DNA from: an uncultured Candidatus Poseidoniales archaeon | GTDB taxonomy: Archaea > Thermoplasmatota > Poseidoniia > Poseidoniales > Poseidoniaceae | Length of the DNA: 64,000 bases | Direction: 5' to 3' | Assembly (NCBI GenBank): GCA_902563095.1 | Contig: CACEWA010000003.1 | Coordinates: forward strand, 1,372 to 65,371 | Shown here: piece by piece, positions 1 through 64,000 of the stretch | Position numbering within the stretch: the stretch's first letter is position 1 | How the letters are laid out: every line of letters starts with the position of its first letter | Made by a program: the position numbers and the translations under genes | The notes under the pieces: model-generated | Database searches by the model: none | What the model saw: the letters and a program-made list of their open reading frames with translations, nothing else | Told to the model about the DNA's origin: nothing

Positions 1-546
1 AATAATTGGCATTCCCATGCCCGAGAATTGCACAGCAATTCCAATCGCAGTAGCTGCTGCTAAGCCCCTCATTACAAGAACCATTTTCGTAACCGGATTC
101 TTTCCCTTTGGTGCGGCAATAGGAACCCAAGTCATCCACAGTCCAAGACTAACTAAACATACCAGTCCAGCAACCCCCACTGCAGTTTCAGAAAAATGAT
201 TCAATGCTTCACTCAATGAAATCGTCATCAACACAGCAAGAACAGTCCAAAACCCGAGGCTAACGAAGATCATCTGGGCGAGGGTTGCTCCCTCTTTCAT
301 CCGTGGATAAACCACCCAAGACGCAACGAATAATGCATTCAATAGCATCCAGAATGGAATCAAAGACATGCTGGTTGCTAAATCAGCAGAACCTGCTTCG
401 ACGTACATACCCATAGCTGCTGGAACAATTGTAGTGGGGAGAGTCCCTAAGACTCCACCAACTATTCCTCCCCATTTTTCTATCGCTACAGTGACCAAAA
501 TTGCGACAAATCCTGCAAATAATGCTGACAGGATTACGGTCTGCAT
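1..546 (-). CDS. Integral membrane protein; C-terminus runs off the window edge (not in the supplied ORF track)
   Basis: Manual translation of the minus strand from the ATG at 546..544 gives an uninterrupted 182-codon frame to position 1 (MQTVILSALFAGFVAILVTVAIEKWGGIVGGVLGTLPTTIVPAAMG...). It contains several helix-length hydrophobic segments. The + strand track ORFs 17..199 and 368..568 look like antisense shadows. Confidence 0.55.
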   Translation of the reverse strand, partial: MQTVILSALFAGFVAILVTVAIEKWGGIVGGVLGTLPTTIVPAAMGMYVEAGSADLATSMSLIPFWMLLNALFVASWVVYPRMKEGATLAQMIFVSLGFWTVLAVLMTISLSEALNHFSETAVGVAGLVCLVSLGLWMTWVPIAAPKGKNPVTKMVLVMRGLAAATAIGIAVQFSGMGMPII

Positions 547-584
547 AGACTTAACCACAGGAAGGTAAGGTATTGATATTCGCT

Positions 585-914
585 TCAAATTAGATATTTC
601 TCTAACTTAGAATAGAATCTCTCAATGTTATTTCCAGACCATGAATCAAGCATTTTCCCATCTGAGAATATAGCGTTAAATGGAAGAACATCGATGTTAG
701 AAATCCATTTTTGTTCCATCTTCAATTCTGCCAATCCAGAATCACTCAAAACGACTTTACACATTTCTAAGGAATGTAGATTTTCACTTGAATTTATTTC
801 CAATTCTAAATGTTCACACTGTTCACAACCGCTCTTTGAAAACATAACATAGATTTTTTTTAGATAAAAATAATCCTTCCAATTTGAACTATTTATCCGA
901 TGTAATCTAGACAT
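585..914 (-). CDS. Small thioredoxin/glutaredoxin-fold-like protein with a CxxC motif
   Basis: 109-aa ORF. A hydrophobic strand is followed by SGCEQCEHLE (CxxC at the strand-helix junction typical of the thioredoxin fold). It is divergent from katG. Fold assignment is by motif only. Confidence 0.4.
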   Translation of the reverse strand: MSRLHRINSSNWKDYFYLKKIYVMFSKSGCEQCEHLELEINSSENLHSLEMCKVVLSDSGLAELKMEQKWISNIDVLPFNAIFSDGKMLDSWSGNNIERFYSKLEKYLI

Positions 915-959
915 AGTTTCTCACCGGAATTAGATTTGCCATTCTAATGGACACTATAG

Positions 960-3137
<2,178 letters not shown>

Positions 3138-3186
3138 TTTTGATTGAAATCGAAACGGATATACGCCGGCGATTATTGGTCGTGCT

Positions 3187-3654
3187 ATGGTCAATATTGG
3201 AGACACCGCACCAGCCTTTACCCTGAAAACTACTGACAAGAGTGACGTAAGCCTTGCTGACTACAGCGGAAAAACGGTCATTCTAGCGTTTTATCCAGGA
3301 GCATTCACAGGAGTTTGCGACAAAGAGATGTGTGCTTTCCAGGACAATCTAGCAAAACTCAACGATAGCAATTCAACCGTTTTAGGAATCAGTGTTGATT
3401 CTCCGTGGGCAAACGCAGAGTTCGCGCGAAAGTACAACCTCGAGTTCACTTTACTCTCTGATGTCGACCGTAAGGTAGTCACTGCATATGATGCTACTTT
3501 CGTTGGACTTGGCGGCATTGAAGGCTATGTTTCAGCCAACAGAGTTGTTATTGTAATCGACAAAGAAGGCGTAGTACAACATCGCTGGGTTGCTGAAAAC
3601 CCTGGTGTCGAACCTGACTACGACGCTGTAGTCGCCTTCGCAGCATCTCTGTGA
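3187..3654 (+). CDS. Peroxiredoxin (AhpC/TSA family, Bcp/PrxQ-like)
   Basis: 155 aa. GDTAPAFTL...VILAFYPGAFTGVCDKEMC matches the peroxidatic-Cys PxxxTxxC context. It lies immediately downstream of katG. Confidence 0.9.
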   Translation: MVNIGDTAPAFTLKTTDKSDVSLADYSGKTVILAFYPGAFTGVCDKEMCAFQDNLAKLNDSNSTVLGISVDSPWANAEFARKYNLEFTLLSDVDRKVVTAYDATFVGLGGIEGYVSANRVVIVIDKEGVVQHRWVAENPGVEPDYDAVVAFAASL

Positions 3655-3666
3655 TTTGGGTTTAGT

Positions 3667-6588
3667 TCATCTATTTTCGAACTTAGCCCAAGCAATTTCA
3701 CTTGATGAACGGAAATACCAGGTGCCACTTGCTAGAGGCCATTCTATCCAATAATAACCATCATCGTTTAACACTCCAGTTGCTGTTTCAGGAGGCGGAA
3801 GTTCCAGAGGAGGAGGTGTTAGGCTTGGCTTATTCTCTGGCTCTGCAACCTCTTCATTTAGCACAGTTGGTGCTGCCAGGTCTACCTCCTGGGAACCTCC
3901 TCCTTTCCTTCTCTTCATTACTCCGACAACGATTATGACAATTACAACAATAGCAATACCAGTAAACATGAATGTGTTTGAAGAAATACCCTCGCTACTG
4001 CTCTTGGATTCATCTTCGGATTCTAATGGGCAACCCCATTTTTCCTCGTTGAACTCGCTTTCTCCAGTGGTTTCATTCACTACCATTTCCCTCTGTTCAT
4101 ATCCGAACTCTTCAGGACACTTGTCAATGGAAACGAATCCAGTTGATTCTCTATAGTAATCCATTATACCATCGTCATCTTGATCGTAGTAGAAATTACA
4201 AAATCCTTCGAGCCCCCCCTCCCACCAGGCTACTCGATCTCCTTCTTGTTCTAGGTGCTTCTCTATACTGGTGTCTGGACTAATGCTCGGGTCAAGAGGG
4301 TCACCGTAACAGGGGGAAGTTTCCTTGAATGATGATTCATATTCATCATAGTAGCCATCATTATCATCATCAGGGTCTTCATTAAATGACGAAATGTAAG
4401 ACGGTAATTGTATGTTATCAACTCTATTACCTTCACCAAGAACAGTTCCATAAACCTTCAAAACATGGTTGCCTTCGGTCAAATTTATTGTTACATTATC
4501 ATAATAGGAAACCGTGAATAAGTCCATAGAACAACCATAATCTACTGGATTGCCATCAAGATAAATTGGCATACACTGCCTTTCTGTGACAGCTGATATA
4601 ATGTATACTTGGAATGAGATCACGCTATTTTCTGTGGCGGAAAAAGATATCGAAAAGTGTCCTGTGTCACTAGCCCACATCTGTTGATACAAGCTATATT
4701 GGCCGGTTATGGAATCATTTGATACAATGAATGGGGCATAATCTGGCATACACATGCCTGCTAAATTATCTGAACAGTGCATGTTTACTCCATTGTAAGA
4801 ACCATCCTCAAAATCGATCAGTTTACCTTCTGTCATTCCATACACATAGTCAGCTAATCCATCTCCGTCAGTGTCCTTGTTTCGCAATTCGTCATATGGG
4901 AAGTCATCATTCTCATTTAGCACATCGTCACCGTCCATGTCTGTATCGGTATTATCTCCTATACCATCTCCATCTGTGTCATTTGCTTCGCTTGGATCTT
5001 CAGGAAATACGTCTTTATCATTACCTACTCCATCACCATCGTTATCCAATAAGTCATCGCAACCGTCAACTATCCCATCATTGTCTATGTCAATAGAATC
5101 GTTGTGACCTTCACATCTATCTGAATTATCACCAATACCGTCCATATCTGAATCAACAGTCTCGCTAGAATCTGCGGGGAATAAATCAACGTCATCGGTT
5201 ACTCCATCACCATCGCTATCATCAATGCAGCCGTCTAGATTATTGTCATATCCAGTTGCATCTACACTAGGGCACTGATCTAGATGGTCGAATACACCAT
5301 CATTGTCATTGTCATCAATACAACCGTCCTTGTCCGCGTCATAATCCGAGTTGCCTTCACTTGGGCAGGCATCGCCAAGAAGATGGATGCCATCTGAATC
5401 CACATCTGGATAAGTTAACTTAGTGTAGTGAGGAATACCTGAATTATTATGATGAGCAACATGCAAATTACCATCCTCACCAATCATACTTGAGGCAGAA
5501 TATCTCGCCCCGTCAGAGGAAACATTCACACCTTGAGTAAACCAGTCTACTTGATTGTGTGATGCGATTTTCAAAGACCTGTTATCGATGTCCAAATAAG
5601 TGATGTGAGGGGAGTTGTCCACATCAATAACCACCGAAGTATCACTAAATGCTCCCTGATCATCAACTACCGATTTATTCCAACTACTGTCTTCGTTTTG
5701 GAATACAAATTTTACTGCTCCGCTAGAATTGGTGTAAGATATAAATGCCTGATTTGTGGAATCGAAAGCGATGGATGATTCTGAAGCACCCACCTCTATT
5801 CTTTTGTTATCCCATGAGCCAAAATTCCCGGACGTGTACCAGAGTCCATTCTGATTTGATGTTGTGAAAATCTCGTATGTGCCGTGAATTTTATCATTGG
5901 AATCTATGTTGATTTCTGTTACATAAACTCCTCCTCGATCATCCGATGTATCCCTTCTTACTGTTGGATAAGCAATGGTTTCCTTTTGCCAATTCCCGTC
6001 TCCAGATGATGTTGCATATCGTAAATGCAAGGATGTATCCTCATACCAGCTGTTATAATTTTCAAAGGTATACAAGATATGTATATTGTCCATCGAGTCT
6101 AATTCGATTGAATTTGCTGCTCCTCTGCGATTTGCGGTATCGACCGAAACGGTTGACCACTCGCCAGATGAGTCTGTTGTATACATCAAGTCATATTCGT
6201 TCCCATACCATGAGATGTGAACGTTATCGTTTGAATCCAATGCAAAATCAAAGTTTTGGGCAGTTGCGTAAAAATCTAATTGTTCAGAAACCCACTGACC
6301 ACCTTTATTTGTGGCATAAATCAGAGTTGAGTAATTTGACAAAAACATCGCATGTGTATTTCCTTCAGAATCAGTATCCATTACAACTTTACTCCAATAA
6401 TACCATGCGCTCCTGGGTTCAAATTCTTCAATGAGTTCAGTCTCAACTGCAAAGTTATCATCATCTGAATCTGAGAAGAAATTAGATTGTATTAACAACT
6501 TGTCACCTTTATCCTCAAGTAGCAAACTATTTGCTAATGTTGATAATAACAAAACAAATGACACAGTTAATACTCGAAACCAGCCCAT
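3667..6588 (-). CDS. Large secreted, C-terminally membrane-anchored surface protein with thrombospondin type-3-like Ca-binding repeats
   Basis: 973 aa. N-terminal signal-like MGWFRVLTVSFVLLLSTLANS. The central part has many DxDxDGxxDxxD repeats (DSDGI, DADKDGCIDDNDNDGVFD, DTDGDGIGDNTDTDMDGDD). C-terminal TM helix FTGIAIVVIVIIVVGVM is followed by KRRKGGG and a Pro-rich tail. Confidence 0.8.
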   Translation of the reverse strand: MGWFRVLTVSFVLLLSTLANSLLLEDKGDKLLIQSNFFSDSDDDNFAVETELIEEFEPRSAWYYWSKVVMDTDSEGNTHAMFLSNYSTLIYATNKGGQWVSEQLDFYATAQNFDFALDSNDNVHISWYGNEYDLMYTTDSSGEWSTVSVDTANRRGAANSIELDSMDNIHILYTFENYNSWYEDTSLHLRYATSSGDGNWQKETIAYPTVRRDTSDDRGGVYVTEINIDSNDKIHGTYEIFTTSNQNGLWYTSGNFGSWDNKRIEVGASESSIAFDSTNQAFISYTNSSGAVKFVFQNEDSSWNKSVVDDQGAFSDTSVVIDVDNSPHITYLDIDNRSLKIASHNQVDWFTQGVNVSSDGARYSASSMIGEDGNLHVAHHNNSGIPHYTKLTYPDVDSDGIHLLGDACPSEGNSDYDADKDGCIDDNDNDGVFDHLDQCPSVDATGYDNNLDGCIDDSDGDGVTDDVDLFPADSSETVDSDMDGIGDNSDRCEGHNDSIDIDNDGIVDGCDDLLDNDGDGVGNDKDVFPEDPSEANDTDGDGIGDNTDTDMDGDDVLNENDDFPYDELRNKDTDGDGLADYVYGMTEGKLIDFEDGSYNGVNMHCSDNLAGMCMPDYAPFIVSNDSITGQYSLYQQMWASDTGHFSISFSATENSVISFQVYIISAVTERQCMPIYLDGNPVDYGCSMDLFTVSYYDNVTINLTEGNHVLKVYGTVLGEGNRVDNIQLPSYISSFNEDPDDDNDGYYDEYESSFKETSPCYGDPLDPSISPDTSIEKHLEQEGDRVAWWEGGLEGFCNFYYDQDDDGIMDYYRESTGFVSIDKCPEEFGYEQREMVVNETTGESEFNEEKWGCPLESEDESKSSSEGISSNTFMFTGIAIVVIVIIVVGVMKRRKGGGSQEVDLAAPTVLNEEVAEPENKPSLTPPPLELPPPETATGVLNDDGYYWIEWPLASGTWYFRSSSEIAWAKFENR
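4820..5410 (-). repeat. In-frame tandem array of Asp-rich TSP3-like calcium-binding repeats inside the surface protein gene
   Basis: Recurrent DxDxDGxxDxxD units are visible in the translation of roughly residues 395-590. Boundaries are approximate. Confidence 0.6.
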
Positions 6589-6628
6589 GTTAATTCTATG
6601 AGTTTATGCTACTTATACATTCCATACC

Positions 6629-7504
6629 TCACATTTTTGTGGGTTTAAATTGAACAATTAGTGATATCCAAATAACCAAAATAGGTATTGAATAAATCAA
6701 ATCAAGCGCTGAAATAAACCACAAACCTGTGTAAAAAATTGCAATAACGCTAGCAAGGCCGATTACTAGAAATGGTGCGATTTTGGGCTTTGGATGAATG
6801 AAACTGTATGCGAGATAACCTCCGCCAAAGTAAGCAAATAAATAGGCAAATACAACATATATAATCCCTAAAAATAATCCAAAGATTGCAAATTCCGGGA
6901 TTAGATTCGGCCGTAATATGATTAATTCAATCGCTAAAAATATCGCTGCAAAATTATGCATTATTTGTTCATGGAAAAGGAACATGTGGTCTACATTGCG
7001 ACCTAGTTTTGCTTCATCAGGCAAGATGATGTGACGAACTATAGTTGCTGTTAGAAAGGCTATTGCTATACCGGTACAAAACGCAAATACCTGGATTTGA
7101 GAAAGGATGTGTGGGCTTGAAATTTCAAGATAATCGAGAGTTTGAACCAGACTAGCACTGGCGAAATAAATTACGTTTACAAGTAATGTCCAACTACTGA
7201 AAGTTATGAATTTTTCAATCCCATCCGGGTGATATATCGCTTCTTCAGAATTTTTTAACATCTGTACTCTCATATTCCCAGGTCCGCAATTGAACATGTA
7301 GATAATAGCACAAATACCAACTGATAAGCAGATTAAGCGCCATGTAAGTACTAATGATGAAGTTGAATGGAAACTATTGACTGATTGGTTGACGAGACTC
7401 AGCAAATCGATATTGATGGCATAAAGTAAGACGCCCATTCCTACAAAGAAGATTGTCGAAATTGTGTAACGGGTAAAGTCTGCTTCTATGTTTTCATCGC
7501 TCAT
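6629..7504 (-). CDS. Polytopic membrane protein, unknown function
   Basis: 291 aa with about 8 hydrophobic helix-length segments. No recognisable catalytic motif. Confidence 0.6.
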   Translation of the reverse strand: MSDENIEADFTRYTISTIFFVGMGVLLYAINIDLLSLVNQSVNSFHSTSSLVLTWRLICLSVGICAIIYMFNCGPGNMRVQMLKNSEEAIYHPDGIEKFITFSSWTLLVNVIYFASASLVQTLDYLEISSPHILSQIQVFAFCTGIAIAFLTATIVRHIILPDEAKLGRNVDHMFLFHEQIMHNFAAIFLAIELIILRPNLIPEFAIFGLFLGIIYVVFAYLFAYFGGGYLAYSFIHPKPKIAPFLVIGLASVIAIFYTGLWFISALDLIYSIPILVIWISLIVQFKPTKM

Positions 7505-7553
7505 TACTTATCTCCAGCATCGTATTCTATTCTAGGGAATATTGCCTGGCAGA

Positions 7554-8339
7554 TTATTCAAATGGGTCTAAGTGAATCAGTTGCTCTACATCGATTCTCT
7601 TGTAGCCGCGCTCTTCAGCATCTTCACCGGCCTTGACTAGCATTCTTCGCATCCAGCCCAGCATCATCAGATCCTTCATCTTGTCAATTGCATCGATAAA
7701 TGCTGCAGGATTCGAGCCTAGTTGTGCGTGCTCTCTGATGTTTTGACCTACTTCATCAACCACCTCATAATACCAAAGAAGTAATTCCTCAATTGCTGCA
7801 TCTGTAACTGACATTCCTGCGAATGCTCTCGACATCTTTCTTACTACTGAAGGAGTTAGAGCAGAACCACTAATTTGGCCCTCAAGTACGTCTTCTTCTA
7901 CTTCGACTGCGATGGATTCCGTAGTTTCTGTCTGTTCAGCAGAAGTCGATGTTACTGCAGAAAGATGTCGTGGTTTAATCGTGTTAACTCGATCTTTGGC
8001 TGCTGCACTTTCAGCTGCATGTAGGATTTTCTTGAGGTGGGTTTCAAGATGTTCAATTCCTGCCTGTACAGCCTCTGAACCTACGCTCTCTAATTCTCCT
8101 AATCTCTCAATCATCAACTCTCGAGTTCGGTTGTAGTTCAGTCGAGTACGATTCGTATCATCAAGTGTCTTCTTATCTGGAGTTGCAGCAAGGGTTGCTG
8201 CTTCCATTGCTGGAACCATGTTATCAATTTCAGCAACTAGCATGTCGACCAATTGCTCTTTGACTGCGCCAGATAAGCGCATGTCGGTAAATCCAGAGGA
8301 AACAAAACCAATGTGACTAGTTGAATACGGCTTTGCCAT
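7554..8339 (-). CDS. Hypothetical protein with two to three histone-fold-like segments
   Basis: 261 aa. HIGFVSSGFTDMRLSGAVKEQLVDMLVAEIDNMVPAMEAATLAATPDKKTLDD lines up by eye with the alpha1-L1-alpha2-L2 pattern of archaeal histones (IGRIIKDAGAERVSDDARITLAKILEEMG...GRKTIKAEDI). Similar patterns occur at ...KKILHAAESAAAKDRVNTIKPRHLSAV and VVRKMSRAFAGMSVTDAAIEELLLWYYEVVDEVGQNIREHA. Confidence 0.4.
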   Translation of the reverse strand: MAKPYSTSHIGFVSSGFTDMRLSGAVKEQLVDMLVAEIDNMVPAMEAATLAATPDKKTLDDTNRTRLNYNRTRELMIERLGELESVGSEAVQAGIEHLETHLKKILHAAESAAAKDRVNTIKPRHLSAVTSTSAEQTETTESIAVEVEEDVLEGQISGSALTPSVVRKMSRAFAGMSVTDAAIEELLLWYYEVVDEVGQNIREHAQLGSNPAAFIDAIDKMKDLMMLGWMRRMLVKAGEDAEERGYKRIDVEQLIHLDPFE

Positions 8340-8606
8340 CTACTCCACCAGTCCGTCCTCACGGCCGATGGCTTGTGATATTTCCCATGCGTGGAAACAC
8401 TCGTGTCCTCCGAGGAAACCTCCGGCTTCTCTGGTTGGACCGATGAATTCGGATGCGCAAAATTGGCAGAATACATGTACTACTAATTCGTTGAAGTATG
8501 TGCCATTTGGTGTTACTCGCTTAGGGATTCTCTTTCCAACATCTGACTCATCCCAATCACTCTGTTTCTCTGTGAAGTCTTCATCAAGAACTATTTTTTC
8601 ACTCAT
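8340..8606 (-). CDS. Small hypothetical protein (possible Cys/His metal site)
   Basis: 88-aa ORF abutting the downstream gene (8339/8340). Contains CQFC...HECFH. No family recognised. Confidence 0.4.
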   Translation of the reverse strand: MSEKIVLDEDFTEKQSDWDESDVGKRIPKRVTPNGTYFNELVVHVFCQFCASEFIGPTREAGGFLGGHECFHAWEISQAIGREDGLVE

Positions 8607-8610
8607 TTAA

Positions 8611-9828
8611 TCACCATTCAGTTATCCAAGGAATCGCTCCATCCGCAGTAATTGGACGCATTCCTTCATCATCCCTTACCCAAGTATCTTCACTGCCAAT
8701 ACTTCCATCGACATGAACCACTTTTGGTTCAATTGCCATCGTACCACCAATTGGAAGAGGTCGGTCGAAACCTTCCGCCACTACTGGAGATTCATCTAGT
8801 TGCAATCCTACGGAGTGCCCAAGGAAACGGGATTGGTCTGGAGCCATGCCCATAAGGTGCTCACCGTGTCCCAATTCTTCCGCTAAAGCGAGACCTTGAC
8901 GCCATGCTTGTGAACAATCTAGGCCTTGATCTAAGACGTCTACAACCTCTTCTTTGACAGCAACCATGTCTTCTAATCTCTCTTCCCATATCGATGGCAA
9001 AGAGCCAGCTACGAACATTCTAGTTGTATCTACAACATAGCCCCTGTGAAGATGAACCAAGTCGACTAGAACCGGTTCGTTAGCCTTGATTTTGGTAAAT
9101 CCACTACCCATTGAGGCCATTGGATGAGGGCCTGTACCTCCGATTGCTGAATCGAAAAATGACGGGACTCCTCCTGCCCTACCAGAAACAATTACTCCGC
9201 GGTCACACTGAAGTGGGAACCTACGCATCTGCACATTACCACCAAACCCTGCAGCACGGCTGACTGCCTCTGCAGCTGCGACAAGTTCGATTTCAGGAAC
9301 ACCTTCTCCTCCAACTGCAGATACCGCTTCAAACATTGCCATCTGCACATCTGCACCTTCTGCCATCATTTCTAATTCCCAATCGCTCTTCACTTCTCTT
9401 TGAGAATGTACGATTTGGGTGCAATCTTGAGTTGCTGAAACCTTTGAAGCGAAGCGGGTTGCAAATGAATGAGGCAGTTCACCAAACTGCATAGCAGGAA
9501 TACAGCCTATCTCTTCTGCGAAAGTGGCCATCCTTGGGAATGATTCAACAGAATGTGGTGAGTCACTTCCCCCAGATTCATGCTTAGCCCTGGATAGAGA
9601 GCGCCTAACAAATAATCTTGAATCCCCTTCCGCAGTTACCAATAGAGATGCATTTTGCCGGCCTCCAGCATAGTAGTACAAATCAACAGGTGTCTGAATT
9701 AGCGCTGCTTCAAGTCCTTCCTTTGAAAGTCTAGAAGCGAGTTCATTCTGCCTAGATTCTAATTCGGAAACTGGAACTCTCCAGTCTTCCCCTTCAGGGC
9801 CAACTAACGATGTAAGTTCGCCCTCCAT
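8611..9828 (-). CDS. M24-family metallopeptidase (Xaa-Pro aminopeptidase/prolidase-like)
   Basis: 405 aa. N-terminal creatinase-like domain plus a pita-bread domain with LGHSVGLQLDESP, GGTMAIEPKV and SEDTWVRDDEG, placed where M24 metal ligands normally fall. Confidence 0.85.
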   Translation of the reverse strand: MEGELTSLVGPEGEDWRVPVSELESRQNELASRLSKEGLEAALIQTPVDLYYYAGGRQNASLLVTAEGDSRLFVRRSLSRAKHESGGSDSPHSVESFPRMATFAEEIGCIPAMQFGELPHSFATRFASKVSATQDCTQIVHSQREVKSDWELEMMAEGADVQMAMFEAVSAVGGEGVPEIELVAAAEAVSRAAGFGGNVQMRRFPLQCDRGVIVSGRAGGVPSFFDSAIGGTGPHPMASMGSGFTKIKANEPVLVDLVHLHRGYVVDTTRMFVAGSLPSIWEERLEDMVAVKEEVVDVLDQGLDCSQAWRQGLALAEELGHGEHLMGMAPDQSRFLGHSVGLQLDESPVVAEGFDRPLPIGGTMAIEPKVVHVDGSIGSEDTWVRDDEGMRPITADGAIPWITEW

Positions 9829-9892
9829 GGCTCATTCCTAGTGTCATTAGTTCAAAACGACTTCCTTTGCAGACCTTCTACCTTGAGACGGT

Positions 9893-10846
9893 CTATTCTG
9901 CCTTGACAGCCTCGGGAACATAGGCTTCTGTGGATTCCAGCCTTTGCTCTGCAATACTACAGTATTCGTCTGATATATCACATCCAACGTAAATTCTACC
10001 AGATTGTTTAGCAGCAACTGCCGTTGTACCAGAGCCAAGGAATGGGTCGAATACAACATCCCCCAAGAATGTGAACATCTCGATGCACCGCTTTGGTAAT
10101 TCTACCGGGAAAGGCGCCGGATGATTCACTCTCTTTGCCGATTCAGTAGAGAATGACCAAATCGATTTTGTTTGCTGAATGAATTCATCACGTCCAATTG
10201 TGTCAATCCTGCCATCTGCTCTTTCGTTCTTGGTCCTAGGTAACTTGTAATCACCTTTGGAGAACATCAGCATGTACTCATGAATATCTCGCAAGCATGG
10301 ATTCGATGCTGATTGGAATGAACCCCATGCACATGATGAGCCTGCGCTAGCAGACTTGTCCCAAATCACTTCACCTCGGTGCATAAATCCAATTTCATGC
10401 ATTATCAAATTGATATGACTGGCTAGGGGAATGTACGGTTTACGACCAAGATTTGCCACATTTACTACCATCCTTCCACCGGGTGTAAGAATACGATAGC
10501 ATTCCCTGAAAACCTCATGCAATAATCCAAGATATTCTGCCAGAGATAGATCCTCATCATATGCTTTAGAGGCATTATATGGAGGTGAGGTTACAACCAA
10601 ATGCACACAATTATCTGGAATTGGCACATTCCTAGAATCGCCGTTGATTACGATGTTTTCTAATTCAGAAGGGAGTTCCTGTGCCTCGCCTACATCTCTT
10701 TGTGAAACTAAATCATCATACATTCTTGAGTTGTAGTAGACTGAGGAATCGTGGCCTTCTCTCTTGGAAACTCCAAATGAAGAGGTTGAAGTTTTTGCAC
10801 GCTTACGAGGGCCTTCCAAAGAATCCTCGCGCGCCATGCTTGCCAT
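9893..10846 (-). CDS. DNA amino-methyltransferase (N6-adenine or N4-cytosine, beta class), apparently orphan
   Basis: 317 aa. Motif IV TSPPYN precedes motif I VFDPFLGSGTTAVAA, the beta-class order of the N6_N4_Mtase family. No adjacent restriction gene. Confidence 0.85.
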   Translation of the reverse strand: MASMAREDSLEGPRKRAKTSTSSFGVSKREGHDSSVYYNSRMYDDLVSQRDVGEAQELPSELENIVINGDSRNVPIPDNCVHLVVTSPPYNASKAYDEDLSLAEYLGLLHEVFRECYRILTPGGRMVVNVANLGRKPYIPLASHINLIMHEIGFMHRGEVIWDKSASAGSSCAWGSFQSASNPCLRDIHEYMLMFSKGDYKLPRTKNERADGRIDTIGRDEFIQQTKSIWSFSTESAKRVNHPAPFPVELPKRCIEMFTFLGDVVFDPFLGSGTTAVAAKQSGRIYVGCDISDEYCSIAEQRLESTEAYVPEAVKAE

Positions 10847-10944
10847 CGCTCAATGTGGGTATATGAGATTTCGCGCCTTTGCTCGGCATTGGACGCGCGT
10901 TTGGACCGGTCGAATCAAAAACCGCAAGCATGTGGGATTGCTTG

Positions 10945-12207
10945 ATGGCAAAGGTCCTCACCCTCGACGAGGTCGACCTCGACGGGCGCACTGTGCTGGT
11001 ACGCGTTGACATCAATTCGCCTCTTGACCCAAAAACCAATTTGTTCTTGGACGATACAAGAATACGCAGAATATTGCCAACTTTGAACCGATTATCAAAA
11101 TCCAAAGTTGTATTGTTGTCTCACCAATCTAGGCCAGGAAAGAAGGATTTCACATCAACTCTAGGACATGCTAGAGAATTGGGAAGATTGCTAGGTCGTA
11201 ATGTAAAATGGGTCGATGATATCTATGGTAAAAAGGCCTTGGCTGCAATAGAAAACCTCGAAGACGGCGAGTTGTTAATGCTCAACAATGTGCGTATGGA
11301 TGATGAAGAAAACAACACCAAGGGCGGATTCGATTTGATGGCTGAAACTCAGATGGTTCAGAATCTTTCAATGATCGCTGATGCATTTGTTAACGATGCT
11401 TTCGCATGTGCTCACAGGAGTTCTCCATCAATTGTTGGTTTTACCAACACCTTACCTTGTATTGCTGGCGAATTGATGAACTATGAATTGTCTAAACTAG
11501 GTCAAGCTTTGGAAAACCCAAAAAGGCCATGTATCGCAGTATTAGGAGGAATCAAAGTCGATGATTCTGTCACAGTAGCAGAAAATATGCTACGAGGTGG
11601 AACTTGTGACCACATCTGGGTCACAGGCGGTGTGGCAAATCTATTCCTATACATTTCTAACATCGATATTGGTGAGGTGAATGTTAACTTCCTCAAAGGT
11701 GAACTTGGAAACTCTTGGGAAGATACGGTTTCTAAGGCAAGCAAGTTGCTAGTCGATTTCCCAGAGTGCATCATTATGCCTAGTGACGTGGCATTACACA
11801 TGACTGGAAACCGAGTTGACCATCCAATCCAAAACCTACCTATCGAAGCCCCGATTTTCGACCTAGGAATTACCAGCATTCGCGCTCTTTCAAAGGCCAT
11901 CAAGAGTGCGGGAACAATCATTCTCAACGGCCCTGCTGGGGTTTTCGAGCAAACCGACTTTGCGCTAGGAACTGTCGAAATGTTGAACGCGTGCGCAGAA
12001 GGTAATGGCTACGCTGTCATGGGTGGAGGTCACACTGCAACTTTGGTTAGCCAACGTGGCCTTACTCGCAAGATGGGGCATGTATCAACTGGCGGCGGTG
12101 CATGCCTTGAGTTATTAGCTGGAAGAGTTCTGCCTGGTGTTGCCTCTCTAGAGGAATCTGCTGAGCAGTTTAGATTCTCAATTTCTAAGCCTCTTGACCA
12201 CCAGTGA
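10945..12207 (+). CDS. pgk: Phosphoglycerate kinase, archaeal type
   Basis: MAKVLTLDEVDLDGRTVLVRVDINSPLD..., LLSHQSRPGKKDF (archaeal HQxRPG rather than bacterial SHLGRP), GGGHT...STGGGA. I chose the ATG at 10945. The track ORF begins further upstream at 10879. Confidence 0.93.
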   Translation: MAKVLTLDEVDLDGRTVLVRVDINSPLDPKTNLFLDDTRIRRILPTLNRLSKSKVVLLSHQSRPGKKDFTSTLGHARELGRLLGRNVKWVDDIYGKKALAAIENLEDGELLMLNNVRMDDEENNTKGGFDLMAETQMVQNLSMIADAFVNDAFACAHRSSPSIVGFTNTLPCIAGELMNYELSKLGQALENPKRPCIAVLGGIKVDDSVTVAENMLRGGTCDHIWVTGGVANLFLYISNIDIGEVNVNFLKGELGNSWEDTVSKASKLLVDFPECIIMPSDVALHMTGNRVDHPIQNLPIEAPIFDLGITSIRALSKAIKSAGTIILNGPAGVFEQTDFALGTVEMLNACAEGNGYAVMGGGHTATLVSQRGLTRKMGHVSTGGGACLELLAGRVLPGVASLEESAEQFRFSISKPLDHQ

Positions 12208-15200
12208 TGAACTTGAATGATTGATTATAACAATCTAAATTTGTTATTTTTACAGTCTTTCCAGTTTTACTAATATTACTTGTATTCAATCTGTAACTCG
12301 AAGAATTTCGGTCTAACAAGTACTTGATCAAATTGACAAACAATTCTCTTCTGACAACATCATATTCCTTGGAAATACTAAATATTGATGATTTAGTAAC
12401 CGATGGCTGTAATCCTAAATTCAGACCGGCTAATACATCGCTAGATTTCATAATTTGATTCATAAAATCGGTTAGTTCCGATAATTTCGATTTATTCTCG
12501 TCAACTATTTGTTTGAATGAAATTGAGATTTCTTTACCATTTTCATCTACCAAATATTGCTTGTTCCTAACAACTTTACCAGAATTAATTCGTTCTTCTA
12601 TCCATTCCGAAATCACTTCTGAAGCATCTTCTATGACTCCTGAAAATGATTGATATGCACGACTTCCTGGACTGCTTCGCCACATTTCGAAACATAATTC
12701 CCAATCAACATAATTGAACGGGTGATTTGCTTTGAGGTTCCTTTGCTGACTGTAGATTATTCGCATTGGATGTATCCATCGCAATTTCTTATTCAAATCA
12801 ATTCTAACTCCTGTAAATCGCATGATGTTATGACCAACTGATTGAAGATAATCTTGCTTTTCTTCAGGGTGTAGTATTGAGGTTTCAAGTATGTTTTCTC
12901 TGAATTTTGAACTTGTGATTTTACCTTGTAATGAACGATACATACCATCAATTCTATTGTAAATTTGTTCAAGAGATTCGTCATAGTTAACTCTCATTAA
13001 ATTGTGAGTCATTTGTCCAAACTTGTATTGAGCATCTTGCCATTTTTGATTAAATTGGGATTTGGTAATAGGCTTAGATTGAGTACGTTTTCTTGTCTTT
13101 CGTACAGGTTTTGATTCTCCTTCAGAATCTTGTTGATCCTTCTTCAATAAGTGTAGCATCCATTCCCATCCATGCCAAATTTGCTTTGTGAAAAATCTTG
13201 GCCTCTCAACCCACTTAGTTGTCTTATCCATTTGTTTTCGTTCTCTTAATGATAAGAAATATCTCAAATCTTCAGCATAATTCTTGAAAAACTTTACATT
13301 AGTATTTGAATTTAGATATGTCTTGATTATAATCTGGGTTAAGGCGTCTTTGTTTGCTGTATGGAATATTGGAATTCCATTATTGTGTGTGATCTTCATC
13401 TTTGTGGATTCATTACAACCCTCATCAGTTAATGCAACGAATTCAATCAATAACAATCTAGATAGGAACTTTTCAGGAGGAGAAGTGGTTTGTGCCACGA
13501 AAATAGCATCATCTGCTTCACCAAATTGTTGTAAAATACTTCCAAGTAAATGTCTGAATATAGGTTGCTGCAGATGATACTTCGCCCATTTGCCTTCTTC
13601 ATTATTCCCTAATTGAGGTGCTTCTCTAGAGAAGTATTTTTCAAATTGTTGACTTAGTGTACGGATAATTGAGCTCTGGCGCCTGTTAGTCAGAACCTCT
13701 TTGAATCCGGAATTCATCAAATGATTCAAGTGAATCATAGAGCCCAATACTGACTTACCATCAGCAATTGCGAGTTGGCTATTTTTATTCTTGAAATCTG
13801 GCTTATCTAGCCAATATCTGCTAAGTACACCCATGTGTTTTGCGAGTGATTCTTTTGATTCACTAAGTAATGGCCCATATTTATTGAATATTGATTTTTG
13901 ACTCTCTTCGAAAGATTGTCCGTTAGCAATATTTTCTCTAAATGATAATTCGAGTATATCGTGCAATATCCTTAGGCTAGTAGCATCATATTTCCTTTCA
14001 GAACCAAGATCCTTTAATTGTAGGGCATCATATATTGAAAGATACACTTCATCTGTTACTGTAAACTCTCTATTCTTGTTATGTAAAGTTGGAATAACAT
14101 CATTCAAAATTCTCCATGCTGTTTCACGCATTGGGTGAATTCTGTCAGGATTATTTCTGTTAGATTCAATATAGTCTTTCCATTGTTTTCGGGTTGGTTG
14201 ACCAATACCAATGGTGTCTCCACGAATATTTTTAGGTTGATAAAATTTGAAAGTTTGAGTTATCCATTCAACAAAGATTTTGATCTTCTTATCCTGAATT
14301 ATTCTTGTATCGAAATCGCCATCGTTTACTAGTTGGAGTATTGCTTTCCAAATTAAATTGCTTTCTTGTACCCAGTCGTTCTGAGGCACGAGTCCTAATT
14401 TGGCTGCGGTAAGGTGTTCATCAAATTTCATTCTTTCGAACAAATGCCTCAAAATGACATCTCTATAATCATTAGAATCTATAGGATTCACATAACTGAA
14501 GTTGTTATGTGGTGAGTTAGGGTGAGAATGGAAGTCTATGATGCTTGAATCTTTAATTTTTAGAGAAAAATCTTCTAATATCCCACTTCTCATGCTAATG
14601 TGGTCTTGAATGAAGCGTTCAAAGTCATAACCGTCAATCAAAGTTGTATCAATTCCAAACAATCTACGCATCATAAATTTGTGTAGATCCTGATATTCTT
14701 GAGATTCTAAGGATTCATGCATTATTTTCCGTAACATTGACTCCAATTCCGACAAGATATAGTAGGCCACATGTGGGTCATAATACAAATTACCAGCAGC
14801 ATTTGGGATGCCAGAACATATTGCATTAGCCAATTGATTTTCTTTATCTTTAGGTTGAGTCGTGAACAAATCTTCTCTTCCAAGATCAGATCTCAACAAT
14901 TTGAAAATTTCAATATTATCACGATAATTCAATCCTGCAGCATAAGCAACAGAACTTCTAGGTGCGTTACTATCATCTTTGATGTTATGCCACAGATTGT
15001 CCCAAGCTATTCTTTCATTATCTGCCTGAGAACCGTCATCATTCAGACTAGATATTGCCAAAGTATTAGCAATCAAATTACTAATATCAGAGGTAGTTGA
15101 TGAAACAGTCAATGCATCAATAATTGATACTTGAGAAGTATCAGTAATCTCTACTTTGTCATAAGGAATTTCAGGTGAACCGAAGGAAACCATTTGTTGT

Positions 15201-18200
15201 TTGTCTTCAGATTGTTGGTATAACTGGACGCTTTTCCCAAATTTGATTGGACTGAATACCAAAATCCGTTTTTCGGGACGTGAAAACAACACATTCATCC
15301 GGGTTTTCATATTCAAAAATAACTTGTGGAAATTTTCATATCTGGCGTAAGATGGATCTTCTGTTTTGCCTGATTTCCAAGCTACAGCTTGCTTTTGTAT
15401 TCTATTGTGTAAGGACTCTTGATCATCACTGATATTGCCCTTTATTATAGCCCTGGCTTCATCTAGAGGCAACATGTAAGGCATCAAAATAATCACAGAA
15501 TTAAATTCTAAACCTTTAATCGATTCAGCATCATATGATAACACACTCTTCATTTTGAGTTCATCTATCTCATCTTTAGTCAACTCAAAAGGTGTAATCA
15601 ATGCAACATTTTGGCCCACTAATTTTTCACTGATTTCAGATAGCTCCTTTAGCCATCCTTCATATTCTGAATTTGATGTTGCTTCATATACAACAATCAT
15701 ACTATCTTCATCTTTGGTTCTCGAATCAGGCGTAACTACCAGTTCACTATCAGGATAGTCATGTTCCCTTCCATAAATATCTTCCACGCCAAAGTTTGAA
15801 CCATATTTTTTGCGCATAAAATTGTTAAATTCTATCAAGCGTTTTCCATTTCTCCAAACCCATGTCAAAGTAGTGATATATCTTCTTTCTTCATCGGAAT
15901 CAGTTACTCCGAAATCAGAAAGTGCAGATTTTCTAGGATGTTTAGAAGATGAAAGGGACAATTGGGTCTTATGAGAAAAATCAATCCAATCAAAATTACT
16001 ACGATTTACAGTTTGAATAACGTCCCCTGCGATCATTATTGAATGAGGCTGAAAATTCTCATCCATTAGTTCCAACAATAATGCCATCACAGGAGGACTG
16101 ATGTCCTGTACCTCATCGACAATTAGAACATCTATTTCGAAATCTTTCTTCTTATTTCTTGGCAGGGATTCTAATTTTTTGCGACCTAGGTGTGATGCAT
16201 AAGAATAGGTATACCAACTCTTTGCTAACTCTTCTTTATGGAAATTCAAGAATGCTTTGAGTGCAACTCCTTTTAGAGTGAAAAATCCATCGTATATACT
16301 TTCGAATTTCGCTTCATCCATTCCCTCTACTCTATTTCCTGATACTGGATCATGAATGACCTCATTGTAAATCTGCCAAGCATCTGAAATTGGCGGGCAA
16401 CTGAAGTTACCGCTATTCTTGACTTTTGTTCTAGAATAATATTCTCTTATTTTGTTCTTGAAAACAGAGAACGTTAACAAACCGATGTGTGGACCTATTT
16501 CATTCCATTTCTTGTCGAGTTTGATTTTAGGATTCAAATCTCTTAACAGTCTACTTATTGGAATTGAAAGCTCCGAAAGGTCCTTATTATTATTATTGGC
16601 TAGATTAATTGCAAAGTCTGGCTCGTCTGTAGAGAATTGTTTAATCACTCTACTGAAATGTTTTGCGAGGTGAGTATTTACCGTGTAATATCTCCACCTA
16701 ACTCGTTGATTGGCCTTTGTTCTTCTAGCTAAAATTTCTTGCAAATAGTCCTTGCAGAACCAAGTCTTACCTGTACCTGGTGCTCCATTGACTAACAAAG
16801 AGCGTTTACCATCGCTACTGAAGAATTTTTTCAGCGCCTCCTGCTTTTCTGAGTCTTGATTTTCTTTCTTTTTCAAAACCTCAAAATGAATCCCTTTGTC
16901 GCTTCGATAACTTGTCCATTTCTTCCACTCAGGACCCAATGGTGAAGGAGGCGCACAATCTGGATGATATGATAATGAATAACCCATCCAATGTCCTAGT
17001 AAATTCATCGTTGATTCAACCATACTCAAATTTCCATCAATAAAATCTGCAATAGAATTGGTGCTTCTAAGTAAAATGGAAGAGAAGTTTTTCAGTTGAT
17101 CAAGTTCATCATCATCGGCTGAATTGATTACTGCTTCTTCAAACAATAATTGGTGGTGGAAATCCACCCAAATACCATTCTTTGTTAACAAACCTCTAGA
17201 TTTGCAAATTTTGTAGAAATCGCTAATTCTTGCCGAATTAACTCCTAATTTCTTTTTGAATTGGTTGTTAAGATCATCCACCCTAATTCTAACTCTGCTG
17301 GAATTGTTTTGTAGACTTAGTGCATTCATTTTTGCAATTTCTTCTAAAATTTGTTTGAATTGATCAGCCGTCCCTTCATCTATGCCATAAGCTTCTGTAA
17401 GCCGGTTTTTGATATTATCAAATATCCAAAAATACAGGTATTCTGTGGGTAGTTTATCAGCAAATTGCCACCAATGTTTGCCATCTATGTTAGAAGTAGT
17501 ATAGTCTCTGAATTGTGCGCCTAATTTTTTGAATAAATTAGCATCTAACTTCAAACTTTGAGATGTGTAATCAGCCCATCTATCCGCAAATATAGGCATG
17601 TATTGTTGGAAATGCACAGACCATTGGTTCCAGGCATTTTCAATATTGAAGTCTGAAATATCCGAACAATCGATATCCAATAAATTCAATTCGGGGAATG
17701 GACTTAAGTTATCTTTTGACAACAAAGGTAAATCACAATATTCGATTTTGTTTTGATACTTATCATCTATTTTTTCTTTGAAATATTTCCATTCAAAGGG
17801 CCTACATGTCCAAATCAAAACAACCTTATTGAGAATTGCAGATTCCAAGAATTCAGACCATATGCTTGCAATATCAACCTGATTCTCAGAGTCGACGTTA
17901 TACAACATCAAAATGTCAAGAGTATCGATCATAATTACTGGTGTTCGATTTAGATCTTTAGAATGTGAGCAAAATGTTTCGAGCGAATCTAAAATATCGC
18001 TACGGAAAACGTTGATGTCAACACAACCAGAGATGATTCCTTTCCAAATTAAGGTAGAATCTAGTTCATCTTGAGATAATTCAGAATTTTGGAATTCTGA
18101 ATATAATGGGAAAATATCATCCGTCAAAGATTCATCTTCTTGCAAATTTCTCGCGATTCTATTGAACTCTGTAGTTTTCCCTGCAGATGGATGGCCCAGT

Positions 18201-18358
18201 ATAGTTAGCAAACCTCCATTATTCCTGTTCTCTAAAATGAAGGATTTTACTTGCGACACTATATCCATTCCATTTGGTAACAAATCACGTTCTAAAAGAT
18301 CGGACCTACGACCTAGCCTCTTCAAAGAGGAGAATGATGATTGAGGAGTGAATGTCAT
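12185..18358 (-). CDS. Giant (2057 aa) multidomain NTPase: N-terminal P-loop ATPase, central UvrD-like SF1 helicase, about 1000-aa uncharacterised C-terminal region
   Basis: First Walker A is GHPSAGKTTE, with hhhhD at PVIMIDTLD. Second Walker A is NGAPGTGKTW. UvrD-type motifs follow: LIVDEVQD, IAGDVIQTV, WRNGKRLIEF, KGLEFNSVIIL, VLFSRPEKRILVF. ATGA overlap with the upstream gene at 18355..18358. Confidence 0.8.
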   Translation of the reverse strand: MTFTPQSSFSSLKRLGRRSDLLERDLLPNGMDIVSQVKSFILENRNNGGLLTILGHPSAGKTTEFNRIARNLQEDESLTDDIFPLYSEFQNSELSQDELDSTLIWKGIISGCVDINVFRSDILDSLETFCSHSKDLNRTPVIMIDTLDILMLYNVDSENQVDIASIWSEFLESAILNKVVLIWTCRPFEWKYFKEKIDDKYQNKIEYCDLPLLSKDNLSPFPELNLLDIDCSDISDFNIENAWNQWSVHFQQYMPIFADRWADYTSQSLKLDANLFKKLGAQFRDYTTSNIDGKHWWQFADKLPTEYLYFWIFDNIKNRLTEAYGIDEGTADQFKQILEEIAKMNALSLQNNSSRVRIRVDDLNNQFKKKLGVNSARISDFYKICKSRGLLTKNGIWVDFHHQLLFEEAVINSADDDELDQLKNFSSILLRSTNSIADFIDGNLSMVESTMNLLGHWMGYSLSYHPDCAPPSPLGPEWKKWTSYRSDKGIHFEVLKKKENQDSEKQEALKKFFSSDGKRSLLVNGAPGTGKTWFCKDYLQEILARRTKANQRVRWRYYTVNTHLAKHFSRVIKQFSTDEPDFAINLANNNNKDLSELSIPISRLLRDLNPKIKLDKKWNEIGPHIGLLTFSVFKNKIREYYSRTKVKNSGNFSCPPISDAWQIYNEVIHDPVSGNRVEGMDEAKFESIYDGFFTLKGVALKAFLNFHKEELAKSWYTYSYASHLGRKKLESLPRNKKKDFEIDVLIVDEVQDISPPVMALLLELMDENFQPHSIMIAGDVIQTVNRSNFDWIDFSHKTQLSLSSSKHPRKSALSDFGVTDSDEERRYITTLTWVWRNGKRLIEFNNFMRKKYGSNFGVEDIYGREHDYPDSELVVTPDSRTKDEDSMIVVYEATSNSEYEGWLKELSEISEKLVGQNVALITPFELTKDEIDELKMKSVLSYDAESIKGLEFNSVIILMPYMLPLDEARAIIKGNISDDQESLHNRIQKQAVAWKSGKTEDPSYARYENFHKLFLNMKTRMNVLFSRPEKRILVFSPIKFGKSVQLYQQSEDKQQMVSFGSPEIPYDKVEITDTSQVSIIDALTVSSTTSDISNLIANTLAISSLNDDGSQADNERIAWDNLWHNIKDDSNAPRSSVAYAAGLNYRDNIEIFKLLRSDLGREDLFTTQPKDKENQLANAICSGIPNAAGNLYYDPHVAYYILSELESMLRKIMHESLESQEYQDLHKFMMRRLFGIDTTLIDGYDFERFIQDHISMRSGILEDFSLKIKDSSIIDFHSHPNSPHNNFSYVNPIDSNDYRDVILRHLFERMKFDEHLTAAKLGLVPQNDWVQESNLIWKAILQLVNDGDFDTRIIQDKKIKIFVEWITQTFKFYQPKNIRGDTIGIGQPTRKQWKDYIESNRNNPDRIHPMRETAWRILNDVIPTLHNKNREFTVTDEVYLSIYDALQLKDLGSERKYDATSLRILHDILELSFRENIANGQSFEESQKSIFNKYGPLLSESKESLAKHMGVLSRYWLDKPDFKNKNSQLAIADGKSVLGSMIHLNHLMNSGFKEVLTNRRQSSIIRTLSQQFEKYFSREAPQLGNNEEGKWAKYHLQQPIFRHLLGSILQQFGEADDAIFVAQTTSPPEKFLSRLLLIEFVALTDEGCNESTKMKITHNNGIPIFHTANKDALTQIIIKTYLNSNTNVKFFKNYAEDLRYFLSLRERKQMDKTTKWVERPRFFTKQIWHGWEWMLHLLKKDQQDSEGESKPVRKTRKRTQSKPITKSQFNQKWQDAQYKFGQMTHNLMRVNYDESLEQIYNRIDGMYRSLQGKITSSKFRENILETSILHPEEKQDYLQSVGHNIMRFTGVRIDLNKKLRWIHPMRIIYSQQRNLKANHPFNYVDWELCFEMWRSSPGSRAYQSFSGVIEDASEVISEWIEERINSGKVVRNKQYLVDENGKEISISFKQIVDENKSKLSELTDFMNQIMKSSDVLAGLNLGLQPSVTKSSIFSISKEYDVVRRELFVNLIKYLLDRNSSSYRLNTSNISKTGKTVKITNLDCYNQSFKFITGGQEA

Positions 18359-20049
18359 TTAACTAGACCTCCTTCGCTTGAAAATTTATCAAATTCGGAA
18401 ATGATTAGATTGTCAATTATTTTATTACGAATCGTCGAAGATGATGAGAGAGCTAATCTTGCAAAGGTATCATCGTCAATTGACGTGGTTTTTGTCTCAT
18501 ACTGGTGCAGGTCTGTGAGCAGGAAGAGATTCCTCAAGAAGTCCCAATTTCTTTGATTGGGGGCGAAGTTACGCGACAGTGTTTGGGAATCGTTTAACGC
18601 GTCAAAAATCGTATTATTTGCAAAATGTTTCAATTTTTTATTGGAACCTTTGCCCCCGTAGATGATTCTGTCAACTTTGTCTGACTGTTTTTGTGGTTTG
18701 CTGATGAAAAATTTGTTAATCCTATCAGGACTAATTTCAACATCATTTGCCCAGCGTTCTAATTTCATAGCGAAGGTTTCTCCTTCTTCAACATCGTAAT
18801 CTGGCTTACCAAACTTTTCATGCATTCCGATCAATGCTGCGACCGAATCCTCGAGAGATTTGTTTAATTCTACATCTGAGATTAATTCTTCAATATTCTT
18901 AATCAACCATTTTTCTCTACTATTTCGAGGATTTGGTGCCACAAATTGGGATGGTAATACTTCAGATCGAAGAATTTCCAAACTATCACAATGACTAACA
19001 ATAGTTTCTTGATATCTATCATATGGGAAATAATCTCCACAGGTCGTTAAATTACATGATTCAAGAATGGCTTCATCAGGTGATGTACCTACAGTTTCTA
19101 ATTCTATGAAATTTTGATACATTATTCTTCTACAGTCGTTAAAGATATTTTTCTTACCGCCTAAATTAGTATCTGGATAGAACATATTCATTATTGCATG
19201 TAGAAAGTAATCTTTCTGTTGATGTGGTTGAAGTTTTTTTGTTGCACAAAACCAAGATGATGCAATGTTTTGAGCTGATTCGGCACCAAATCCTGGAAGT
19301 TGTTGTGAAATAGAATACGAAAAATTGTAAATCAATGGTAATGTATGATTGTAATGTGAACATAGGTCTCTCAAAGCAGGTAGTATCTCTTTCGCCAAAC
19401 TCTCATTGCCATTGGAATCGAGAATTAAAACACAAAAGTACTCTTCCCATGACTCATTATCTTCCGTAGGAGACAGATGTCCCACATCTGAAATCTCTAG
19501 CAAATCGAATGTGATTGCTTGTCTTGCAAACGCAGGGGCAATCGAAGAATCCTGTAATGCTTCAGAACCAATCATCCCAAGTAGTTGCTTTTCCATAGAA
19601 ATGTTTGCATTAACACCCATAATTTCTTCATATTTCTCAAGACTTTCTGCACCGACAAATAGAACTAAAATCTTCTTAGATGATGAATCTAAATCGTCAG
19701 AATTCTTCCTTAACTTTTCAGAATAATCGAAATGAGATAATACGCTTGAATTATTGAAATGGTTCTCTGTCCAAGGTTTACGATGAACCTTAATCTCTTC
19801 TGGAATAATTGGCCTAGACAATTCTTGTCTTGCCTTAGATATGTCATCTGCACTAGAATCCCGACCACTATTTAGGACGGACCGCACATACGACATGGAA
19901 AAATTCACCTCGCTGTCATTGATTAACATATCTACAGCACATAACATATTTTTACAGAGATTAGAAATATGTAATTTTTTACTGAAATTAATCATAACCC
20001 GAAGGACTTGGTACCACAGGAGTTTGGTTGTCAAACTTCTGGAACTCAT
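18355..20049 (-). CDS. Hypothetical 564-aa protein, translationally coupled to the giant helicase
   Basis: Long ORF with no recognisable motif. Its stop overlaps the downstream start (ATGA). An alternative ATG start at 19995 would reduce the overlap with the upstream gene to 8 nt. Confidence 0.6.
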   Translation of the reverse strand: MSSRSLTTKLLWYQVLRVMINFSKKLHISNLCKNMLCAVDMLINDSEVNFSMSYVRSVLNSGRDSSADDISKARQELSRPIIPEEIKVHRKPWTENHFNNSSVLSHFDYSEKLRKNSDDLDSSSKKILVLFVGAESLEKYEEIMGVNANISMEKQLLGMIGSEALQDSSIAPAFARQAITFDLLEISDVGHLSPTEDNESWEEYFCVLILDSNGNESLAKEILPALRDLCSHYNHTLPLIYNFSYSISQQLPGFGAESAQNIASSWFCATKKLQPHQQKDYFLHAIMNMFYPDTNLGGKKNIFNDCRRIMYQNFIELETVGTSPDEAILESCNLTTCGDYFPYDRYQETIVSHCDSLEILRSEVLPSQFVAPNPRNSREKWLIKNIEELISDVELNKSLEDSVAALIGMHEKFGKPDYDVEEGETFAMKLERWANDVEISPDRINKFFISKPQKQSDKVDRIIYGGKGSNKKLKHFANNTIFDALNDSQTLSRNFAPNQRNWDFLRNLFLLTDLHQYETKTTSIDDDTFARLALSSSSTIRNKIIDNLIISEFDKFSSEGGLVK

Positions 20050-21904
20050 TTTCTAACTTTTCAATAATTAGCTTAGTTCTTTGTGCCAAGAAACTCTTCA
20101 ACTGCCCAGGCTGCATATTTACATCAATCGCATTTATACTCGAATCCGAAGTTTCTCTCTTTATCATCTGGAGACGTTTCTTTAAATCTGTTTGTTGATC
20201 TAATGTATCTTCTATCCAAGACTTGGGATGGCCTCCTTGTGCCTTTGCTCCTGGTATCAATACATAATTACCAATCTGATCTAGTAAACTGAAAGAAATC
20301 CTTCCAAAAGATGCTTCTCGTCGAGATTTAGGAATTATTCTAACTACATTCATCCTGTGTGACGTTAACCTAGGATCATCTTTGGCACGACCCTCGTCAA
20401 CAATATGTAAGAGGTATCTGATATGCTTTTCAAAATCCTCCATCTTTAATGGAGTGGATGAAAGTTGTTTAAACCCGTTCTGGTTATTTTTCTTAGCGTG
20501 AGATATCCATCTGTTTTTCTCCTGAAGAAGAAGATTCGCATCCAGTGGGTTGGAATTATTTTGATTGTAAAAATCTTGTTGCCACCAATTCCAAATGTAG
20601 TTTTGCAACTTTGGTAGCCCTTCCTGATAAACCGATGTATTACCTTTAACCGGTACACCCTTTGATATGATGTCTATCGCATAAGACCATTGTAAAATGG
20701 ATACAATATAACTTACCAATTCATTGTAAGTTTGGTGAAAACAATTACGTGATTCCATAATCAGTGGTCGGTGAACTGCTGTCGTCACTAACTCAATTCT
20801 ACCGAGCTTTCTCCATATTTCCGTATTACTATCGACTCTTTTTCCAGCACTGCATCCGACATAATGGTTCCAAGACATAGCGTGGTGCATCAAATCATCA
20901 ACTAAATCATTCAGATCATTGTATTTCTTTGTTCGAGTAACTTGAATTTCAATATCTTTGATGATTCTACTTTTATTTGCGTGAGAACCTGTTCTACCGG
21001 AGACCCATGCAGTCATGATTGAAACAACATCAGATTCTGAGGTTTGCGACATATATATTTCAACACCATTTAACACATTGACCAATCGATCTACTCTTGA
21101 TTCTGAGACTCCCAAAGTAACAGAGGCATGTTTGATACAAAATGCTCTAAACATATCATATGAATTCAAATTAGTTCCTCGATCATTAGCGGTTTGGAAC
21201 ATTTGGAACCCCATTGAAAGATCCGTTGTAAGGGTTAGACCAAACAGTATCTTATCTCTCAATGCCATGTAAAAATTAATGAGATCATCAACCCCATAAT
21301 CATGAATGAACTTTTTAACAAGTTGAGTATATGACATAGCCACCTTTACGATTTTTGTTTCGGGCTTTCCCTTGTTTTCTATCCATTCTTTCTTTATTGA
21401 TTCGTCGCTAGAAGATTCTTCAATGAGCCACTTCAAAAAGTCTCGCGAATCTGCTCTTCTGGGTTTCAGACTTGCTAACCAATCATTGCTTACTAAATCC
21501 TCTTCTACAAAGAGAAATTTGTTTTCAATTTCACTACATACCTCAATAGAAATCTGAGTATCATAGTTTCTCAATTCCAATAGAATTGCATTCAATAATA
21601 CTGTCAGTGAGGTGATTCTTTGTTGACCATCCAATAATTGCCAAATATGTTGTTTGTGGAACAAATCGGTTTTGATTTTATTATCTGAATCGTCATCAAT
21701 TTCTACCCAAGCAATGAGATTCCCCATATAATAATGCGAAGTTGTTCCATTCTTGTAAAATTGAACTAGATCGTCCCATAATTGGCGAGCTGATGCTGTT
21801 GCGCCAGTGATATCCCATGCATAATCTCGCTGAATGGGAGGAATCATTATTCTACGGCCATCTATAACTTTGCCAAAATCTCTTACGTCAGATTGTGTAA
21901 CCAT
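19988..21904 (-). CDS. DUF262 (ParB-like NTPase/nuclease) protein with a divergent DUF1524-like C-terminus; GmrSD-like type IV restriction candidate
   Basis: 638 aa. The N-terminal IPPIQRDYAWD and LLDGQQRITSL are the DUF262 signature. The C-terminal VVRIIPKS...IGNYVLIPGAKAQGG resembles the His-Me finger region of DUF1524, but the usual His is not evident. Confidence 0.7.
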   Translation of the reverse strand: MVTQSDVRDFGKVIDGRRIMIPPIQRDYAWDITGATASARQLWDDLVQFYKNGTTSHYYMGNLIAWVEIDDDSDNKIKTDLFHKQHIWQLLDGQQRITSLTVLLNAILLELRNYDTQISIEVCSEIENKFLFVEEDLVSNDWLASLKPRRADSRDFLKWLIEESSSDESIKKEWIENKGKPETKIVKVAMSYTQLVKKFIHDYGVDDLINFYMALRDKILFGLTLTTDLSMGFQMFQTANDRGTNLNSYDMFRAFCIKHASVTLGVSESRVDRLVNVLNGVEIYMSQTSESDVVSIMTAWVSGRTGSHANKSRIIKDIEIQVTRTKKYNDLNDLVDDLMHHAMSWNHYVGCSAGKRVDSNTEIWRKLGRIELVTTAVHRPLIMESRNCFHQTYNELVSYIVSILQWSYAIDIISKGVPVKGNTSVYQEGLPKLQNYIWNWWQQDFYNQNNSNPLDANLLLQEKNRWISHAKKNNQNGFKQLSSTPLKMEDFEKHIRYLLHIVDEGRAKDDPRLTSHRMNVVRIIPKSRREASFGRISFSLLDQIGNYVLIPGAKAQGGHPKSWIEDTLDQQTDLKKRLQMIKRETSDSSINAIDVNMQPGQLKSFLAQRTKLIIEKLENEFQKFDNQTPVVPSPSGYD

Positions 21905-21912
21905 TTTATCAC

Positions 21913-24900
21913 CTACAAATTTTCAACAAAGTATGCTTTATTTCCGCCCTGTTCTACAATTATGAATGAGTAGTAGCCCCACTCTTCATCATAATCTGTC
22001 TCTATTACCACTTGGGTTTTCGATATAATATTAATCATACCAATTTTTCCATTTTCTAGATATAAATCATAGCCGTTTTCTTGAGTTGGACCTTCAAATG
22101 GATAAATCCCTGCAACTTGATCATCATATTGTTCATCATCGATATCGATTCTTTCATGAGACTTAATTACAAGATCATGTTTCTGTTGCCTTTTCCTACC
22201 AGATACGACTTTCTTCATCGATTTGCCGTCCCTTATTGTTCGAAGGATTTTACCAGTGGACATCATTGGTATGTCTGGTCCCAAATCACGCTCGATGAAG
22301 AAATCATCCATTCTGCATTTTGAACATGGCATAATTACCTTTCTTTCGTTATCAGATTTTGTCGAATTTTCTTTGATTTGATCTATACAAGACGGTTCGG
22401 ATGTCAGGCCTATCGTTTTAGAAAATAACTGCCTGAAACATCCATCTTGTTTATCACTTCGTGCGATTTTCAAAAAATCATCCAATTCCTTCTTTCCTTC
22501 TTTATGGCGATTCTCTAAATTAGTCAGACCGTCTCGAATTCCATCTTTGAAATCGTCAAATGACATGAAGTCTGAATTGACCTTAATTACAACTAATCGA
22601 TTTTGTCCTTCAGGAGTTTTTAATCCTTCAGACCCTTGTTTCTGTAGTTGATCGATCACACCTTGATAACCGTTAGAATCTAAGCAATCTTTCAGTAACA
22701 CAGGTTCACCTTGTTGTTTAAACAAAACAGGCGGATGGAAGCCAAGTAGCTCAATTTTACCCTGGCGTTGGAGGCATGCTATTGACCACAATCTCAGGCT
22801 TAGTAGTTCCTTAATTTTCTTCATTTTTGAATAATCCTTATTCCATGTGTCATTATCAAATACTGAATTAGATTTCATATGCTGCTGAACCATATCATAT
22901 TGCTGTCCTTCTGGCATTGCTTCTCCTTCATTTTCTTCATCATTTCCTTGTGAAATGTATTCGATATTTTCGTCAACTAAAGTAGTCCAAAATTTCTGGC
23001 CTACATCTGATGAAATATCCAAAACAAGATATCCGTTTTCAGTAACATATGAATGATTTTGATTTAGCATGTCCCAAAATCTCTCCGCAGTTAGCGCTAA
23101 TTGCATTCTGGGATTGAATGGTCGTGATTTACCAAACAATACGCCTTTACAAAAACCACTCTTTCGATAACCAAATTTATCCCATTCACTTTGACGAGCA
23201 GCACGGCCAAAACCTTGATACAAATCTGATAGAGAATATGGCATTCCGAAGTATGACACAAGCCAAACATCCGGCTTATCAACCCCCATGCCAAATGCGC
23301 TTGTTGCAATCATTGCACGGACTTCATTATTGACAAATTCTTTCAGGCGCTTTTGTCGAGAAATAGGACTTGTCTTCCCAGTGTAGGTCTTTACCAATTG
23401 TTTAGTATTGTCTGCAATAATTTCTGTTGCATGTTTTTTCAAAAAACCATTTGCATCATCAGGATAAGGGGTATAAACAAGAATTGGAGATGGATTCCCC
23501 CCCTCTCTAAATTTAGTTCCATTCGACATCTTATTCCAATCTTCATTTATTTCCAAACTTATCTCATTTAACTGGTTGAACATTTCCCTTGATAAATTCT
23601 CAATCACAGTTCTGTTTTCTTCCTTGTCACCCTTGAGACTACCGTGATGTTTTATCTCGAAATAAAGATCTGGTCGCGTTCCTTCTTTATCGATTCTAAT
23701 TGCAGTAGTCTTCCCACCAGTCATTTTTTTATGATTTAATCCTGAAGAAAATAACCGAATCAATTCTTTTTCTTCTGATATTGAAATAGTTGCAGACATC
23801 AAAAGTACACGCAAAAATGGATTACGATCTAACAGCCTATCTTTAACTAGGCTTAGCAATTGGAACTGGGGTCTAATTGAAGCTCCCCATGAACCGATGA
23901 TATGTGCTTCATCAACAACCATCATACTGAAGGGGACCTTCATTCTTGCAAAGGTTTCCAACCAATGATTTCTCTTTCTTTTGGGGTCCATTAAGTCCTC
24001 TGGAGAGCAACACAGTACATCGATCTCATTATTCCTTAATTGCTCCATTTTTTCGGGGTCTCTGGTCAAATCACCCGTTGTTAGGAATCTAGATTTAATT
24101 GTCGATAGCCCGGCATTTTCCAACCTTTCATTAAGATCTACGCTCCATTTTTCACGCTGGTCATCCATTAATGCAACCAATGGAGATATAATCAAAGTTG
24201 GACCTTTATCTCCATCGCTTTTAGACCAGCCTGATTTTGATGAATCATTGCAATATAGATGGTTTTTCCTTAACAAGTATGTGGCTATTTGGACGATTCT
24301 AGTTTTCCCATATCCTGTTGGAAGAGCAGCAATTGTAAGCGACCCTGGTTTACTCAAAACTTGTTCAATCGTTTCAAACTGTTTAGCCTTTGGCGCTTGC
24401 CCCCATAGTGGATTAGTTAAGTGGGAGAAAAATACGTTGGCTGATTTCCAATCCTCCCAACGTTCATCTATCAATTGTTTATGCTGCTTTTCTTCTTTGT
24501 CACCCGCGATTAGCGCGTTGGGGAAAATTTGATCAAAAGGATTCACATCTACCCTGTGAATTACGAAAGGATCGGTGGACTCTGGGTCAGCATCATCACA
24601 CAATCGTGTTATCTTCAATCCAAATGGTGCGAGGCACGATGCCAAACTATCGTACTTTGCTGACTTCTTTTTCTTTGAATTTAGTTGCTTTGACCCAGTA
24701 GCGAATGTCACATCTCCAACTATGTAATCTAGGTCTGAAAGTAACCTGCTTCGAATCATAAATGATTCATCAAAATCTGACGCTTGAGATAAATCTGCAG
24801 TTGGTTGTATCGACTTTCTCCTTGATTTATTGACAATTCTTGATTTGTTCACCCAAGGAACAAGGTACTTTTCCCCCTCATCACCCCAAATCATGAATCC

Positions 24901-24960
24901 ACAGTCATCACACATTATAGTGCCTTTTTGAGAACTGTGAGATTCATGTTTACAAGACAA
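21913..24960 (-). CDS. RecQ-family-like SF2 DNA helicase with N- and C-terminal extensions
   Basis: 1015 aa. Motifs: ALPTGYGKT, MVVDEAHIIGSWG...IRPQF, LLMSATIS, ATSAFGMGVDKPDVWLVSYFGMPYSLSDLYQGFGRAARQ (close to the RecQ ATvAFGMGIDKpdVR...YyQEtGRAGRDG). N-terminal Cys cluster CKHE...CDDCGF. Confidence 0.85.
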   Translation of the reverse strand: MSCKHESHSSQKGTIMCDDCGFMIWGDEGEKYLVPWVNKSRIVNKSRRKSIQPTADLSQASDFDESFMIRSRLLSDLDYIVGDVTFATGSKQLNSKKKKSAKYDSLASCLAPFGLKITRLCDDADPESTDPFVIHRVDVNPFDQIFPNALIAGDKEEKQHKQLIDERWEDWKSANVFFSHLTNPLWGQAPKAKQFETIEQVLSKPGSLTIAALPTGYGKTRIVQIATYLLRKNHLYCNDSSKSGWSKSDGDKGPTLIISPLVALMDDQREKWSVDLNERLENAGLSTIKSRFLTTGDLTRDPEKMEQLRNNEIDVLCCSPEDLMDPKRKRNHWLETFARMKVPFSMMVVDEAHIIGSWGASIRPQFQLLSLVKDRLLDRNPFLRVLLMSATISISEEKELIRLFSSGLNHKKMTGGKTTAIRIDKEGTRPDLYFEIKHHGSLKGDKEENRTVIENLSREMFNQLNEISLEINEDWNKMSNGTKFREGGNPSPILVYTPYPDDANGFLKKHATEIIADNTKQLVKTYTGKTSPISRQKRLKEFVNNEVRAMIATSAFGMGVDKPDVWLVSYFGMPYSLSDLYQGFGRAARQSEWDKFGYRKSGFCKGVLFGKSRPFNPRMQLALTAERFWDMLNQNHSYVTENGYLVLDISSDVGQKFWTTLVDENIEYISQGNDEENEGEAMPEGQQYDMVQQHMKSNSVFDNDTWNKDYSKMKKIKELLSLRLWSIACLQRQGKIELLGFHPPVLFKQQGEPVLLKDCLDSNGYQGVIDQLQKQGSEGLKTPEGQNRLVVIKVNSDFMSFDDFKDGIRDGLTNLENRHKEGKKELDDFLKIARSDKQDGCFRQLFSKTIGLTSEPSCIDQIKENSTKSDNERKVIMPCSKCRMDDFFIERDLGPDIPMMSTGKILRTIRDGKSMKKVVSGRKRQQKHDLVIKSHERIDIDDEQYDDQVAGIYPFEGPTQENGYDLYLENGKIGMINIISKTQVVIETDYDEEWGYYSFIIVEQGGNKAYFVENL

Positions 24961-24970
24961 AATATCACAC

Positions 24971-25471
24971 TCAGTTGATTTTCTTTAGAAGACCCGATTC
25001 TTCCAAACTTGAAATATATGCCATCAATGATTCATAACAATCAGGACTGTTAATGAATAGTCCACACTCTGCGCTGTGTTCCATTGCTGTTTTGCTAAAG
25101 TTAGCCGAACCAATGTACATCATGTTCTTATCAACTGCGACGGCTTTAATGTGAAATTTGGAATAGTTTTCATCTGTATCTCGCCAATGCCATATGCTTA
25201 GGTTATCTCGCCAATCGTGAAATAATTCCAAAAATGAATACGCAGTAGTGCTATTGTCACAGAATAATTTGATACTAGGATTAGTCGATATCAGTCTATT
25301 TTTTATCGCTTGCAACAAAACAAAGTCTGTATTCAAGTTCAGATTATATGCCATTATTACCAACTCAAATTTAGTTTTATTTACAAGGCGATTTATGTCA
25401 TCGACAAGATTTGTACCAAATGATGACTCGACCTGGCTAGGCCATGTAAAACTGATTCTTGGATCTACCAA
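24971..25471 (-). CDS. Single-HKD phospholipase D-family nuclease (Nuc/DrmC-like)
   Basis: 166 aa. A perfect HxK(x)4D(x)6GSxN motif: HIKAVAVDKNMMYIGSANFS. The TTG start lies 1 nt after the upstream stop. Confidence 0.8.
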   Translation of the reverse strand: MVDPRISFTWPSQVESSFGTNLVDDINRLVNKTKFELVIMAYNLNLNTDFVLLQAIKNRLISTNPSIKLFCDNSTTAYSFLELFHDWRDNLSIWHWRDTDENYSKFHIKAVAVDKNMMYIGSANFSKTAMEHSAECGLFINSPDCYESLMAYISSLEESGLLKKIN

Positions 25472-25472
25472 T

Positions 25473-28400
25473 TTACCAGCCCCAGTTCCTGTCTAGAAGA
25501 AGATTGGCTAGTTCACAAGAAGTTTCAGGAAGCAAGACACAAGAATGACAAGCAGCACCATTTGGCTCGTCGATATTTGGATGATGATCAGAGCAAACAG
25601 GGTCATTCGAGCAGGTCCTCAATGAGAGAAGAGCTTCTTTTACCAATTTGTGAATTTTACTAGTTGAGGAACCTCTGCGAACCAAACCTCCGAGAGTACC
25701 ATCTGAAGATGGCCCTGAGGTGTACAGCAAAATTCCACAGTAGATTATCTCATCATTTTCGTCAACATCAAAGTACAACCTTTCCCTAATTGAACCAAGT
25801 GAAAAGCCGCTTGACATTGCCAACTCACGAATTAGTGCATGACTTAGTGTGTGCAATATAGTGAATGCAGAGTTATTCTTTGGATCGACTAGTGCGGGTA
25901 TCTGGTGCTTTACATTTCTTAACCTATTATCGTCATTTGAAAAAATCATATCTCTATGAGATGCATTTTCCAATTTACTATCTCTTTGGTTTTTCATACT
26001 TGTCAGCCATTGAGGTTTGAGATCAAAGAATAGCCCTTCGCCGAAATTATACATTCCAATTCCAAACTCTTCATCAGGAGTATTGCCACGGGTTTCAGGA
26101 TGGTCGATGGGTTGGAAATTGCCTTCTTTAGGATCTAACCTGTCTATGCCAAGTATGTACTTCAATTCAGTCAAGCGATTTATTCGCGTTGCACCTCTGA
26201 GAGGCCAGTCCTCATTTTCCCATAGTACTGGGAACTCTCCGAAATTACCTGCGATAGAGGTTTTATCGAAGCGGTGAGTATCGATTGAATTGTTTTCTAC
26301 GTCGGAATCTATTATTCCATTCCTTTCTCTTCCCCTAAGGTTATTCAAAGTCAGGAAATCTTCGTCCATATGTTTGTTCTTGTAATCCCAAAGAACGCGC
26401 AAGAACTTGTCCCAGTTTGGACCAGCTTCCGGATCATCATCGTCATCAAAATATGTTCCTGATAGGTCAACAGGGTCTCCTAAAACTTCTCTGAGTCCAT
26501 GGAACGCATTCTTGAATTCATCGAATGTTTGATCTTCATTTTGTGCCTTTCTTAACAAGCGTTGAATGTTATCGTTATTCGCTAGGGAAAATGATACATC
26601 TGGTGGTATAAGCAATACCGATGAACCTTGAGAATAACTAACAGATACGTTTCCGACCTGTCTGTGAACCATATGTAAATCACATTCCTCTTTGGCATTA
26701 CCACCCGAAGCTAACCAAGGCCTATGGCCATGACATTTTGGCGCATACCTCTTGTTTGACTGCTCAACCCAAGGGACTTTTTCCATACTGTTTTTCGCAC
26801 CACACTCTTCACATATTACAACCCAATCTGCTAGTGTATAGGCACTGTTCTCACCTTCAACCAATTTGATTTTAGCATTACCATGTCTGCAGGGTTTATC
26901 ATAATCAGTGTCATTAGAATGTGCCCAGAAATTATAGTCAAAAGGAGACAAATGACCATTATCACATATGCTGACGAATCTTGAAGGAGATGTGGGTTTT
27001 CCGCATCCAGGTCTTTGACATGTAGACTCCCCATCTTTCGGAATTACTCCATAATGAACATGTCCGTCTTCACAGATGTAGTTTGTTGGGTATTTCGTAA
27101 CGTTGATGGCACCATATTGCTTATTTCCGTCTTTGTAGGGAGGAACAGAACGCAGAACTCGCTGTTTTCCTTCTGGATTAATGCCTAGGATTTGATTCAA
27201 TGCTGGTTCTGCTATACGCAAACCAGGTACCATCTCATTCTTACCATTAAATGCCGCCATGTGATGCTTCTTGTCCTTACTAACACTAATGTCGTTATTC
27301 CATCTGCTAATACCAAGGGTAAGATAAGGCACTCCTCCTTTTTCCCAAATAAACCCTGGGGCCATATGGCTAAACAAATGAGATTCTGGCATTGAGCCTG
27401 ATGCGTATGGCTTCGTGTCATCTTTGTATGGAACATACGAAATTTCTGTCTCTTCTGCTACATCTCTGAAAGAACCCAACCCGTCTTCATAGTCTTCGTT
27501 ATTTGGATTGTTTGTTGTTCTGAAGGGACTCTTGAGCCAAGACAGGGGTTGGTTAACTTTGATGTTCATCCTTTGCCTATCGTTCCAGACTATCCACCAA
27601 GTGACTTTCTCTTGCTCTTTTGCGTTTCGAACGAATCTCTTCAACCCATCCCATTTTTCGTTAATGATATTCTCGCCTTCAGAGATTATTTGCTCTGACA
27701 TTCCTCTTTGTCTCTGCCGTCTGTTTATTTCTTGGATGAACTCAGAAATTATCTCGTCGCCTCTAACTCTGCAGTCTCCGTTCATTATTCTAGTCAAATC
27801 CTTCGTTTTCCTGACTTGACGAATTGATGACCTCAACAATAACATCATTGTAGATGCAAACGCTCTATCTAAAGCTCTGTGAGAGAATGGTGTAATACTG
27901 GTATGATCTACATGTGAATAGATTTCCTGATGGAATGCTCTGAACAATTCGTAATGTGATTGGTCTCTAGGATAATTTCCCTTCAGTAGGGATAGAACCA
28001 TACCTGGATGTTTTCGACCGACTCTTCCACTGGATTGTATATACTCAGAGTTACTTCTTGGTTGTCCGACTATACTCATTAATCCCAGTCTGCCTATGTC
28101 TATACCCACTTGGAACATATTACTAGTTGAAACTACATCGACGACATTCTTTCCAGATGATAAATCGAACTCTAAGTGCTCTTTTGCAATAGATAATTCT
28201 TCACCAGTCTTTCTACTGGTCAATTCCTTCTCTGAATACAATTCTCTTGGCTTACTATCACTATGCTGAGCGAATAACCTAATCATTTGTGGAATGTTTT
28301 TCCTCAGAGACGATTGCCCTCCACCAAGTTCTCTCAAACTGTTGTAATAGAGTACTAGAGTCCAGTATGGATCTAAGTCTTCATCTTTGACTTCACTTTT

Positions 28401-30854
28401 CTCACGTATTGTTGAAATGTTTTGTAACAATGAAGCAGAGGGGTTGTTTAGCAATGATCTAGCCTTACCTTGTGGTGCAATAATTCCAACGTGTAATCTT
28501 CCCCTCGCTTCTTCCTTGGAAATCTCTTTAGCAAAGAAATTGTCTTTTATTGTTAGTAAGGGTGGAGGGAAAATGTTGAGGCTTCTTCCATACATCAAAC
28601 TAGCATCATTTTCTGCACCACGAATGGTTGCAGTGGCTGCAACATACTTTATTCTGTGACCATCGCAAGTATGCTTCCAAGCAACGTCTAAGGCACACTC
28701 TACAAGGCCTGCAATTGTACCTAATGGTCCAGTTAACAAATGTAGCTCGTCCTGAATAATTAGTGACGGAGGTAATGGTCCGCCTCTACTAGATTCGAAT
28801 CCCATCAGTCTTCTTGCATCATAGTCTTCTAATTGCTCCAAAGACAAGTTATATTCAGGTCGATTTTCAACAGAACTCGGAGTAGGATTGAATGCTAATT
28901 GTGCAAATTTATCTGCAGTTCCCAAAAGAATTGATGGAGGATTCATGTAAATATCTTCATCAACACAAGTAAACGGAACTCCATATTCGAAAGGGCATCC
29001 GCTAGAAGCACATTTTACGGAAAGGATTGGGCGTTTTCTCGCCCATGCTGGAGAGTTATCAGGCGTGGTGATCTCATATCTTGATGCATCCCCTACAGAC
29101 TCATCTCCACACCAAGGGCATGTTGGGAATTGTACTACAGTGCAGTCTCCAGATTCTTCCAAAGCCTTGGCTTTGTCAATCACATCCTGTGTCGTATTGT
29201 TCTTTGGATAATTTGGATTTTTGAAGAAATTGTTAGGACTAGTTTCACTACCAATCCACATTCCAACTCTGAATGGAGTGAAACCAAAATCCTCCCCTAT
29301 GCCGTGTTCATCAGCGACAATGTTCATTGCACCACATGCACGTACTAATCTAGCAGATTGGTCTGCTGTCAACAGACGTAACGTATACCGCATGATTGAA
29401 TGGACGCCTGGAGACTGAATCTCTCTTGCTACGGTCTCTGGGTCTAATCTGCGATAAAAAGAGCAGACTGCAAGGAGACCCAAGTACGCTTCCGTCTTAC
29501 CTCCTCCAGTAGGGAACCAAGCTAAATCAACTATTTCTTTCTCCTCGCCACCTTTAGACAAGAGACCTTTGATATTCAATAATTGGAAGCATATCTGGAA
29601 AGGTCTCCATTTGAAATTATCAATTCTGTATGTGTCAGTAAGCCTACTGTCGGTTTGTGAAATATTGATTGCTTTATTCGCAAGGACAAATGCCTCTCTC
29701 GCAATCTCGTTATCCTTTAGATACTCAATTCCATCAGAGATTCTGGATATGGTGCTATCGACGTGGCCCATGTGCTTATCAAAAATATCCTCATAGTGGT
29801 CAAATAGTGATGGATCATAATCGGAAAAGCGTATACTTTCGCTGGCTGACCATTCTCTGTATCTTTTCATAAATTGTTTCATTTTGTTTAATGCAACAAT
29901 TACTGTTTCTGGGTTTGAAAATTCATTCATCGAGGGTATCAAATCATCTAAAGAAGAGTCTGCTTTCATTACTGGAACCTCAAATGATGGCAAAAATTCC
30001 GTCCAAACTGAGGAATCATCTTCCCAGTTTACGCCTACATTGTGCCCCTTAGCATAAATTGAGGAATCGCTGTATAGCAGAGCCATACTCTTGTCATTAT
30101 CAACAACGTCAGGGGATCTTACTTCCGAAAATATTGAGCTTAAATGAATAACCGGCTGGTGAACTGTTCCACATGCTGCTTCCAAATGTTCTGATTTTGA
30201 ATAAACTCTGTTGTTGACCATTCTAATGGTAATTGTTTCATCGTCTATGCCTCGCTTAACGAACAACTCTAACCCTTCGGAACCTTCGATGTCAATTCTA
30301 TGCTCACGCTGGTTTTTGAATAATAATTCGTTTATTTCGAAATCAAACTCGTATGGACTGCGAACCCATGTTCGCATATCTCCATCCTTGTCTGCAAGTT
30401 CATACTGGCCCCATGATAGATTGACTAGTACCGGGTGGCCCGATAAATCCGATGGCTTTACTGTTAATCCAATAGACCTTGGAGAGAATGAATTTCCAGG
30501 TGAAGAAACTCTCGAATTTATGTGTCTCAAATCCTCTTCAGAGGATTTTGCTGACTCTCCGTTGAATTTTTCTGGAGGAAGATCCTCATCTTTTGAGTTG
30601 AGTAAATCGACATCTTTGTTCTGAATTTCTTCATCAACAGGTTTTGATTCTTCAGCCTTAGCGGGCGAGATGTACCCGCAAAAGTAGTAAGTGTATGGAG
30701 AATTTCTTTGTAGATTCAAGACCTCTACAGGGTTTTCTTCTGTAGTTCCCTCTTTCCAGCTTGGTCCAACGAGATCTCTCTTTAGTGCCTTGAATAGGTA
30801 ATCTCGAACTTGAGATTTGGTGTCTAATGATTTTGGCGCCGACTGTTTGTCCAT
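25473..30854 (-). CDS. 1793-aa DEAH-box SF2 helicase fused to a C-terminal DUF1998 (MrfA-type zinc) module; resembles a DrmA-DrmB fusion or DruE
   Basis: Walker A is FPTGGGKTEAY, DExH is IIQDELHLLTG, motif VI is QSSGRVGRK. A Cys-rich insert follows. The C-terminal CSNDPVCSDHH...GAACHSCVLLPETSCELANLLLDRNW matches the four-Cys DUF1998 pattern. Confidence 0.8.
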   Translation of the reverse strand: MDKQSAPKSLDTKSQVRDYLFKALKRDLVGPSWKEGTTEENPVEVLNLQRNSPYTYYFCGYISPAKAEESKPVDEEIQNKDVDLLNSKDEDLPPEKFNGESAKSSEEDLRHINSRVSSPGNSFSPRSIGLTVKPSDLSGHPVLVNLSWGQYELADKDGDMRTWVRSPYEFDFEINELLFKNQREHRIDIEGSEGLELFVKRGIDDETITIRMVNNRVYSKSEHLEAACGTVHQPVIHLSSIFSEVRSPDVVDNDKSMALLYSDSSIYAKGHNVGVNWEDDSSVWTEFLPSFEVPVMKADSSLDDLIPSMNEFSNPETVIVALNKMKQFMKRYREWSASESIRFSDYDPSLFDHYEDIFDKHMGHVDSTISRISDGIEYLKDNEIAREAFVLANKAINISQTDSRLTDTYRIDNFKWRPFQICFQLLNIKGLLSKGGEEKEIVDLAWFPTGGGKTEAYLGLLAVCSFYRRLDPETVAREIQSPGVHSIMRYTLRLLTADQSARLVRACGAMNIVADEHGIGEDFGFTPFRVGMWIGSETSPNNFFKNPNYPKNNTTQDVIDKAKALEESGDCTVVQFPTCPWCGDESVGDASRYEITTPDNSPAWARKRPILSVKCASSGCPFEYGVPFTCVDEDIYMNPPSILLGTADKFAQLAFNPTPSSVENRPEYNLSLEQLEDYDARRLMGFESSRGGPLPPSLIIQDELHLLTGPLGTIAGLVECALDVAWKHTCDGHRIKYVAATATIRGAENDASLMYGRSLNIFPPPLLTIKDNFFAKEISKEEARGRLHVGIIAPQGKARSLLNNPSASLLQNISTIREKSEVKDEDLDPYWTLVLYYNSLRELGGGQSSLRKNIPQMIRLFAQHSDSKPRELYSEKELTSRKTGEELSIAKEHLEFDLSSGKNVVDVVSTSNMFQVGIDIGRLGLMSIVGQPRSNSEYIQSSGRVGRKHPGMVLSLLKGNYPRDQSHYELFRAFHQEIYSHVDHTSITPFSHRALDRAFASTMMLLLRSSIRQVRKTKDLTRIMNGDCRVRGDEIISEFIQEINRRQRQRGMSEQIISEGENIINEKWDGLKRFVRNAKEQEKVTWWIVWNDRQRMNIKVNQPLSWLKSPFRTTNNPNNEDYEDGLGSFRDVAEETEISYVPYKDDTKPYASGSMPESHLFSHMAPGFIWEKGGVPYLTLGISRWNNDISVSKDKKHHMAAFNGKNEMVPGLRIAEPALNQILGINPEGKQRVLRSVPPYKDGNKQYGAINVTKYPTNYICEDGHVHYGVIPKDGESTCQRPGCGKPTSPSRFVSICDNGHLSPFDYNFWAHSNDTDYDKPCRHGNAKIKLVEGENSAYTLADWVVICEECGAKNSMEKVPWVEQSNKRYAPKCHGHRPWLASGGNAKEECDLHMVHRQVGNVSVSYSQGSSVLLIPPDVSFSLANNDNIQRLLRKAQNEDQTFDEFKNAFHGLREVLGDPVDLSGTYFDDDDDPEAGPNWDKFLRVLWDYKNKHMDEDFLTLNNLRGRERNGIIDSDVENNSIDTHRFDKTSIAGNFGEFPVLWENEDWPLRGATRINRLTELKYILGIDRLDPKEGNFQPIDHPETRGNTPDEEFGIGMYNFGEGLFFDLKPQWLTSMKNQRDSKLENASHRDMIFSNDDNRLRNVKHQIPALVDPKNNSAFTILHTLSHALIRELAMSSGFSLGSIRERLYFDVDENDEIIYCGILLYTSGPSSDGTLGGLVRRGSSTSKIHKLVKEALLSLRTCSNDPVCSDHHPNIDEPNGAACHSCVLLPETSCELANLLLDRNWGW

Positions 30855-30893
30855 GTTATCTCACCCAAGGTAGTTTCTCAGAATTTGTAATCT

Positions 30894-30907
30894 TGTAAAA
30901 TTTTACA
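30894..30907. promoter_or_regulatory. Perfect palindrome TGTAAAATTTTACA (TGTAA-N4-TTACA), candidate operator/promoter element
   Basis: Read directly. It lies in the 74-nt gap between the Cas10-like gene stop (30929) and the helicase-DUF1998 start (30854), 39 nt upstream of that ATG. Confidence 0.45.
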
Positions 30908-30928
30908 TCCCATTTGATTCGCGATTAT

Positions 30929-32950
30929 TTAGACAGGGTGTTGGTATAGTACAGAACCGCCGTTCAGTTCTACGAAACCGTCGTCGTCTGCAACTTTATC
31001 ATACTGCTTCTTTGACCCGTCATATTCCTCAATCATCCAACCTTTTGTTGAATCTTCATCGATTTTTTGCTTCCAAAACCGTTTTGCCCTCTTCTCAGCC
31101 GATTTAGACTTTCTCATCATATTCATAATGTTGTCATCAACATCTTTCGTTGACAAACCGGCTCCAAAGCTTAACTCAAAAGGAGCATATTCGGATTCTG
31201 AAAGTTCGCCAAGCTTTTGGGATAAGTCCTTGATTACTCGTCGCAATTTGGGTGTTGGGTTTTTCCCTACAGGAACATAATCTGCTAGGATTATGTCGTC
31301 CCCTGCAGCCACCCAGGCTACGATTTGATCTATCTTCAAATCTTGATTATCTAATGCGTCATTTACTATTGACCACCATTGGCTGTTGAATCTCATAGAC
31401 CTTCTACGCTTAGTATCAATACTGTTGTCAACTTCATGTTCACGAGACCTCGTAAACAAAACGCCAAGTGAGTTCAAATCTAACCTTGCAACGCCATTTA
31501 CCGTTCTTTGGTAATTATTGGTGAACGACTGAGGTAATCCAAACTCCTTAGTGGTCGAATCAATCATTCGTTGTGCTTTACCTATGTTATACAATAGGCG
31601 GTGGAAATTGCAATACGGGTTTGATGAGTCGTTAATTTGATTGTCACGATTGAATGCATTGCCGACCAATTCAACATCTTCCGAACAAATACAACAATCA
31701 GAATTTACTATCTTCTGGAAATCTATTTTCTCGGGGATATCGTCATCAACTACTATTGAAAGCACAGGTAGGTGGCGTATAATCCAATCTTTAATCACTT
31801 TATTTCGTTTTGATTCATCTTTCCATTGGCCAGGACCAATCTCGTAGATTTGGCCGAAATCGGATGCTGACAGTTTGTCTGATATTTTCCGAGATAGAGT
31901 TCTTGTTACCATTTCTAATTCGTTCTGGAAGTATGGTTGATGATTATTCGAGATTAAGAATACTCGATAGAAAGCATCTTCTAACATTCCTTTGGCAGAG
32001 GAATCGCCAAAAAATTCTATTCTTCCTCCTCCATCAATAATTATTGATTCGACACCATATTTCTCAATTATGTTGAACCTAAATCGTGACATCACACTCT
32101 CAAGAATTGCTGATGCACCACGTATAAATGCGGCGTCATCATTCCATTTTTGATACTTGTCAGACCAATTTGTAATCCAACTTTGGATGCTTCTCATCTT
32201 CACACTTACCCTCGTACCATTTATGCAATTCATCAGATCTTCGTTATCTACCCAACCTATACAATATTTCTTTGGCCGATGTTTTGAACGAATGGTTGGG
32301 ATTTTTTTATCGCCATCCCATTCACTCCATTTGTTTCCGATTATGTCTTTGACTTCATCTCTTGGCCAAAATGCAGCAATCCTGCTCTGATCATTTGAAT
32401 GGATGGCTAACAATAATTTGTGTTCTTTGTCAGAAAATGAATTTTCTGGACTTTGTTCTAGACCACGTATAGATAACAATAATATTGACAAAAATCTCCT
32501 ATGAGCCGCCTGAAATTCTTTTCTAGAATTGTCTTCTTCTGCTTTTGATTCTAATTCATTTACCAATCGTAATGCCGATATCTTTTCTTTAGACTGAGTT
32601 AGATTGGTCTTCATATCATGTGCTTTATTCAGCAAAGCACTACGTAAGCTAGTTGCAGAACCATCAGGAGAGTGAATTGAATCTAGATAGAGTGTTAGTC
32701 TCAATGCTTTTGCAGCCTTACTGCTAAGTGGCCAATCTAAAGGGTACCTTCCTACGTCTATCTCTGGATACCCCGCAATGATCTGTACGAGGCGATTATG
32801 TCTGACTGAAGCATCAAGTTTTACCGTTTCCTCGCCAGGCCAGTTCAAAATGAATTCTCTAATCAAATCTAGAGGGTGCTCACCTTCCTTCAATATCTCG
32901 GATGAAGAAAGTGGCGGCGAACCTTCGAACCACGGATTTGGAGCGCCCAT
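30929..32950 (-). CDS. Cas10-like (GGDEF/polymerase-palm) candidate cyclase, no evident HD domain, not CRISPR-associated in this window
   Basis: 673 aa. Motifs in order: ESIIIDGGGRIEFFG (Palm1-like), Cys/His cluster DCCICSED...NPYCNFHRLLYNIGK (position of the Cas10 zinc finger), VARLDLNSLGVLF (DxD/N-x-h-G strand), RRRSMRFNSQWW, WVAAGDDIILADY (GGDD equivalent). The ORF itself is solid. The family call is motif-level only. Confidence 0.5.
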   Translation of the reverse strand: MGAPNPWFEGSPPLSSSEILKEGEHPLDLIREFILNWPGEETVKLDASVRHNRLVQIIAGYPEIDVGRYPLDWPLSSKAAKALRLTLYLDSIHSPDGSATSLRSALLNKAHDMKTNLTQSKEKISALRLVNELESKAEEDNSRKEFQAAHRRFLSILLLSIRGLEQSPENSFSDKEHKLLLAIHSNDQSRIAAFWPRDEVKDIIGNKWSEWDGDKKIPTIRSKHRPKKYCIGWVDNEDLMNCINGTRVSVKMRSIQSWITNWSDKYQKWNDDAAFIRGASAILESVMSRFRFNIIEKYGVESIIIDGGGRIEFFGDSSAKGMLEDAFYRVFLISNNHQPYFQNELEMVTRTLSRKISDKLSASDFGQIYEIGPGQWKDESKRNKVIKDWIIRHLPVLSIVVDDDIPEKIDFQKIVNSDCCICSEDVELVGNAFNRDNQINDSSNPYCNFHRLLYNIGKAQRMIDSTTKEFGLPQSFTNNYQRTVNGVARLDLNSLGVLFTRSREHEVDNSIDTKRRRSMRFNSQWWSIVNDALDNQDLKIDQIVAWVAAGDDIILADYVPVGKNPTPKLRRVIKDLSQKLGELSESEYAPFELSFGAGLSTKDVDDNIMNMMRKSKSAEKRAKRFWKQKIDEDSTKGWMIEEYDGSKKQYDKVADDDGFVELNGGSVLYQHPV

Positions 32951-32975
32951 TGTTGTTTACAATGAGCCCAATGAT

Positions 32976-33368
32976 TTAGTTTTCATCCCTTCCAAGATTA
33001 ATCATATCTAACGAAATGCATGTCACTCCTTCTTGAGTAAACCAAATTGTACCAGAGATTTTCGCGCTTTGCATAAATTGCTTAAGAGAATCTCCTCTCA
33101 TCCAATCTCTAATAGCTGTGCCACCATTAAAACCATGGATAAACCTGACACCGCGCTTCAGATCTGCTTTTGCATCTCTCAATTCTTCTTTGATTCGATT
33201 TTTTGCATTATGTAGAGCCAAATCATGAAGATTGACAGTTAAATATCCTGAATCGTCCCCAACATTTTGCCTAAAGGTACGTGGAGTTGGACGGTTTCGA
33301 TTAGTCCTTCTCTTATGGTGGTTTTTTCCATGTAGGAATCTATCCATCTGAAATTTCCTATTACTCAT
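32976..33368 (-). CDS. Smr (small MutS-related) domain-like protein with a basic N-terminus
   Basis: TVNLHDLALHNAKNRIKEELRDA...RGVRFIHGFNGGTAIRDWM resembles the Smr pattern lDLHGl..eeA...l.......v.iIHGkG.G.L. I chose the ATG at 33368, which forms an ATGA overlap with the kinase stop. The track start is 33407. Confidence 0.5.
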   Translation of the reverse strand: MSNRKFQMDRFLHGKNHHKRRTNRNRPTPRTFRQNVGDDSGYLTVNLHDLALHNAKNRIKEELRDAKADLKRGVRFIHGFNGGTAIRDWMRGDSLKQFMQSAKISGTIWFTQEGVTCISLDMINLGRDEN

Positions 33369-33982
33369 TGGAAAGCCTCCTGAATAATTTCTAATGCCTC
33401 TTGACAAACCTCATCAGGACTTTTGTTACTAGTGTCGATAACTACTGGCTTGAATTTCAGATATGTTTCAAGCACCTTCTCACGCTTAATTTTGCTAGCA
33501 GCTAATTCTGATTCTTCCTTTGTTTCAGCCTCGCCACGCCCATGCAAACGAGTCAAACGATTCTCCTCATCTACTGTGAGTAGTATTAACAAATCGGGCC
33601 TCCTAATCTCGTCGGGATATTGTCCAATCTCAATATCGTGTTCGAATCCTTCATCCATCGCAGCAAATGCTGCAGTACTAGTCCAATATCTATCCATAAT
33701 CACATGCCTATCAGAAATTACATTGGTCACTTGCTCACTTGCTACCAAGTTCGAAAAACGATAATATGCTCTGCGTTGGAGCGGGTTCAATGAATCAAAA
33801 TGAGTTCTTGCAGACCCCTCTTTAATTGAGGGAATATTGATCTCTGGTGGGCAAGAAAGTTGGGCAGCATTAAGGTAAACACTCAACTTCTCAACTAGTG
33901 TAGACTTACCAGTAGCATCAAGACCTTCGATTACGATGAACTTATTCACAAAGCCACCCCCATTGAATTCTCCCAATCCCAT
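33365..33982 (-). CDS. Nucleoside monophosphate kinase (thymidylate kinase-like P-loop)
   Basis: 205 aa. FIVIEGLDATGKSTLVEKL is the dTMP-kinase-type P-loop context. It overlaps the viperin gene 3' end. Confidence 0.8.
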   Translation of the reverse strand: MGLGEFNGGGFVNKFIVIEGLDATGKSTLVEKLSVYLNAAQLSCPPEINIPSIKEGSARTHFDSLNPLQRRAYYRFSNLVASEQVTNVISDRHVIMDRYWTSTAAFAAMDEGFEHDIEIGQYPDEIRRPDLLILLTVDEENRLTRLHGRGEAETKEESELAASKIKREKVLETYLKFKPVVIDTSNKSPDEVCQEALEIIQEAFQ

Positions 33983-34860
33983 TCTCCGCCTCGAGCATTG
34001 AAGGCTTCTAGTGAAAATCCTGGACTTACCTCATTCCAACAATGAGCGAAACCATTTTCTTGAACGGTGCCTTCTGAGTAAAAATAGAATCCATCTTTGT
34101 TTGTATATACTCGGCCAAGTGCATCGATCATCGCATAAGTCCCAAGCATAGCATCATTATTTTCTGGTACTACTTGGATTGAGGTAGAACTAAGCGAGGA
34201 GACATGACGAGAGATATATTCCTCAAAATTATGTTCTGATACCAGAAGAGCTTCTACTCGCCCATCATTTTCTCCATCAATCTTCAGAACTTGGAAAATC
34301 TTCCATCGAGTTGGGTTGATTTGCTTAACTACATCGGTCATATCATCATGCACATTTGCTGAGGTGACCACAGTGTTTAGCTTGATTCCATATCCTAGTT
34401 TGTTAGCCATCTTTGCAATTTCCAAAGCTCGACCCAAATGCCCAGATTCACCATTCTTGAATTCATTAGCATTTGCTCGGCCCATGATTGCATGGATTTG
34501 ATCATTTGAAGCGTCTACAGAAAGCCCCAGCCAGTCAAGGTATGGGCGCATGGATTCGAGCCATTCTTGACTCATCTTAGTACCATTCGAAACGATACTG
34601 GTAGTCATACCTACACGCTTTGACTCCTTAATCCATTCATCTAGGTGAGGATGAAGCATAGGCTCCCCCCCAACGAAATTAATCTTCTCTACTCCTTGAG
34701 ACGCTAGGTCCTGGATGATCTTTAATCCTGCTTCCAAGTCAATCTTTGGCTGCAGACGTTGCTGTTCAAATCCTGCATAACAGAACTTGCAGCGGTAGTT
34801 GCAAAATGCTTCGCAGTGCCAATTTACGGCCTTAGGGATTGTGATGTTGTTTTGTGACAT
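33946..34860 (-). CDS. Prokaryotic viperin homolog (pVip), radical SAM
   Basis: AVNWHCEAFCNYRCKFCYA (viperin-type CNYxCxFC), INFVGGEPMLHP, SIVSNGT, KLNTVV, RWKIFQVLKIDGEND (compare human viperin RWKVFQCLLIEGEN), and a C-terminal Trp-rich tail. I chose the ATG at 34860. The track TTG start is 34887. Confidence 0.85.
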   Translation of the reverse strand: MSQNNITIPKAVNWHCEAFCNYRCKFCYAGFEQQRLQPKIDLEAGLKIIQDLASQGVEKINFVGGEPMLHPHLDEWIKESKRVGMTTSIVSNGTKMSQEWLESMRPYLDWLGLSVDASNDQIHAIMGRANANEFKNGESGHLGRALEIAKMANKLGYGIKLNTVVTSANVHDDMTDVVKQINPTRWKIFQVLKIDGENDGRVEALLVSEHNFEEYISRHVSSLSSTSIQVVPENNDAMLGTYAMIDALGRVYTNKDGFYFYSEGTVQENGFAHCWNEVSPGFSLEAFNARGGEWDWENSMGVAL

Positions 34861-34893
34861 CACTACTATCAGATATTTCAAAGACAAATACCC

Positions 34894-34907
34894 TGTAAAT
34901 TATTACA
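34894..34907. promoter_or_regulatory. Perfect palindrome TGTAAATTATTACA (TGTAA-N4-TTACA) in a divergent promoter region
   Basis: Read directly. It sits between the pVip ATG (34860) and the HNH gene ATG (34945), about 33-38 nt from each. Confidence 0.45.
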
Positions 34908-34944
34908 CTGATTAGGGGATTGTGATAAATCTTTGATTGAGATT

Positions 34945-35898
34945 ATGCTGATCCACGAGCAAGAATACCTAACTATGTTAGAAACTGCATTCAACTTTCT
35001 ATTTCGAAAGGGGAAGCCAGTAAACGGTTCTCCACTAAATCAAGCTAGGCATGAATTTGTTATCACAAACGGAGGATTTTGCCTACATTGTGGCATGAAG
35101 TTGACTCGAAATAATTCTAACACCGAACACATCCATGATCGCGCTCTGGGAGGTATTAACAAGTCTGTAAACAAGGTGATTATGTGTACTTCATGTAACC
35201 TAGCTAGGAACAAGACGATGCAAATTTACCTTGGCTCACCGAGTTACTGGCAAGGTTTCCCAGGGAATTGGGACCGGGTTAAGAAGTATCTTCTTTGGAA
35301 TGCTGTAACAGTAGACAAGGGTCATAACGCGGGAGAGGCTTATCCTGAAGTACACCAAATCTTCGAATCGATTTTACAAAGTAACGGAAATCTGATCAAG
35401 CCGCCAAATCATTGGTTTGGGCGTGGTGATAATTGTGACCTGATTGTTACAAAGCCAAAGCAACGTGGATTTTGGATTCGTATTTTTGACAAAATCTTTG
35501 GCTATGAATCGCCACAAGATACACCCGTAATTACTGTGAATAAAACCAACCTATTGCAGACGGAAGAGAAGAAAGTTAAGGCCGAACGAAAAATTCTGGA
35601 TTTGGATGATGATTTCCGCCATCACATTCTAAACGCATTTAGTAGCATCCAGGGGGAAATTGACCTTGCTACATTTTCAAGTTATTTTCAATTGTATCTC
35701 GTTAGCAAGGATATGCCTAAGCAATCATTGAAGCAATTTGCACGTTCATTCGGAATACCAAAGCGTCGCTCTTTCATCGAAATTATTGAAGACTATTTCC
35801 CAAATGAAATTGAATATCGCCGTGTAGGACAAACCGTGGTTTATATTTCTGCGAAAAATCGTGAGGTTTTTGAATATCTTGCCGATGAAGATGAATAG
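34945..35898 (+). CDS. HNH endonuclease domain protein with an uncharacterised C-terminal domain
   Basis: CLHCGMKLTRNNSNTEHIHDRALGGINKSVNKVIMCTSCNLARN gives the CxxC...H..H...N...CxxCN HNH layout. The ATG at 34945 was chosen. The track TTG start is 34933. Confidence 0.75.
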   Translation: MLIHEQEYLTMLETAFNFLFRKGKPVNGSPLNQARHEFVITNGGFCLHCGMKLTRNNSNTEHIHDRALGGINKSVNKVIMCTSCNLARNKTMQIYLGSPSYWQGFPGNWDRVKKYLLWNAVTVDKGHNAGEAYPEVHQIFESILQSNGNLIKPPNHWFGRGDNCDLIVTKPKQRGFWIRIFDKIFGYESPQDTPVITVNKTNLLQTEEKKVKAERKILDLDDDFRHHILNAFSSIQGEIDLATFSSYFQLYLVSKDMPKQSLKQFARSFGIPKRRSFIEIIEDYFPNEIEYRRVGQTVVYISAKNREVFEYLADEDE

Positions 35899-35912
35899 AA
35901 TGGTGGTCGATA

Positions 35913-36899
35913 ATGAAGCATAGCTACCACTCGATACCGATAACAAAAATTCTTTCAGCAAGTTGTCGTGATTTCTTTTGCTTTCGGGAACTAGAAATAT
36001 TTGACTTCGAAGATGGTTTGAACATCATTGTTGGAAATAATGGGAGCGGAAAGAGTACAGCGGTTAGAATGATTGTAGCAGCACTTTCACCCAATACCTC
36101 ACATGATTGGGATTTCACAACAAGAAATGACAGCACTAAGGGATCCCTAATTGAAATTAGGTTTGTTGTTGAAGAAAAAATATGCTTTTTACGAAGAGTA
36201 ATTGTTCATGGAACTACAACTGATCTTCATTTGTACATAGAAACTGGAACTGAAATGACATTTTTAAGAGACAATGAAGTTGTACGTTTCCTCGCTAAAT
36301 TGAAGCCAATAAATGTAATCAAGACTAACAATTTCGACAAACGAAAGTTCAGGATTACCTTTTCAACTGAACCGCCATCTAAGGACAAAACTTCTACTGA
36401 ATTTTACAAGCTAATAAAAAAGATAATCTCGCAAAAAAAGAACACTCTCGATAAGAACCATGTTTTGTTGATAGAAGAGATCGAATCTAGTATGGATTCC
36501 TTCTACAATGAGCACGTTATTGGAAGTTCCTTGCGATACAAAGATCTGCCAGGCGGATATAGTAGGTTATGGAAGATAATTGGGGATCTCGGAAGACCTA
36601 ATACAGATTTGGTAGCATCTGATTCATCTAAGGTTTACATTATTGACCAAGCAGAACAATATCTGAGTAGAAAAGAATTTCAAATCCTCCTAGATATTCT
36701 TTATTTACTTTCCAAGGAATATGATTTACAATTCATAATCACATCTTCTCGTAAATTAGCAAGCAGTTTGACTAAGCATAATTACATCGATATCAGCCGA
36801 ATAGAGCCCCCAAAACAATATTCTGCTAATCTTTCCCATTCATTGAAACGGTTAAACAAATTATTTACTTATAGAATTACTAAATATCGTTCATGGTGA
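35913..36899 (+). CDS. RecF/SMC-like ABC-type ATPase (AAA_15/21-like)
   Basis: 328 aa. FRELEIFDFEDGLNIIVGNNGSGKST (Walker A), LPGGYSRLWKI (signature-like), KVYIIDQAEQYL (Walker B-like). Confidence 0.75.
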   Translation: MKHSYHSIPITKILSASCRDFFCFRELEIFDFEDGLNIIVGNNGSGKSTAVRMIVAALSPNTSHDWDFTTRNDSTKGSLIEIRFVVEEKICFLRRVIVHGTTTDLHLYIETGTEMTFLRDNEVVRFLAKLKPINVIKTNNFDKRKFRITFSTEPPSKDKTSTEFYKLIKKIISQKKNTLDKNHVLLIEEIESSMDSFYNEHVIGSSLRYKDLPGGYSRLWKIIGDLGRPNTDLVASDSSKVYIIDQAEQYLSRKEFQILLDILYLLSKEYDLQFIITSSRKLASSLTKHNYIDISRIEPPKQYSANLSHSLKRLNKLFTYRITKYRSW

Positions 36900-37738
36900 T
36901 TAATGTGGAAATGGTAAAAGAAATTACTTCCATTTCGCACGATGGGTTTCAAAGCATGTGGTACCCATTCCATTTCGAGAAAGAATTACAAATTAACATA
37001 ATAAATTGTGAATATTTTCGAGAAGGTATCGATTTAATCAAATTAGTACATTGGATGTTTGCAACAAATAATCACAATACTAATACGAGAATCGATAACT
37101 CAAAATCACTTGGAATTTCACAATTAGTTCAATGTAGTGTAGAATTTGTCACTGACAAACATCGATACCTACTGTCCAGAATCTTTCATGACAAGTTTTC
37201 TATCGAAGCTAAATTAGAGGTGTTGGATTCTACAAACGTATACTTTGGAGAAGATGCAATTCGTACTATTCAAAAAATGACAAGACCGATAGTTGTCCCC
37301 AGCGATAGACGAATAATGAGCTCGCTAATTCTTAAGCCACAGGATAACTATTCAAGACAAAGTATGCTAAATTTAGTCGACTTATGGTCTAGATCTCTTG
37401 GCTTTGAAAATATCAAAATTGGATTAACTCCAATTGGACATTGGTCTTATTATCACTCTCGTAAAGAGATAGAGAATAAGCCTCGTCCATCATTATTGAT
37501 GTTGCTTTCAAATCTTGCCCAGGCCACAGTTAGAAAAAGAAAATTTGGTAGGTGTCCTGCCGTCATCTGTTTTGCAGAGATGCACGACCTAAATCAATTA
37601 GAGATAGATTCTGTTATCGAATTGATCTCTACCATTTGCAAAGAAGAAAGACTAAGTTTTGTTCTAGCAACTTCTTCCATTGAAGAAATAGATGTAGAAA
37701 GTGTAAGTAACACCCCTAGGTTTGCAATCTACCGATAA
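36893..37738 (+). CDS. Hypothetical protein, possibly a degenerate paralog of the preceding ABC ATPase (no Walker A)
   Basis: 281 aa, overlapping the upstream gene by 7 nt. The N-terminal KEITSISHDGFQSM...ELQINIINCEYFREGIDL mimics the ABC N-terminus but lacks GxxGxGKS. PAVICFAEMHDL is Walker-B-like. Confidence 0.4.
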   Translation: MVINVEMVKEITSISHDGFQSMWYPFHFEKELQINIINCEYFREGIDLIKLVHWMFATNNHNTNTRIDNSKSLGISQLVQCSVEFVTDKHRYLLSRIFHDKFSIEAKLEVLDSTNVYFGEDAIRTIQKMTRPIVVPSDRRIMSSLILKPQDNYSRQSMLNLVDLWSRSLGFENIKIGLTPIGHWSYYHSRKEIENKPRPSLLMLLSNLAQATVRKRKFGRCPAVICFAEMHDLNQLEIDSVIELISTICKEERLSFVLATSSIEEIDVESVSNTPRFAIYR

Positions 37739-39035
37739 TTTTGTCAAAATTTTCAATTATACGGACTGCATCAGAAGTCAACTCTTTTTTCCACCATGGA
37801 AATCCATTTAATTTTGGGAACAAAAATTTCCTGTGAAGTACATTTCTTCTTTCCAGACCTAATATACTTCCAGCACAATAAGATATGCATAATGCTTCAA
37901 TAGATCCAGCTGCAAAAAACTCATAATTCTGAATTGAGAATGTGTTCTTAAATTTCATTGTCGAATGAATATGTTCCAACAATGATTTTGTCTCATTACC
38001 ATTTCCTTTTGGAATATTAATTTCCATCTTACGCAACCGCTTTAGTAAATTTGCTGATGCTTGAATCAACTGTTGGCTCTCTTCATCTCCGATAAGTACA
38101 TCATGAGAATGATCGACTATTATTCCAACTAGATTGGTAATCGTTTGAAGACTCGGCTCAATAGATAATGATTCTATCTGAGCAATATGATAATTGGTAA
38201 TGGGGTTTATCCAATCGTTCATCTTACGCATTAACTGAATATTTCCAATACTCATTCTTCTAGCAAAAACCCAGAATGGTTCTACATTATTCCAATCCCA
38301 AGATTTGTGAAGATAAGTGCATATCAACGCATATGCCAATCTTTTGTTCGGCCTGCCATTATTATCCATTTCATGTAACATAAATGAGTCAATCAGAGAG
38401 TCGAACCAATCTCGTCTAAATTCCATCGGTGTTGGCCTTTCCACTTCTGATTCAGGCGGCTCTACGTGCTTTTCTACTTTCATTTTTGCAAGTTCATAGT
38501 TTGACTTTAAATCGTCAGTTCCTACGCTATGAAAACGTTCTATGCCATGATATCGTAATCTATTACCAACAAAATAGGGAGGAGACATTTTTCGATATCG
38601 CTCTTCTGTTATTGCACTTCTGTAAAGAGATTTGAGTTTGTACTTATTGGAAAAATCCCTGTAATAACCAATAGATTTTTGTCTTTCTAAACCATCAGAA
38701 ACTTCTTGATCTGTTAATTTCCGACGCTTCAATACCATAGCTAAAGTCTTGTGGCCTACCTGATGGAAAAATTCGGTGTTAGTATAATCGTTTTTATCTA
38801 GATTTTCATCCTGTAATTTCCCATAATCTATTGCGCAGGAAATGCAAATGCCGTAGGGTGCTTCACTAGGATTAAATCCATGATCAATTAAATCATCCTC
38901 AGAAGTTAAATGGATCCCATTAGTTGTGCATTCATCACACCACAATAATTCCTGGTTTTGAAAATCTTCTTCAGTTTCTATACGTGATTGATTGAAGTAC
39001 TCATCATATACATCAGTACTATCCAAAATAATCAC
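37716..39035 (-). CDS. Hypothetical 439-aa protein with an N-terminal zinc-ribbon-like Cys pairs
   Basis: CDEC...CISC near the N-terminus. The GTG start overlaps the upstream stop (GTGA at 39032..39035). No other motif recognised. Confidence 0.5.
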   Translation of the reverse strand: MIILDSTDVYDEYFNQSRIETEEDFQNQELLWCDECTTNGIHLTSEDDLIDHGFNPSEAPYGICISCAIDYGKLQDENLDKNDYTNTEFFHQVGHKTLAMVLKRRKLTDQEVSDGLERQKSIGYYRDFSNKYKLKSLYRSAITEERYRKMSPPYFVGNRLRYHGIERFHSVGTDDLKSNYELAKMKVEKHVEPPESEVERPTPMEFRRDWFDSLIDSFMLHEMDNNGRPNKRLAYALICTYLHKSWDWNNVEPFWVFARRMSIGNIQLMRKMNDWINPITNYHIAQIESLSIEPSLQTITNLVGIIVDHSHDVLIGDEESQQLIQASANLLKRLRKMEINIPKGNGNETKSLLEHIHSTMKFKNTFSIQNYEFFAAGSIEALCISYCAGSILGLERRNVLHRKFLFPKLNGFPWWKKELTSDAVRIIENFDKIIGRLQT

Positions 39036-40690
39036 TCCAAATCTAAGTCATGCGTTGCCCAATTAGCTACAAATTCACCCAATTCTGTTAATACAAATCG
39101 AGATTTCCCAACATCATTTATTTTGGTTATCAATTGATTCGAAATTAAATCTGCAAAACGTGTTTGATTTTGTTCAATACTTATTTGTCTCCCTAACATT
39201 TCGCTTAGTATACTAGCGAACTCCGATATATCACTAAATGTCAGTCCAATATTCTCCTCAGGATTTGCTGATGCAAATAGTAGGTTTTCAATGCTACCAT
39301 CATCATCTTGGCTAAATCTACCCTTTTCGAATTCATTCATTACAATTAAAGAATTTATTTTGCTACTAGCCAATCCTTGCAAAGATTCAAACGCCAAGGA
39401 GGAGGGGATTTCAAGAACATGATCAGTTCTCGAAAATGGCGACCTTGTAACTTGCTCTCCAGTGGCGCCTACTCCCTTGTTCGATTTCATAACATAGCAA
39501 ATTTTGGAACCAGAGGCTAAGGAAAATTTAGAAGCAGAGTTTCTAAGTTTTGCAAAACAAGAAGTCAAATCAATAGACCAAAGATGCTCATCTGTTTTGT
39601 ATTCATATGAAATTATTGATTTGAATAATTCAATCTCAAAATCCAGCATAGATTGATTATCTAACGTCGGATTTACTACAATCAATGGCTCTATTAATTC
39701 GATATCTTCGATTTGAGCTTTCTTGTCCAACAACAATTTGCATTTTTCTAAATCTCTATGCATTCCAGACAACTCTTTTTTTCCAAGTGCCTCTGAAAAA
39801 GTTAATACTCCACTATAGGCTAAATCATCTGAATATCTTTGTAAAACGAAAAGATAACTGTCATGAGGTTCTATTTTTGACATAGTCTGCAGCATATTAA
39901 TTGGCCCGTCATTGAATAATCTGCCAAATGAAATTAGTAATTTTTTGAATACAGGATCACCTGAATCTTGTCGATTTTTCATCCAATATTTCAAAGCAAT
40001 CGGAAAACCCTTGCTTGTTAAAGAGTAGAGTGGGGGCCTGCTTGCATCCCTATTAACAGTGATCATGCCCCTTGATTCGCAGGCTGTAGCAGCAGATTGC
40101 ACACCAGACATCTCTGTAATATTATCTAACTCACAGATTTCTTGGGCTGAGAATTCTGTACCAAAATTTGTACCTGATAATTGAAGAATTGCAGACATTA
40201 TTTTTGGCGCTATTGCTGAATCAATGTATTTTTTATTGTGAAAATATGATTCCAATTCCCCGCCCTCCCAATGATAAAATTTCTCACATTGTATTGAACT
40301 TCCAACTAACCATAGCAAGTAATCGTGTAAAGCTGTGCCTGAGCCAAGCAAGATATCTTTATCCCCGACTATACCGGTTAATGCTTGAAACATTTGTTTA
40401 GAAATGTTCCAGGAAAGGGCCTGTAGTTGATCTGAATTTTCATACCCTTCTGTGGTCAAAGATGGAAGTGAGAATATCGAGGTTGATAATGCCAACTTTT
40501 GTTGAATCTCCTTAGAAGAGTCATTAGGATATACTGAAAATAAGATTAACGAATCGGCATTAATCATTTCAATTCTTTCTAAATCATTAGATCTAAATGT
40601 ATGAGGCGCGATGGCCAATAAAGTTCTCATGTTATTATCTCCTATGAGTTTGTGGTTATTAGAGATGTACTCTACTTTATGAGATACCAT
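39032..40690 (-). CDS. Duplicated CARF-like Rossmann + winged-helix protein (CARF-wHTH-CARF-wHTH candidate)
   Basis: The first half has MRTLLAIAPH..., ILLGSGTALHDYL (G-x-G-T after a strand, as in CARF TGGTK), then a wHTH-like AQEICELDNITEMSGVQSAATACESRGMITVNRDASRPPLYSLTSKG. The second half has LLISFG...YLFVLQRY and a C-terminal wHTH-like LISNQLITKINDVGKSRFVLTELG. Start is uncertain: TTG 40723, ATG 40690 or ATG 40630. Confidence 0.45.
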   Translation of the reverse strand: MVSHKVEYISNNHKLIGDNNMRTLLAIAPHTFRSNDLERIEMINADSLILFSVYPNDSSKEIQQKLALSTSIFSLPSLTTEGYENSDQLQALSWNISKQMFQALTGIVGDKDILLGSGTALHDYLLWLVGSSIQCEKFYHWEGGELESYFHNKKYIDSAIAPKIMSAILQLSGTNFGTEFSAQEICELDNITEMSGVQSAATACESRGMITVNRDASRPPLYSLTSKGFPIALKYWMKNRQDSGDPVFKKLLISFGRLFNDGPINMLQTMSKIEPHDSYLFVLQRYSDDLAYSGVLTFSEALGKKELSGMHRDLEKCKLLLDKKAQIEDIELIEPLIVVNPTLDNQSMLDFEIELFKSIISYEYKTDEHLWSIDLTSCFAKLRNSASKFSLASGSKICYVMKSNKGVGATGEQVTRSPFSRTDHVLEIPSSLAFESLQGLASSKINSLIVMNEFEKGRFSQDDDGSIENLLFASANPEENIGLTFSDISEFASILSEMLGRQISIEQNQTRFADLISNQLITKINDVGKSRFVLTELGEFVANWATHDLDLE

Positions 40691-40704
40691 AAACTCATAA
40701 ATTT

Positions 40705-40718
40705 TGTAAATTATTACA
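40705..40718. promoter_or_regulatory. Perfect palindrome TGTAAATTATTACA (TGTAA-N4-TTACA)
   Basis: Read directly and identical to the 34894 site. It lies between the stop of the 251-aa CARF gene (40730) and the first ATG (40690) of the next gene. It is inside the ORF only if the TTG at 40723 is the real start. Confidence 0.45.
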
Positions 40719-40729
40719 ATCAAACAGGT

Positions 40730-41485
40730 TTAAGCCCAGCCAATAAATGAATCTGGATTGTCTTTCTTCACAGCCTCTAATAAACCTTCAAATTTTTTGA
40801 TTTTTTCTTCTAATAACGAATTTGCTATTGCAGTATTTCCTACCAATTTCAAAATTGTTGTTCCTTCTTCTGTGACAAACCATTTATCTTCATCAATAAA
40901 TAAAATATCCATCTCACAAAATTTCCAAAATACTGGTTCTGGCATAATTTCTGCTAAATCTTTAATCAAACCGCTACCCGCTCTCAAAAATGATATTATT
41001 TCTATAGGTTGGTGCATTACAGATCCTAATCCAAGCAGTTGAGGGAACTCGATGACATCGCGGTTTGGCATAGGTTTGGAACCACTTGGAGGCTGAATTA
41101 CATAAAAAACCCTGGAGCCCAGTAATATACCTGCATAAGTTCCTGCAGCTGCCATGTGCATTGTACCACCCGTGATTCCGATATACCAATCTAAATCAGA
41201 TTCGTGTAGATTATGTTCCTCATGACGTATCGAAATTACCTCATTCAATAATGAAGTTACAGCCGATTGATCAAACAAATTATTGATACTTTTAACTCCA
41301 CCTTGTTTGAAATTATATTGCTTTGACCATTCGTTCAATCGTCTTTTATGCTTAGATGCAAATTTATCAGATGTTACAATATACACTGTTTCTGGAACAT
41401 ATTTTTGGATAGATGTAATTGCATGTTCGACCCTCTCCCCCATGAATAAAATTAAACCATTTTTACGCTCGACAGTTAGAGACAT
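40730..41485 (-). CDS. CARF domain + C-terminal winged-helix protein (Csa3-like regulator candidate)
   Basis: 251 aa. The Rossmann-like N-terminus has GLILFMGE and VYIVTSD. GITGGTMHMAAAG closely matches the CARF TGGTK.M loop of Card1/Can-type sensors. C-terminal KDLAEIM...FCEMDILFIDEDKWFVTEEGTTILKL looks like a wHTH with wing. Confidence 0.5.
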   Translation of the reverse strand: MSLTVERKNGLILFMGERVEHAITSIQKYVPETVYIVTSDKFASKHKRRLNEWSKQYNFKQGGVKSINNLFDQSAVTSLLNEVISIRHEEHNLHESDLDWYIGITGGTMHMAAAGTYAGILLGSRVFYVIQPPSGSKPMPNRDVIEFPQLLGLGSVMHQPIEIISFLRAGSGLIKDLAEIMPEPVFWKFCEMDILFIDEDKWFVTEEGTTILKLVGNTAIANSLLEEKIKKFEGLLEAVKKDNPDSFIGWA

Positions 41486-41528
41486 GATTCTCGGTAAACT
41501 ATCAATGATAATAAATCGATGGTGGCCG

Positions 41529-41546
41529 GATGTAAAAATTTACATC
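41529..41546. promoter_or_regulatory. Palindrome GATGTAAAAATTTACATC (contains TGTAA-N4-TTACA with 7-nt arms)
   Basis: Read directly. It lies about 46 nt upstream of the CARF-wHTH gene start (41485), in the divergent intergenic region 41486..41707. Confidence 0.45.
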
Positions 41547-41644
41547 AAAGATAATTCTAAATTATCACATACTGCTGAGAAGGCTATGACTGTAAATTTG
41601 TGATTACCAGATTAAATTAAATGTATTTTGTTGAAAATAGAACC

Positions 41645-41681
41645 CTAGTAATGTAAATTTTGACAACATTACCATTACTAG
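41645..41681. promoter_or_regulatory. Nested inverted repeats CTAGTAATG...CATTACTAG and GTAATGT...ACATTAC, enclosing a one-mismatch TGTAAATTTTGACA site (41652..41665)
   Basis: Read directly. It ends about 27 nt upstream of the ATG at 41708, the start of the + strand operon. Confidence 0.35.
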
Positions 41682-41707
41682 ATTATCAAATAGGTCGAGG
41701 GAACACT

Positions 41708-42025
41708 ATGTCACGCAACACCAGAAAGCTTAGCCACCACAAGAGAGCACACAATGGTAGACATCGCGTACGCAAGGGGGATATTTTCCAACCGCGCCCA
41801 TCTAAAGTATATCGTAGACCTTGTGGCTGCAGTAATCAGGATATAGCAACGAAAAACCGGGTTATGGTTCGTGTAATTTTGAAGACTAGGCCTGAGATGC
41901 GATGGGATGGAAATGAGTGGTCTTTATTCATTCCACAACATTTGTCAAAGAGGTTTGGCCGATGCTTGAAACATTTGACTGAAGAAGACAAAACTAAACT
42001 TCGGGAAAGGGGACTAACTGTATAA
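41708..42025 (+). CDS. Small, highly basic hypothetical protein
   Basis: MSRNTRKLSHHKRAHNGRHRVRKGD... is Arg/Lys/His rich. The ATG at 41708 was chosen over the track TTG at 41660, which overlaps the palindrome. Confidence 0.45.
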   Translation: MSRNTRKLSHHKRAHNGRHRVRKGDIFQPRPSKVYRRPCGCSNQDIATKNRVMVRVILKTRPEMRWDGNEWSLFIPQHLSKRFGRCLKHLTEEDKTKLRERGLTV

Positions 42026-42044
42026 ACAAATAGGAAGTGAAGAA

Positions 42045-42263
42045 ATGAGTAATGGAAAAAGCGCATCAAAATCTAATCCACTAGGAATTAGGAATACCAA
42101 AAAACCGATAGCACGCAGACAAAGAAAAGTCGGCCAATATACAGACCCAAATCTTGCAAAATTTCTCGATAAGTGTCGGAATAGACGGGTTAAAATACTA
42201 CGGAGGAGAAATACCCACGGGTTTACAAATAACACAAAAATCCAAGAGAAGGTGAGGACATGA
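42045..42263 (+). CDS. Small, highly basic hypothetical protein
   Basis: 72 aa, rich in K/R (IRNTKKPIARRQRKVG..., CRNRRVKILRRRNTHG). 4-nt overlap with the next gene. Confidence 0.45.
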   Translation: MSNGKSASKSNPLGIRNTKKPIARRQRKVGQYTDPNLAKFLDKCRNRRVKILRRRNTHGFTNNTKIQEKVRT

Positions 42264-44107
42264 GTTCTGTAATTTACAAAGCAATGCCAGGGGACACAAT
42301 TGCAAACCTGAACAAGCTCGAAGGTTGTGTGAGATTTTCAGGAAACGATACAAAATCTATCAATATTTCAAGTGTAGAATATGGTAGTACGTTGATGTTG
42401 GAAGAATTCGATTCTCTTGAAGAGATCAATATCAAGGGCACCTCCGGAGCAGTCGTTTCTTTCACCAAATTTCCCGAACAAACAATACGAATCAAGGGGC
42501 ATTTCGATGAAGTTAGAGTCCAAGATGGACAGAGTCATTACTTTATTCACAAACATGTGATTTGTGAAAGATATAGTTTACAGATGAGAATTCCTTCTCA
42601 AGCAATATGGGGCGCTGTCATCACAAGGGATAGCGATATCAAATGTGGAAATATGGATGCTTTGATGATTTATTCCGAGAACCTCACGGATCTGCAGATA
42701 GACTGTGAACTATCACACATTTCAGTTATTGGTGACCAATTCCTTGAGAACATCAATGTCGGAGGAAAGAGGCAAATTTCCAAATTTGTCGTCTATGAGG
42801 GGCCATCTCTGAAGTCATTAAACATCAGAAGACAAGTTCTTGAATGCTCGATTTCTAGATGCCCCCAATTACAAACTATAACCGGGATTGGAAACAAGTT
42901 ATCACTCGATTCTACGGTCCCAAGCGGTAAGGGCAGGGCATCAATAAATGGATTCTGGCTAATTGTCCCAGGTTGGTATAAATCGCCAACCAAGCAACTA
43001 TTCATTGGCTATCTCGATAACCACCTCTCTTATTCTGACATAGTAAGTTGTGATGATTTAGGTGGCTCTAGATTCATGTCAAACCCATACAATGGCACAT
43101 TACATAGTAATCTATTCGAAACGATTTGTGGCGAAGAGCTTGATTTTGGTATCGAAGTTCCAAGATTGGTTCAATTGATTGAGGAAAACCCCGCTTTAGG
43201 TCTAGCTGCTCTAAAGGAATGGTGTGACGACAATACGTTGTCATTTTTTGACCAATACCTTGGCTTGAGAGTTGTTGCATCATTGATTTGTAGAGGTTTT
43301 GACGTCAGAGACATGATTGAAATCAGGAATCGACTTCTAAGGAAGAACAATGATACTCCAATCATTGAGCAAACTGTTTCTAACAATACTCAACGAATCA
43401 ACAGATTGAGGGACATTGGAAGAGAGGTTGAACTTGATGACTCAATGTGGGTTATTCCAAAAAGTTCTGTTATGCCATTTGACAGAATAGACCTCGAGAT
43501 TTGGCTACACACCAACCTCAACTCCAGTTATATGGGAATGGATTTCAGTACAACTAGAAAGAAGACTCAACTCCAAAGTAAGTATGCAACTTGGCTAAAC
43601 CACTTCCCCGGTCATAGAGCATACATGCCAACGCATAGAAATTGTGTGATTAGCAACCTGCTGAATTCAACGTTAGGTGCAACGCGTTCTACTGGGAGAG
43701 CAGTTGCCGTTGAAAAGAAACTGACACTATTAATCGAAGAAATCTTTTCCAATGAATCGATAACTTCTGACCCAATATGCTGTCAATTTTTGATCACTCA
43801 TTTTGATTTCACGTCATTGAAAGATACATCTTTACCTGACAAACTAATCAAACCCATTTTGTCGATGGAGATTGAATCTTGGAAAAAAGCGGCGTACCTA
43901 TTCGCAATAATCGAGAAGACAAATTCACCACAAGCAAGATTTTCATTGATGGAAGTTGCTGAAGATGTGTCAATTGCCGAATCGCGTGCTATCAATGCCG
44001 TTTCCTTACTAGGACGAAACGCATTCGATACTGAAAAGGTCCCAAGGCCTGAATGGCCATACTTAGAACATTGGGGAAAAACATACAAAAACGAAGGAGG
44101 AAGATAA
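42260..44107 (+). CDS. Hypothetical 615-aa protein: N-terminal LRR-like repeats, C-terminal helical region
   Basis: Repeated L/I-x-x-L/I-x-I segments (ENLTDLQIDCELSHISVIGDQFLENINVGG, PSLKSLNIRRQVLECSISRCPQLQTITGIGNKLSLD). A GGAGG sequence precedes the next gene start. Confidence 0.55.
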   Translation: MSSVIYKAMPGDTIANLNKLEGCVRFSGNDTKSINISSVEYGSTLMLEEFDSLEEINIKGTSGAVVSFTKFPEQTIRIKGHFDEVRVQDGQSHYFIHKHVICERYSLQMRIPSQAIWGAVITRDSDIKCGNMDALMIYSENLTDLQIDCELSHISVIGDQFLENINVGGKRQISKFVVYEGPSLKSLNIRRQVLECSISRCPQLQTITGIGNKLSLDSTVPSGKGRASINGFWLIVPGWYKSPTKQLFIGYLDNHLSYSDIVSCDDLGGSRFMSNPYNGTLHSNLFETICGEELDFGIEVPRLVQLIEENPALGLAALKEWCDDNTLSFFDQYLGLRVVASLICRGFDVRDMIEIRNRLLRKNNDTPIIEQTVSNNTQRINRLRDIGREVELDDSMWVIPKSSVMPFDRIDLEIWLHTNLNSSYMGMDFSTTRKKTQLQSKYATWLNHFPGHRAYMPTHRNCVISNLLNSTLGATRSTGRAVAVEKKLTLLIEEIFSNESITSDPICCQFLITHFDFTSLKDTSLPDKLIKPILSMEIESWKKAAYLFAIIEKTNSPQARFSLMEVAEDVSIAESRAINAVSLLGRNAFDTEKVPRPEWPYLEHWGKTYKNEGGR

Positions 44108-44108
44108 T

Positions 44109-45203
44109 ATGAAAAATACGAGTATAAGCAAAGCAAAGAAATTACTGCAACACCAATTGGACATTCTTTGGGATAATCCCGAGAAATCCGGAACAGTACC
44201 GCCATTGATGATTTGGGGGCCGCCTGGAATTGGAAAATCAACATTCATCCGTGAACTATGCAAAGAAAATGGAATAGGTTTCATCGATGTTAGACTAGCT
44301 CAAAGAGAGCCAGTAGATATCCGTGGATTGCCAGTACCCAGAGATGACAAATCAGGAATCGATTGGATTGTTTCATCCGAATGGCCTAGAACAGACGATG
44401 AAGACACCCCGGAAAAAGGTATAATTCTGTTTGATGAGATTACTGCTGCCGATAGTACCTTGCAGGTTGCGGCATATGAATTCATTCTTGATAGAAGGTT
44501 GGGCCAATTATATGAAGTCCCAAACGGGTGGTATATCGTTGCAGCGGGCAATCGAACGAGTGACGCTGCTGTAGCAAGAACAATGTCAAGTGCGCTTGCA
44601 AACAGATTTTGTCACATCGAAGTAGGAGCTAATTCTGCAAGTTGGTTGGATTGGGCACTAAATAATGACATTGACCCTAGAGTCATTGGATTCATTCGAT
44701 ACATGCCTCAACGTATATTTTCTATGGAGGGAAATAAAGAGCGAGGTTGGCCAAGTCCAAGAAGTTGGGAGCGCGTCTCGATGGAGATTGAAACTGCTGA
44801 CAAGCATAATCTAGACAAAGATTTACTGCACTTGCTAATTGAAGGATTAGTTGGTGAAGGAGTTGCTGTCGAGTTCATGGGATTCATTGAGTGGACTGAA
44901 AAGGGTCCTGATGTGGCTAGAATGCTTGCCAAAGAAATCAAAGTAAAGATTCCATCAAGAGCTGACCAAAGATTCGCTATGGTTTCAGCAATTGTCCATC
45001 ATATAAAACAACACGATTCTCCAGACTTATTGGTCGATGGATTCCTTGATATCGCTGCAGCATTACCCAATGATTGGTTACAATTAATCATTCATGACAT
45101 TAGGAAAATTTCTGACCTCCGTGACTTTGCAAACCATTGCATTGTTCATCCAAGATGGGATAATGAAATAGGTCACAGAATTATTGCTGAAAAGGTAATC
45201 TGA
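44109..45203 (+). CDS. MoxR-like AAA+ ATPase (AAA_5-like)
   Basis: 364 aa. LMIWGPPGIGKST (Walker A), GIILFDEITAA (Walker B), and sensor-like AAGNRTSD. Confidence 0.85.
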   Translation: MKNTSISKAKKLLQHQLDILWDNPEKSGTVPPLMIWGPPGIGKSTFIRELCKENGIGFIDVRLAQREPVDIRGLPVPRDDKSGIDWIVSSEWPRTDDEDTPEKGIILFDEITAADSTLQVAAYEFILDRRLGQLYEVPNGWYIVAAGNRTSDAAVARTMSSALANRFCHIEVGANSASWLDWALNNDIDPRVIGFIRYMPQRIFSMEGNKERGWPSPRSWERVSMEIETADKHNLDKDLLHLLIEGLVGEGVAVEFMGFIEWTEKGPDVARMLAKEIKVKIPSRADQRFAMVSAIVHHIKQHDSPDLLVDGFLDIAAALPNDWLQLIIHDIRKISDLRDFANHCIVHPRWDNEIGHRIIAEKVI

Positions 45204-45212
45204 GGTGAGGGA

Positions 45213-46523
45213 ATGTCTGAAATTAATGAAAACAAGGTGTCTTTTTCTAAACCTACCTCTGAAGACGAGGTTGCTAAGTCTGAAGCGCTTGAAGCGTGGA
45301 CGAATGATAGAAGTGATATGTTGATTAATTCACCATTCATCGGTGCATTGTCTATGTATTTGGAATTGATACCGGTCGTAGATCATAGGTGCATGACTGC
45401 TTCGACCGATGGACGAAGGATATTCTTCAATCCATACTTTCTACAAAGTCTTGAATCTGAAGAAGAAAGAATGACGATTCTGGCTCATGAAATATGGCAC
45501 TGTGGAATGTCACACTTCAGTAGACAACATGGCCGTATCGAGGACCACGAAATGTGGAACCATGCAATAGACCACGAAGTAAATTCATTACTGAAAAGTG
45601 ATGGATTTAAAATTCCGAAGAATGCCATCTTGTACGAAGCCCATGAAGGTAAATCGGCAGAACAAGTATTCGAACTAATCAAAAATGGTGAAATCGAAAT
45701 GCGAGGTCAATGTCTAGATGATCATAGCTTAACCAATCCTTCTATGGGAGATGACAAACCTGGTAATGACGGGACAGATGGGTGGTCTACAATAGATGTT
45801 GATGGAGAAGGGAATATTACTGCCAAATATGATTCTGATTTCCAACCAAGAAGAAGTGATGATGTTTGGAAAGAATGGAAAGCAAAAATGATGGCTGCGG
45901 CCCAACAATGTCAAGAAAGGGGCCATGATTTAGGCAACTACAAAGGGAAACTAGACGAGATCTTCGCATCAAAACTACCTTGGCAAGAGATTCTGAGACA
46001 ATTTCTAACACCGATGTTTGACTCTACTAGAAAGTGGTTACCTCCTAATCGAAGACATGTGCACAAGAAGATGTATTTGCCTTCTTTGCGAAAGGAAAAA
46101 CAACTCAGAATTGTAATCGCAATCGATACCAGTGGATCTACAACTGGAGATATTGTGAAGACATTTGTAAGTGAAGTATTCTCTATTGTAAACTCATTTG
46201 GAGGTTACGAACTTAGATTGGTTCAATGTGATTATTCAATCCAAGGGGATGTAATATACGACGAAGCGAACCCATTCGACCCTGAGAAGTTCGAACTTCT
46301 TGGAGGCGGAGGAACTAATTTCCACCCCGTGTTCAATTTGATTGCCGATGACGATGAAGACCCTGAGGTCTTACTATTCCTTACTGATGGATATGGCGAT
46401 GCCCCGAAAAATGAGCCCTCTTATCCTGTCATTTGGGGAATCAATGAGGGTGGAATAAAACCAGCTTCATGGGGCAAAGAAATTGAAATCGACATAGGCA
46501 AGAATCGTTCAAAACAAAATTGA
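45213..46523 (+). CDS. Putative zinc metallopeptidase + VWA domain protein (DUF2201-like partner of MoxR ATPases)
   Basis: 436 aa. The N-terminal half has LAHEIWHCGMSHF (HExxH). The C-terminal half has VIAIDTSGSTTGD (a DxSxS MIDAS motif) and LFLTDGYGD. Confidence 0.8.
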   Translation: MSEINENKVSFSKPTSEDEVAKSEALEAWTNDRSDMLINSPFIGALSMYLELIPVVDHRCMTASTDGRRIFFNPYFLQSLESEEERMTILAHEIWHCGMSHFSRQHGRIEDHEMWNHAIDHEVNSLLKSDGFKIPKNAILYEAHEGKSAEQVFELIKNGEIEMRGQCLDDHSLTNPSMGDDKPGNDGTDGWSTIDVDGEGNITAKYDSDFQPRRSDDVWKEWKAKMMAAAQQCQERGHDLGNYKGKLDEIFASKLPWQEILRQFLTPMFDSTRKWLPPNRRHVHKKMYLPSLRKEKQLRIVIAIDTSGSTTGDIVKTFVSEVFSIVNSFGGYELRLVQCDYSIQGDVIYDEANPFDPEKFELLGGGGTNFHPVFNLIADDDEDPEVLLFLTDGYGDAPKNEPSYPVIWGINEGGIKPASWGKEIEIDIGKNRSKQN

Positions 46524-46571
46524 ATCGTCGGACTTAAATAGGTCCCCAACTAACTAACAGTATTCTTTCTG

Positions 46572-46585
46572 CGTAATTATTTACA
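46572..46585. promoter_or_regulatory. Near-palindrome CGTAATTATTTACA (one mismatch to TGTAA-N4-TTACA)
   Basis: Read directly, about 43 nt upstream of the 46629 start codon. Confidence 0.25.
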
Positions 46586-46628
46586 TTCAGAGAGCATCTA
46601 GGTTATCGAGTAGTTCAGAGGGGTTTTT

Positions 46629-47270
46629 ATGAGAGCGTCAGAAGGCAAAATTTGGAGAATAATAGCAAGAATTGATGATGAAATCATCATCAAACAGGCT
46701 AGCAGTGTAGAGAAGGCAACCCGTTCAGTGCGCAATGCAGTTTGCCAGAGATTGTGCGATTCCGCAGAAATCGAATACGAGCTCGGATGGTGGAAAGGCT
46801 TCAGACACAAAGCTAGGCGTGATTTCGTTGACAATTTCATCGGAACCCCATTGTATGTTCAAATCGATGACGAAGTGGAGATCGAACTCCACGAAGTTCC
46901 TTACGAAGTCTACACCATCCAACAGGTTAGGCTAACCTTCCGCAAGATGACATTGATGTCACCTGACAATATCGATGCTTGGGGGTATCTTCACTGGGGG
47001 CCTGGCGATGATGAGAAAATGCAATTACTAGGTGAAAAAATTCCAATTCCACAACACCTCTCCTCTTCAAAGGGATTCGAAGAAGAGGAAATCATCGCTT
47101 TGAGTGATGCTCAAGAGTGTCTTTCTGAATGCCCTAAATGCAAGTCAGAGTTCCCCTTTGGGACCCTAATTCTTGTAACTGAAAATTTCAGATTGATTCC
47201 TGCCAACTGTTGTGGCAACATGATTTGGCTAAAGGAAGAAGACTCTGAACAAAATGAGGATTGGACGTGA
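46629..47270 (+). CDS. Hypothetical protein with a C-terminal Cys cluster
   Basis: 213-aa ORF. CPKCKSEF...ANCCG suggests a zinc ribbon. No family recognised. Confidence 0.5.
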   Translation: MRASEGKIWRIIARIDDEIIIKQASSVEKATRSVRNAVCQRLCDSAEIEYELGWWKGFRHKARRDFVDNFIGTPLYVQIDDEVEIELHEVPYEVYTIQQVRLTFRKMTLMSPDNIDAWGYLHWGPGDDEKMQLLGEKIPIPQHLSSSKGFEEEEIIALSDAQECLSECPKCKSEFPFGTLILVTENFRLIPANCCGNMIWLKEEDSEQNEDWT

Positions 47271-47310
47271 GACTAGAACAACAGAACAAAAAGAAACAGG
47301 AGATGAAAAT

Positions 47311-47631
47311 ATGACTGAAGAAAAGATAGAAACAATACCAGCAACAGAAGAGAGCTTAATGATAGAAAATGACGTACATCCGTTTGACAAGGACCTACCG
47401 AAAACGGTGAACTTTTTTAAACAAATGCACCCAGTATTGGTTGACGGAATCAAAGGTAAAGCGTGCACTGGAACCCTTGGCGGCTACAGTGAAAGAATTC
47501 GGATTAACTTAGAAGAAGAACATCCAGAACTAGGAAAAGATTTCCAAACCAAGTACTACATGTTCCTAGAACCAGGAAAGGTACTTTGGGGACACGATGA
47601 GAAGACCTTCGAGATCCATATAATCGTCTGA
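47311..47631 (+). CDS. Small hypothetical protein
   Basis: The ATG at 47311 is preceded by AGGAG at 8-nt spacing. The track start 47254 would overlap the upstream gene. Confidence 0.45.
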   Translation: MTEEKIETIPATEESLMIENDVHPFDKDLPKTVNFFKQMHPVLVDGIKGKACTGTLGGYSERIRINLEEEHPELGKDFQTKYYMFLEPGKVLWGHDEKTFEIHIIV

Positions 47632-47673
47632 TTATAGCCAAGCATTGACATTTGAGTGCGATGTGGGCCGGTC

Positions 47674-48924
47674 ATGGACGAAGCGTCTGTGCGCTATACC
47701 AACGCGGTGCTCATCGATGATGAGCTGCGTACGCACATCGGCGATTTTCTGCTTCATACGGATGGGTCTTGGTCTGAATCCAAAGGCGACGAAGACGTCA
47801 TCCACAACCTGGATGGCAGTAAGAGATTGATTACTCGCTCCTTTCAAAATTGGCACACTCACTTGCCGATGCAACTCAATGCGAGGGACTTCTCAGACGG
47901 CCTGCCTCTGCAAGAATGGTTAGAGAAATCTATCTTCCCAACTGAGATGAATCTCACGAAGGAATATGCACGAATCGGAGCTCTTGCTTCCGCATTAGAG
48001 ATGATCAAAACAGGTTCAACATTTGCTTGTGACATGTACCATTTCCCTGATGCGATTGTTTCTGCTCTGGATGAGGCTGGCTTACGAGGTATTGTGTGCG
48101 GTCCGCAGACTCAATGGCCACCGAATGCGGAAGAAGATGATGGCGCTGTTAGGCGCGAATTAGATTCTCAACTAGCATCAAATAGACCAGAAGATAAAGT
48201 TCACTATGGGGTTGCAACCCACGCCGTTTACACTTGTGATGAAGATACGTTGCTGGCTGGAAAAGAGTTGGCTGAGAAACACAATTCGCACATGACTATC
48301 CATGTCTCTGAAACTCGAAAAGAGGTTGCTGATTGCTTCAAAGAAACTGGAATGTACCCCCTAGAGTATCTCGACAGTATCGACTACTTTATTCCTAACA
48401 GAACTATCTGTGCTCACGGGTCTTGGGTCAAGAAATCAGAGATGCGCACTATGGCTGCTAGAAAGGCGATTCTAGCTCATTGCCCATCCTCTAACATGAA
48501 GTTAGCATGCGGGGGAACTGCCTCTCTACCTGCATACAAGGAAGCGGGTGTAGAAGTCCGTTTAGGCACAGATGGGCCTGCTTCAAGCGGCTCTGGACTG
48601 GACATGGCTCATGAAGCTCGTATGGCGTGCCTGGTGCAACGTCATGACCACTGGGATGCTTCTGCGTTACTTGCTAAGGATGCATTCGCTATGGCCACTT
48701 CTGGTAGCAAAGATTGGGCAACTTGGGACCTCAACGACATCCGAATGAACCCTGTTGGCAAAGACAATGAAAGACACATCTCCAACCTAATTTATAACGG
48801 TGGAAACTGTCTTGATTTGTGGATTGATGGAAATCCAATAATGCAATCTGGTACAGTGAATACCATCAATGAAAAAATGCTATTGGAAACCTTTAATCTA
48901 GCAGTAACTGATTATTATTCATGA
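47674..48924 (+). CDS. Amidohydrolase-superfamily nucleoside deaminase (MTA/SAH deaminase or TRZ/ATZ-like)
   Basis: FQNWHTHLPM (HxH), HVSET, ICAHG and LGTDGPASSG are the metal-ligand set of this family. The ATG at 47674 was chosen. The track GTG start is 47656. Confidence 0.85.
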   Translation: MDEASVRYTNAVLIDDELRTHIGDFLLHTDGSWSESKGDEDVIHNLDGSKRLITRSFQNWHTHLPMQLNARDFSDGLPLQEWLEKSIFPTEMNLTKEYARIGALASALEMIKTGSTFACDMYHFPDAIVSALDEAGLRGIVCGPQTQWPPNAEEDDGAVRRELDSQLASNRPEDKVHYGVATHAVYTCDEDTLLAGKELAEKHNSHMTIHVSETRKEVADCFKETGMYPLEYLDSIDYFIPNRTICAHGSWVKKSEMRTMAARKAILAHCPSSNMKLACGGTASLPAYKEAGVEVRLGTDGPASSGSGLDMAHEARMACLVQRHDHWDASALLAKDAFAMATSGSKDWATWDLNDIRMNPVGKDNERHISNLIYNGGNCLDLWIDGNPIMQSGTVNTINEKMLLETFNLAVTDYYS

Positions 48925-48973
48925 TAATTCAAATGCGATAACAATAATACGCCGGAGCCACCTATTACCTTAC

Positions 48974-49447
48974 ATGAGCCTTATGAACAAGATCTGTAGT
49001 GTATTGTTTTCTAATTCGGAAGAACTATTCATTCAAAATGCCATTGAGAATGATAGAAAGAGCAACAAAATACTGTTGGCTAAAACAGTTTTACAACCAA
49101 AAGAATACCCTCAATTTCGCAATATTACTGGCATGTCAATAGACGATTTCTTGATGAATGTCCATTCATTTTTTACTACAAACTATGAAGAATTCGCCTC
49201 TTATGATCACCAAAAAAAGAAATGGGACGGTAAACACATCATAGAGCAAAAATGTGCTTTCCCTGGATGTGCATCTGAAAGCAATATCCAGAGAGACCAC
49301 GTTATCCCTTCTTCCTTAAACAAAACTAATTTGTTCCCTTTCATCATTAGTGAACAGAATATGTTACCGCTGTGCGCTTTCCATAATAGAGTAAAAACAA
49401 ACTCAATTTTATTGGGAATCGCATTTCTCATGGATAGTAAAGAATAA
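48974..49447 (+). CDS. HNH endonuclease domain protein
   Basis: 157 aa. CAFPGCASESNIQRDHVIPSSLNKTN...LPLCAFHNRVKTN gives the C..C...DH..P...N...C..HN layout. Confidence 0.7.
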   Translation: MSLMNKICSVLFSNSEELFIQNAIENDRKSNKILLAKTVLQPKEYPQFRNITGMSIDDFLMNVHSFFTTNYEEFASYDHQKKKWDGKHIIEQKCAFPGCASESNIQRDHVIPSSLNKTNLFPFIISEQNMLPLCAFHNRVKTNSILLGIAFLMDSKE

Positions 49448-49471
49448 AGCACATTGCTTAATGATCTGGAC

Positions 49472-51262
49472 ATGGCAATTACTAGACTACCTCCGACACC
49501 GGCCGATGTCGAACCAGTTTACATGTATGATGACCCTACGTTACATCCAATTCCTATTAGTGGGATTTTTATTGATCAGAAAGCAAATGGTAGAATTAGA
49601 TCTATATCTTCAACTCCGCAAGATATGGATAGGTTAACGCAGACTCCACTTCTTTTTGCTGCAAGTAATCTGGATTACGCAACAAATCATGCAGGAGGAC
49701 CGATTACTCAATATCAAAGAAGTTTAGATATGACAAATGTTGGAAGAATTAGAGACTGGTGGTCTAACGTAGTTTCACTCAGTGCTAATCCTTCGTTAAT
49801 TTGGTTACCCGCCGGGCTAGTACCTGCAGGTTTTGATAGCCAACAACACCCAACATGTAACGGAGTAATTCAACCTGCCCAATGGGCGGTGCAAGAATGC
49901 CATTGTGGACAGGACGCTACACAATATGGCCCTCAGTATGCAGACCTATTTTTTGATCACTGCAGAGAGTGTGGATGGAATGGAAGACCTGGAAGAATTA
50001 TTGATGGACAACATAGGATACGCGGGATGGCAGACATTACGGCACCTAATAACGGGCATGAGGAGCAAATTCTAATTTCTCTTATGATAAATCAGCCCCC
50101 CCTTGCTGTAAATGAAATGGATGCTGCAAGGATGTTTATTGAAATAAACGCTGGTGGAAGGGAACTTAAGCAGTTACACAAGGATTATCTCGCATCTCAC
50201 TTTGGTATTCTCCATTACAGTGAACAAAGGAACCAGAGCGCATACAGTGTAGCCCGAGACTTAAATCGTCCAGCACAGGTTGCGCCAAATACCGAGTGGC
50301 ACGAAGATACTGCAGCGGTTCCAAAACGAGGACGCGTACAATTGATGCCAAATACACCTAATTGTGACTATCTCACAGCCTGGAGAATTGTGGATTGGAT
50401 TATGGATGTCGTAGACAAGGATTACATTGCTATTGACCCAGTAACGGGTAATTCTGTAGCAGGAGCAGTCTATAACTGGCCTGCTCCAGCAAATTTGTTT
50501 ATGCTTGAAGCGTCCTTGAGAAATGAATTATCTAGCTATCTTAGAGCAATTACTCAACAATGGTCTGGCGCCATGGGACCGAGAACTGCACCAAAATGGT
50601 TTACCAACCGAACTGCTACGGGAGATTTACAAAGCAAAGGTGTGTTGAGGACATTGCTAAATCTCATGCCAACTATTCTACGACGAATTGATATTAACGG
50701 CGGAGCTAGAGATATCCCAACTTTTGAGGCGGAGCTAAGTTTGCTCAATAACATCTCGTGGACTGGGTCGTGGAATAATAATCTACGTGGCGATCCAGGT
50801 ATTAGCAGAGTATCAAAAGTCCTACAAAAATTGATGCTAAATGCTCCCTACACTGGCGCCGTAGCTGCCCCTCAATGGCCAGCAATTACAGCCTGGTTCA
50901 CAGGCCAGCATGACCCATTCACGGTAATTAGTTTTAATTCAAGCACAGTTAATTTCGATTTCGAGATTGAAACTACTTGTAGCATTGAGCCGGCAATAGT
51001 AGAATCTCTTTCTATTCTTGGAGAAGGAAACGGAATTGTTAGTATCAGAATAACTCCAGCGGGAGGAGGAGGTCCCGGACCTTGGCAAGATTACACCCAC
51101 AAAGTCACGGCTGGGACTAACAGTATACTGTACGCAGGTGTAGCACCAGCGGTTGGAGATACTATTGAAGTACAAGTCAAGGTAGGAACTGCACTAAATG
51201 ACACATTAGTACAGGATAATGACACTCTGGCTGGTGCATCAGTTAGCACTATAGTCGTGTGA
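49472..51262 (+). CDS. DGQHR-domain (DndB/ParB-like) protein with an Ig-like C-terminal region
   Basis: GRIIDGQHRIRGM is the eponymous DGQHR motif. FIEINAGGRELK resembles the following conserved block. The ATG at 49472 was chosen. The track TTG start is 49454. Confidence 0.7.
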   Translation: MAITRLPPTPADVEPVYMYDDPTLHPIPISGIFIDQKANGRIRSISSTPQDMDRLTQTPLLFAASNLDYATNHAGGPITQYQRSLDMTNVGRIRDWWSNVVSLSANPSLIWLPAGLVPAGFDSQQHPTCNGVIQPAQWAVQECHCGQDATQYGPQYADLFFDHCRECGWNGRPGRIIDGQHRIRGMADITAPNNGHEEQILISLMINQPPLAVNEMDAARMFIEINAGGRELKQLHKDYLASHFGILHYSEQRNQSAYSVARDLNRPAQVAPNTEWHEDTAAVPKRGRVQLMPNTPNCDYLTAWRIVDWIMDVVDKDYIAIDPVTGNSVAGAVYNWPAPANLFMLEASLRNELSSYLRAITQQWSGAMGPRTAPKWFTNRTATGDLQSKGVLRTLLNLMPTILRRIDINGGARDIPTFEAELSLLNNISWTGSWNNNLRGDPGISRVSKVLQKLMLNAPYTGAVAAPQWPAITAWFTGQHDPFTVISFNSSTVNFDFEIETTCSIEPAIVESLSILGEGNGIVSIRITPAGGGGPGPWQDYTHKVTAGTNSILYAGVAPAVGDTIEVQVKVGTALNDTLVQDNDTLAGASVSTIVV

Positions 51263-51330
51263 TATTTTTATGAGTCTTTAACAGGATGTTTTGATTTTAT
51301 AATCATAAAACAAAATGTTAATTCCATTTG

Positions 51331-52032
51331 TCAAAAGAATTCTTCGAAGATGTTTTCCCATCTGGATTCATCTTCATAGACAGGACTCTCAGGTTCCCAA
51401 CAACCACATTCTCCACATGTTCCGTTTGCAACATCATCGACATGAATCAAGCTCTCACAACTTATGCAAAAGCACAAGTCATCAAAGATGACTTCTTCAT
51501 CCTCATCAATCTCTTCACTTGGATCTCCAATATTCCCTTGTGGATCCATTCGGAAAGACTCCATATCAACCTCTGCAAACAGATTACTCAACTCAGCATC
51601 TGTTAACTCTTTCAGCATTCTCCCATCATTAGTCAACCTTAGATTGGCAACTGCGTAACAATTAGATTCTGCATAGAAAGAATGCCAAGACCACTTTTTA
51701 TCTTGACCTGCAACAAATTCACGGGTACATCCAGGTATCTCAAAACTCAATTCACTTCTAGATTTGATCCATTCCGGAAAGAATGGCCTTGAGATAGTCC
51801 AAGTCTCCTTTCCATCATCTATTGACTTCGATATTCCAATTATCTGTGGGGGTTTTTCGATATCTTCCGGACTTGGTTGGCCTGCTAGACCAACGAATTG
51901 TTGTACTACTGTGCCAAGATGAGAGAGTATATCTTCTCCTTCTTCGGTCCTTCCTATGGGACGTTCATGCTCAGTTTTACGTAGATGCTTAATTTCATCA
52001 TGATCGATGAAGTTGACATAAACACGTGACAT
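51331..52032 (-). CDS. Hypothetical acidic protein with a C-terminal zinc-ribbon-like cluster
   Basis: 233 aa. CFCISC...CGECGC. Last gene of a three-gene minus-strand set. Confidence 0.5.
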   Translation of the reverse strand: MSRVYVNFIDHDEIKHLRKTEHERPIGRTEEGEDILSHLGTVVQQFVGLAGQPSPEDIEKPPQIIGISKSIDDGKETWTISRPFFPEWIKSRSELSFEIPGCTREFVAGQDKKWSWHSFYAESNCYAVANLRLTNDGRMLKELTDAELSNLFAEVDMESFRMDPQGNIGDPSEEIDEDEEVIFDDLCFCISCESLIHVDDVANGTCGECGCWEPESPVYEDESRWENIFEEFF

Positions 52033-52398
52033 TTATTCGCCCTCATTGTTGAATTGATCAAACCAATCCATTGAAAATTCACAATCATCGTATTCAGGGT
52101 CTTCAATCAAGTTTCTTGCATACTGAATCGCAGCAGTGCCAAGGTACCGCCCCCATAATTGATCATGAACCTTCCATTCTTTTTCCAACTCTTCGAACTC
52201 CGATTCAAACTGAATCAATACGTGAGCTAACTCTTCAATAAACTCCTGAAGTTGCCAATAATGAATGCCTCCTGCGCCTTCCATATTCCGGAAATATGGA
52301 TCGATATTTTCTGGTTTCTTCATTTCCTCATCAAGATTAATCAGACCATCCAGATAATCAGCAAAAATGACTCGTGCCACTGGGGTATCTTCTGACAT
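52033..52398 (-). CDS. Small acidic hypothetical protein
   Basis: 121 aa, Asp/Glu rich, directly abutting the downstream gene (52032/52033). Confidence 0.5.
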   Translation of the reverse strand: MSEDTPVARVIFADYLDGLINLDEEMKKPENIDPYFRNMEGAGGIHYWQLQEFIEELAHVLIQFESEFEELEKEWKVHDQLWGRYLGTAAIQYARNLIEDPEYDDCEFSMDWFDQFNNEGE

Positions 52399-52440
52399 GA
52401 TAAATCACTAACATTGGAGGTATATGGAGTTAAGTGAAAA

Positions 52441-52731
52441 TCATAGATGACCTATAGTATCCATTGCAGCAAGAATTTGATCCACATGATTCATTCCTTT
52501 CATAATGAAAGAACCAGTTTCCTGAAATCCAAGAATTGTTAGATTTGTAACGATCCTTTCAACCGACTCAGTTTCAGCAGATGTAGGATTTTCTTTCATT
52601 AAAATCAAGAATTGTTTATTCAGATGATCAAACTTGAATACACACCCTACTGAAGGCATTGCCCAAGTGGTCTTACCTTGGATTGCGTTCAGTGTCCAAC
52701 GTAAATCCTCCTCATTCGGTTGATACTCCAT
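52441..52731 (-). CDS. Small hypothetical protein
   Basis: 96-aa ORF, co-directional with the two genes downstream. No motif recognised. Confidence 0.45.
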   Translation of the reverse strand: MEYQPNEEDLRWTLNAIQGKTTWAMPSVGCVFKFDHLNKQFLILMKENPTSAETESVERIVTNLTILGFQETGSFIMKGMNHVDQILAAMDTIGHL

Positions 52732-52786
52732 GTGGAATCCTAGACGCTATCGGTTAAAATATAAATGGAAAAGACTAGGGTAAGTT

Positions 52787-53224
52787 ATGGCAAGAGTTGA
52801 GGTATGGGAAACTATACAAACGTTCCAAATTTGGCCAGAAATGACATTCTTTGGGCTAGACAAGAACAGTGCACACACATTCAAACTTCCAAAATCAACA
52901 ACGGAAGGAATAATGCGAATACTAGAATTAGGGGGAGACAAGTTACAAACTGACATTCAGCTAAACATTGGTGGGAAGTACTACCCTGCAACAGCCAGAG
53001 TGTGGAGAGGTAACAGAGACAGACCTAGGAAATTGCTGCCTGAAGATCTACCTGAACGAATTGGAATTATGTTCACATGGTCGGCTTTTGAGGTTACGAT
53101 TGCAGCCATAAGAGTGGCCTTAGAATCTGCTTATTCTCAGGTAGCAAATGGAGAAAAAAATAACTCACAAACCGCTACATTTGTACATATCAAAAATAAT
53201 CAATTCTCAATTATTCCATCTTGA
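52787..53224 (+). CDS. Hypothetical protein
   Basis: 145-aa ORF filling the gap between two minus-strand units. No motif recognised. Confidence 0.45.
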   Translation: MARVEVWETIQTFQIWPEMTFFGLDKNSAHTFKLPKSTTEGIMRILELGGDKLQTDIQLNIGGKYYPATARVWRGNRDRPRKLLPEDLPERIGIMFTWSAFEVTIAAIRVALESAYSQVANGEKNNSQTATFVHIKNNQFSIIPS

Positions 53225-53227
53225 GGA

Positions 53228-54280
53228 CTATTCCAAATTGGCGATTAAATCATCAATACCTGATAGATTTGTGACATGGACACCATTAATACAATCCTGA
53301 ACTAATTCTTGGGCTTTAGTAGTTGTAACCAATATCTTGGTAACTCTTTCTTTCGGAATATTGAATGCAAGTTGGAGATTCTGTAATCTGTGAACTTCCT
53401 TCATAGTTCTAGTTTCACAGGATTGTTTATTCTTGCACCAAGCAAATTTGCAACTTACATAAAGCAAATTTCCATTTTTATGGATTGCAATTATGTCTTC
53501 TTCTCTTCTGACATTCAATTCCCTTCTCTCTGAACCGAATTCGACGTTTACAGAAACGTCATGTATGCTACGGTTTCTCATAAAACAGGCAGCGGCGAGC
53601 TTCTCCAATGCAAATCCAACATCACTGATTGATTTGGTTTTTGTCAATTCCAAAATATTGTGTTCATCGAGCCAATTTTCCAAATTACTAGTTCTACTTT
53701 CAGATTCAATAATCGACTGAAGAGATATTTCATCTATACTTAGACTAGGTTTACCATGAGATTGTACCGATTCAAAATACCATTCAATAGAGGATTTGAA
53801 AGGTAATTTATGTTCGTGTCTTTCAATCTTTAAAGTATTATTATCTTGTCTATCCAGTCTAAACCACTCAATTATATTGCCTTGGGGTTTTGTGAAACAG
53901 ATATAAATCGAATTTATTCCAACAATCGAACTGATTTCTGAGCATATCAACTCAAGAACCATTCCCAAGTGAAGGGGTAGCCCAGGGACTACAATACAAT
54001 CTCCATCTTTAGGAACATAATTCATTTTTTGTGAAAACATGTCATTGATTATAGGAATTTTTAGTTCCTCGATCTGTAATTTAGTATCCTTTAGCATATT
54101 TCTTAGATGAGTAAAATTAGATTTTTTCTCCACATTTGAATCGTATAGCAACAGTACTGATTTGATGCTTTTTTGTTGTCCTTCAAAGTGCAATGCATTC
54201 ATTATTGAAGTTATAGTTAGAGGATTATTTCCAATGCTGGGGAAAATAATGAGCCTCTCTGGTAATGTTTGCGAACTCAT
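53228..54280 (-). CDS. CARF + PD-(D/E)xK nuclease (Card1/Can2-like, DUF1887-type) candidate
   Basis: 350 aa. N-terminal Rossmann-like RLIIFPSIGNNPLTITSI and VLLLYDS. C-terminal GFALEKLAAACF...VSVNVEF...REEDIIAIHKNGNLLYVSCKF matches the E...D-h-h-h...h-x-K restriction-fold layout of Card1-type effectors (Ser in place of the usual Glu before Lys). Confidence 0.55.
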   Translation of the reverse strand: MSSQTLPERLIIFPSIGNNPLTITSIMNALHFEGQQKSIKSVLLLYDSNVEKKSNFTHLRNMLKDTKLQIEELKIPIINDMFSQKMNYVPKDGDCIVVPGLPLHLGMVLELICSEISSIVGINSIYICFTKPQGNIIEWFRLDRQDNNTLKIERHEHKLPFKSSIEWYFESVQSHGKPSLSIDEISLQSIIESESRTSNLENWLDEHNILELTKTKSISDVGFALEKLAAACFMRNRSIHDVSVNVEFGSERRELNVRREEDIIAIHKNGNLLYVSCKFAWCKNKQSCETRTMKEVHRLQNLQLAFNIPKERVTKILVTTTKAQELVQDCINGVHVTNLSGIDDLIANLE

Positions 54281-55023
54281 TTACTGCCACCTCCAATACC
54301 AAAATCTCGTAACCGTTCTCCAATATTTGACCACCATGCTGGCGATGATGGCAATGGATCTCTAGTGATTTTCAAAGCATGTCTGCCAAAGGTGTTCCAA
54401 GCTTTTTTGACTCTGTGGTACACATCTTCCTCCCATTCTCGGGCTTCTTTGCGTTTCATCTCACCAGCATTAGCAGGCAGAGAGATATGAAGATGATATT
54501 TTGATTGATTCCTTATCCAAGACAATCCTTTGATTTGACTATACCTTTCAATAGAGATAGGAGTTAACTTCAGTGCATCTTCTTCAGAAACTTGGCCTAA
54601 TTCGTAACTTTCTGTCCTATTTGACAAATTTATCAACATCTCACGAGAGATATTGTTCCCCTTACCATCACCTGCTTTCCTAGTATGCTCGACCCAATGT
54701 TTTGGAGGAAGGGCAGTTACTGAAATGACATCATGCCACATGCTAACTTGCATATCTCTGGTGCCTGGGCCAAAAACCAAGTTCCATTCGAAAGCATCTG
54801 AATACGACTCGACAACTGATTGAGCTCTTTCAAATTCACATACAATATATTCGGTTTCGGAGGTAGATTCAATTTCTTGAATAATTTTCCCAAACTCTGT
54901 TGTCTCTTTCGTCACAGCTAGAACAATTAATGAAAACCCATTTTTTGAATAACACCTTGCTAATCTTAAGCAATGTATAGGACTCCTGCCGATAGGTAAC
55001 AATACTGCTCTTTGAGAGGGCAT
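54277..55023 (-). CDS. CARF-like Rossmann domain protein with an uncharacterised about 100-aa C-terminal domain
   Basis: 248 aa. AVLLPIGRSPIHCLRLA, SLIVLAVT and VFGPGTRDMQVSMW (G-x-G-T loop). ATGA overlap with the Card1-like gene. Confidence 0.4.
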   Translation of the reverse strand: MPSQRAVLLPIGRSPIHCLRLARCYSKNGFSLIVLAVTKETTEFGKIIQEIESTSETEYIVCEFERAQSVVESYSDAFEWNLVFGPGTRDMQVSMWHDVISVTALPPKHWVEHTRKAGDGKGNNISREMLINLSNRTESYELGQVSEEDALKLTPISIERYSQIKGLSWIRNQSKYHLHISLPANAGEMKRKEAREWEEDVYHRVKKAWNTFGRHALKITRDPLPSSPAWWSNIGERLRDFGIGGGSK

Positions 55024-55097
55024 GAAAATGCTACATTGGACTGCAATATTATTGTAACTATACCAAATCTAAAATACGGCTGGGGCTTGGAAATAAC

Positions 55098-55571
55098 ATG
55101 TCATTTTCTAATTTTCATCAGCATTGTAAGAAGTGCAGAAAAGGTAGGCCATGCAAAAAAAAACATGTTTATGTTATGGAATTGAAGTTAGAAGTATATG
55201 AAAAAAGTCAGAAATTCAAAGATGCAAATCCAAACTACAAGCAGGGCATGCCTTGTGTATATGTTGGGAAAACCTCACATCATCCAAGATGTCGGCAAAG
55301 CCAACATAACAACTGTAAAACTGGGGATTGGCGAGGAAAGAAATGGACTTGTTATTGCGGCATGAAATCAGAACCAGTTAGTGAATGTAAAATATCGACA
55401 AGAACCTCAAGTATAGTTGGGAAATACATGACTGGGTTCTTACTAAAGAGCCTATACAAGAAGTACAACCCACAGCAGGATCCACAAAGCAACGAAGAAG
55501 CCGAAGATAAGCTAACTAATGAACTACGAAGTCAAGGTTTTGGAGTTTGGGCTGGCCATCTGGATGCTTAG
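55098..55571 (+). CDS. Hypothetical Cys-rich protein, possibly a GIY-YIG-like nuclease
   Basis: VYVMEL...(long insert)...VYVGKTSHHPRCRQSQHNN...EDKLTNELRSQG loosely fits GIY...YIG...R..H...E. The spacing between the first two elements is atypically long. Confidence 0.35.
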   Translation: MSFSNFHQHCKKCRKGRPCKKKHVYVMELKLEVYEKSQKFKDANPNYKQGMPCVYVGKTSHHPRCRQSQHNNCKTGDWRGKKWTCYCGMKSEPVSECKISTRTSSIVGKYMTGFLLKSLYKKYNPQQDPQSNEEAEDKLTNELRSQGFGVWAGHLDA

Positions 55572-56050
55572 TAATTTTTTTCACTTAAATTCTGGAAGAA
55601 ATCAATTATTGCGTTCCAATCAGGATAATCAAATGCCATTCCATTCACATCATAACCAAATCTAAGAAGACCTCCTCTTTTTTTCCAATCTCCTGCCCCG
55701 TTATGTTCTCTGTCATCTATTAGATAATCTCCCGAATTCAGGTTCTTGTTATGGGATAAAATCAGTCGTTTGTATGCGACCTCTCCTAGGTATTTTTGCA
55801 CCCACAGTAATTTATCTGACCAAGCGGAGGGGTTATTCCATGGTGCAGTAGATAAAATATACACATCATGACCCATCTCTACTAGTTTCTTATACCCTGA
55901 AATTGCTCCAGGCATAGGAATCATCTTACTAAAAATGCCATCGATATTATCTGCATCTTTCATATCTTCTGGCAACCCTAATTCGCGAAGAGCATGCTTA
56001 AAATCAACAATCACATTATCCATATCGACATAAACTATTGCCATAGTCAT
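55568..56050 (-). CDS. 5'(3')-deoxyribonucleotidase (HAD superfamily, NT5C-like)
   Basis: 160 aa. VYVDMDNVIVDF (DxDxV nucleophile motif), ILSTAP, and DYLIDDREHNG (a C-terminal acidic motif). Confidence 0.8.
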   Translation of the reverse strand: MTMAIVYVDMDNVIVDFKHALRELGLPEDMKDADNIDGIFSKMIPMPGAISGYKKLVEMGHDVYILSTAPWNNPSAWSDKLLWVQKYLGEVAYKRLILSHNKNLNSGDYLIDDREHNGAGDWKKRGGLLRFGYDVNGMAFDYPDWNAIIDFFQNLSEKNY

Positions 56051-56117
56051 TAATTATCAATGAGATTTATGATTGTTTCATTAGCAAAGTGAATTGATCT
56101 AAGAATCTGGTCGCTAA

Positions 56118-56906
56118 TCATCTCTTGTAGTTGAGGTTGTAGGAATCTGTGCGCTTGTAACTTGTATCCAGTTGTGCTTTTCGCTCTTCGATTGCAGCTT
56201 GAGTTAGAATATCGGGCTCGAAATATCGGCCTCTTCCATGCTTGTCATCAGCGATTCTTTGCTGCTTTTCAACCTCTTTTTGCAACTCTTTTTCATCCTT
56301 TATTGCAGATTGATTTTTGACCATACTTCTCTGAATCAAAACCGAGTTAAGGAATAATGCAAGCCCGACCATTTGGAAAGTAGGAGTCATGATGCTTATC
56401 TCAGAAGGAATCTCTCCATTCATCACAAGATACCCATAAATGACCATCAGAGAGCCAAGCGCTGCTGAGCCAAACAGGTAGAGATTCTTACGCATATAGC
56501 GATTGATTAGGAAGGAAACACCAACTAGGATCCCTCCGATTAATTCGGTGCCAACATCATATCCATTCGCTTCGAGCATCGACACAATCCACAACATCGT
56601 TTGTAGTGAGATGTATCCTGTGACTGCCAGAGACATCAGGCCAACAGCCATGAACATTACAACACCACATGCGAAGGTTACTGCAAGAGTGAAGTCTCCT
56701 TCAGAGAATGAGGTTAAACCGCCTATTTCATCGAAAAGAAATGTGCTGCTCAATTGACCTATTGCGCACCCGGTTAGGAATGACAGAATTTTGATTTTGG
56801 TAGCGCCTTTGAACATTAGAAATAATCCGACGCAAAGAAGTGCTATTCCAAATGTAGGACCAGCCCATGAATCGAAGCGAGTCCAGAATTCACCGCTTAC
56901 GTCCAT
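56118..56906 (-). CDS. Polytopic membrane protein with a charged C-terminal tail
   Basis: 262 aa with about 6 hydrophobic segments, followed by a Lys/Glu-rich region. Confidence 0.6.
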   Translation of the reverse strand: MDVSGEFWTRFDSWAGPTFGIALLCVGLFLMFKGATKIKILSFLTGCAIGQLSSTFLFDEIGGLTSFSEGDFTLAVTFACGVVMFMAVGLMSLAVTGYISLQTMLWIVSMLEANGYDVGTELIGGILVGVSFLINRYMRKNLYLFGSAALGSLMVIYGYLVMNGEIPSEISIMTPTFQMVGLALFLNSVLIQRSMVKNQSAIKDEKELQKEVEKQQRIADDKHGRGRYFEPDILTQAAIEERKAQLDTSYKRTDSYNLNYKR

Positions 56907-56967
56907 ATGTTGCCCTAATACAATTAGGCTACAATCGTTTTTGTTGGTTTTGGAAAAATCTGGTTGG

Positions 56968-58098
56968 TTACATCATCCAGAAACTCAATCCTAGAATCGT
57001 GTAGCAAGCAAGAAGCATCGCACCTTCTAGCCAATTAGTTGTACCATCCCTAAGAATAGAGTTAGCAACCAAGACAGATAGGAATGTTGCCGCAGTTTCC
57101 AATGGACCGAATTCAAGTGAGAGGTCTACACCCATCGCCCAGGCAAAGACTACCATTAGTGGAGCGACGAATACCGCTATCTGTACGCTAGAACCGATAG
57201 CGATTGCCAAGGATAAATCCATCTTGTCCTTACCTGCAACGATTACTGCTGTGAAATGTTCTGCAGCATTACCAAAGAACGGTAGTAGAATTACACCGAT
57301 AAACAGTGTAGGCATCTTCAATTCAGCTGCTGCGGAATCGATTGAATGTACCAAAATCTCTGCCATCCAGCCAACCAAAATAGTTGCAAGAATCAATAAT
57401 GTCCAAGCATCTTTGTTAGTCATTTTCGGGTCTTCATGGTGTGCAGATTCATCAGCAGCGAAGATGTAGGCATGCGTCTTTAGTTGGAATAGCAAAGCGA
57501 GCCCATACATCACTAGTAGGACAATAGCTGCATATCGAGAGAGTTGCACTATACTATCGAATCCACCGCCGCCTAGATTTACTGCTGCTGGGATCATCAT
57601 TGCTAGAACTGCAATCAATAGCAATGAACCACTCATGCTTTGTGCGGATTGATTGAAATTCTGCCTTTGGTGGTTTATGCCACCCCATAGTAATGCCAGA
57701 CCTAATACCAACAGAAGATTGCCTAGAATACTACCAACTAAGCTTGCTTGTACCACGATTATCATTGTCTCGGCTTGGTCAGCATTTGTTGCTGCAGTGT
57801 AAATCGCTAATCCTGCAATGATGATTTCTACTGCATTACCGAATGTAGCATTGAGCAAACCTCCTAGAGATTCACTTGTGCGTAATGCGATTTCTTCTGT
57901 AGCATGTCCCATCAAAAGTGCAAGAGGCATTATTGCAATCATAGAGAATACGAAACTCATTCCGGTATCGTGTGCTATCATTGAGAAATAAACAGTAATT
58001 GGGACTGCAATAAGTAGCCAATTCAACTTACTCTCACTTGGACTGAACGCCTGTAAAACCCCAATTTTGGAGGTTTCTGACTCTGAAATATCAATCAA
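56968..58098 (-). CDS. Ca2+/H+ antiporter (CaCA/CAX family)
   Basis: 376 aa. Two alpha-repeat signatures, GNAVEIIIA and GNAAEHFTAV, in a protein of about 11 TM segments. Confidence 0.9.
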   Translation of the reverse strand: MIDISESETSKIGVLQAFSPSESKLNWLLIAVPITVYFSMIAHDTGMSFVFSMIAIMPLALLMGHATEEIALRTSESLGGLLNATFGNAVEIIIAGLAIYTAATNADQAETMIIVVQASLVGSILGNLLLVLGLALLWGGINHQRQNFNQSAQSMSGSLLLIAVLAMMIPAAVNLGGGGFDSIVQLSRYAAIVLLVMYGLALLFQLKTHAYIFAADESAHHEDPKMTNKDAWTLLILATILVGWMAEILVHSIDSAAAELKMPTLFIGVILLPFFGNAAEHFTAVIVAGKDKMDLSLAIAIGSSVQIAVFVAPLMVVFAWAMGVDLSLEFGPLETAATFLSVLVANSILRDGTTNWLEGAMLLACYTILGLSFWMM

Positions 58099-61000
58099 CT
58101 CCTCTTACGTTTTGGAGCCTTTCTGCGACCTGCAGCACGACGTTTGCGCTTCTTTGGCTTTTCATCGTCGTCATCATCGTCATCGTCATCATCATCGTCA
58201 TCGGCGGCCTTCTTCTTGCGTCGCCTCTTGGTTTGTACAACATTGACTGCGAATGGATCATCCTCTTCGTCTTCAGGAGAAGCGGTTTTGATTTCAACGC
58301 TGGCTGGCGCAGTACCTGTAATTTCTGCCATATCTGGTTCAGATGATGTACCAATGAATTCACTCATCCAATCATCACCTACATCATCGTCATCGTCCTT
58401 CTTCTTCTTAGGACCTGACATCGCTGATGAAATTACAAACAATGAGACAATAACTGCAAGGAAAGATACACCTGCTGTAACCCATGCTATCATGTAAGGA
58501 GGGTCGGTTGCATTCAATTCTGGATAGACGGTTTCGGGGTCCTCTGGAACTGGATTGGAGTATTCACACACAGTTGAACCATCAGACAACCTGTGTCGAC
58601 ACCAATCGGTAACGAATTGTATCTTACTTGTACGTTCATTTCCTGCTGAATCTATCGCCTTGACTGAAACTTCATGTAATCCAGGAAGGAAGTTTCCAGA
58701 ACTAAACACCATCTCGATCGTCCAATCTCCATCATCGTTGATGGTGACTCCGCTGACATTTCTCCATGGCTCAGTTACCGATGAAGAGGTACCATAATTT
58801 TGTACGAATCTCATTTGCATTGAGACTACTGCAACGTCATCGGTTGCCCCTGCTACGATTTTGATGTCGTTTCCATACAGGTATTTTGCGCCATCATTCT
58901 CTGAAGTTGGAGAGAAAATTGTCACTTCTGGTGATTTCGCATCGATTGAGAATTCTGTGATTTCTCTGTCAACAGTGTTCAATACTAAATCGGTCAGATT
59001 GATTGAAATCATCAAATCACCAGCGACAGTGCTGGAAGAAATCGAGAATGATTGGAAGTATTCAGGGCCCTTATTTGGATTGTTTGTGTTCTGAGAAAGC
59101 AGAACCATTGCTTGCTCACTACCTCCAGTTAGAGAGCCTCCTTCAGAAGTTGTGATATTGACAATCGGGAATTCGTTCAAAGACTCTGATACTTCGACTC
59201 TCAAGGTGTATTCGCCACGAACTAGTGAATTATCAGATAATGGAATCCCATCTTCATCAGCGATGTAATAAGTGATTTCTGGTGCTTGTGTATCTTCTGT
59301 TACCATCATTGCATTTCCACCAATACCTGGTAGGATTGTTGGGTTGATATTACCAAATGAATCTGCGATGATTACTGCATACCACACGTCTCTTTGCGTG
59401 TCGACTGGCACCTGTATTTGTCTGATGATTGTAGCAAACCCATTCTCTGCAATCGGGCCTTCAATAAATTCCCATCCGGGGTCAGTATAATTTGAAATCG
59501 CAAATTCTGAATCTCCGAAAGGATCTCCAAAGTGGCGATACAAGTAGTAACTCTCTCCGACCTCATTGGAATTTTTCCATTCGAAATCAACCACTTTTAA
59601 TTCTCCAAGCATCATCAAATCATTGATAATTGCTTCAGAAGGAATCTCTGTATCCTCAATTACAGGCCCATCCCAATTCTGTACTAATTCGGTGTACATC
59701 ATTGTACCATTACATCCAGGACAATTGTATAGTGCTTCACTTGTAACGAAATAATGAGTATTAGTAGACCTGATTCCTGATGGAAGGGTCACATCAAACT
59801 GTTCAACTCCATCCGAAACACTTCCCATCCACATCAAAGATGCATTTGCAACGAACTCTGGTCCTTGAACTCTCCATGCACCTCTCCAGACGTGGTAGCG
59901 CTCTCCTTCAACACCAGCTTGGTCAGTCCAAGTTACTCTTGTAGTACTGTTGCCAATGAATTCAGCCTTGACATTGGTCGGTTCTTTGACCCAGTTCTCA
60001 TCAGAGTCTTCTTCGACAAGGTCACATGATGATGAAGAAATATCGGAGTTATAGGCCCCATATTGGTCGACAACAACAACACAGTATACGAAGTCGCCAT
60101 ATGTATTGTAAGGAATATTGTAATGGAAGACAAATGAACCATCATTATCAGTATCAGCATCTTCTGAAACGGTTGCAATCAGTTGTGCATACGGGTCGTT
60201 TGTAGAATTGAAATATTCACCATGTCGATAGATTTTGTATTCTTCATTTTCCTCAGACATCAATCCATCCCAAACGATACTTGTGTATCCAGTGCCGTTC
60301 TCATTGGGAGTGAAAATCGCTTCGACAGTATCCACATCTTCTGGCGGGGTATTATCTTCTAGCAGAGCGTTTGACATAGCGTTCCCAGATAGGAACCTAG
60401 TGTCTTCGTAATCCGAGCCATCAGCAGTCCAATTCGGTAGCAGATAAGTCACGGAATAATACACCTCACGATTTGTCATCGGAGGAACATCGAGAACGTA
60501 TTCTGATGTGGTTGAAGAGAGTGTCACTAGTTTAGTTACTCCGCTAACACCTGGCTCAAGCAATGTCTCACCATTTGATCGCTGGACCATGAAATCGGTT
60601 TGCCAGATGTTAATCTGTAGAGCATCTGCACCAGTTTCTGGTAGAACAGGGTTGATTGTATTGTAATTAATCCATTCAATTGTCGTTTGACTATTTCCAG
60701 GGTGGAAGGTCGCCTTGATGTTGAATGGAGAGCGGATTGGAGTTGTGAGTTCATGCACTGGGTCGAGCAACGAACTAGCATTGAAATCCAAAGTTGAGGT
60801 TACGGTACCATTACCAAGTTCAGTGGTAATTGCATAGAAGAAATTGCCATCGGTTCCAGCTCCAACTTGGTATGTGGCTGAGTGCCCAGGGTGGGGGTTT
60901 GAACCGCCCTGTCCTCTGCAACTGAGTGGGTTCTGGCCCACGGTTGATTTGTCACATGCAACAACAGAGTGCCATGGATTCAAGTCGCCGATATTGGCAG

Positions 61001-61283
61001 GAGTAATCGGAAGGTCGTGGCGATAGACGTGGTAAATCGCGTCCCACAACTCAGAATACAAATCTAAGTCGCCTCCTGTTTGCTCGATATTTCTCCAAGT
61101 AATTGTCGTAGTTTCACTAACATTGTCAAATGAAACCGCTATATCCTGAGCTTGTAACTCGCTCGGAGTACCTTGGTCTGCACTTACAGTTGTGAACATC
61201 GGAAGTGATGATACAAGCAATATGGAGAGGACAAAATAGGTCGTCCTGCGAGTCCCAACATTCAGCATTTCGCCAGCCATCAT
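58095..61283 (-). CDS. Large surface protein (Ig/FN3-like repeats) with a C-terminal TM anchor and a highly charged cytoplasmic tail
   Basis: Start chosen at MMAGEMLNVGTRRTTYFVLSILLVSSLPMFTTVSA (signal-like), which avoids overlap with the upstream gene. The track start is 61436. TM helix MIAWVTAGVSFLAVIVSLFVISSAM is followed by a poly-Asp and Lys/Arg tail. Confidence 0.8.
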   Translation of the reverse strand: MMAGEMLNVGTRRTTYFVLSILLVSSLPMFTTVSADQGTPSELQAQDIAVSFDNVSETTTITWRNIEQTGGDLDLYSELWDAIYHVYRHDLPITPANIGDLNPWHSVVACDKSTVGQNPLSCRGQGGSNPHPGHSATYQVGAGTDGNFFYAITTELGNGTVTSTLDFNASSLLDPVHELTTPIRSPFNIKATFHPGNSQTTIEWINYNTINPVLPETGADALQINIWQTDFMVQRSNGETLLEPGVSGVTKLVTLSSTTSEYVLDVPPMTNREVYYSVTYLLPNWTADGSDYEDTRFLSGNAMSNALLEDNTPPEDVDTVEAIFTPNENGTGYTSIVWDGLMSEENEEYKIYRHGEYFNSTNDPYAQLIATVSEDADTDNDGSFVFHYNIPYNTYGDFVYCVVVVDQYGAYNSDISSSSCDLVEEDSDENWVKEPTNVKAEFIGNSTTRVTWTDQAGVEGERYHVWRGAWRVQGPEFVANASLMWMGSVSDGVEQFDVTLPSGIRSTNTHYFVTSEALYNCPGCNGTMMYTELVQNWDGPVIEDTEIPSEAIINDLMMLGELKVVDFEWKNSNEVGESYYLYRHFGDPFGDSEFAISNYTDPGWEFIEGPIAENGFATIIRQIQVPVDTQRDVWYAVIIADSFGNINPTILPGIGGNAMMVTEDTQAPEITYYIADEDGIPLSDNSLVRGEYTLRVEVSESLNEFPIVNITTSEGGSLTGGSEQAMVLLSQNTNNPNKGPEYFQSFSISSSTVAGDLMISINLTDLVLNTVDREITEFSIDAKSPEVTIFSPTSENDGAKYLYGNDIKIVAGATDDVAVVSMQMRFVQNYGTSSSVTEPWRNVSGVTINDDGDWTIEMVFSSGNFLPGLHEVSVKAIDSAGNERTSKIQFVTDWCRHRLSDGSTVCEYSNPVPEDPETVYPELNATDPPYMIAWVTAGVSFLAVIVSLFVISSAMSGPKKKKDDDDDVGDDWMSEFIGTSSEPDMAEITGTAPASVEIKTASPEDEEDDPFAVNVVQTKRRRKKKAADDDDDDDDDDDDDEKPKKRKRRAAGRRKAPKRKRS
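58164..58202 (-). repeat. Trinucleotide (GAT/GAC)13 tract encoding a 13-residue poly-Asp run
   Basis: Read directly: atcgtcgtcatcatcgtcatcgtcatcatcatcgtcatc on the + strand. It is flanked by codons for Lys/Arg-rich segments. Confidence 0.9.
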
Positions 61284-61380
61284 TCCACTGCTTTCTGTGA
61301 TTCGGTTATGAGAGTACCGCCGTAGGCGGTGTAAACTAAGCCTAGTTTGGCAAAAAAACAAGTTTCCATCGGACTTTTCG

Positions 61381-62133
61381 TTAATCATCCATTTTTTCAT
61401 TGCCTTTCGGGGTTGATAGAGGCTTGGATTTGTCAAGAGCTTGCAGATCTGCTCGAGCCTTGAAGAATCTCACTATGAATGTGTAAATTCCACCGACTGC
61501 AGAGATTGCAATAATGAGGGAAATTGGATTGATTTCAATTCCATTCCATTCGCCCCATGAACTGCTTCCCAAATAAGTCATAACCGCTGTACCAAGTAGT
61601 GCTACGAAAGTAAGAACCATTCTATCTGCCCTACTGAATCCTCCGTAGTTTCTACTACCGGCAACCGCCTGTGCTTGAGTACCTAAATATGAACCAAACA
61701 TTGTCAGCATTGCAGCAACCCAAGCCAACTCGACGTGTCCGAACCAGACTAAGTTGTAGCCGAGAGCTAAAATCCAAACAACATCCAACACTCTATCCAA
61801 TGTATGGTCGAGATAATCTCCCCAACGAGTTACTCTTCCTGTAGCACGTGCAAGATTACCATCCAATCCATCAAGCGCCATTGCTGAAGCCATCAAGAAT
61901 GCTGCGCCAAGAAACATTAACGCCCCTTCTTGACCTGTTCCGGCTTCCATCATTAGCCATGCTGCTGCTAGGCCTGTTGGTAGTGTTAACCAAGTAAGAG
62001 TTGCAGGATTTACTCCCTCTAATTTCGATACCAATGGCTCGCTAATTTTTTTGAACAAATTGCGACCCTTTTCCAGTGCCATGAGCAGCGTCGAACGCCT
62101 AACGCCTTTGTGCCTTATGGTGATGCAAGCCAA
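61381..62133 (-). CDS. CDP-alcohol phosphatidyltransferase (archaeal polar-lipid headgroup synthase)
   Basis: DGLDGNLARATGRVTRWGDYLDHTLDRVLD matches D(x)2DG(x)2AR(x)8G(x)3D(x)3D. Multi-pass membrane protein. Confidence 0.85.
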   Translation of the reverse strand: MACITIRHKGVRRSTLLMALEKGRNLFKKISEPLVSKLEGVNPATLTWLTLPTGLAAAWLMMEAGTGQEGALMFLGAAFLMASAMALDGLDGNLARATGRVTRWGDYLDHTLDRVLDVVWILALGYNLVWFGHVELAWVAAMLTMFGSYLGTQAQAVAGSRNYGGFSRADRMVLTFVALLGTAVMTYLGSSSWGEWNGIEINPISLIIAISAVGGIYTFIVRFFKARADLQALDKSKPLSTPKGNEKMDD

Positions 62134-62606
62134 TCTAATGCCATATCTGGGGTGGTCTTTGGTGGGCAGCCACTATCAATCCATGCCTTTACTCCATCAC
62201 TACCCTCGAAAATTGGCCTTAAATCGCCAATCAAATCATTCCAAGGCCCTCCAAGCATTTCTACTTCGACATTGGCTTGGATTTTTTCAGCAGAATACCC
62301 TCTCTCCTTCAAACGGTTTCTCAATTCATCTGGATGACATCTAACCACAATCAGAGCATCGACTGGAACATGATGTGCTAAATGCCCATCGATTAGAGTC
62401 AAAACTTCTGGATGCTGCCACAATTTTGCTAACTTTTCAACATCCATTTGGGCAGCACCATCTGACTCGATTTCCCCTAAGCATGCGTTTTGCTCAGCAA
62501 TATCTCTTAGCGAAAGTACAGGAAGACCCAGATTTTGACACAACGTGGTTTTGCCACAACCAGGAGTCCCAATAACTCCTATCGAGCGCAAAGGTCGCAC
62601 TGCCAT
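62115..62606 (-). CDS. Fap7/AK6-type putative adenylate kinase/NTPase
   Basis: 163 aa. GVIGTPGCGKTTL P-loop and short length typical of the archaeal/eukaryotic AK6 family. Confidence 0.75.
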   Translation of the reverse strand: MAVRPLRSIGVIGTPGCGKTTLCQNLGLPVLSLRDIAEQNACLGEIESDGAAQMDVEKLAKLWQHPEVLTLIDGHLAHHVPVDALIVVRCHPDELRNRLKERGYSAEKIQANVEVEMLGGPWNDLIGDLRPIFEGSDGVKAWIDSGCPPKTTPDMALDWLASP

Positions 62607-62664
62607 GTGTGTGCTAAGGTAGCCAAGAGTTAAACATCATGCCCCAATAACAAGTTTGAGATTC

Positions 62665-63351
62665 ATGTTTGGTGCGGCTGATCCAGAACAGGCAATCGCC
62701 CAACTTGAAGCATATTATCGCGAAGGTCGTGGTGAAAGAGCCGAAGTTATGGCTTCAGCATTGGTTGACCAATTGATTTCTAAGAAGGATAGAGATGATA
62801 ATACGCAGGGAATACTTGTCAAAGGTTTGAGAATACTTGCAGGTGTGTTGAATAGTCGCGGAAAATACAAACGCGCTCGAACTACAATCGGCCTGTTACA
62901 TAAGCATAGAAACAAGCATGGTAAAGCGGTTGGTCACGACTTAGTCGCTGCTGCTGCCGATTACCATCTGGCAGGGTTTATCCATTCAAATGCAGGAAAA
63001 AAGGGTGCGGCTAAGAAAGCCTTTGCAAAATGCGAAAAGTTGCAACCTGGGCATTTGGCTGCAGCATTAGATGCGGCCGAGCAATGCGGTTTTTCTAAGA
63101 GATTAGCAAAATTGTATCCTTTAGCAGGCCCTGTAATCAGTAAAAATGGCACATTCATCCTAGAAATTGAAGGCAGACCCGCTGCAGACGCACGAAGAAT
63201 TGGTGCTGTTTTAGGCGGTGAAATTCAAGCGGATATCAAGCGACAAATATCTGCAATTATGGCTGGAGAACAAGCTGCAAACGCAAGACTGCAGGCTGCC
63301 GTAGATTCGCTTGTACCAACGCATGATTATCATACTTACAGTACGAACTGA
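62665..63351 (+). CDS. Hypothetical helical (TPR-like?) protein
   Basis: Ala-rich helical ORF. The ATG at 62665 was chosen over the track TTG at 62656. Confidence 0.5.
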   Translation: MFGAADPEQAIAQLEAYYREGRGERAEVMASALVDQLISKKDRDDNTQGILVKGLRILAGVLNSRGKYKRARTTIGLLHKHRNKHGKAVGHDLVAAAADYHLAGFIHSNAGKKGAAKKAFAKCEKLQPGHLAAALDAAEQCGFSKRLAKLYPLAGPVISKNGTFILEIEGRPAADARRIGAVLGGEIQADIKRQISAIMAGEQAANARLQAAVDSLVPTHDYHTYSTN

Positions 63352-63360
63352 GAGCGTAAA

Positions 63361-63438
63361 TGGTAGCGGGAGATGGATTTGAACCATCGATCTACGGGTT
63401 ATGAGCCCGTCGGTCGAACCATGCTAACCTATCCCGCT
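63361..63438 (-). tRNA. Initiator tRNA-Met (anticodon CAT), archaeal type, with encoded CCA
   Basis: Minus-strand sequence: AGCGGGATAGGTTAGCATGGTTCGACCGACGGGCTCATAACCCGTAGATCGATGGTTCAAATCCATCTCCCGCTACCA. Features: A1:U72 end pair, GGG/CCC closing the anticodon stem, GGTTCAAATCC T-arm, and a 7-bp acceptor stem. Confidence 0.9.
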
Positions 63439-63538
63439 AGCAAGCCATCGGCGACGGTCTGCATTCTTGAACCCACCGACAATAAAATCCGTCCGTAGGA
63501 CGGGAGGTTTTTGGACAAGGACCTCCTCGGCTTTAGCG

Positions 63539-64000
63539 ATGAAGGCGAATTTCCGTCTGATGGCCGTGACCCTAACACTACTGAGCGCTAGCCTTGCTGG
63601 TTGTCTTGGTGGAGATGATTCAAGCGCTGATGAATACTCTGGACCGATCAATTTGGTTGTATTCTATGACTCAACTTCTGGCATGATTGAAACCTCCGTT
63701 AACAACGGACAGCAAGGCCCTACAACCGGTGTTGAATTGTCTTTTGATTTCGCTGATTCAACATCGGAAGATGGTGCAATCACAAAAATCATGCTCGACC
63801 CTGATGATGGCTCAGACCCAGTTGAAGGAGACCCTTCAGATAATGCAGTCATTTCTTACACTTGGATGACTCATGGTGTATTCGAAATCACACTCTCTGC
63901 CGAAGATGATGGAGGCAACTCTCACAGCATCGAAGTCAGTGTCAGAATCGACATGCATATTGTTTGGACAGAATCGACCACAACATCATCTGCAATGAGT
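63539..64000 (+). CDS. Secreted/lipobox protein with a PKD-like domain, 3' end beyond the window (not in the ORF track)
   Basis: Manual translation from the ATG at 63539 is open to the window end: MKANFRLMAVTLTLLSASLAGCLGGDD... (signal plus LAGC lipobox). It continues FDFADSTSEDGAITKIMLDPDDG...ISYTWMTHGVFEITLSAEDDGGNS (PKD-like). Confidence 0.6.
   Translation, partial: MKANFRLMAVTLTLLSASLAGCLGGDDSSADEYSGPINLVVFYDSTSGMIETSVNNGQQGPTTGVELSFDFADSTSEDGAITKIMLDPDDGSDPVEGDPSDNAVISYTWMTHGVFEITLSAEDDGGNSHSIEVSVRIDMHIVWTESTTTSSAMS

What the first reader, a model, noticed from the sequence alone, without database searches (positions are those of the whole stretch)
30894..41546. A 14-bp palindrome TGTAA-N4-TTACA recurs at four promoter-proximal intergenic sites of the island
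Perfect copies are at 30894..30907 (TGTAAAATTTTACA), 34894..34907 and 40705..40718 (both TGTAAATTATTACA), and 41531..41544 (TGTAAAAATTTACA, with arms extending to GATGTAA/TTACATC). One-mismatch copies are at 41652..41665 and 46572..46585. The perfect sites fall in short non-coding gaps about 15-50 nt upstream of start codons. Those genes are the helicase-DUF1998 gene, the divergent pVip/HNH pair, the double CARF-wHTH gene and the Csa3-like CARF-wHTH gene. Skimming every TGTAA in the window by eye, I found no further perfect copy inside coding sequence. The AT-rich centre could double as a TATA box, which would be a classic archaeal repressor arrangement. Two of the sites flank genes for CARF-wHTH proteins. 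The obvious hypothesis is that a ligand-responsive Csa3-like regulator autoregulates and co-regulates the viperin and helicase/PLD operons.
Basis: seen in the sequence. Interest (0 to 1): 0.85.

Follow-up and report, generated by a model that had tools for sequence, protein, structure and literature searches.

The report
Shared control palindrome of archaeal defence island
A 14-base palindrome sits in front of nearly every operon of a virus-defence gene island in uncultured marine archaea and is kept in place across distant relatives, so it is almost certainly the docking site through which one island-encoded regulator controls many defence systems together.

Summary
TGTAA-N4-TTACA occurs four times in the window against 0.06 expected, and all four copies are promoter-proximal. 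Three one-mismatch copies (41652, 46572, 19970) also sit upstream of island operons.

The window is from a Poseidoniales (Marine Group II) archaeon. In 27 related island loci I found 44 more perfect copies at the same syntenic promoters. The arms are invariant, the spacer is always A/T but variable, and the flanks have diverged. In 1.12 Mb of other Poseidoniales DNA there was one copy. A directional box, CTnRAnTATCA, lies exactly 12 bp beyond the palindrome on the transcribed side.

The 251-aa protein is a Csa3-like CARF-wHTH protein: the AF2 model's top Foldseek match is S. solfataricus Csa3. Its gene carries the site at the same position, 40-50 nt upstream of its ATG, in most orthologous loci. 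The island also encodes a stand-alone Cas10-like palm protein, and no CRISPR array or cas genes were detected.

The best reading is an operator of an island-wide, probably nucleotide-messenger-responsive regulon. Three points remain open:
- Which protein binds: the 251-aa protein, its 533-aa tandem paralogue, or a very basic 105-aa protein.
- The sign of regulation.
- The position of the site relative to the TATA box.

I rate it a new variant of the Csa3/promoter-palindrome theme.

The parts
30894..30907 (.). Palindrome site 1 (TGTAAAATTTTACA), 39 nt upstream of the DrmA/B fusion gene and just downstream of the stop of the 673-aa gene
   Evidence: no orthologous promoter was available for comparison (the DISARM block is absent from L082 and L164)
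30871..30881 (-). Box (CTGAGAAACTA on the - strand, a weak copy) 12 nt beyond site 1 towards DrmA/B; followed by SD-like GGGTGA
34894..34907 (.). Palindrome site 2 (TGTAAATTATTACA) in the middle of the 84-nt pVip/HNH divergent gap
   Evidence: the syntenic site is present in L001, L011, L016, L017 and L164
34871..34881 (-). Box (TTGAAATATCT on the - strand) 12 nt beyond site 2 towards pVip; it ends 10 nt before the pVip ATG
40705..40718 (.). Palindrome site 3 (TGTAAATTATTACA) between the 251-aa gene stop and the 533-aa gene
   Evidence: syntenic in L001-L017, where it also faces a divergent 236-aa gene
41531..41544 (.). Palindrome site 4, 'pal1' (TGTAAAAATTTACA), 45 nt upstream of the 251-aa CARF-wHTH gene
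   Evidence: present 40-50 nt upstream of the ATG in most orthologous loci down to 51% protein identity (L017 has a 1-mismatch copy; none found in L016, L023, L025)
41506..41516 (-). BRE/TATA-like box (ATTTATTATCA on the - strand) 14 nt beyond pal1 towards the 251-aa gene, ending 20 nt before its ATG; no SD
41557..41567 (+). Second box (CTAAATTATCA) 12 nt beyond pal1 on the other side, followed by SD-like GAGAAGG and a 5-codon mini-ORF (41586..41603)
41652..41665 (.). Palindrome site 5, 'pal2' (TGTAAATTTTGACA, one arm TGTCA), 42 nt upstream of the 105-aa basic protein gene
   Evidence: a perfect copy at the same place in L010-L021
41678..41688 (+). Box (CTAGATTATCA) 12 nt beyond pal2; nearly invariant across 9 lineages, followed by conserved GAGGGAAC and the ATG
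46572..46585 (.). Palindrome site 6 (CGTAATTATTTACA, 1 mismatch), 43 nt upstream of the 213-aa gene (213-aa / 125-aa / amidohydrolase operon)
   Evidence: a perfect copy at the syntenic place in L014-L017
46598..46608 (+). Box (CTAGGTTATCG) 12 nt beyond site 6
   Evidence: read from the sequence; the same architecture is seen in L016/L017
19970..19983 (.). Palindrome site 7 (TGTAATTTTTTACT, 1 mismatch at the last base), upstream of the 530-aa + 2057-aa genes
   Evidence: L164 has a 1-mismatch site, also at the last base, upstream of the orthologous 531-aa gene
40730..41485 (-). 251-aa Csa3-like CARF-wHTH protein; candidate binder and sensor
   Evidence: padloc CARF 2e-11; AF2 pLDDT 85.6; Foldseek top hits are Csa3 6wxq/2wte, full length
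39032..40630 (-). 532-aa protein, probably a tandem CARF-wHTH x2 paralogue; candidate binder
   Evidence: start set by orthologues; hhalign to the 251-aa family E 1.7e-3; weak CARF fold hits
41708..42025 (+). 105-aa very basic (pI 11.4) Cys/His protein; candidate DNA binder
30929..32950 (-). 673-aa stand-alone Cas10-like palm-domain protein; candidate messenger synthase
   Evidence: Pfam Cas10 palm2 0.011; padloc Cas10 2e-4; invariant DGGGR, DxNSxG and AGDD; adjacent to 251-aa homologues in distant loci
32976..34860 (-). pVip (viperin-like radical SAM), thymidylate-kinase-like and Smr-like genes; operon read from site 2
34945..37738 (+). HNH, AAA ATPase and 281-aa genes; operon read from site 2
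19988..30854 (-). DISARM-like block (DrmA/B fusion, DrmC, DpdF-like helicase, HEC-06/Orf5-like protein) read from site 1

Best explanation
The palindrome TGTAA-W4-TTACA is the operator of an island-specific transcriptional regulon in a Poseidoniales (Marine Group II) archaeon.

Shown: one copy sits at a fixed place, centred 40-53 nt upstream of the start codon, in at least five of the seven promoter regions of a ~39-kb defence island. It is usually followed 12 bp later by a directional box, CTnRAnTATCA.

Inferred: a dimeric island-encoded protein binds the two 5-bp arms. My first choice is the 251-aa Csa3-like CARF-wHTH protein, possibly together with its 532-aa tandem paralogue. That protein would sense a nucleotide second messenger, most plausibly made by the island's own Cas10-like palm protein. 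It would thereby switch several units together: the viperin operon, the HNH/ATPase operon, the DISARM-like block, the 530/2057-aa genes, the 213-aa/amidohydrolase operon and the regulator genes themselves.

The site lies on or directly against the BRE/TATA region. I lean about 55:45 to repression by occlusion of the core promoter, relieved by the signal, over Csa3a-like activation.
For: Shown:
- Enrichment: 4 copies vs 0.06 expected. L017 has 4 vs 0.03.
- Location: 48 perfect sites in 529 kb of window plus related loci, 44 of them intergenic.
- Synteny: the sites are at the same promoters in islands whose proteins are 51-86% identical. The arms are invariant, the spacer is always A/T but variable, and the flanks have diverged.
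- Specificity: only 1 copy, with a CG spacer, in 1.12 Mb from 80 other Poseidoniales loci.
- A directional box lies at exactly +12.
- The 251-aa protein has a CARF domain and a Csa3-like full-length fold. Its pocket motif GxTGGTMxM is invariant.
- Its gene carries the site in most orthologous loci.
- A variant palindrome, TGTCA-N4-TGACA, sits 45 nt upstream of a 42%-identical homologue in L041. It occurs six times in L032, which has two homologues of the 251-aa protein but no 533-aa or 105-aa homologue.
- The Cas10-like protein keeps its palm motifs and is adjacent to homologues of the 251-aa protein in four distant loci.

Precedent: Csa3a with the CAPPa palindrome 12 bp upstream of BRE/TATA (PMC8699464). 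Csa3b with TTTTC-N8-GAAAA repeats directly upstream of the basal promoter, acting as a repressor (PMC5389559).
Against: - No binding, TSS or ligand data exist.
- The wHTH domain of the 251-aa protein is acidic (net -6, pI 4.4). Its predicted recognition helix (residues 183-191, EPVFWKFCE) is hydrophobic and not conserved among lineages that keep identical TGTAA arms.
- Crn1-type ring nucleases have the same CARF+wHTH build and also appear among the fold hits.
- L083 has a variant site with 533-aa and 105-aa homologues but no 251-aa homologue within 20 kb.
- The 14-bp site has half-site centres 9 bp apart. Known Csa3 sites have N8 spacers.
- S. solfataricus Csa3a bound its palindrome non-specifically in vitro, and cA4 had no effect on binding (PMC8699464).
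- The Cas10-like assignment rests on weak profile hits plus motif conservation only.
Confidence: 0.55

Rival explanations
1. The palindrome is a real island operator, but it is bound by another island protein. Candidates are the 532-aa tandem CARF-wHTH protein, whose C-terminal wHTH has a conserved MarR-like recognition helix (E/D)xNxTR, and the 105-aa pI 11.4 Cys/His protein. The 251-aa protein would then be only a regulon member, for instance a Crn1-like ring nuclease that resets the signal.
For: - Both genes carry the site in their promoters and are syntenic with it throughout the clade.
- The N.TR helix of the 532-aa protein is conserved in all TGTAA lineages and changed in L023, which has TGTCA arms.
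- L083 has a variant site with these two proteins and no 251-aa homologue.
- Ring nucleases Sis0811 and Sso2081 are among the fold hits of the 251-aa model.
- The 105-aa protein is the only strongly basic small protein in the regulon.
Against: - L032 (six variant sites) and L041 have neither protein within reach, but do have 251-aa homologues.
- Both wHTH domains of the 532-aa protein are also acidic, and its model is unreliable.
- L083 rests on a single site, which could be chance.
- Csa3 is the best full-length fold match of the 251-aa protein, not a ring nuclease.
Confidence: 0.25
2. The palindrome is itself a special symmetric core promoter. Its A/T centre would be the TATA box, its arms a BRE on either side, and the box 12 bp downstream the initiator. 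That would give strong or bidirectional promoters for the island without a dedicated sequence-specific regulator, or with a variant TBP/TFB.
For: - The spacer is A/T-only in 48 of 48 sites.
- The box centre lies about 26-27 bp from the palindrome centre, which is the usual TATA-to-TSS distance.
- SD-like sequences lie between the box and the ATG.
- One palindrome serves two divergent genes at pVip/HNH.
Against: - TBP tolerates much variation, yet G2/C13 and every arm base are invariant.
- The motif is absent from 335 generic Poseidoniales promoters and from 1.12 Mb of control DNA.
- The variant sites of L032 have a G/C-containing centre (AACCTT) at the same distance from start codons.
- No TBP or TFB gene was recognised among the island ORFs scanned.
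Confidence: 0.1
3. The sites are recombination or cassette-junction sequences, or remnants of a mobile element, that mark where defence modules are swapped in and out of the island.
For: - The DISARM-like block is absent in L164, which has a single site at that junction, and is flanked by a site at each end in the window.
- A two-gene module is inserted next to site 3 in other islands.
Against: - Every site lies at a fixed distance upstream of a start codon, with an oriented box, including promoters that show no indel.
- No recombinase was recognised among the island ORFs scanned.
- The flanks are not repeated.
- A new module needs a promoter anyway, which explains the flanking sites.
Confidence: 0.04
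4. The palindromes act as RNA hairpins, either terminators or processing sites, rather than as DNA sites.
For: The sequence is self-complementary. Site 1 and site 3 lie just after the stop codon of the upstream gene.
Against: - The hairpins are only 5-7 bp, A/U-rich and weak (-1.4 to -6.3 kcal/mol) and have no U-tract.
- The arm sequence itself is conserved, not just the pairing.
- The sites occur in divergent promoter gaps where no transcript should end.
Confidence: 0.02

Closest known systems
Csa3a and the CRISPR-associated promoter palindrome CAPPa of Sulfolobales (PMC8699464; Liu et al. as cited there)
   Same: A CARF-wHTH protein is encoded next to the genes it controls. A short palindrome occurs at about four promoter sites per genome, is absent from other promoters, lies about 12 bp upstream of BRE/TATA and co-occurs with the regulator. 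The 251-aa protein's best fold match is this very protein.
   Different: CAPPa is 18 bp (TCCC-N8-GGGA type) and controls CRISPR acquisition genes and arrays. Here the site is 14 bp with an N4 A/T spacer, the targets are non-CRISPR defence systems (viperin, DISARM-like and others), no CRISPR-Cas is present, and the protein has no sequence-level match to Csa3 models.
Csa3b and the RI/RII palindromic repeats of the type I-A interference promoter (PMC5389559)
   Same: Palindromic repeats lie directly upstream of the basal promoter, are bound by a CARF-wHTH protein, repress the promoter and are relieved on infection. Two tandem sites recall pal1 and pal2.
   Different: The sequence is TTTTC-N8-GAAAA, repression needs Cascade as co-repressor, and a single operon is controlled rather than a multi-operon island.
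MM_0565, a CARF-wHTH protein of Methanosarcina mazei (PMC7465815)
   Same: A dimeric euryarchaeal CARF-wHTH protein that binds DNA and changes transcription of a gene outside the cas operons.
   Different: It is encoded at a type I-B CRISPR locus, and no defined palindromic operator or defence regulon was reported.
Crn1-type ring nucleases (Sso2081, Sis0811): CARF plus wHTH-like domain
   Same: The same two-domain build; they appear among the fold hits of the 251-aa model.
   Different: They are enzymes that degrade cA4, not transcription factors. Their fold matches are clearly weaker (TM 0.35-0.4, rmsd above 12) than that of Csa3 (TM 0.5-0.6).
Bacterial defence-island regulators such as WYL-domain BrxR/CapW (from my own knowledge; WYL regulators in PMC10693628)
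   Same: A ligand-sensing domain is fused to a wHTH, encoded beside defence systems, autoregulated and bound to palindromic operators in the promoter.
   Different: The sensor fold differs (WYL versus CARF), the promoter logic is bacterial, and usually one system is controlled rather than five to seven operons.

Membership tests
Csa3 family (CARF-wHTH transcription factors) | N-terminal CARF (Rossmann-like) domain | tested here: met
   padloc CARF models, 2e-11. The AF2 model is confident in this region. Fold hits are to CARF proteins. The GxTGGTMxM motif is invariant.
Csa3 family (CARF-wHTH transcription factors) | [quoted passage not shown] | tested here: met
   DSSP gives H-E-H-H-E-E at residues 161-204. 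Foldseek aligns 225 columns to Csa3 6wxq/2wte, E 3e-8, TM 0.5-0.6.
Csa3 family (CARF-wHTH transcription factors) | Sequence-level match to curated Csa3/CasR family models | tested here: not met
   No Pfam or NCBIfam hit. The padloc CasR model scores only 0.0026. The PDB profile search did not find Csa3.
Csa3 family (CARF-wHTH transcription factors) | Encoded in or next to a CRISPR-cas locus | tested here: not met
   No CRISPR array or Rfam CRISPR repeat in the window. No cas genes among the island ORFs scanned, apart from a weak Cas10-palm hit.
Csa3 family (CARF-wHTH transcription factors) | Specific binding to a promoter palindrome, and binding of a cyclic oligoadenylate | not testable with these tools
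   Only indirect evidence is available: the site sits upstream of the protein's own gene in most orthologous loci, and the acidic, variable recognition helix argues for caution.
Transcription-factor operator / regulon motif | Over-represented, restricted to promoter regions, and conserved at orthologous promoters while the flanks diverge | tested here: met
Archaeal TATA box / BRE (the palindrome itself as core promoter) | A/T-rich 8-mer centred about 26 bp upstream of the TSS | tested here: inconclusive
   The spacer is always A/T, and the box lies about 26 bp from the centre. There are no TSS data. The 251-aa promoter has a better BRE/TATA candidate downstream of the site. The L032 variant has a G/C-containing centre.
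Intrinsic terminator / structured RNA | Stable G+C-rich hairpin followed by a U-tract | tested here: not met
   Hairpin energies are -1.4 to -6.3 kcal/mol with no U-tract. There is no Rfam family hit.
DISARM (the block read from site 1) | DrmA helicase, DrmB (DUF1998) and DrmC (PLD) | tested here: met
   The 1793-aa protein matches DrmA at 1e-164 and DrmB at 2e-63. The 166-aa protein matches DrmC at 1e-12.
DISARM (the block read from site 1) | A DrmMI/MII methyltransferase | tested here: not met
   No methyltransferase model matched the neighbouring ORFs, so I call the block DISARM-like.
Cas10 / GGDEF-type palm-domain cyclases (the 673-aa protein) | Palm domain with a metal-binding Asp motif and a GGDD-like motif | tested here: inconclusive
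   Profile hits are weak: Pfam PF22335 at 0.011 and padloc Cas10 at 2e-4. DxNSxG and AGDD are invariant in 6 diverged homologues. One relative is annotated GGDEF and one carries PF22335. No sequence match in the PDB.

The most novel reading that the evidence does not exclude
In uncultured marine Poseidoniales, a CRISPR-independent signalling path controls a whole multi-system defence island from one 14-bp operator. The path would run from a stand-alone Cas10-like cyclase, through a nucleotide messenger, to a Csa3-like CARF-wHTH regulator or a pair of paralogous regulators. The island includes viperin, a DISARM-like block, an HNH/ATPase pair and MoxR-VWA-type modules. New modules, such as the DISARM block, would join the regulon by acquiring the palindrome plus box.
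Probability: 0.35. Interest if true: 0.8.

Novelty: new variant of a known kind. Interest (0 to 1): 0.66.

Why it matters
How defence islands are regulated as units is largely unknown, especially in archaea. Nothing is known about gene regulation in Marine Group II archaea, which are abundant in the surface ocean and uncultured.

This element gives a precise, testable cis-code: a 14-bp palindrome plus an 11-bp box at fixed spacing. The code links at least six operons of different defence systems to island-encoded CARF proteins and a Cas10-like palm protein.

If the link holds, CARF/cyclic-nucleotide signalling would extend from CRISPR type III into transcriptional control of unrelated defence systems. 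It would also show that defence modules can be plugged into a common regulon. The motif is in addition a practical marker for finding such islands in metagenomes.

Tried and rejected
- **Generic promoter element.** Rejected: 1 copy in 1.12 Mb of control Poseidoniales DNA. The box word TATCA is not enriched in 335 generic promoters.
- **RNA hairpin or terminator.** Rejected.
- **A shared palindrome upstream of distant (<=51% identical) homologues of the 251-aa protein.** A blind search found nothing general. A later targeted scan found the TGTCA-N4-TGACA variant in some loci.
- **Fixing the TATA position.** I used A/T-run and SD-like profiles of generic promoters in the island loci and in 80 control loci. 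The signals were too weak or mixed, so this stays inconclusive.
- **Structure of the 532-aa protein.** The model was poor (pLDDT 51.8). Only the N-terminal CARF-like domain is usable.
- **PDB sequence searches.** Searches with the 251-aa, 532-aa and 673-aa proteins found nothing significant.
- **Long contigs for P0075 and P0079.** The gene lists came back without DNA.
- **Co-variation of recognition-helix residue 184 with arm position 4.** E occurs in most TGTAA lineages and K in the two TGTCA loci. That is only two loci, L020 has P with TGTAA, and the 532-aa helix changes in the same lineage, so the co-variation does not discriminate between binders.

Full report
**Observation.** TGTAA-N4-TTACA occurs exactly four times in the 64-kb window, at 30894, 34894, 40705 and 41531. 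Dinucleotide-preserving shuffles give 0.06 copies, and none of 100 shuffles reached four. Allowing one mismatch gives nine hits against 2.8 expected. Three of the extra hits (41652, 46572, 19970) lie upstream of island genes. Two (6730, 13285) are inside genes and fit chance. With ATG starts, all four perfect sites are non-coding. The window has only about 5 kb of intergenic DNA, in which 0.015 copies are expected. Gaps from palindrome edge to start codon are as follows:
- 39 nt for the DrmA/B fusion gene.
- 33 and 37 nt for the divergent pVip and HNH genes.
- 45 nt for the 251-aa gene.
- 74 nt for the '563-aa' gene, using the ATG at 40630 that its orthologues support.

**Context.** The window comes from a Poseidoniales (Marine Group II) archaeon. 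The closest genome hit is MAG SP189, and all protein relatives come from Poseidoniales MAGs or marine metagenomes. Between about 12.2 and 51 kb lies a defence island with these parts:
- A DISARM-like block: a DrmA/B fusion, DrmC, a DpdF-like helicase and a HEC-06/Orf5-like protein.
- A 673-aa Cas10-like palm protein.
- An Smr-like gene, a thymidylate-kinase-like gene and pVip.
- An HNH/AAA-ATPase operon.
- A 532-aa and a 251-aa CARF protein.
- A 105-aa very basic protein.
- An AAA/VWA-metallopeptidase operon and a 213-aa/amidohydrolase operon.

No CRISPR array or cas operon is present.

**Conservation.** Eighty metagenome loci and several MAG loci encoding relatives of the 251-aa protein were fetched.
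- In the 27 loci whose protein is at least 51% identical, there are 44 further perfect palindromes. Across window plus loci, 44 of 48 sites are intergenic, and the other four lie in over-extended ORF starts.
- The sites are syntenic. They lie upstream of the 251-aa gene (edge 40-50 nt from the ATG in most orthologous loci), the divergent 105-aa gene, the 532-aa gene (and of a divergent 236-aa gene where that module is present), in the pVip/HNH gap, upstream of the 213-aa gene, and upstream of the 531-aa gene.
- The arms never vary. The four central bases are always A or T but differ from site to site. The flanks have diverged beyond recognition between lineages.
- As a control, 80 Poseidoniales loci around the neighbouring phosphoglycerate kinase gene (1.12 Mb) contain one copy, with a CG spacer.

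This is a textbook phylogenetic footprint of an island-specific operator. The window's one-mismatch sites at 41652, 46572 and 19970 correspond to perfect or equally placed sites in relatives, so the regulon has at least seven promoter regions here. Only site 1, upstream of DrmA/B, lacks comparative support, because the DISARM-like block is missing from the related islands I could read.

**Anatomy.** A second, directional element, CTnRAnTATCA, starts exactly 12 nt beyond the palindrome on the side that is transcribed. In divergent gaps it occurs on both sides. It is nearly invariant in the 105-aa promoter across nine lineages. It is not a generic promoter word in this order. Between the box and the ATG there are often SD-like runs (GAGGG, GGGTGA, GGAGTG). 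The box ends 10 nt before the pVip ATG and 15-20 nt before the others.

Two geometries fit these facts:
- **(a) The A/T centre is the TATA box.** The box centre lies about 26-27 bp from the palindrome centre, so the box would span the TSS and the leaders would carry SDs. This explains the strict A/T spacer, the pVip spacing and the single palindrome serving two divergent genes. A bound factor would then occlude TBP/TFB.
- **(b) The box is BRE+TATA of leaderless mRNAs.** This fits the 251-aa promoter very well: TCGA-TTTATTAT lies 20 nt before an ATG without an SD, and distant homologues have GTTTATCA at the same place. The palindrome would then be an upstream site, as with Csa3a/CAPPa.

In the pVip/HNH gap (33 and 37 nt) the BRE must touch the palindrome under either geometry. 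I could not settle this from generic promoter statistics.

**Who binds.** The AF2 model of the 251-aa protein (pLDDT 85.6) has a CARF domain followed by a wHTH. Its best PDB match over its whole length is S. solfataricus Csa3, with and without cA4. Its CARF pocket motif is invariant in 27 homologues that are 35-86% identical. It carries the operator in its own promoter in most orthologous loci.

A variant palindrome, TGTCA-N4-TGACA, is found in these places:
- Upstream of the homologue in L023 and L025.
- 45 nt upstream of a 42%-identical homologue in L041.
- Six times against 0.08 expected in L032, each 27-80 nt upstream of an ATG. L032 has two homologues of the 251-aa protein but no relative of the 532-aa or 105-aa proteins.

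These observations favour the 251-aa family as the binder. Several points count against it:
- Its wHTH is acidic (pI 4.4). Its predicted recognition helix is hydrophobic and varies among lineages with identical arms.
- Ring nucleases share this two-domain build.
- The 532-aa protein looks like a tandem duplicate of the 251-aa protein (hhalign E 1.7e-3 for its second half; weak CARF fold hits for its first). It has a conserved MarR-like helix (E/D)xNxTR.
- The 105-aa protein has pI 11.4 and a CxC...CxxH pattern.
- L083 has a variant site with the 532-aa and 105-aa proteins but no 251-aa homologue.

I therefore give the 251-aa protein, alone or with its paralogue, about even odds.

**Signal.** The 673-aa protein has weak Cas10 palm hits. 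It keeps DGGGR, DxNSxG, AGDD and a Cys/His cluster in six diverged homologues. Its family is confined to Poseidoniales. In four distant loci it is encoded immediately after a homologue of the 251-aa protein. A dedicated cyclase-sensor pair is thus a reasonable inference, but it is untested.

**Rivals.** Hairpin energies and the lack of a U-tract exclude an RNA or terminator role. A purely TBP/TFB-read symmetric promoter is unlikely, given the invariant G/C positions, the absence of the motif from generic promoters and the G/C-centred variant. A recombination role is suggested only by the DISARM-like block being flanked by sites in the window where L164 has one site. The fixed promoter geometry explains that observation more simply.

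**Comparison and verdict.** The closest known cases are the Sulfolobales Csa3a/CAPPa and Csa3b/RI-RII systems. Both pair a CARF-wHTH regulator with palindromes directly upstream of BRE/TATA, at a handful of loci-specific promoters (PMC8699464, PMC5389559). This element works like those systems, but it differs in four ways:
- The site has 5-bp arms, an N4 A/T spacer and an added box.
- The targets are non-CRISPR defence systems.
- There is no CRISPR-Cas context.
- The host lineage is different.

The protein fails sequence-level membership of Csa3 while matching its fold. I rate the finding a new variant of a known kind, well supported as a cis-regulatory regulon. Three things remain open: the binder, the ligand and the sign of regulation.

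Noticed in passing
window 30929..32950 (-); L028, L032, L060, L076, L082, L164: A 620-860-aa stand-alone Cas10-like palm-domain protein family confined to Poseidoniales. DGGGR, DxNSxG, AGDD, RRRSxRFNxxWW and a Cys/His cluster are invariant. In distant loci it is encoded directly after a homologue of the 251-aa CARF protein. It has no CRISPR context.
   Followed up: partly
window 19988..30854 versus L164 10001..13568: The DISARM-like block is an insertion relative to L164, where the Cas10-like gene is followed at once by the 531-aa and 2083-aa genes. The window has a palindrome at each end of the block, and L164 has one at the junction. No methyltransferase was recognised in the block.
   Followed up: partly
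L001 8096..10014 and equivalents in L005, L011, L016, L017; window 40719..40729: A two-gene module (403 aa and 236 aa, no known family) lies between the 251-aa gene and palindrome site 3 in several islands. It is absent from the window. There the palindrome serves the 236-aa gene and the 532-aa gene divergently.
   Followed up: partly
window 41557..41603: On its far side, pal1 carries a second copy of the box, followed by SD-like GAGAAGG and a 5-codon mini-ORF (ATGACTGTAAATTTGTGA). Similar mini-ORFs occur in L001, L005, L012 and L014 but not in L010 or L017. It could be a second promoter for the 105-aa gene or a small transcript.
   Followed up: partly
window 41708..42025 (+): A 105-aa protein with pI 11.4, conserved LSHHK..HNGR.R.R.GDIFQPRP..Y.RPCGC and FGRC..HL motifs, and no family in Pfam or PADLOC. 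It is syntenic with the palindromes and also present in L083 and L023.
   Followed up: partly
L032 1021, 2274, 4187, 4393, 5458, 16122; L041 5636, 9802: Six TGTCA-N4-TGACA palindromes (mostly TGTCAACCTTGACA) in one 20.7-kb locus, each upstream of an ATG. The genes are of unknown function except a CSD-domain protein and a HEPN-TPR protein. This looks like a sister regulon with altered arms and a G/C spacer.
   Followed up: partly
window 40730..40750 (C-terminus of the 251-aa protein) and alignment A1: Close homologues of the 251-aa protein end in a conserved S-[FY]-[IV]-G-W-A tail after an acidic linker. This may be a short docking motif.
   Followed up: no
window 58162..58203: A short (TCATCG)n tandem repeat inside the 1113-aa ORF at 58095..61436. 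It probably encodes an acidic low-complexity stretch.
   Followed up: no

Follow-up and report, generated by a model that had tools for sequence, protein, structure and literature searches.

Cas10L, a 673-residue protein of an uncultured Poseidoniales archaeon, is a genuine, very divergent homolog of Cas10. Its catalytic palm residues are conserved, and its gene is the last of a tight operon that begins with a prokaryotic viperin (pVip). As CRISPR context is lacking, as the gene is co-transcribed with viperin and as CARF genes are linked to it, Cas10L probably makes a nucleotide alarm signal alone. With somewhat better than even confidence, we regard it as a CRISPR-independent nucleotide-messenger synthase that feeds CARF sensors, that is, as a two-palm analogue of the mCpol enzymes of Panoptes systems. 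The features of the window, by which we mean the whole 64-kb stretch of DNA analysed, are listed in Table 1.

Table 1. Positions of the features discussed in the text.
Feature	Position	Strand	Basis or remark
DrmA-DrmB fusion (DrmAB) and DrmC, DISARM-like cassette	24971-30854	-	PADLOC DrmA 1e-164, DrmB 2e-63, DrmC 1e-12
Perfect palindrome TGTAAAATTTTACA	30894-30907	.	22 nt past Cas10L stop, 40 nt before DrmAB start
Cas10-like gene, Cas10L	30929-32950	-	673-aa ORF; Cas10 models are the only recurring HMM matches across the family
Palm2 cyclase domain, ~residues 482-605	31136-31507	-	Pfam Cas10-Cmr2_palm2 over residues 486-624
CCCH zinc-cluster segment between palms (C419, C422, C447, H450)	31595-31702	-	At least 90% conserved
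Palm1-like domain, ~residues 246-400	31751-32215	-	KIQSWI and D306-GGG-R310; secondary structure of the model, Csm1 alignment
Family-specific helical domain, residues 1-245	32216-32950	-	Located where many Cas10s carry an HD nuclease
Smr-domain protein, 130 aa, operon gene 3	32976-33368	-	Pfam Smr E=0.003
Thymidylate-type nucleotide kinase, operon gene 2	33365-33982	-	Pfam Thymidylate_kin 2e-17; PADLOC PDC-M51B 3e-27, VakA 2e-16
Prokaryotic viperin (pVip), operon gene 1	33946-34887	-	PADLOC pVip 2e-74; Radical_SAM 8e-24
Palindrome TGTAAATTATTACA	34894-34907	.	Divergent pVip/HNH promoter region
u439, zinc-ribbon protein after u563	37716-39035	-	Invariant CxxC...CxxC
u563, co-transcribed with CARF251	39032-40630	-	In a distant clade (L007, L033, L035, L038), homologs share the Cas10L operon, two genes upstream
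Palindrome between CARF251 and u563	40705-40718	.	Kept 56-69 nt upstream of u563 in L003, L026, L030
CARF251 (251 aa), probable C-terminal winged helix	40730-41485	-	PADLOC CARF3 2e-11, Csx1/Csm6 7e-10
Two palindromes upstream of CARF251 (41531-41544 and 41652-41665)	41531-41665	.	Kept in L006, L026, L030

Homology, fold and conserved residues of Cas10L

The original prediction described this gene as that of a Cas10 relative without a convincing HD nuclease motif, in a stretch of 64 kb with no array and no other cas genes, and the scans described below agree with it on these points. The reading frame is real and every motif that was quoted is present in the predicted order: IIIDGGGRIEFFG at residues 302-314, DCCICSED...NPYCNFHRLLYNIGK at residues 417-458, VARLDLNSLGVLF at residues 487-499, RRRSMRFNSQWW at residues 515-526, and AAGDDIILADY at residues 548-558. 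The palms are paired, the zinc cluster lies between them, and the catalytic residues of Palm2 are intact. The residues S280, G307, G308, D491, N493, G496, R516, W525, G550, D551, and D552 show no variation among 52 family members, and conservation reaches at least 90% at D306, G309, R310, C419, C422, C447, H450, F499, and A549. As the mean column identity of this alignment is 18%, these motifs are not due to chance. Palm2 exhibits the motifs D491xN493SLG496xxF499, R516RSxRFN, A549-G-D-D552, and SFGAG, and is followed in the model by ~70 residues, folded as two helices and a hairpin, at the place of the D4 domain of Cas10. Judged from its residues, Cas10L is a divergent, apparently active Cas10 relative.

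The AlphaFold model of the full-length protein is of good quality (pLDDT 87.3, pTM 0.89), and all 46 of its Foldseek matches in the PDB at E<=1e-3 are Cas10. The global TM-scores against Cas10 chains are only ~0.3, which indicates that the domain packing differs from that of Cas10. When PDB sequences were searched with a 52-sequence profile of the family (A10), only Cas10 chains were retrieved, with their motifs aligned; a narrower 33-sequence profile (A1) gave zero matches. Palm2 of the profile aligns with the type III-D Cas10 8s9t_C (E=9e-4), with AGDD placed on GGDD, and with Csm1 6ifk (E=4e-3). Palm1 (IQxWI, DGGGR) aligns with the segment 'GIQDFI ... VGGGHAYF' of Csm1 Palm1. The model, the Foldseek matches, and the Csm1 alignment thus all exhibit the Cas10 arrangement of two palms with a zinc-binding domain between them, and the catalytic hairpin and the metal-binding aspartate of Palm2 are present, the first glycine of GGDD being an alanine.

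In a scan of 33 family members, the PADLOC Cas10 models matched 11 (best 2.5e-8) and the Pfam Cas10 palm2 model matched 7 (best 1e-7); three family members also match Pfam Csm1_B, the inter-palm domain of Csm1. For the protein of the window, PF22335 gives 16.3 bits, which is under the Pfam gathering score of 27. Cas10 models are the only ones that recur across the family. The Pfam mCpol model does not match Cas10L even at E<=10, and neither does the GGDEF model PF00990 at E<=10. One database labels a relative of Cas10L as 'GGDEF domain-containing protein'. No relatives were found in viral contigs or viral structures; the one structural match to a viral protein, to a GGDEF palm (prob 0.98 over 139 columns), reflects the common palm fold only.

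The N-terminal domain, when modelled separately, is helical (pLDDT 89.9) and has no structural relative in the PDB (best E=1.2). The residues W37, P38, R53, G60-Y-P62, P70, D72, D90, S101, R103, S185, and W195 are invariant in this domain. An HD nuclease, suggested by H51, D72, D90, and H184, was considered and rejected, as the domain model matched no HD or other structure; the conserved residues comprise no HD dyad and searches with the domain gave no HD matches. This family-specific domain is the best candidate for the sensor of Cas10L.

Distribution of the family and CRISPR context

The Cas10L family is small, with 199 out of 1.84 billion representatives, and its named or genome-derived members all come from Poseidoniales or from unclassified marine archaeal MAGs. 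No CRISPR array was detected in the window by TRF, Rfam, and a direct-repeat scan, nor across 884 kb of related loci plus the window. A CRISPR-like repeat flagged in locus L053 lies within the gene of the repeat protein c3. Among 29 island ORFs, PADLOC found no Cas proteins besides CARF, and in the window flanks the best 25 of 63 PADLOC families are all methyltransferases. RAMP/Cas HMM matches are likewise missing among the PADLOC-scanned neighbours of Cas10L, and the Pfam annotations of related contigs include no RAMP or cas genes. The Cas5/Cas7 and array context of a Cas10 is hence not found in the window and the related loci, and scans of the island ORFs and neighbours by PADLOC revealed no activator complex encoded beside Cas10L. 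The neighbour c16 was considered as a Cas7-11-like fusion, as in subtype III-I, and rejected: it exhibits Walker A/B and 'TTR' motifs typical of STAND NTPases and has no RAMP matches.

The viperin operon

The genes of pVip, the kinase, the Smr protein, and Cas10L form one tight operon in this clade. They overlap or are 25 nt apart, the Smr gene being located 25 nt upstream of Cas10L and joined to the stop codon of the kinase by an ATGA overlap. No palindrome is observed inside the operon, and one flanks it on each side. The four-gene block is present in 12 of 12 distinct close-clade loci, which span 34-83% identity of Cas10L, and in 3 further loci that were reached from the Smr side. The overlapping genes of pVip and the kinase correspond to a prokaryotic viperin system, given the strength of both matches (2e-74 and 2e-17). 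The Smr protein exhibits the motifs DLH and IHGFxGGTAIR; its family profile recovers numerous PF01713 members, and 'DNA-nicking Smr family endonuclease' is the name given to a close homolog. The viperin link is clade-specific, being observed in 12 of 82 distinct Cas10L loci.

CARF proteins and other neighbours

Four CARF-like proteins had been proposed in the island, but only one ORF of the window, CARF251, matches CARF HMMs. In PDB sequences, CARF251 shows weak similarity to Crn1 ring nucleases over a GITGGT motif, and its residues 175-220 show weak similarity to wHTH proteins (E=0.04 to 1). Based on these matches, CARF251 is a candidate signal receptor or regulator. Its gene lies ~8 kb from Cas10L, in a separate operon, and a homolog is found in the same island, as in the window, in all 11 close-clade loci of sufficient reach. 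A CARF251-type gene adjoins Cas10L, in the same direction, in L009, L029, L077, L085, and L070/71. More generally, a CARF-type gene is the immediate neighbour of Cas10L in 19 of the 80 distinct loci with flanks. The neighbours c10 and c23 exhibit PD-(D/E)xK motifs and CARF/Csx1/CARF_PDDEXK matches (1e-4 to 2e-5); for c10, c23, and c12, assignment to CARF depends on single-sequence matches that are weak, and profile searches of PDB sequences with c10long and c23 returned nothing. Comparative genomics thereby supports the functional link to CARF sensors that had been suggested.

The two genes that follow CARF251 are less readily assigned. u563 has no relatives in Pfam, PADLOC, or the PDB. A CARF domain, considered on account of a 'LLGSGTALH' motif, was unsupported by PADLOC, Pfam, and a PDB-sequence profile, and by hhalign against the profiles of CARF251, c12, and c10. 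By position, u439 corresponds to c30, the gene immediately before Cas10L in L007/L033/L035; the assignment of u439 as a HEPN RNase was rejected, the 'RRNVLH' stretch not being conserved in the u439 family. Cas10L lies in a hypervariable hotspot, which makes adjacency by itself weak evidence: its commonest co-directional neighbour is c3, a thrombospondin-repeat membrane protein, which was discarded as an effector, since it is a surface protein with a signal peptide, thrombospondin type 3 repeats, and a transmembrane segment. No obvious toxic effector was found in the window.

Proposed function and alternatives

Based on these observations, we infer an enzymatic activity, a product, a CARF receptor, and a trigger for Cas10L. 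The protein comprises a new helical N-terminal domain and the two palms, with the CCCH zinc cluster between them and a short tail at the C-terminus, and a single active site would form, as in Cas10, between a non-catalytic Palm1 (GGG loop) and a catalytic Palm2 (D491, N493, and G550-D-D552). At this site, NTPs, probably ATP, would be linked to form a cyclic or linear oligonucleotide messenger, for which CARF-domain proteins encoded in the vicinity would serve as readers. CARF251, the CARF and winged-helix protein, is the candidate reader in the window, together with u563 and u439 of its operon; elsewhere in the family, this role may fall to the CARF-PD-(D/E)xK-type proteins encoded directly beside Cas10L. 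As Cas10L is the last cistron of the viperin operon, signalling and the production of chain terminators by viperin would be expressed together. Without target RNA and the Csm/Cmr partners, canonical Cas10 shows essentially no activity. For Cas10L, the main alternative regarding the trigger would be a constitutive synthesis, as in Panoptes.

Such a guard mechanism, in which a constitutive product holds a CARF-containing effector or regulator off until its depletion by viral sponges or ring nucleases triggers defence, is in our opinion unlikely but not negligible. It would retain the proposed enzyme chemistry with the logic reversed. The mCpol enzymes, which are the only experimentally characterised CRISPR-independent Cas10-like cyclases, act in this way (PMC12657230, PMC12657218, PMC13577387). 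The lack of an adjacent activator complex is consistent with a guard, and the much faster evolution of Cas10L compared to its operon partners (35% identity in L001, versus 73-88% for the upstream genes) fits an arms race. Nevertheless, mCpol is a dimerising single palm, whereas Cas10L exhibits the asymmetric two-palm arrangement that is tightly allosterically controlled in Cas10, and its large and highly conserved extra N-terminal domain resembles a sensor or regulatory module. In addition, the domain matches in the window gave no sign of a membrane effector.

It is decidedly improbable that Cas10L is a viperin-pathway enzyme, working within an enlarged viperin system as one of its subunits instead of in CARF signalling. 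Its palm might add a ddh-nucleotide to ATP or to an oligonucleotide, by analogy with the synthesis of SAM-AMP by some Cas10s, or Cas10L might sense infection and gate viperin activity. The tight packing of the four genes, apparently under a single promoter, in 12 distinct loci and wherever a locus was approached from the Smr side, argues for such a role, and Cas10 active sites can accept substrates other than ATP (SAM-AMP, cited in PMC13577387). However, about 68 of 80 Cas10L loci have no viperin nearby, and the divergence of Cas10L is decoupled from that of pVip, which points to an exchange of modules and not to an enzyme pair that co-evolved. Moreover, in the accessible portion of the viperin literature searched, kinases are the only partners reported, and Cas10-like or Smr partners do not appear.

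We consider it very unlikely that Cas10L is an inactivated Cas10 derivative. The replacement of the first glycine of GGDD (AGDD) and the extreme divergence of the protein would be compatible with inactivation, for which there are precedents (PMC12669027), but the positions at which inactivated Cas10s carry replacements (D491, G550, D551, and D552) do not vary in the Cas10L family. As the loss of the cyclase residues accompanies the loss of CARF genes in those systems (PMC12669027), the retention of both in Cas10L loci supports an active enzyme.

The DISARM-like cassette is an adjacent, separable, and swappable module outside the Cas10L unit. DrmAB is missing in L003, L006, L015, L017, L020, L027, and L044, where u564 and a giant NTPase are found instead, and a different DISARM-like set is convergent to Cas10L in L001, L008, L021, L023, L025, and L026. 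Most relatives thus lack DrmAB, carry something else in its place, or have it in convergent orientation, and the phylogeny of Cas10L does not track the downstream cassette. It is therefore extremely unlikely that Cas10L is a DISARM accessory subunit, a counterpart of DrmE or DrmD working with the DrmAB helicase complex: in the window, L014, L016, L018, and L098-L100, Cas10L shares its strand with the DrmA-DrmB fusion and lies directly upstream of it, and P0012 comprises Cas10L-DrmAB-DrmC without viperin, but no DrmE or DrmD HMM matches Cas10L, the obligate co-occurrence with DrmA/DrmB/DrmC and a methyltransferase, expected of a DISARM component, fails among relatives, and a conserved promoter-like palindrome separates the two units. 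The neighbourhood census and the comparison of phylogeny with cassette also speak against a divergent DrmE, which had been considered because of the position upstream of drmA. The original prediction correctly described the flanks, with pVip, the thymidylate-kinase-like protein, and Smr on one side and the DrmA-DrmB fusion with the PLD protein DrmC on the other; of the physical wiring that it proposed, the viperin part stands, for one clade, next to a recurrent CARF neighbourhood, and the DISARM part has to be abandoned.

Palindromes and a possible island-wide regulation

A palindrome recurs in the promoters of the island operons, including that of CARF251 itself. The copy at 30894-30907 is promoter-like and appears to mark a separate promoter/operator for the next cassette; its position is also occupied in L003 (before u564) and L014 (before DrmAB). 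The copy at 34894 is kept ~31 nt upstream of pVip in L003, L016, L022, and L030. According to a rather improbable extension of the proposed function, the orphan Cas10 generates the signal for a second-messenger regulon spanning the island, in which the CARF and winged-helix protein at 40730-41485 reads the signal and binds these TGTAAA-WW-TTTACA palindromes. The palindromes lie in front of CARF251, u563-u439, the divergent pVip/HNH operons, and the cassette after Cas10L (DISARM-like or STAND NTPase), and one nucleotide signal would jointly activate or silence several defence modules that are unrelated. In a related reading, the free-standing pair of a two-palm Cas10 and a CARF protein may be a surviving relative of the pre-CRISPR signalling system proposed as the ancestor of type III effectors.

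Comparison with known systems

Cas10L shares with the Cas10 proteins of Csm1, Cmr2, and III-D type the order of Palm1, zinc-binding domain, and Palm2, as well as the IQxFI and GGG motifs of Palm1. In Palm2, the DxD/N-xLG motif, the GGDD-type hairpin, the S-x-G-hydrophobic motif, and the E-x-x-AK motif align residue by residue. Cas10 is also the only structural match of Cas10L in the PDB, and CARF genes are found near both. In contrast, Cas10L loci contain no Cas5, Cas7, or Cas11 genes and no CRISPR array. An N-terminal HD nuclease is present in most, not all, Cas10 subtypes and absent from Cas10L, which carries instead a unique, strongly conserved helical domain of 240 aa. Cas10L further differs in having AGDD instead of GGDD, and may differ at its C-terminus, with only ~70 residues where Cas10 has the helical D4 domain, which contacts Cas11. 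The protein of the window scores under the curated Pfam family threshold, and some relatives score better (best E=1e-7).

The Csa3a/b proteins of Sulfolobus are CARF-wHTH transcription regulators. CARF251 likewise combines a CARF domain with a probable winged helix, and palindromes are present in the island promoters. Unlike Csa3, CARF251 has no cas genes to control. Its wHTH assignment is weak (E=0.04 to 1), and it is a candidate DNA and ligand binder. The bona fide pVip and the NMP kinase encoded upstream of Cas10L resemble pVip-kinase systems, a linkage already known (bioRxiv 10.1101/2023.09.13.557418); in the accessible portion of the literature searched, none of the viperin systems includes an Smr nuclease or a Cas10-like polymerase.

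The reduced type III variants III-G, III-H, as well as III-I also contain a highly diverged Cas10 derivative, and III-G loci also lack arrays (PMC12669027). These variants retain Cas7/Cas5 or Cas7-11i, their cyclase is inactivated or lost, and their CARF partners are lost, whereas Cas10L loci keep the cyclase residues and CARF genes, and RAMP proteins were not found in them.

A functional parallel would be Panoptes, in which CRISPR-independent Cas10-like cyclases of the mCpol type signal to CARF effectors, including CARF-TM with cA3 (PMC12657230, PMC12657218, PMC13577387). Both comprise a Cas10-related palm cyclase outside CRISPR, a CARF linkage, and a location in defence islands. The mCpol enzyme is bacterial, has a single palm, forms a homodimer, and is encoded in two-gene operons (Panoptes type I or II, with a 2TM-beta or CARF-TM effector). 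In contrast, Cas10L is archaeal, combines two different palms and a zinc cluster in one chain of 673 aa, and occurs in variable multi-gene contexts. In the window the operon is pVip-kinase-Smr-Cas10L, with CARF ~8 kb away, and CARF is adjacent only in some distant members. As CRISPR-independent Cas10-like cyclases with CARF effectors are already known, the earlier statement that such a system had not been described needs qualifying; it retains its value in so far as those enzymes are single-palm bacterial proteins.

If the proposed function is correct, Cas10L would be the first archaeal example of Cas10-type synthesis outside CRISPR. It physically ties this chemistry to viperin, an immune enzyme shared with eukaryotes, and bears on the proposed origin of type III CRISPR effectors from a signalling module composed of a Cas10-like cyclase and CARF. 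It also offers a handle on antiviral defence in the Poseidoniales, one of the most abundant archaeal groups in the surface ocean. As Cas10L is a single polypeptide with a simple prediction, the D551/D552-dependent conversion of NTPs into an oligonucleotide, the question is directly testable. Cas10-type synthesis is known in two settings, namely type III complexes, where it is switched by target RNA, and the single-palm mCpol of bacterial Panoptes. A full two-palm Cas10, zinc domain included, that has lost, or never had, an RNA-guided complex, has acquired a new conserved N-terminal domain, and remains among CARF genes would represent a third mode of control for this chemistry.

Homology and predicted fold of Cas10L

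Cas10L, the 673-aa Cas10-like protein, exhibits all the motifs attributed to it in the original prediction, in the order claimed. By itself it remains sub-threshold against Pfam Cas10-Cmr2_palm2 (E=0.011, 16.3 bits, cut-off 27) and PADLOC Cas10 (2e-4). Unlike at this single-sequence level, the sequence evidence for Cas10 homology is strong at the level of the family. A word-indexed search yielded 36 relatives, and when 1.84 billion representatives were searched exhaustively with a profile, only 199 passed E≤1e-3, of which 114 also passed E≤1e-30. With so few matches, the family is small and discrete, well apart from canonical Cas10. The named organisms are Poseidoniales or unclassified marine archaeal MAGs, and no relative was found in the viral contigs searched. 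When 33 members were scanned one by one, the recurring families were Cas10 models only: PADLOC Cas10 (11 members, best 2.5e-8), Pfam palm2 (seven, best 1e-7) and Csm1_B (three), the domain that separates both palms of Csm1.

Against PDB sequences, a 52-sequence profile matched Cas10 exclusively at E<0.2 (type III-D 8s9t_C, E=9e-4; S. thermophilus Csm1, E=4e-3), the lone non-Cas10 row having an E of 0.24. The family motifs 'lDgNslGilF', 'RRSfrFN', 'AGDD' and 'SFaaG' are aligned with 'ADGNGLGQIL'/'LDVDDLGAAF', 'RRLSLALD'/'RSATFS', 'GGDD' and 'SACAG'/'LSAG', respectively, and in Palm1 'kIQtWI ... DGGGRisf' lies opposite 'GIQDFI ... VGGGHAYF' of Csm1. Despite a mean column identity of 18%, S280, G307, G308, D491, N493, G496, R516, W525, G550, D551 and D552 are invariant, and conservation does not fall below 90% in the CCCH zinc cluster (C419, C422, C447, H450).

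The AlphaFold2 model built from the family alignment is confident (pLDDT 87.3, pTM 0.89). With Foldseek, all 46 PDB matches at E≤1e-3 were Cas10 chains (Csm1 of several species, Cmr2 and type III-D Cas10), aligned over 450-800 columns. Global TM-scores of ~0.3 indicate that the inter-domain packing of the model differs from that of Cas10. Nothing significant was found in a viral structure library, where the probability for RdRP and PolA was 0.16 or less and the lone high-probability local match was a GGDEF palm. The Foldseek and profile matches therefore point to Cas10, and not to an unrelated fold, an RdRP/RT-type polymerase or unpaired palms. By its predicted fold and its motifs, Cas10L is a Cas10 homolog.

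Modelled apart, the N-terminal 245 residues fold confidently into a helical domain (pLDDT 89.9), for which the PDB contains no structural relative (best E=1.2). This confirms the absence of an HD nuclease, as had been supposed. The domain is new, and no other part of the family is as conserved. As only ~70 residues follow Palm2, the D4 domain, which contacts Cas11 in Cas10, appears truncated.

Gene order in the island

Cas10L lies in an AT-rich island (~12-42 kb, GC 0.34-0.41 versus 0.44-0.47 in the flanks). The viperin/kinase/Smr genes and the helicase/PLD module reported on its two sides were recovered, DrmC being the PLD-family protein. Downstream, DrmA-DrmB is followed by DrmC, a DEAD helicase, GmrSD/DUF262, a 564-aa uncharacterised protein (u564) and a 2057-aa P-loop giant that ends beside phosphoglycerate kinase.

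Features of the window
Feature	Position	Strand	Description
Methyltransferase	9893-10846	-	type II / N6_N4 DNA, by synteny with 21089-21875 of locus L003
u564-type protein and P-loop giant	12185-20049	-	~520-560 and ~2050 aa; the giant matches AAA_22, AAA_19 and, weakly, NACHT/nSTAND
DISARM-like cassette	19988-30854	-	atypical; DrmA-DrmB, short DrmC (166 aa), DpdF/PsyrT-like DEAD helicase (1015 aa), GmrSD/DUF262 (638 aa)
DrmA-DrmB fusion		-	1793 aa; downstream of Cas10L; DrmA 1e-164, DrmB 2e-63
Palindrome	30894-30907		22 nt past Cas10L stop, 40 nt ahead of DrmAB start
Cas10L	30929-32950	-	673 aa
Smr-domain protein	32976-33368	-	upstream of Cas10L
Thymidylate-type kinase	33365-33982	-	upstream of Cas10L
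Prokaryotic viperin (pVip)	33946-34887	-	PADLOC pVip 2e-74; upstream of Cas10L
Palindrome	34894-34907		pVip/HNH divergent region
HNH endonuclease, AAA_23/SMC-type ATPase, 281-aa protein	34933-37738	+	ATPase with weak GajA/PtuA/LmuB-like matches; 281-aa protein uncharacterised
u563	39032-40630		second CARF candidate
Palindrome	40705-40718		between CARF251 and u563
CARF251	40730-41485		CARF protein; PADLOC CARF3 2e-11
Palindromes (two)	41531-41544, 41652-41665		upstream of CARF251
615-aa protein, AAA ATPase, metallopeptidase/VWA	42260-46523	+	u615; 364 aa; 436-aa DUF2201 metallopeptidase plus VWA-like protein
Weaker palindrome matches	19970, 37742, 46572
tRNA	63364-63438	-	near right end; the window's only Rfam match

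The HNH/ATPase genes, divergent from the viperin operon and kept in related islands, have the look of a defence module of their own, of the ATPase-nuclease type. The AAA ATPase and VWA-like genes on the island's right edge resemble a MoxR-type ATPase/VWA pair; u615 homologs also border the related islands L006, L098 and L099. The DISARM-like cassette, found again in L016 and L098, has no adjoining methyltransferase, DrmD or DrmE. The methyltransferase beside phosphoglycerate kinase is probably not the DISARM methylase, since L003, which has no DISARM cassette, also carries it; one flank ORF matches PADLOC MTase_II at 6e-107.

The claim that other cas genes and a repeat array are missing holds within the window and the related loci covered. 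Tandem Repeats Finder, Rfam and a short-range direct-repeat scan revealed no CRISPR array in the window, and no CRISPR-like array was found in 884 kb of related loci plus window. PADLOC found no Cas protein besides one CARF protein among 29 island ORFs, and on the flanks its best 25 of 63 families were all methyltransferases. A lone CRISPR-like repeat flag (L053) comes from the coding repeats of a neighbour protein, c3.

Neighbourhoods across the family

We collected ~100 loci, called their ORFs and clustered all neighbours, which gave 82 distinct target loci, 80 of them with at least one flanking gene. The order pVip-kinase-Smr-Cas10L, the genes overlapping or lying 25-48 nt apart, is found in 12 of 12 distinct close-clade loci and in three more reached from Smr (L098-L100). 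The proposed link to viperin is thus upheld in this clade; the link to DISARM is not, the cassette being swappable. The small operon protein is a true Smr. As its farther homologs (L094-L097; 155 aa, 126 aa) are single genes amid housekeeping genes, the operon probably acquired it from a cellular paralog. Cas10L diverges much more than its operon partners (L001 versus the window: pVip 88%, kinase 76%, Smr 73%, Cas10L 35% identity), and conservation falls abruptly there (L001, L006, L016), which suggests that Cas10L, at the edge of a variable region, evolves rapidly or has undergone allelic replacement.

DrmAB follows Cas10L co-directionally in the window, L014, L016, L018 and L098-L100. Its place is taken by u564 and the ~2050-aa NTPase in L003, L006, L015, L017, L020, L027 and L044, and a different DISARM-like set is convergent in L001, L008, L021, L023, L025 and L026; most family members have none of these. 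Where the DISARM cassette is absent, the u564-type/giant pair (also in L003, L006, L015 and L017) lies directly 3' of Cas10L, overlapping its stop in L006, and DISARM appears inserted between Cas10L and this pair in the window. The Cas10Ls of L003 (followed by u564) and L021 (followed by another cluster, c18) are 69% identical, and DrmAB-linked pairs are 42-51% identical, except the window's near-identical relatives (L014, 83%). The phylogeny of Cas10L does not track the downstream cassette. DISARM is a swappable neighbour, and the supposed wiring to it is not sustained.

Distant members have other neighbours. The commonest co-directional one, c3 (L050, L052-L056, L065, L076, L080, L081, L093), is ~930 aa long and combines a signal peptide, a transmembrane segment and a cytoplasmic tail with ~12 calcium-binding repeats that are Asp-rich and thrombospondin-type-3-like. 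A ~1250-aa STAND-type NTPase, c16 (GEGGLGKTELV Walker A, LIIDNHE Walker B, IIITTR), lies directly upstream and co-directional in seven loci (L010, L057, L072, L083, L084, L089, L091) and could be a sensor partner. On the convergent side, the usual gene (27 loci) is c1, whose JAB/MPN-domain product is ~555 aa long and has a shorter paralog (L010, L011, L046, L048, L074 and others). In L041-L043 it precedes Cas10L on the same strand, with a 4-nt overlap at the Cas10L start in L042, and a functional link is possible. Given STAND-type NTPases, a surface protein and a JAB convergent flank as neighbours, Cas10L occupies a fixed hypervariable hotspot.

CARF proteins and a shared palindrome

Of four CARF-like proteins proposed in the island, one, CARF251, was confirmed; u563 exhibits CARF-like motifs by eye only. 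A CARF251 homolog is present in the island of the window and of all 11 close-clade loci reaching ~9 kb upstream. In distant members, it is directly adjacent and co-directional (L009, L029, L077, L085) or downstream (L070/71). Two recurrent direct partners, c10 and c23, exhibit PD-(D/E)xK motifs and weak Csx1, CARF3 and CARF_PDDEXK matches (1e-4 to 2e-5). hhalign groups c10short, the N-terminus of c10long, c47 and c12 into a single domain family. A CARF-type gene immediately adjoins Cas10L in 19 of the 80 loci, the status of c10, c23 and c12 deriving from weak matches. Four loci (L007, L033, L035, L038) share a six-gene operon, u563-c30-Cas10L-c10-c23-c26, in which u563 and the zinc-ribbon protein c30 are directly 5' of Cas10L. 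In the window clade, the operon of CARF251, u563 and the zinc-ribbon protein u439 lies a few kb off, with the HNH/ATPase and viperin modules in between. In L001-L004, L008, L022, L026 and L030, and not in the window, CARF251 and u563 are separated by c13 (~400 aa, D...ExK nuclease motif) and c12 (~240 aa, CARF-like 'ISGSTN' motifs, related to c10 and c47 by hhalign), which look like a split CARF/nuclease effector.

An island-specific palindrome, TGTAAA-WW-TTTACA, occurs at intergenic junctions that mark operon boundaries. With ≤2 mismatches, the window contains 12 matches versus 2.2 expected, a count reached in 0 of 100 shuffles; with ≤1 mismatch, all five matches are intergenic and in the island. 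Intergenic sequence makes up only 4.5% of bases in related loci but harbours 28 of the 39 matches there. The positions recur: on the upstream side of pVip at ~31 nt and of u563 at 56-69 nt, ahead of CARF251, and in the gap that separates Cas10L from whatever cassette comes next. These data suggest a shared operator; the palindrome may be the operator of the CARF-wHTH protein or a module-boundary element. CARF251, whose C-terminal part exhibits weak winged-helix similarity, is the obvious candidate binder. No palindrome lies inside pVip-kinase-Smr-Cas10L, which supports transcription of these four genes as one unit and of DrmAB from its own promoter.

Possible function of Cas10L

We rate as slightly better than even the prediction that Cas10L is an active, CRISPR-independent Cas10-type synthase, which would produce an oligonucleotide sensed by nearby CARF proteins. 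Cas10L keeps the Cas10 active-site layout, and the residues replaced in inactivated Cas10s are strictly conserved. Loss of the Cas10 cyclase goes with loss of CARF genes elsewhere (PMC12669027), and here CARF genes are co-retained; their operonic adjacency recurs in separate branches of the family. The conserved N-terminal domain would be the best candidate sensor.

The main alternative, by analogy with mCpol/Panoptes, the CRISPR-independent bacterial cyclase system nearest in presumed mode of working, is a constitutive guard logic (PMC12657230, PMC12657218, PMC13577387). In the close clade, with its constant viperin operon, Cas10L possibly acts within viperin chemistry, but this fails to account for most of the family. 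A DISARM subunit is unlikely for a protein whose DISARM neighbour is so readily exchanged, and a dead scaffold is unlikely with invariant catalytic residues.

Comparison with known systems

Neither an orphan full-length Cas10 nor a viperin-Cas10-like operon was found described in open-access full texts. In contrast to the Cas10 subunit of CRISPR systems, Cas10L has no RAMP partners or array in the loci covered and no HD domain, its D4 appears truncated and its score is sub-threshold; it fails the operational definition of such a subunit. Cas10L also falls outside the mCpol/Panoptes family, as it has no mCpol profile match and, in contrast to this single-palm bacterial system, combines two palms with a zinc domain, is archaeal and belongs to a different operon.

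Follow-up and report, generated by a model that had tools for sequence, protein, structure and literature searches.

A set of three neighbouring genes in an uncultured marine archaeon of the Poseidoniales (Marine Group II) raises a simple question: are they a self-contained system of sensor and effector, as a sequence-only reading had proposed, or do they serve the defence island in which they lie? The window, which is the whole stretch of 64,000 nucleotides that we have analysed, is 92.6% coding. The island around the three genes, in positions 19.9–46.6 kb, has a low GC content and includes pVip, a DISARM-like cluster, GmrSD and a Septu-like HNH/ATPase pair; its flanks carry housekeeping genes, for example PGK. 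We find that the three genes resemble a group of regulators for this island, with a common operator, more than a closed sensor-effector unit. The explanation we favour, with about even confidence, is that a CRISPR-independent Cas10-like-to-CARF transcriptional circuit runs the island, and that the genes are not a stand-alone sensor-toxin operon. The features on which we base this view are collected in Table 1. Related loci are designated by the letter L and a number.

Table 1. Position of the genes, domains and candidate operators discussed in the text
Feature	Position	Strand	Size, placement or evidence
Candidate operator TGTAATTTTTTACT, one mismatch	19970..19983		between GmrSD-like gene and 564-aa/2057-aa NTPase operon
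Candidate operator TGTAAAATTTTACA, exact	30894..30907		40 bp upstream of DrmA-like (DISARM-like) helicase gene
w673, Cas10-like, candidate signal synthase	30929..32950	-	673 aa; last gene of viperin-kinase-Smr-like operon
w673 palm-2-like region (aa 486-624), motifs VARLDLNSLG and AAGDDIILA	31079..31495	-	Pfam/PADLOC
pVip (radical SAM viperin), thymidylate-kinase-like and Smr-like genes	32976..34887	-	same operon, upstream of w673
Candidate operator TGTAAATTATTACA, exact	34894..34907		mid-way in divergent viperin / HNH-ATPase intergenic region
HNH - AAA_23 ATPase - 281-aa operon (Septu-like)	34933..37738	+	Pfam HNH_5, AAA_23
ZnR439, zinc ribbon and helical body	37716..39035	-	439 aa; start overlaps dCARF532 stop (GTGA)
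ZnR439 zinc ribbon C33-x2-C36 ... C64-x2-C67	38835..38939	-	Cys conservation
dCARF532, CARF-wHTH-CARF-wHTH	39032..40630	-	532 aa; start is Met32 of 563-aa ORF
dCARF532 wHTH2 (aa ~462-528; R-F-x-L-T-x-x-G-x-F-V-A)	39047..39247	-	Pfam/PADLOC matches in family
dCARF532 C-terminal CARF-like domain and conserved linker (aa 226-420)	39371..39955	-	hhalign
dCARF532 wHTH1 (aa ~140-218; Y202-x-L-T-x-x-G wing)	39977..40213	-	hhalign
dCARF532 N-terminal CARF-fold domain (aa 1-125), conserved loop LGRGxxLHD	40256..40630	-	Foldseek
Candidate operator TGTAAATTATTACA	40705..40718		75 bp upstream of dCARF532 ATG; abuts TATA-like AAATTTATG
CARF251, CARF and C-terminal winged helix, Csa3-like architecture	40730..41485	-	251 aa
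CARF251 C-terminal wHTH-like region (aa ~151-220)	40826..41035	-	hhalign
CARF251 beta4-loop motif GITGGTMHMAAAG (aa 103-115)	41141..41179	-	family alignment
Candidate operator TGTAAAAATTTACA, exact	41531..41544		46 bp upstream of CARF251 ATG
Candidate operator TGTAAATTTTGACA, one mismatch	41652..41665		43 bp upstream of w121 Met17
w121, small very basic protein	41660..42025	+	divergent from CARF251; probable start Met17
Candidate operator CGTAATTATTTACA, one mismatch	46572..46585		44 bp upstream of 213-aa ORF (46629-47270)

Domains and arrangement of the three genes

The three minus-strand open reading frames are real, in positions 40730–41485, 39032–40723 and 37716–39035, with sizes of 251, 563 and 439 aa, and the motifs quoted from them are present: GITGGTMHMAAAG in the first protein, ILLGSGTALH and LLISFG in the second. 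The first one, CARF251, had been recognised as a CARF protein with a winged-helix-like tail, and both parts of this description hold. It matches PADLOC CARF3--CARF (E 2e-11) and about 25 other CARF models, while Pfam HFX_2341_N remains below threshold (E 0.01, 16.7 vs 30 bits). We found 69 clusters of homologues. The beta4 loop is invariant or near-invariant among 41 family members, with G103, T105, G106, G107, T108 and M109 invariant in the family alignment, and it aligns weakly (E 0.18) to ITGGRKGMSVAA of PDB 7z55, a 'CRISPR-associated protein'. The C-terminal part aligns to the winged-helix domains of the dCARF532 family, with hhalign values of E 5e-5 (67%) for wHTH2 and E 1.6e-4 (51%) for wHTH1; reversed sequences used as a control give E 0.06–0.6. 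Distant homologues are found in clusters with ThiF/E1, JAB and CDC48 genes, not with classical defence genes.

The 563-aa frame of the second gene is over-extended. Its closest homologues are also called with an N-terminal extension, but the more distant ones begin at Met32 (MRTLL...), so that the gene spans 39032–40630 and its product, dCARF532, has 532 aa. The spurious 5' extension overlaps a conserved palindromic site. A representative search gave 49 relatives and no wider family. The layout CARF-wHTH-CARF-wHTH, already proposed for this protein, is backed by fold evidence in the N-domain and by profile evidence in the C-terminal half and both wHTHs. The AF2 model is poor overall (mean pLDDT 57), but the N-domain has pLDDT 72–89 and a beta-alpha Rossmann-like pattern. 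Its top Foldseek matches in the PDB are almost exclusively CARF structures: Cad1-CARF, Cam1, Sis0811, Can2, Csm6 and Csa3 (2wte), all with prob ~1.0; for Cad1-CARF we obtain E 1e-3, TMt 0.56 and rmsd 3.2. A CARF fold of the modelled domain is supported by these matches (E 1e-3 to 2e-2); hhalign gives no sequence-profile signal for it against either CARF251 or the C-terminal CARF.

The C-terminal half aligns to the whole CARF251 family over 195 columns (hhalign, 92%, E 5.9e-7), and its CARF-like domain alone gives 90.7% and E 1.3e-6; at the homologous place family member P0141 matches PADLOC CARF1--CARF. The beta4 loop of this domain is degenerate (W-x-ID-x-T-x-P/C), with D354 and T356 invariant among 21 dCARF members. 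In both Rossmann-like domains the most conserved residues are those of the canonical beta1/beta4 ligand loops: G96/G98 in one, R237/D354/T356 in the other. The two wHTHs align to each other (hhalign, 92%, E 6.7e-7). The first one has weak AspA matches in the PDB and EarA/TrmB matches in Pfam for family members; to the second map Pfam HVO_A0261_N (2e-7), HTH_45 and the C-terminal part of PADLOC Csa3 in family members, as well as RosR/HxlR/MarR matches in the PDB. One family member also has a PadR match, with unmapped position. The protein had been called duplicated. This is unproven, since the two Rossmann-like domains have no detectable similarity in sequence; the protein may equally well have arisen by fusion of two different CARF-wHTH units.

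In ZnR439 the four cysteines of the CxxC...CxxC pattern noticed earlier (C33, C36, C64 and C67) are invariant in five homologues, and the homologue in L007 has several additional CxxC ribbons. Only four homologue clusters were found. The protein has no family in Pfam, NCBIfam or PADLOC, no match in the PDB and no fold match in BFVD. Among its invariant positions aromatic and hydrophobic residues and zinc ligands prevail, and the sole Rx4H is not conserved. Neither folds nor motifs of nucleases or toxins were detected, so that the suggested role as effector is unsupported; furthermore, the wHTH domains of CARF251 and dCARF532 already provide a DNA-binding output, which speaks against it. No fold can be recognised in ZnR439, which leaves its role to conjecture: we infer a cofactor which binds nucleic acid or the transcription machinery, not an enzyme.

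The GTGA overlap between the stop of gene 2 and the start of gene 3 is confirmed, but the three genes probably do not form one operon. The gap of 99 bp in front of gene 2 contains a separate palindrome and a TATA-like stretch rich in AT. Genes 1 and 2 are separated by two inserted genes on the opposite strand in five related loci, and in L001-type islands a Can2-like pair, CARF (238 aa) and PD-(D/E)xK (403 aa), is inserted there. The ZnR439 gene is always directly downstream of the dCARF gene (L001, 2, 6, 8–13 and 19), even in L007 with 26% dCARF identity; in L004, where the gene calls of the contig are fragmented, tblastn matches keep this order. dCARF532 and ZnR439 are the conserved core pair; CARF251 is sometimes absent or split off. 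It is missing in two other lineages, the P0005 contig and L007, where genes 2 and 3 are still coupled. No viperin or w673-like gene is called within 10 kb of the pair in P0005, and the neighbours tested in L007 have no Cas10 or CARF251 match. The pair diverges faster than its neighbours, with 37–74% identity vs 79–89% for pVip in the same loci.

A palindrome in the promoters of the island

The palindrome TGTAA-N4-TTACA has four exact copies in the window, against 0.06 expected, a number reached in none of 100 shuffles. All four are intergenic, as are seven of the nine sites with at most one mismatch. The sites lie between 19.9 and 46.6 kb, 34–75 bp from start codons. Exact copies precede gene 1, gene 2, the divergent viperin and HNH-ATPase promoters, which have one operator in common, and the DISARM-like helicase; three copies with one mismatch are upstream of other island genes. 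TGTAATTTTTTACT is intergenic only if the 564-aa ORF starts downstream, as inferred from a 501-aa homologue. Housekeeping genes in the flanks, PGK for example, have no copy with up to one mismatch in their promoters.

Several sites are found at orthologous places in other genomes, where CARF251 is only 51–86% identical. The TGTAAAAATTTACA site is kept in L001, 2, 6, 8–13 and 19. That of dCARF532 is exact in L001, L006 and L008–L011 and has one mismatch in L004 and L012; that of w121 is exact in L002, L012 and L019; the viperin/HNH-ATPase site is exact in L004, with one mismatch in L001, L006, L012 and L019; and the helicase site has an exact orthologue in L002. The distant CARF297 gene (L016/L017) has TGTCA-N4-TGACA in the same -45 position. 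However, related genomes share synteny over the entire 30-kb block, so that the conserved gene order and operator positions are partly due to shared ancestry and are not independent evidence.

Among the units next to these sites, pVip is recognised by its matches (PADLOC E 2e-74; Pfam Radical_SAM) and is followed by Thymidylate_kin (Pfam) and Smr (E 0.003) matches. The HNH/ATPase operon has weak PADLOC matches to PtuB and to PtuA/GajA/LmuB-type proteins. w121 adjoins CARF251 in L001, 2, 6 and 8–13 (tblastn) and is co-conserved with it; it has no family match in Pfam and PADLOC scans.

A Cas10-like protein and the proposed circuit

It had been stated that no type III system is in view. This is correct for the CRISPR array: none was found in the window with TRF, a direct-repeat search and Rfam. 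Recognised cas genes were searched with Pfam in positions 10.9–48.9 kb, and Pfam or PADLOC scans of neighbouring genes show no Csm/Cmr subunits. However, a Cas10-like protein, w673, is encoded about 8 kb away. It matches PADLOC Cas10 (E 2.3e-4, aa 491–657) and Pfam Cas10-Cmr2_palm2 (E 0.011, aa 486–624, model positions 3–125 of 133), and its homologue L015_796, 28% identical, matches the same Cas10 model (E 3.4e-3); every Cas10 match of the family is below curated thresholds. Two other homologues have none at E<=0.1, profile searches of PDB sequences give no Cas10 for w673, and no HD domain match was found in it. D491, G550-D551-D552 and CxxC...CxxH are invariant in four homologues down to 28% identity. 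In three distant loci (L014, L015 and L016/L017) w673 homologues are found directly downstream of CARF251-family genes, in neighbourhoods which otherwise differ; the L014 cluster also has a dCARF homologue (99.7%).

In the circuit that we propose, ligand-gated transcription factors would govern an island of several antiviral systems in an archaeon that lacks CRISPR: two sensor-type DNA-binding proteins would switch the defence genes on or off through a common site of 14 bases. CARF251, presumably as a homodimer on the palindrome, would act on its own gene, w121, dCARF532-ZnR439 and the viperin-kinase-Smr-Cas10-like, HNH-ATPase and DISARM-like helicase operons, and the copies with one mismatch would add two further units. 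It could also be that another factor, neither CARF251 nor dCARF532, binds this site. dCARF532 may be a single-chain pseudo-dimer of a CARF251-type regulator, with one asymmetric ligand pocket made from a glycine-rich and a degenerate CARF loop, and with two non-identical heads to read DNA; it would be made together with an obligate partner, ZnR439. The ligand would most likely be a (cyclic) oligonucleotide from w673, whose palm site D...GDD is intact. Since w673 is encoded in one of the operons with a candidate operator, such a circuit would have feedback.

Related systems and alternative explanations

Csa3 is a CARF-HTH regulator which binds cA4 (PMC9704534, PMC8699464). Csa3/Csa3a of Sulfolobales resembles our case in that a CARF at the N-terminus is combined with a winged helix at the C-terminus, in the dimeric logic on a palindromic target and in the regulation of defence genes; dCARF532 shares with it the fold match 2wte and the PADLOC Csa3 match of the C-terminal wHTH in its family. 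However, CARF251 has no sequence match to Csa3 models or 2wte, there is no type I-A/III CRISPR-Cas nearby and no array was found, the host being of a CRISPR-less euryarchaeal plankton lineage, and, in place of cas genes, the operons controlled would be the viperin, Septu-like and DISARM-like ones. In Can1 of Thermus two CARFs in one chain form a pseudo-dimer which binds one ligand asymmetrically (PMC9704534). dCARF532 also has two CARF domains per polypeptide, but each is followed by a wHTH and there is no nuclease domain, whereas those of Can1 alternate with nuclease-like and PD-(D/E)xK domains. A paper of 2014 mentions a 'fusion of two CARF domains' (PMC4012209); we met no protein with the layout CARF-wHTH-CARF-wHTH in the papers searched.

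Sub-threshold palm-2 matches connect w673 with type III Cas10; both also have a metal-binding motif of the form D...(G/A)GDD and, ahead of the palm, a zinc finger CxxC...CxxH. w673 differs by having AGDD instead of GGDD and by the absence of an HD match, of Csm/Cmr subunits in the neighbours scanned and of a CRISPR array. A CARF protein is the genetic partner of mCpol, a Cas10-related palm enzyme outside CRISPR (PMC13577387), as in the mCpol-CARF systems (Burroughs 2015) and in Panoptes type II (mCpol and CARF-TM, cA3); likewise the w673 family adjoins the CARF251 family in the three distant loci. The spacing from D to DD is 60 aa in w673, comparable to D11/D63-D64 in mCpol (PMC13577387). On the other hand, w673 proteins have 620–800 aa, against about 110 aa in the minimal palm; their N-terminal domain is conserved, they have a zinc finger and there may be two palm-like regions. 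The output of the CARF partner here would be DNA binding and not a membrane domain.

An abortive-infection system, with CARF251, dCARF532 or both as sensors of a cyclic nucleotide and with ZnR439 as its toxic effector, appears quite unlikely to us. It would agree with the presence of pVip, DISARM-like, GmrSD and Septu-like genes in the same island, with the coupling and constant adjacency of dCARF532 and ZnR439, and with their fast divergence when compared with pVip. However, ZnR439 has no enzymatic or pore-forming signature, its invariant residues are of the kind described above, and the common operator before other defence operons is left unexplained. We consider it very improbable that CARF251, dCARF532 or both, instead of being transcription factors, act as ring nucleases or as sinks for the signal, of the Crn1/Sis0811 type, which degrade or sequester the messenger. 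The matches of dCARF532 do include Sis0811 (7pq6, 7pq2) and SSO1393 (3qyf), also with CARF and wHTH-like domains, but CARFs without nuclease activity score equal or better in the same list, and conserved palindromes placed in promoters call for a dimer which binds DNA. In Crn1-type enzymes the catalytic Ser follows beta1; CARF251 reads M-G-x-R-x-E-H-A there, with no serine.

Finally, the genes may be ordinary, vertically inherited regulators like HFX_2341/Crr, responsive to a metabolite or with ligand control lost, and near to the Cas10-like and defence genes only by synteny. HFX_2341/Crr (DUF6293) of Haloferax is a Csa3a-like global repressor, vertically inherited and present also in CRISPR-less haloarchaea (PMC11434293); as here, a CARF and DNA-binding regulator exists without a type III cyclase (PMC11434293). 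This explanation, which we find unlikely, agrees with the weak HFX_2341_N match of CARF251, with the ThiF/E1, JAB and CDC48 neighbours of its distant homologues, with the synteny of the block across several Poseidoniales lineages and with the degenerate second loop of dCARF532. HFX_2341, however, has 308 aa, represses transport genes globally and has no known synthase partner, whereas here there is a Cas10-like partner and an operator (up to one mismatch) restricted to the island, with none before PGK-type flank genes. The adjacency of CARF251 homologues and Cas10-like genes recurs where other neighbours differ, the Can2-like CARF-nuclease is inserted at the same locus in L001-type genomes, and the glycine-rich CARF loops are invariant.

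The CARF proteins and their zinc-ribbon partner

The three minus-strand ORFs described in the sequence-only reading are exact in their coordinates and contain the motifs quoted there. The last two are coupled by GTGA as it had stated: the stop codon of the second gene overlaps the GTG start of the third one. The second gene, called as an ORF of 563 aa, should be shortened. Its more distant homologues start at Met32, therefore we take it as a gene for 532 aa (dCARF532); the closest homologues have been called with a similar N-terminal extension. The false 5' extension has 93 bases and spans a conserved regulatory palindrome.

CARF251, the first protein (251 aa), belongs to a family of 69 clusters. 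About 25 PADLOC CARF models match it, the best one being CARF3--CARF (E 2e-11), with Csx1/Csm6 at 7e-10; Pfam HFX_2341_N matches below threshold. Two loops are invariant in the family alignment, M-G...H-A after beta1 and GITGGTM after beta4. A Rossmann-like domain, CARF profile matches, and the beta1 and Gly-rich beta4 loops, by which the CARF superfamily is recognised, are thus all present. Its C-terminal third aligns with the winged-helix (wHTH) domains of dCARF532 (E 5e-5 and 1.6e-4; reversed controls give 0.06-0.6). Such domains in the dCARF532 family match in turn RosR, HxlR, MarR, HTH_45, HVO_A0261_N and the C-terminus of Csa3. The profile matches and this alignment bear out the proposal of a CARF domain with a winged-helix tail. 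As judged from profiles CARF251 has a Csa3-like architecture, CARF followed by winged helix, the evidence for the latter being transitive. By sequence it falls outside the Csa3 family: there is no Csa3 model among the best 25 of its 27 PADLOC matches, and 2wte was not found with it in phmmer and profile searches of the PDB sequences. The Csa3 family also differs in being encoded with type I-A or type III CRISPR-Cas, which the CARF251 locus does not have among the ORFs scanned (10.9-48.9 kb of the window). PDB sequence and profile searches with CARF251, dCARF532, the third protein (ZnR439) and w673, a Cas10-like protein of the window, gave only weak wHTH matches and one weak CARF-loop match. 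A virus-borne module is ruled out, since the viral contigs searched have no relatives of CARF251 or dCARF532.

dCARF532 itself matches nothing significantly in Pfam, NCBIfam or PADLOC. When 1.8 billion representatives were searched exhaustively with its profile, only 49 relatives appeared, of which about 20 are full length (545-572 aa); judged by these searches, it forms a small separate family. Only two of its loci are found in GTDB genomes, and its diverse alignment (A4) was of no use for scanning loci, being too degenerate. Taken as a whole the AlphaFold model is of poor quality (pLDDT 57); its N-terminal 125 residues reach 72-89 and are Rossmann-like. When this domain is compared with the PDB by Foldseek, a check which had been recommended, CARF structures dominate the top 40 (Cad1-CARF, Cam1, Sis0811, Can2, Cami1, Csm6, SSO1393 and Csa3), with probabilities of about 1.0, TMt 0.5-0.6 and rmsd 3.2-4.3 over about 128 columns, the E values being only 1e-3 to 2e-2. 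There are separate wHTH matches to F-93, RosR and AF1382. The N-terminal domain is predicted to have a CARF fold; in hhalign comparisons with the CARF domain of CARF251 and with the C-terminal CARF it gives E values of 0.14-0.39, equal to those of reversed controls.

The C-terminal half (aa 260-527) aligns with the whole CARF251 family (hhalign 92%, E 5.9e-7) and its CARF domain taken alone aligns with the CARF domain of CARF251 (90.7%, E 1.3e-6). Among the aligned pairs we find GITGGTMHMAA with IDLTSCFAKLR, FYVIKP with CYVMKS, and MPNRDVIEFP with SPFSRTDHVLEIP; the wings also align, W-x-LT-x-x-G in CARF251 with RF-x-LT-x-x-G. By profile comparison this domain is homologous to a bona fide CARF family. 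It has no Gly-rich beta4 loop: W-x-I-D-x-T-x-(P/C), with D354 and T356 invariant and no glycine, stands opposite G-I-T-G-G-T of CARF251. The first and second winged helices (wHTH1 and wHTH2) align with each other (92%, E 6.7e-7). In other family members the matches to HVO_A0261_N, HTH_45 and the Csa3 C-terminus fall on wHTH2, and PadR matches one member. Conservation among 21 diverse members peaks where both Rossmann-like domains have their canonical ligand loops (G96/G98; R237, D354, T356), and both wHTH wings are likewise among the best-conserved parts. Eight of these 21 members were examined; in them, matches to LmuC, CARF3--CARF_TM and Csa3 sit on the C-terminal wHTH; the Rossmann-like parts of these eight have two weak CARF matches only, CARF1--CARF (P0141, C-terminal) and CARF8 (P0171, N-terminal, E 0.048). 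Most of the matches therefore support the wHTH assignment and not the CARF one. A Guanylate_cyc match (E 0.012) on wHTH2, found in one of the 21 members, was treated as chance.

The CARF-wHTH-CARF-wHTH layout proposed for this gene is supported, the first CARF by predicted fold only and the rest by profile-profile comparison. Its description as duplicated stands for the presence of two CARF-wHTH units and not for their origin, an internal duplication being indistinguishable from the fusion of two different units. Can1, a two-CARF monomer (PMC9704534), likewise has two CARF domains per chain. It differs by its PD-(D/E)xK and nuclease-like domains: dCARF532 has wHTH at those positions and no nuclease profile match.

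ZnR439 (439 aa) has only four homologue clusters. The four Cys of its N-terminal zinc ribbon are invariant; the remainder is helical, with conserved residues which are mainly aromatic or hydrophobic. It has no matches in Pfam, NCBIfam, PADLOC or the PDB sequences. To look for a nuclease or toxin fold in a model had been suggested: Foldseek with the model gives no match in PDB or BFVD; the model has low confidence (pLDDT 54), therefore these fold-search negatives carry little weight. The idea that this protein is the effector finds no nuclease or toxin sign in family, PDB or fold searches. In locus L007 the dCARF gene, 26% identical, is followed by a ZnR439 homologue (hhalign 97%) which has additional zinc ribbons. 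ZnR439 is probably an obligate partner of dCARF532 with a non-enzymatic role. Three candidate identities were rejected: a HEPN protein, as P0009 and P0010 do not conserve its only Rx4H (R394...H399); a TFB-like protein of zinc ribbon and cyclin, which a likeness by eye to a TFB-like neighbour in L007 had suggested, as hhalign gives 0.1%; and a relative of the zinc-ribbon protein which heads clusters with E1 and JAB genes (L015_427/L018), as hhalign gives 0.2%. The L007 neighbour (4377-5531, minus strand) has 384 aa; it combines a TFIIB-type zinc ribbon (Pfam E 1e-3) with a TFB-like, helical part and lies upstream of the distant dCARF-ZnR pair.

Features of the window discussed in the text
Feature	Position	Strand	Description
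CARF251	40730-41485	-	ORF, 251 aa
Second ORF	39032-40723	-	563 aa as called
dCARF532	39032-40630	-	532 aa, start at Met32
ZnR439	37716-39035	-	ORF, 439 aa
w673	30929-32950	-	last gene of pVip operon; probable Cas10-like protein, 673 aa
pVip operon	30929-34887	-	four genes
DISARM-like / restriction cluster	12185-30854	-	long cluster
HNH, ATPase and 281-aa genes	34933-37738	+	Septu-like trio
w121	41660-42025	+	probable start Met17 at 41708
615-aa, MoxR and VWA genes	42260-46523	+	conserved trio
1113-aa ORF	58095-61436		contains TCATCG repeat
TCATCG repeat	58162-58203		hexamer / 18-mer tandem repeat
Operator copy	41531		0 mismatches; CARF251
Operator copy	40705		0 mismatches; dCARF532-ZnR439
Operator copy	41652		1 mismatch; w121
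Operator copy	34894		0 mismatches; divergent pVip and HNH-ATPase operons
Operator copy	30894		0 mismatches; DrmA-like helicase operon
Operator copy	46572		1 mismatch; 213-aa ORF
Operator copy	19970		1 mismatch; 564-aa / 2057-aa NTPase operon

A shared palindrome and the conserved gene order

By comparing intergenic regions we have found a 14-bp palindrome, TGTAA-N4-TTACA, which we call the operator. It occurs four times without mismatch in the window, the expected number being 0.06, and none of 100 shuffles reaches four; if one mismatch is allowed, the count rises to nine (2.8 expected). Coding sequence makes up 92.6% of the window; the four exact copies all lie between genes, as do seven of the nine. 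These seven lie within the low-GC island (19.9-46.6 kb), 34-75 bp upstream of start codons. Orthologous sites are kept in L001, L002, L004, L006, L008-L013 and L019. In a higher-GC lineage (L016/L017) the distant gene CARF297 has TGTCA-N4-TGACA at the same -45 position as the CARF251 site. A perfect palindrome is the kind of site which fits a symmetric wHTH dimer, therefore we assign the operator primarily to CARF251, which we infer to bind it. Near-identical proteins carry source names which place the organism in Candidatus Poseidoniales / Poseidoniaceae (Marine Group II), an archaeon, so that bacterial promoter logic is not applicable. In L007 the intergenic region at 6695-6815 has an inverted repeat TGACA-N11-TGTCA in place of the palindrome.

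When the window proteins are compared by tblastn with 13 related loci, the entire block turns out to be syntenic in several Poseidoniales lineages. Its order is w615-MoxR-VWA; w121, divergent from CARF251; CARF251, dCARF532 and ZnR439; w281-AAA23-HNH; pVip-kinase-Smr-like-w673; and a DrmA-like gene (w615, w121 and w281 are proteins named by length). The CARF251-dCARF-ZnR triad is also found in L002, L012/L013 and L019, and in L004 as tblastn matches in the same order, with 30-43% dCARF identity. In L001, L006 and L009-L011 two genes of opposite strand are inserted between CARF251 and dCARF. Those scanned in L001 (8033-9957, minus strand) code for a 238-aa CARF protein (N-terminal part of PADLOC CARF4--CARF_PDDEXK, 1.4e-4) and a 403-aa protein with CARF_PDDEXK matches (8.8e-6) and a PD-(D/E)xK nuclease region at 305-371; as a pair they resemble a Can2/Card1-like effector that has been split. 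The P0005 contig and L007 have the dCARF-ZnR pair without CARF251: the pair is therefore the invariant core and CARF251 a frequent but separable neighbour. In the loci compared, the co-occurrence which had been called for as a check is constant for the pair and frequent for the full triad.

Several neighbours accompany these genes. The small and extremely basic w121 has no family matches; it is always divergent from CARF251 and has its own operator copy. The CARF genes are flanked by a conserved trio, made up of the 615-aa protein, an AAA+ ATPase of MoxR type and a DUF2201 metallopeptidase-VWA protein; in L001 a DSPc-type phosphatase is added to it. The P0005 contig has this phosphatase and a 340-aa gene in place of CARF251 and w121. 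In the "pilon" contig of L004 several genes (radical SAM, HNH, MoxR and dCARF) appear to be split over different frames, probably by assembly indel errors rather than pseudogenisation, and its gene calls have to be read with caution. Distant CARF251 homologues in L005, L014, L015, L016 and L018 cluster with ThiF (E1-like), JAB/JAMM, CDC48 and several proteins of about 100-130 aa; at the head of the L018 cluster stands a protein whose zinc ribbon is of TFIIB type. The pair of CARF and Cas10-like proteins may thereby be linked to a module for ubiquitin-like conjugation.

A probable Cas10-like protein and a possible signalling circuit

The CARF genes probably do not stand apart from any synthase: w673, a candidate for one, is encoded 8 kb from CARF251. 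It has a PADLOC Cas10 match (E 2.3e-4) and, in the same region, a match to Pfam Cas10-Cmr2_palm2 (E 0.011, 16.3 bits against a cut-off of 27, 123 of 133 model positions). Its homologue L015_796 (28% identity) matches PADLOC Cas10 with E 3.4e-3; two other homologues have no Cas10 match, and PDB sequence and profile searches with w673 were negative. Down to 28% identity the four homologues have in common D491 (RLDLNSLG), A549-G550-D551-D552 and a CxxC...CxxH finger. The metal-binding Asp and the GGDD/GGDEF-type motif are present, the first Gly of the latter being replaced by Ala. The spacing from D to DD resembles that of mCpol (PMC13577387). A Cas10-like nature of w673 is no more than probable, all the matches being below curated cut-offs. 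This assignment gains weight from gene linkage: in three distant loci (L014, L015, L016/L017) the next gene downstream of a CARF251 homologue codes for a homologue of w673. L014 also holds a full-length dCARF homologue (99.7%), and in L005 a second strong CARF protein adjoins the CARF251 homologue.

We have found no CRISPR array in the window (TRF, direct repeats, Rfam) and recognised no cas genes among the ORFs scanned in 10.9-48.9 kb. Around w673 lie genes for pVip, a kinase, a Smr-like protein and a DrmA-like helicase; an array with Csm/Cmr genes, as in type III systems, is not present. The statement that no type III system was in view is thus right for the array and the Csm/Cmr neighbours, and has to be amended for the Cas10-like gene. 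On the whole the earlier observation was largely right and its interpretation partly so: the architectures are upheld, the idea of an effector and the isolation from a candidate synthase are not. In Panoptes type II (mCpol and CARF-TM) the gene of a palm cyclase adjoins a CARF gene, as in L014, L015 and L016/L017. That system has a CARF-fused membrane-spanning effector and a minimal palm enzyme of about 100 aa, whereas CARF251 and dCARF532 end in wHTH and w673 has 673 aa.

The best-supported reading is a circuit, independent of CRISPR, from the Cas10-like protein to the CARF-wHTH proteins, which would regulate the defence island. The candidate signal source would be w673, and dCARF532 would be a single-chain, asymmetric version of a CARF-wHTH regulator, with ZnR439 as its partner. 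In its full form we propose it tentatively, as a possibility: in these Marine Group II archaea, where no CRISPR is seen here, a stand-alone Cas10-like enzyme and CARF-wHTH factors of two types, a homodimer and a previously undescribed single-chain pseudo-dimer with a novel zinc-ribbon partner, may form a master switch, one shared operator co-inducing or co-repressing viperin, the Septu-like pair, the DISARM-like cluster and a giant NTPase. The weak points of the circuit are the sub-threshold Cas10 matches, the low-confidence models and the shared ancestry of the genomes compared.

Such a shared ancestry would also suit ordinary regulators, co-located by synteny, an explanation which we consider unlikely for a block with operator copies before several defence operons. 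A sensor-toxin system is rather improbable, as ZnR439 shows no nuclease or toxin sign in family, PDB or fold searches. We give very little credit to a reading as ring nucleases. The circuit of Cas10-like and CARF-wHTH proteins has precedents in Csa3, a cA4-binding CARF-HTH regulator (PMC9704534, PMC8699464), in HFX_2341/Crr, a Csa3a-like regulator of CRISPR-less haloarchaea (PMC11434293), in the two-CARF monomer Can1 and in mCpol-CARF (Panoptes) signalling (PMC13577387).

The locus itself is a variant of known CARF signalling. Its new parts are the family with the fused CARF-wHTH-CARF-wHTH layout, the zinc-ribbon protein which accompanies it, an operator spread over the island and, in Marine Group II archaea, the linkage of CARF with Cas10-like genes. 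To our knowledge CARF sensors are known almost entirely as type III CRISPR-Cas accessories, Csa3 is the sole transcriptional one which has been characterised, and mCpol-CARF signalling has been demonstrated only in bacteria, with membrane effectors. The antiviral biology of Poseidoniales is, as far as we know, little characterised. If the circuit is real, nucleotide second-messenger signalling would have in it an output which is purely transcriptional and covers the island, and the operator before several defence operons would make coordinated transcriptional control of a defence island concrete and testable. The single-chain protein would be an asymmetric counterpart of Csa3, as Can1 is to Can2, and would help to understand the recognition of asymmetric ligands and non-palindromic DNA by CARF pockets. 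[quoted passage not shown]

Other defence genes of the window

The operon of w673 also contains a viperin (PADLOC pVip 2e-74), a thymidylate-kinase-like gene and a small Smr-like gene. It is unusual for a Cas10-like palm enzyme to close a viperin operon, and this raises the question whether the enzyme uses ddh-nucleotides. The Septu-like trio is conserved in all related loci: it has an HNH protein (weakly PtuB-like), an AAA_23/SMC-type ATPase with a PtuA/GajA/LmuB-like N-terminus and the 281-aa protein, which looks like a paralogue of the ATPase without Walker A. The DISARM-like / restriction cluster has a GC content of 0.35-0.41, compared with 0.44-0.47 in the flanks. It includes a 1793-aa helicase which carries an MZB (DUF1998-type) domain at its C-terminus, a small nuclease of PLD type, one DEAD/Helicase_C and one GmrSD_N protein, a 564-aa protein without assignment and a 2057-aa multi-P-loop NTPase with weak mad8/MkoA matches. 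The TCATCG tandem repeat is unrelated to the CARF finding; it presumably encodes an acidic, Asp-rich run.
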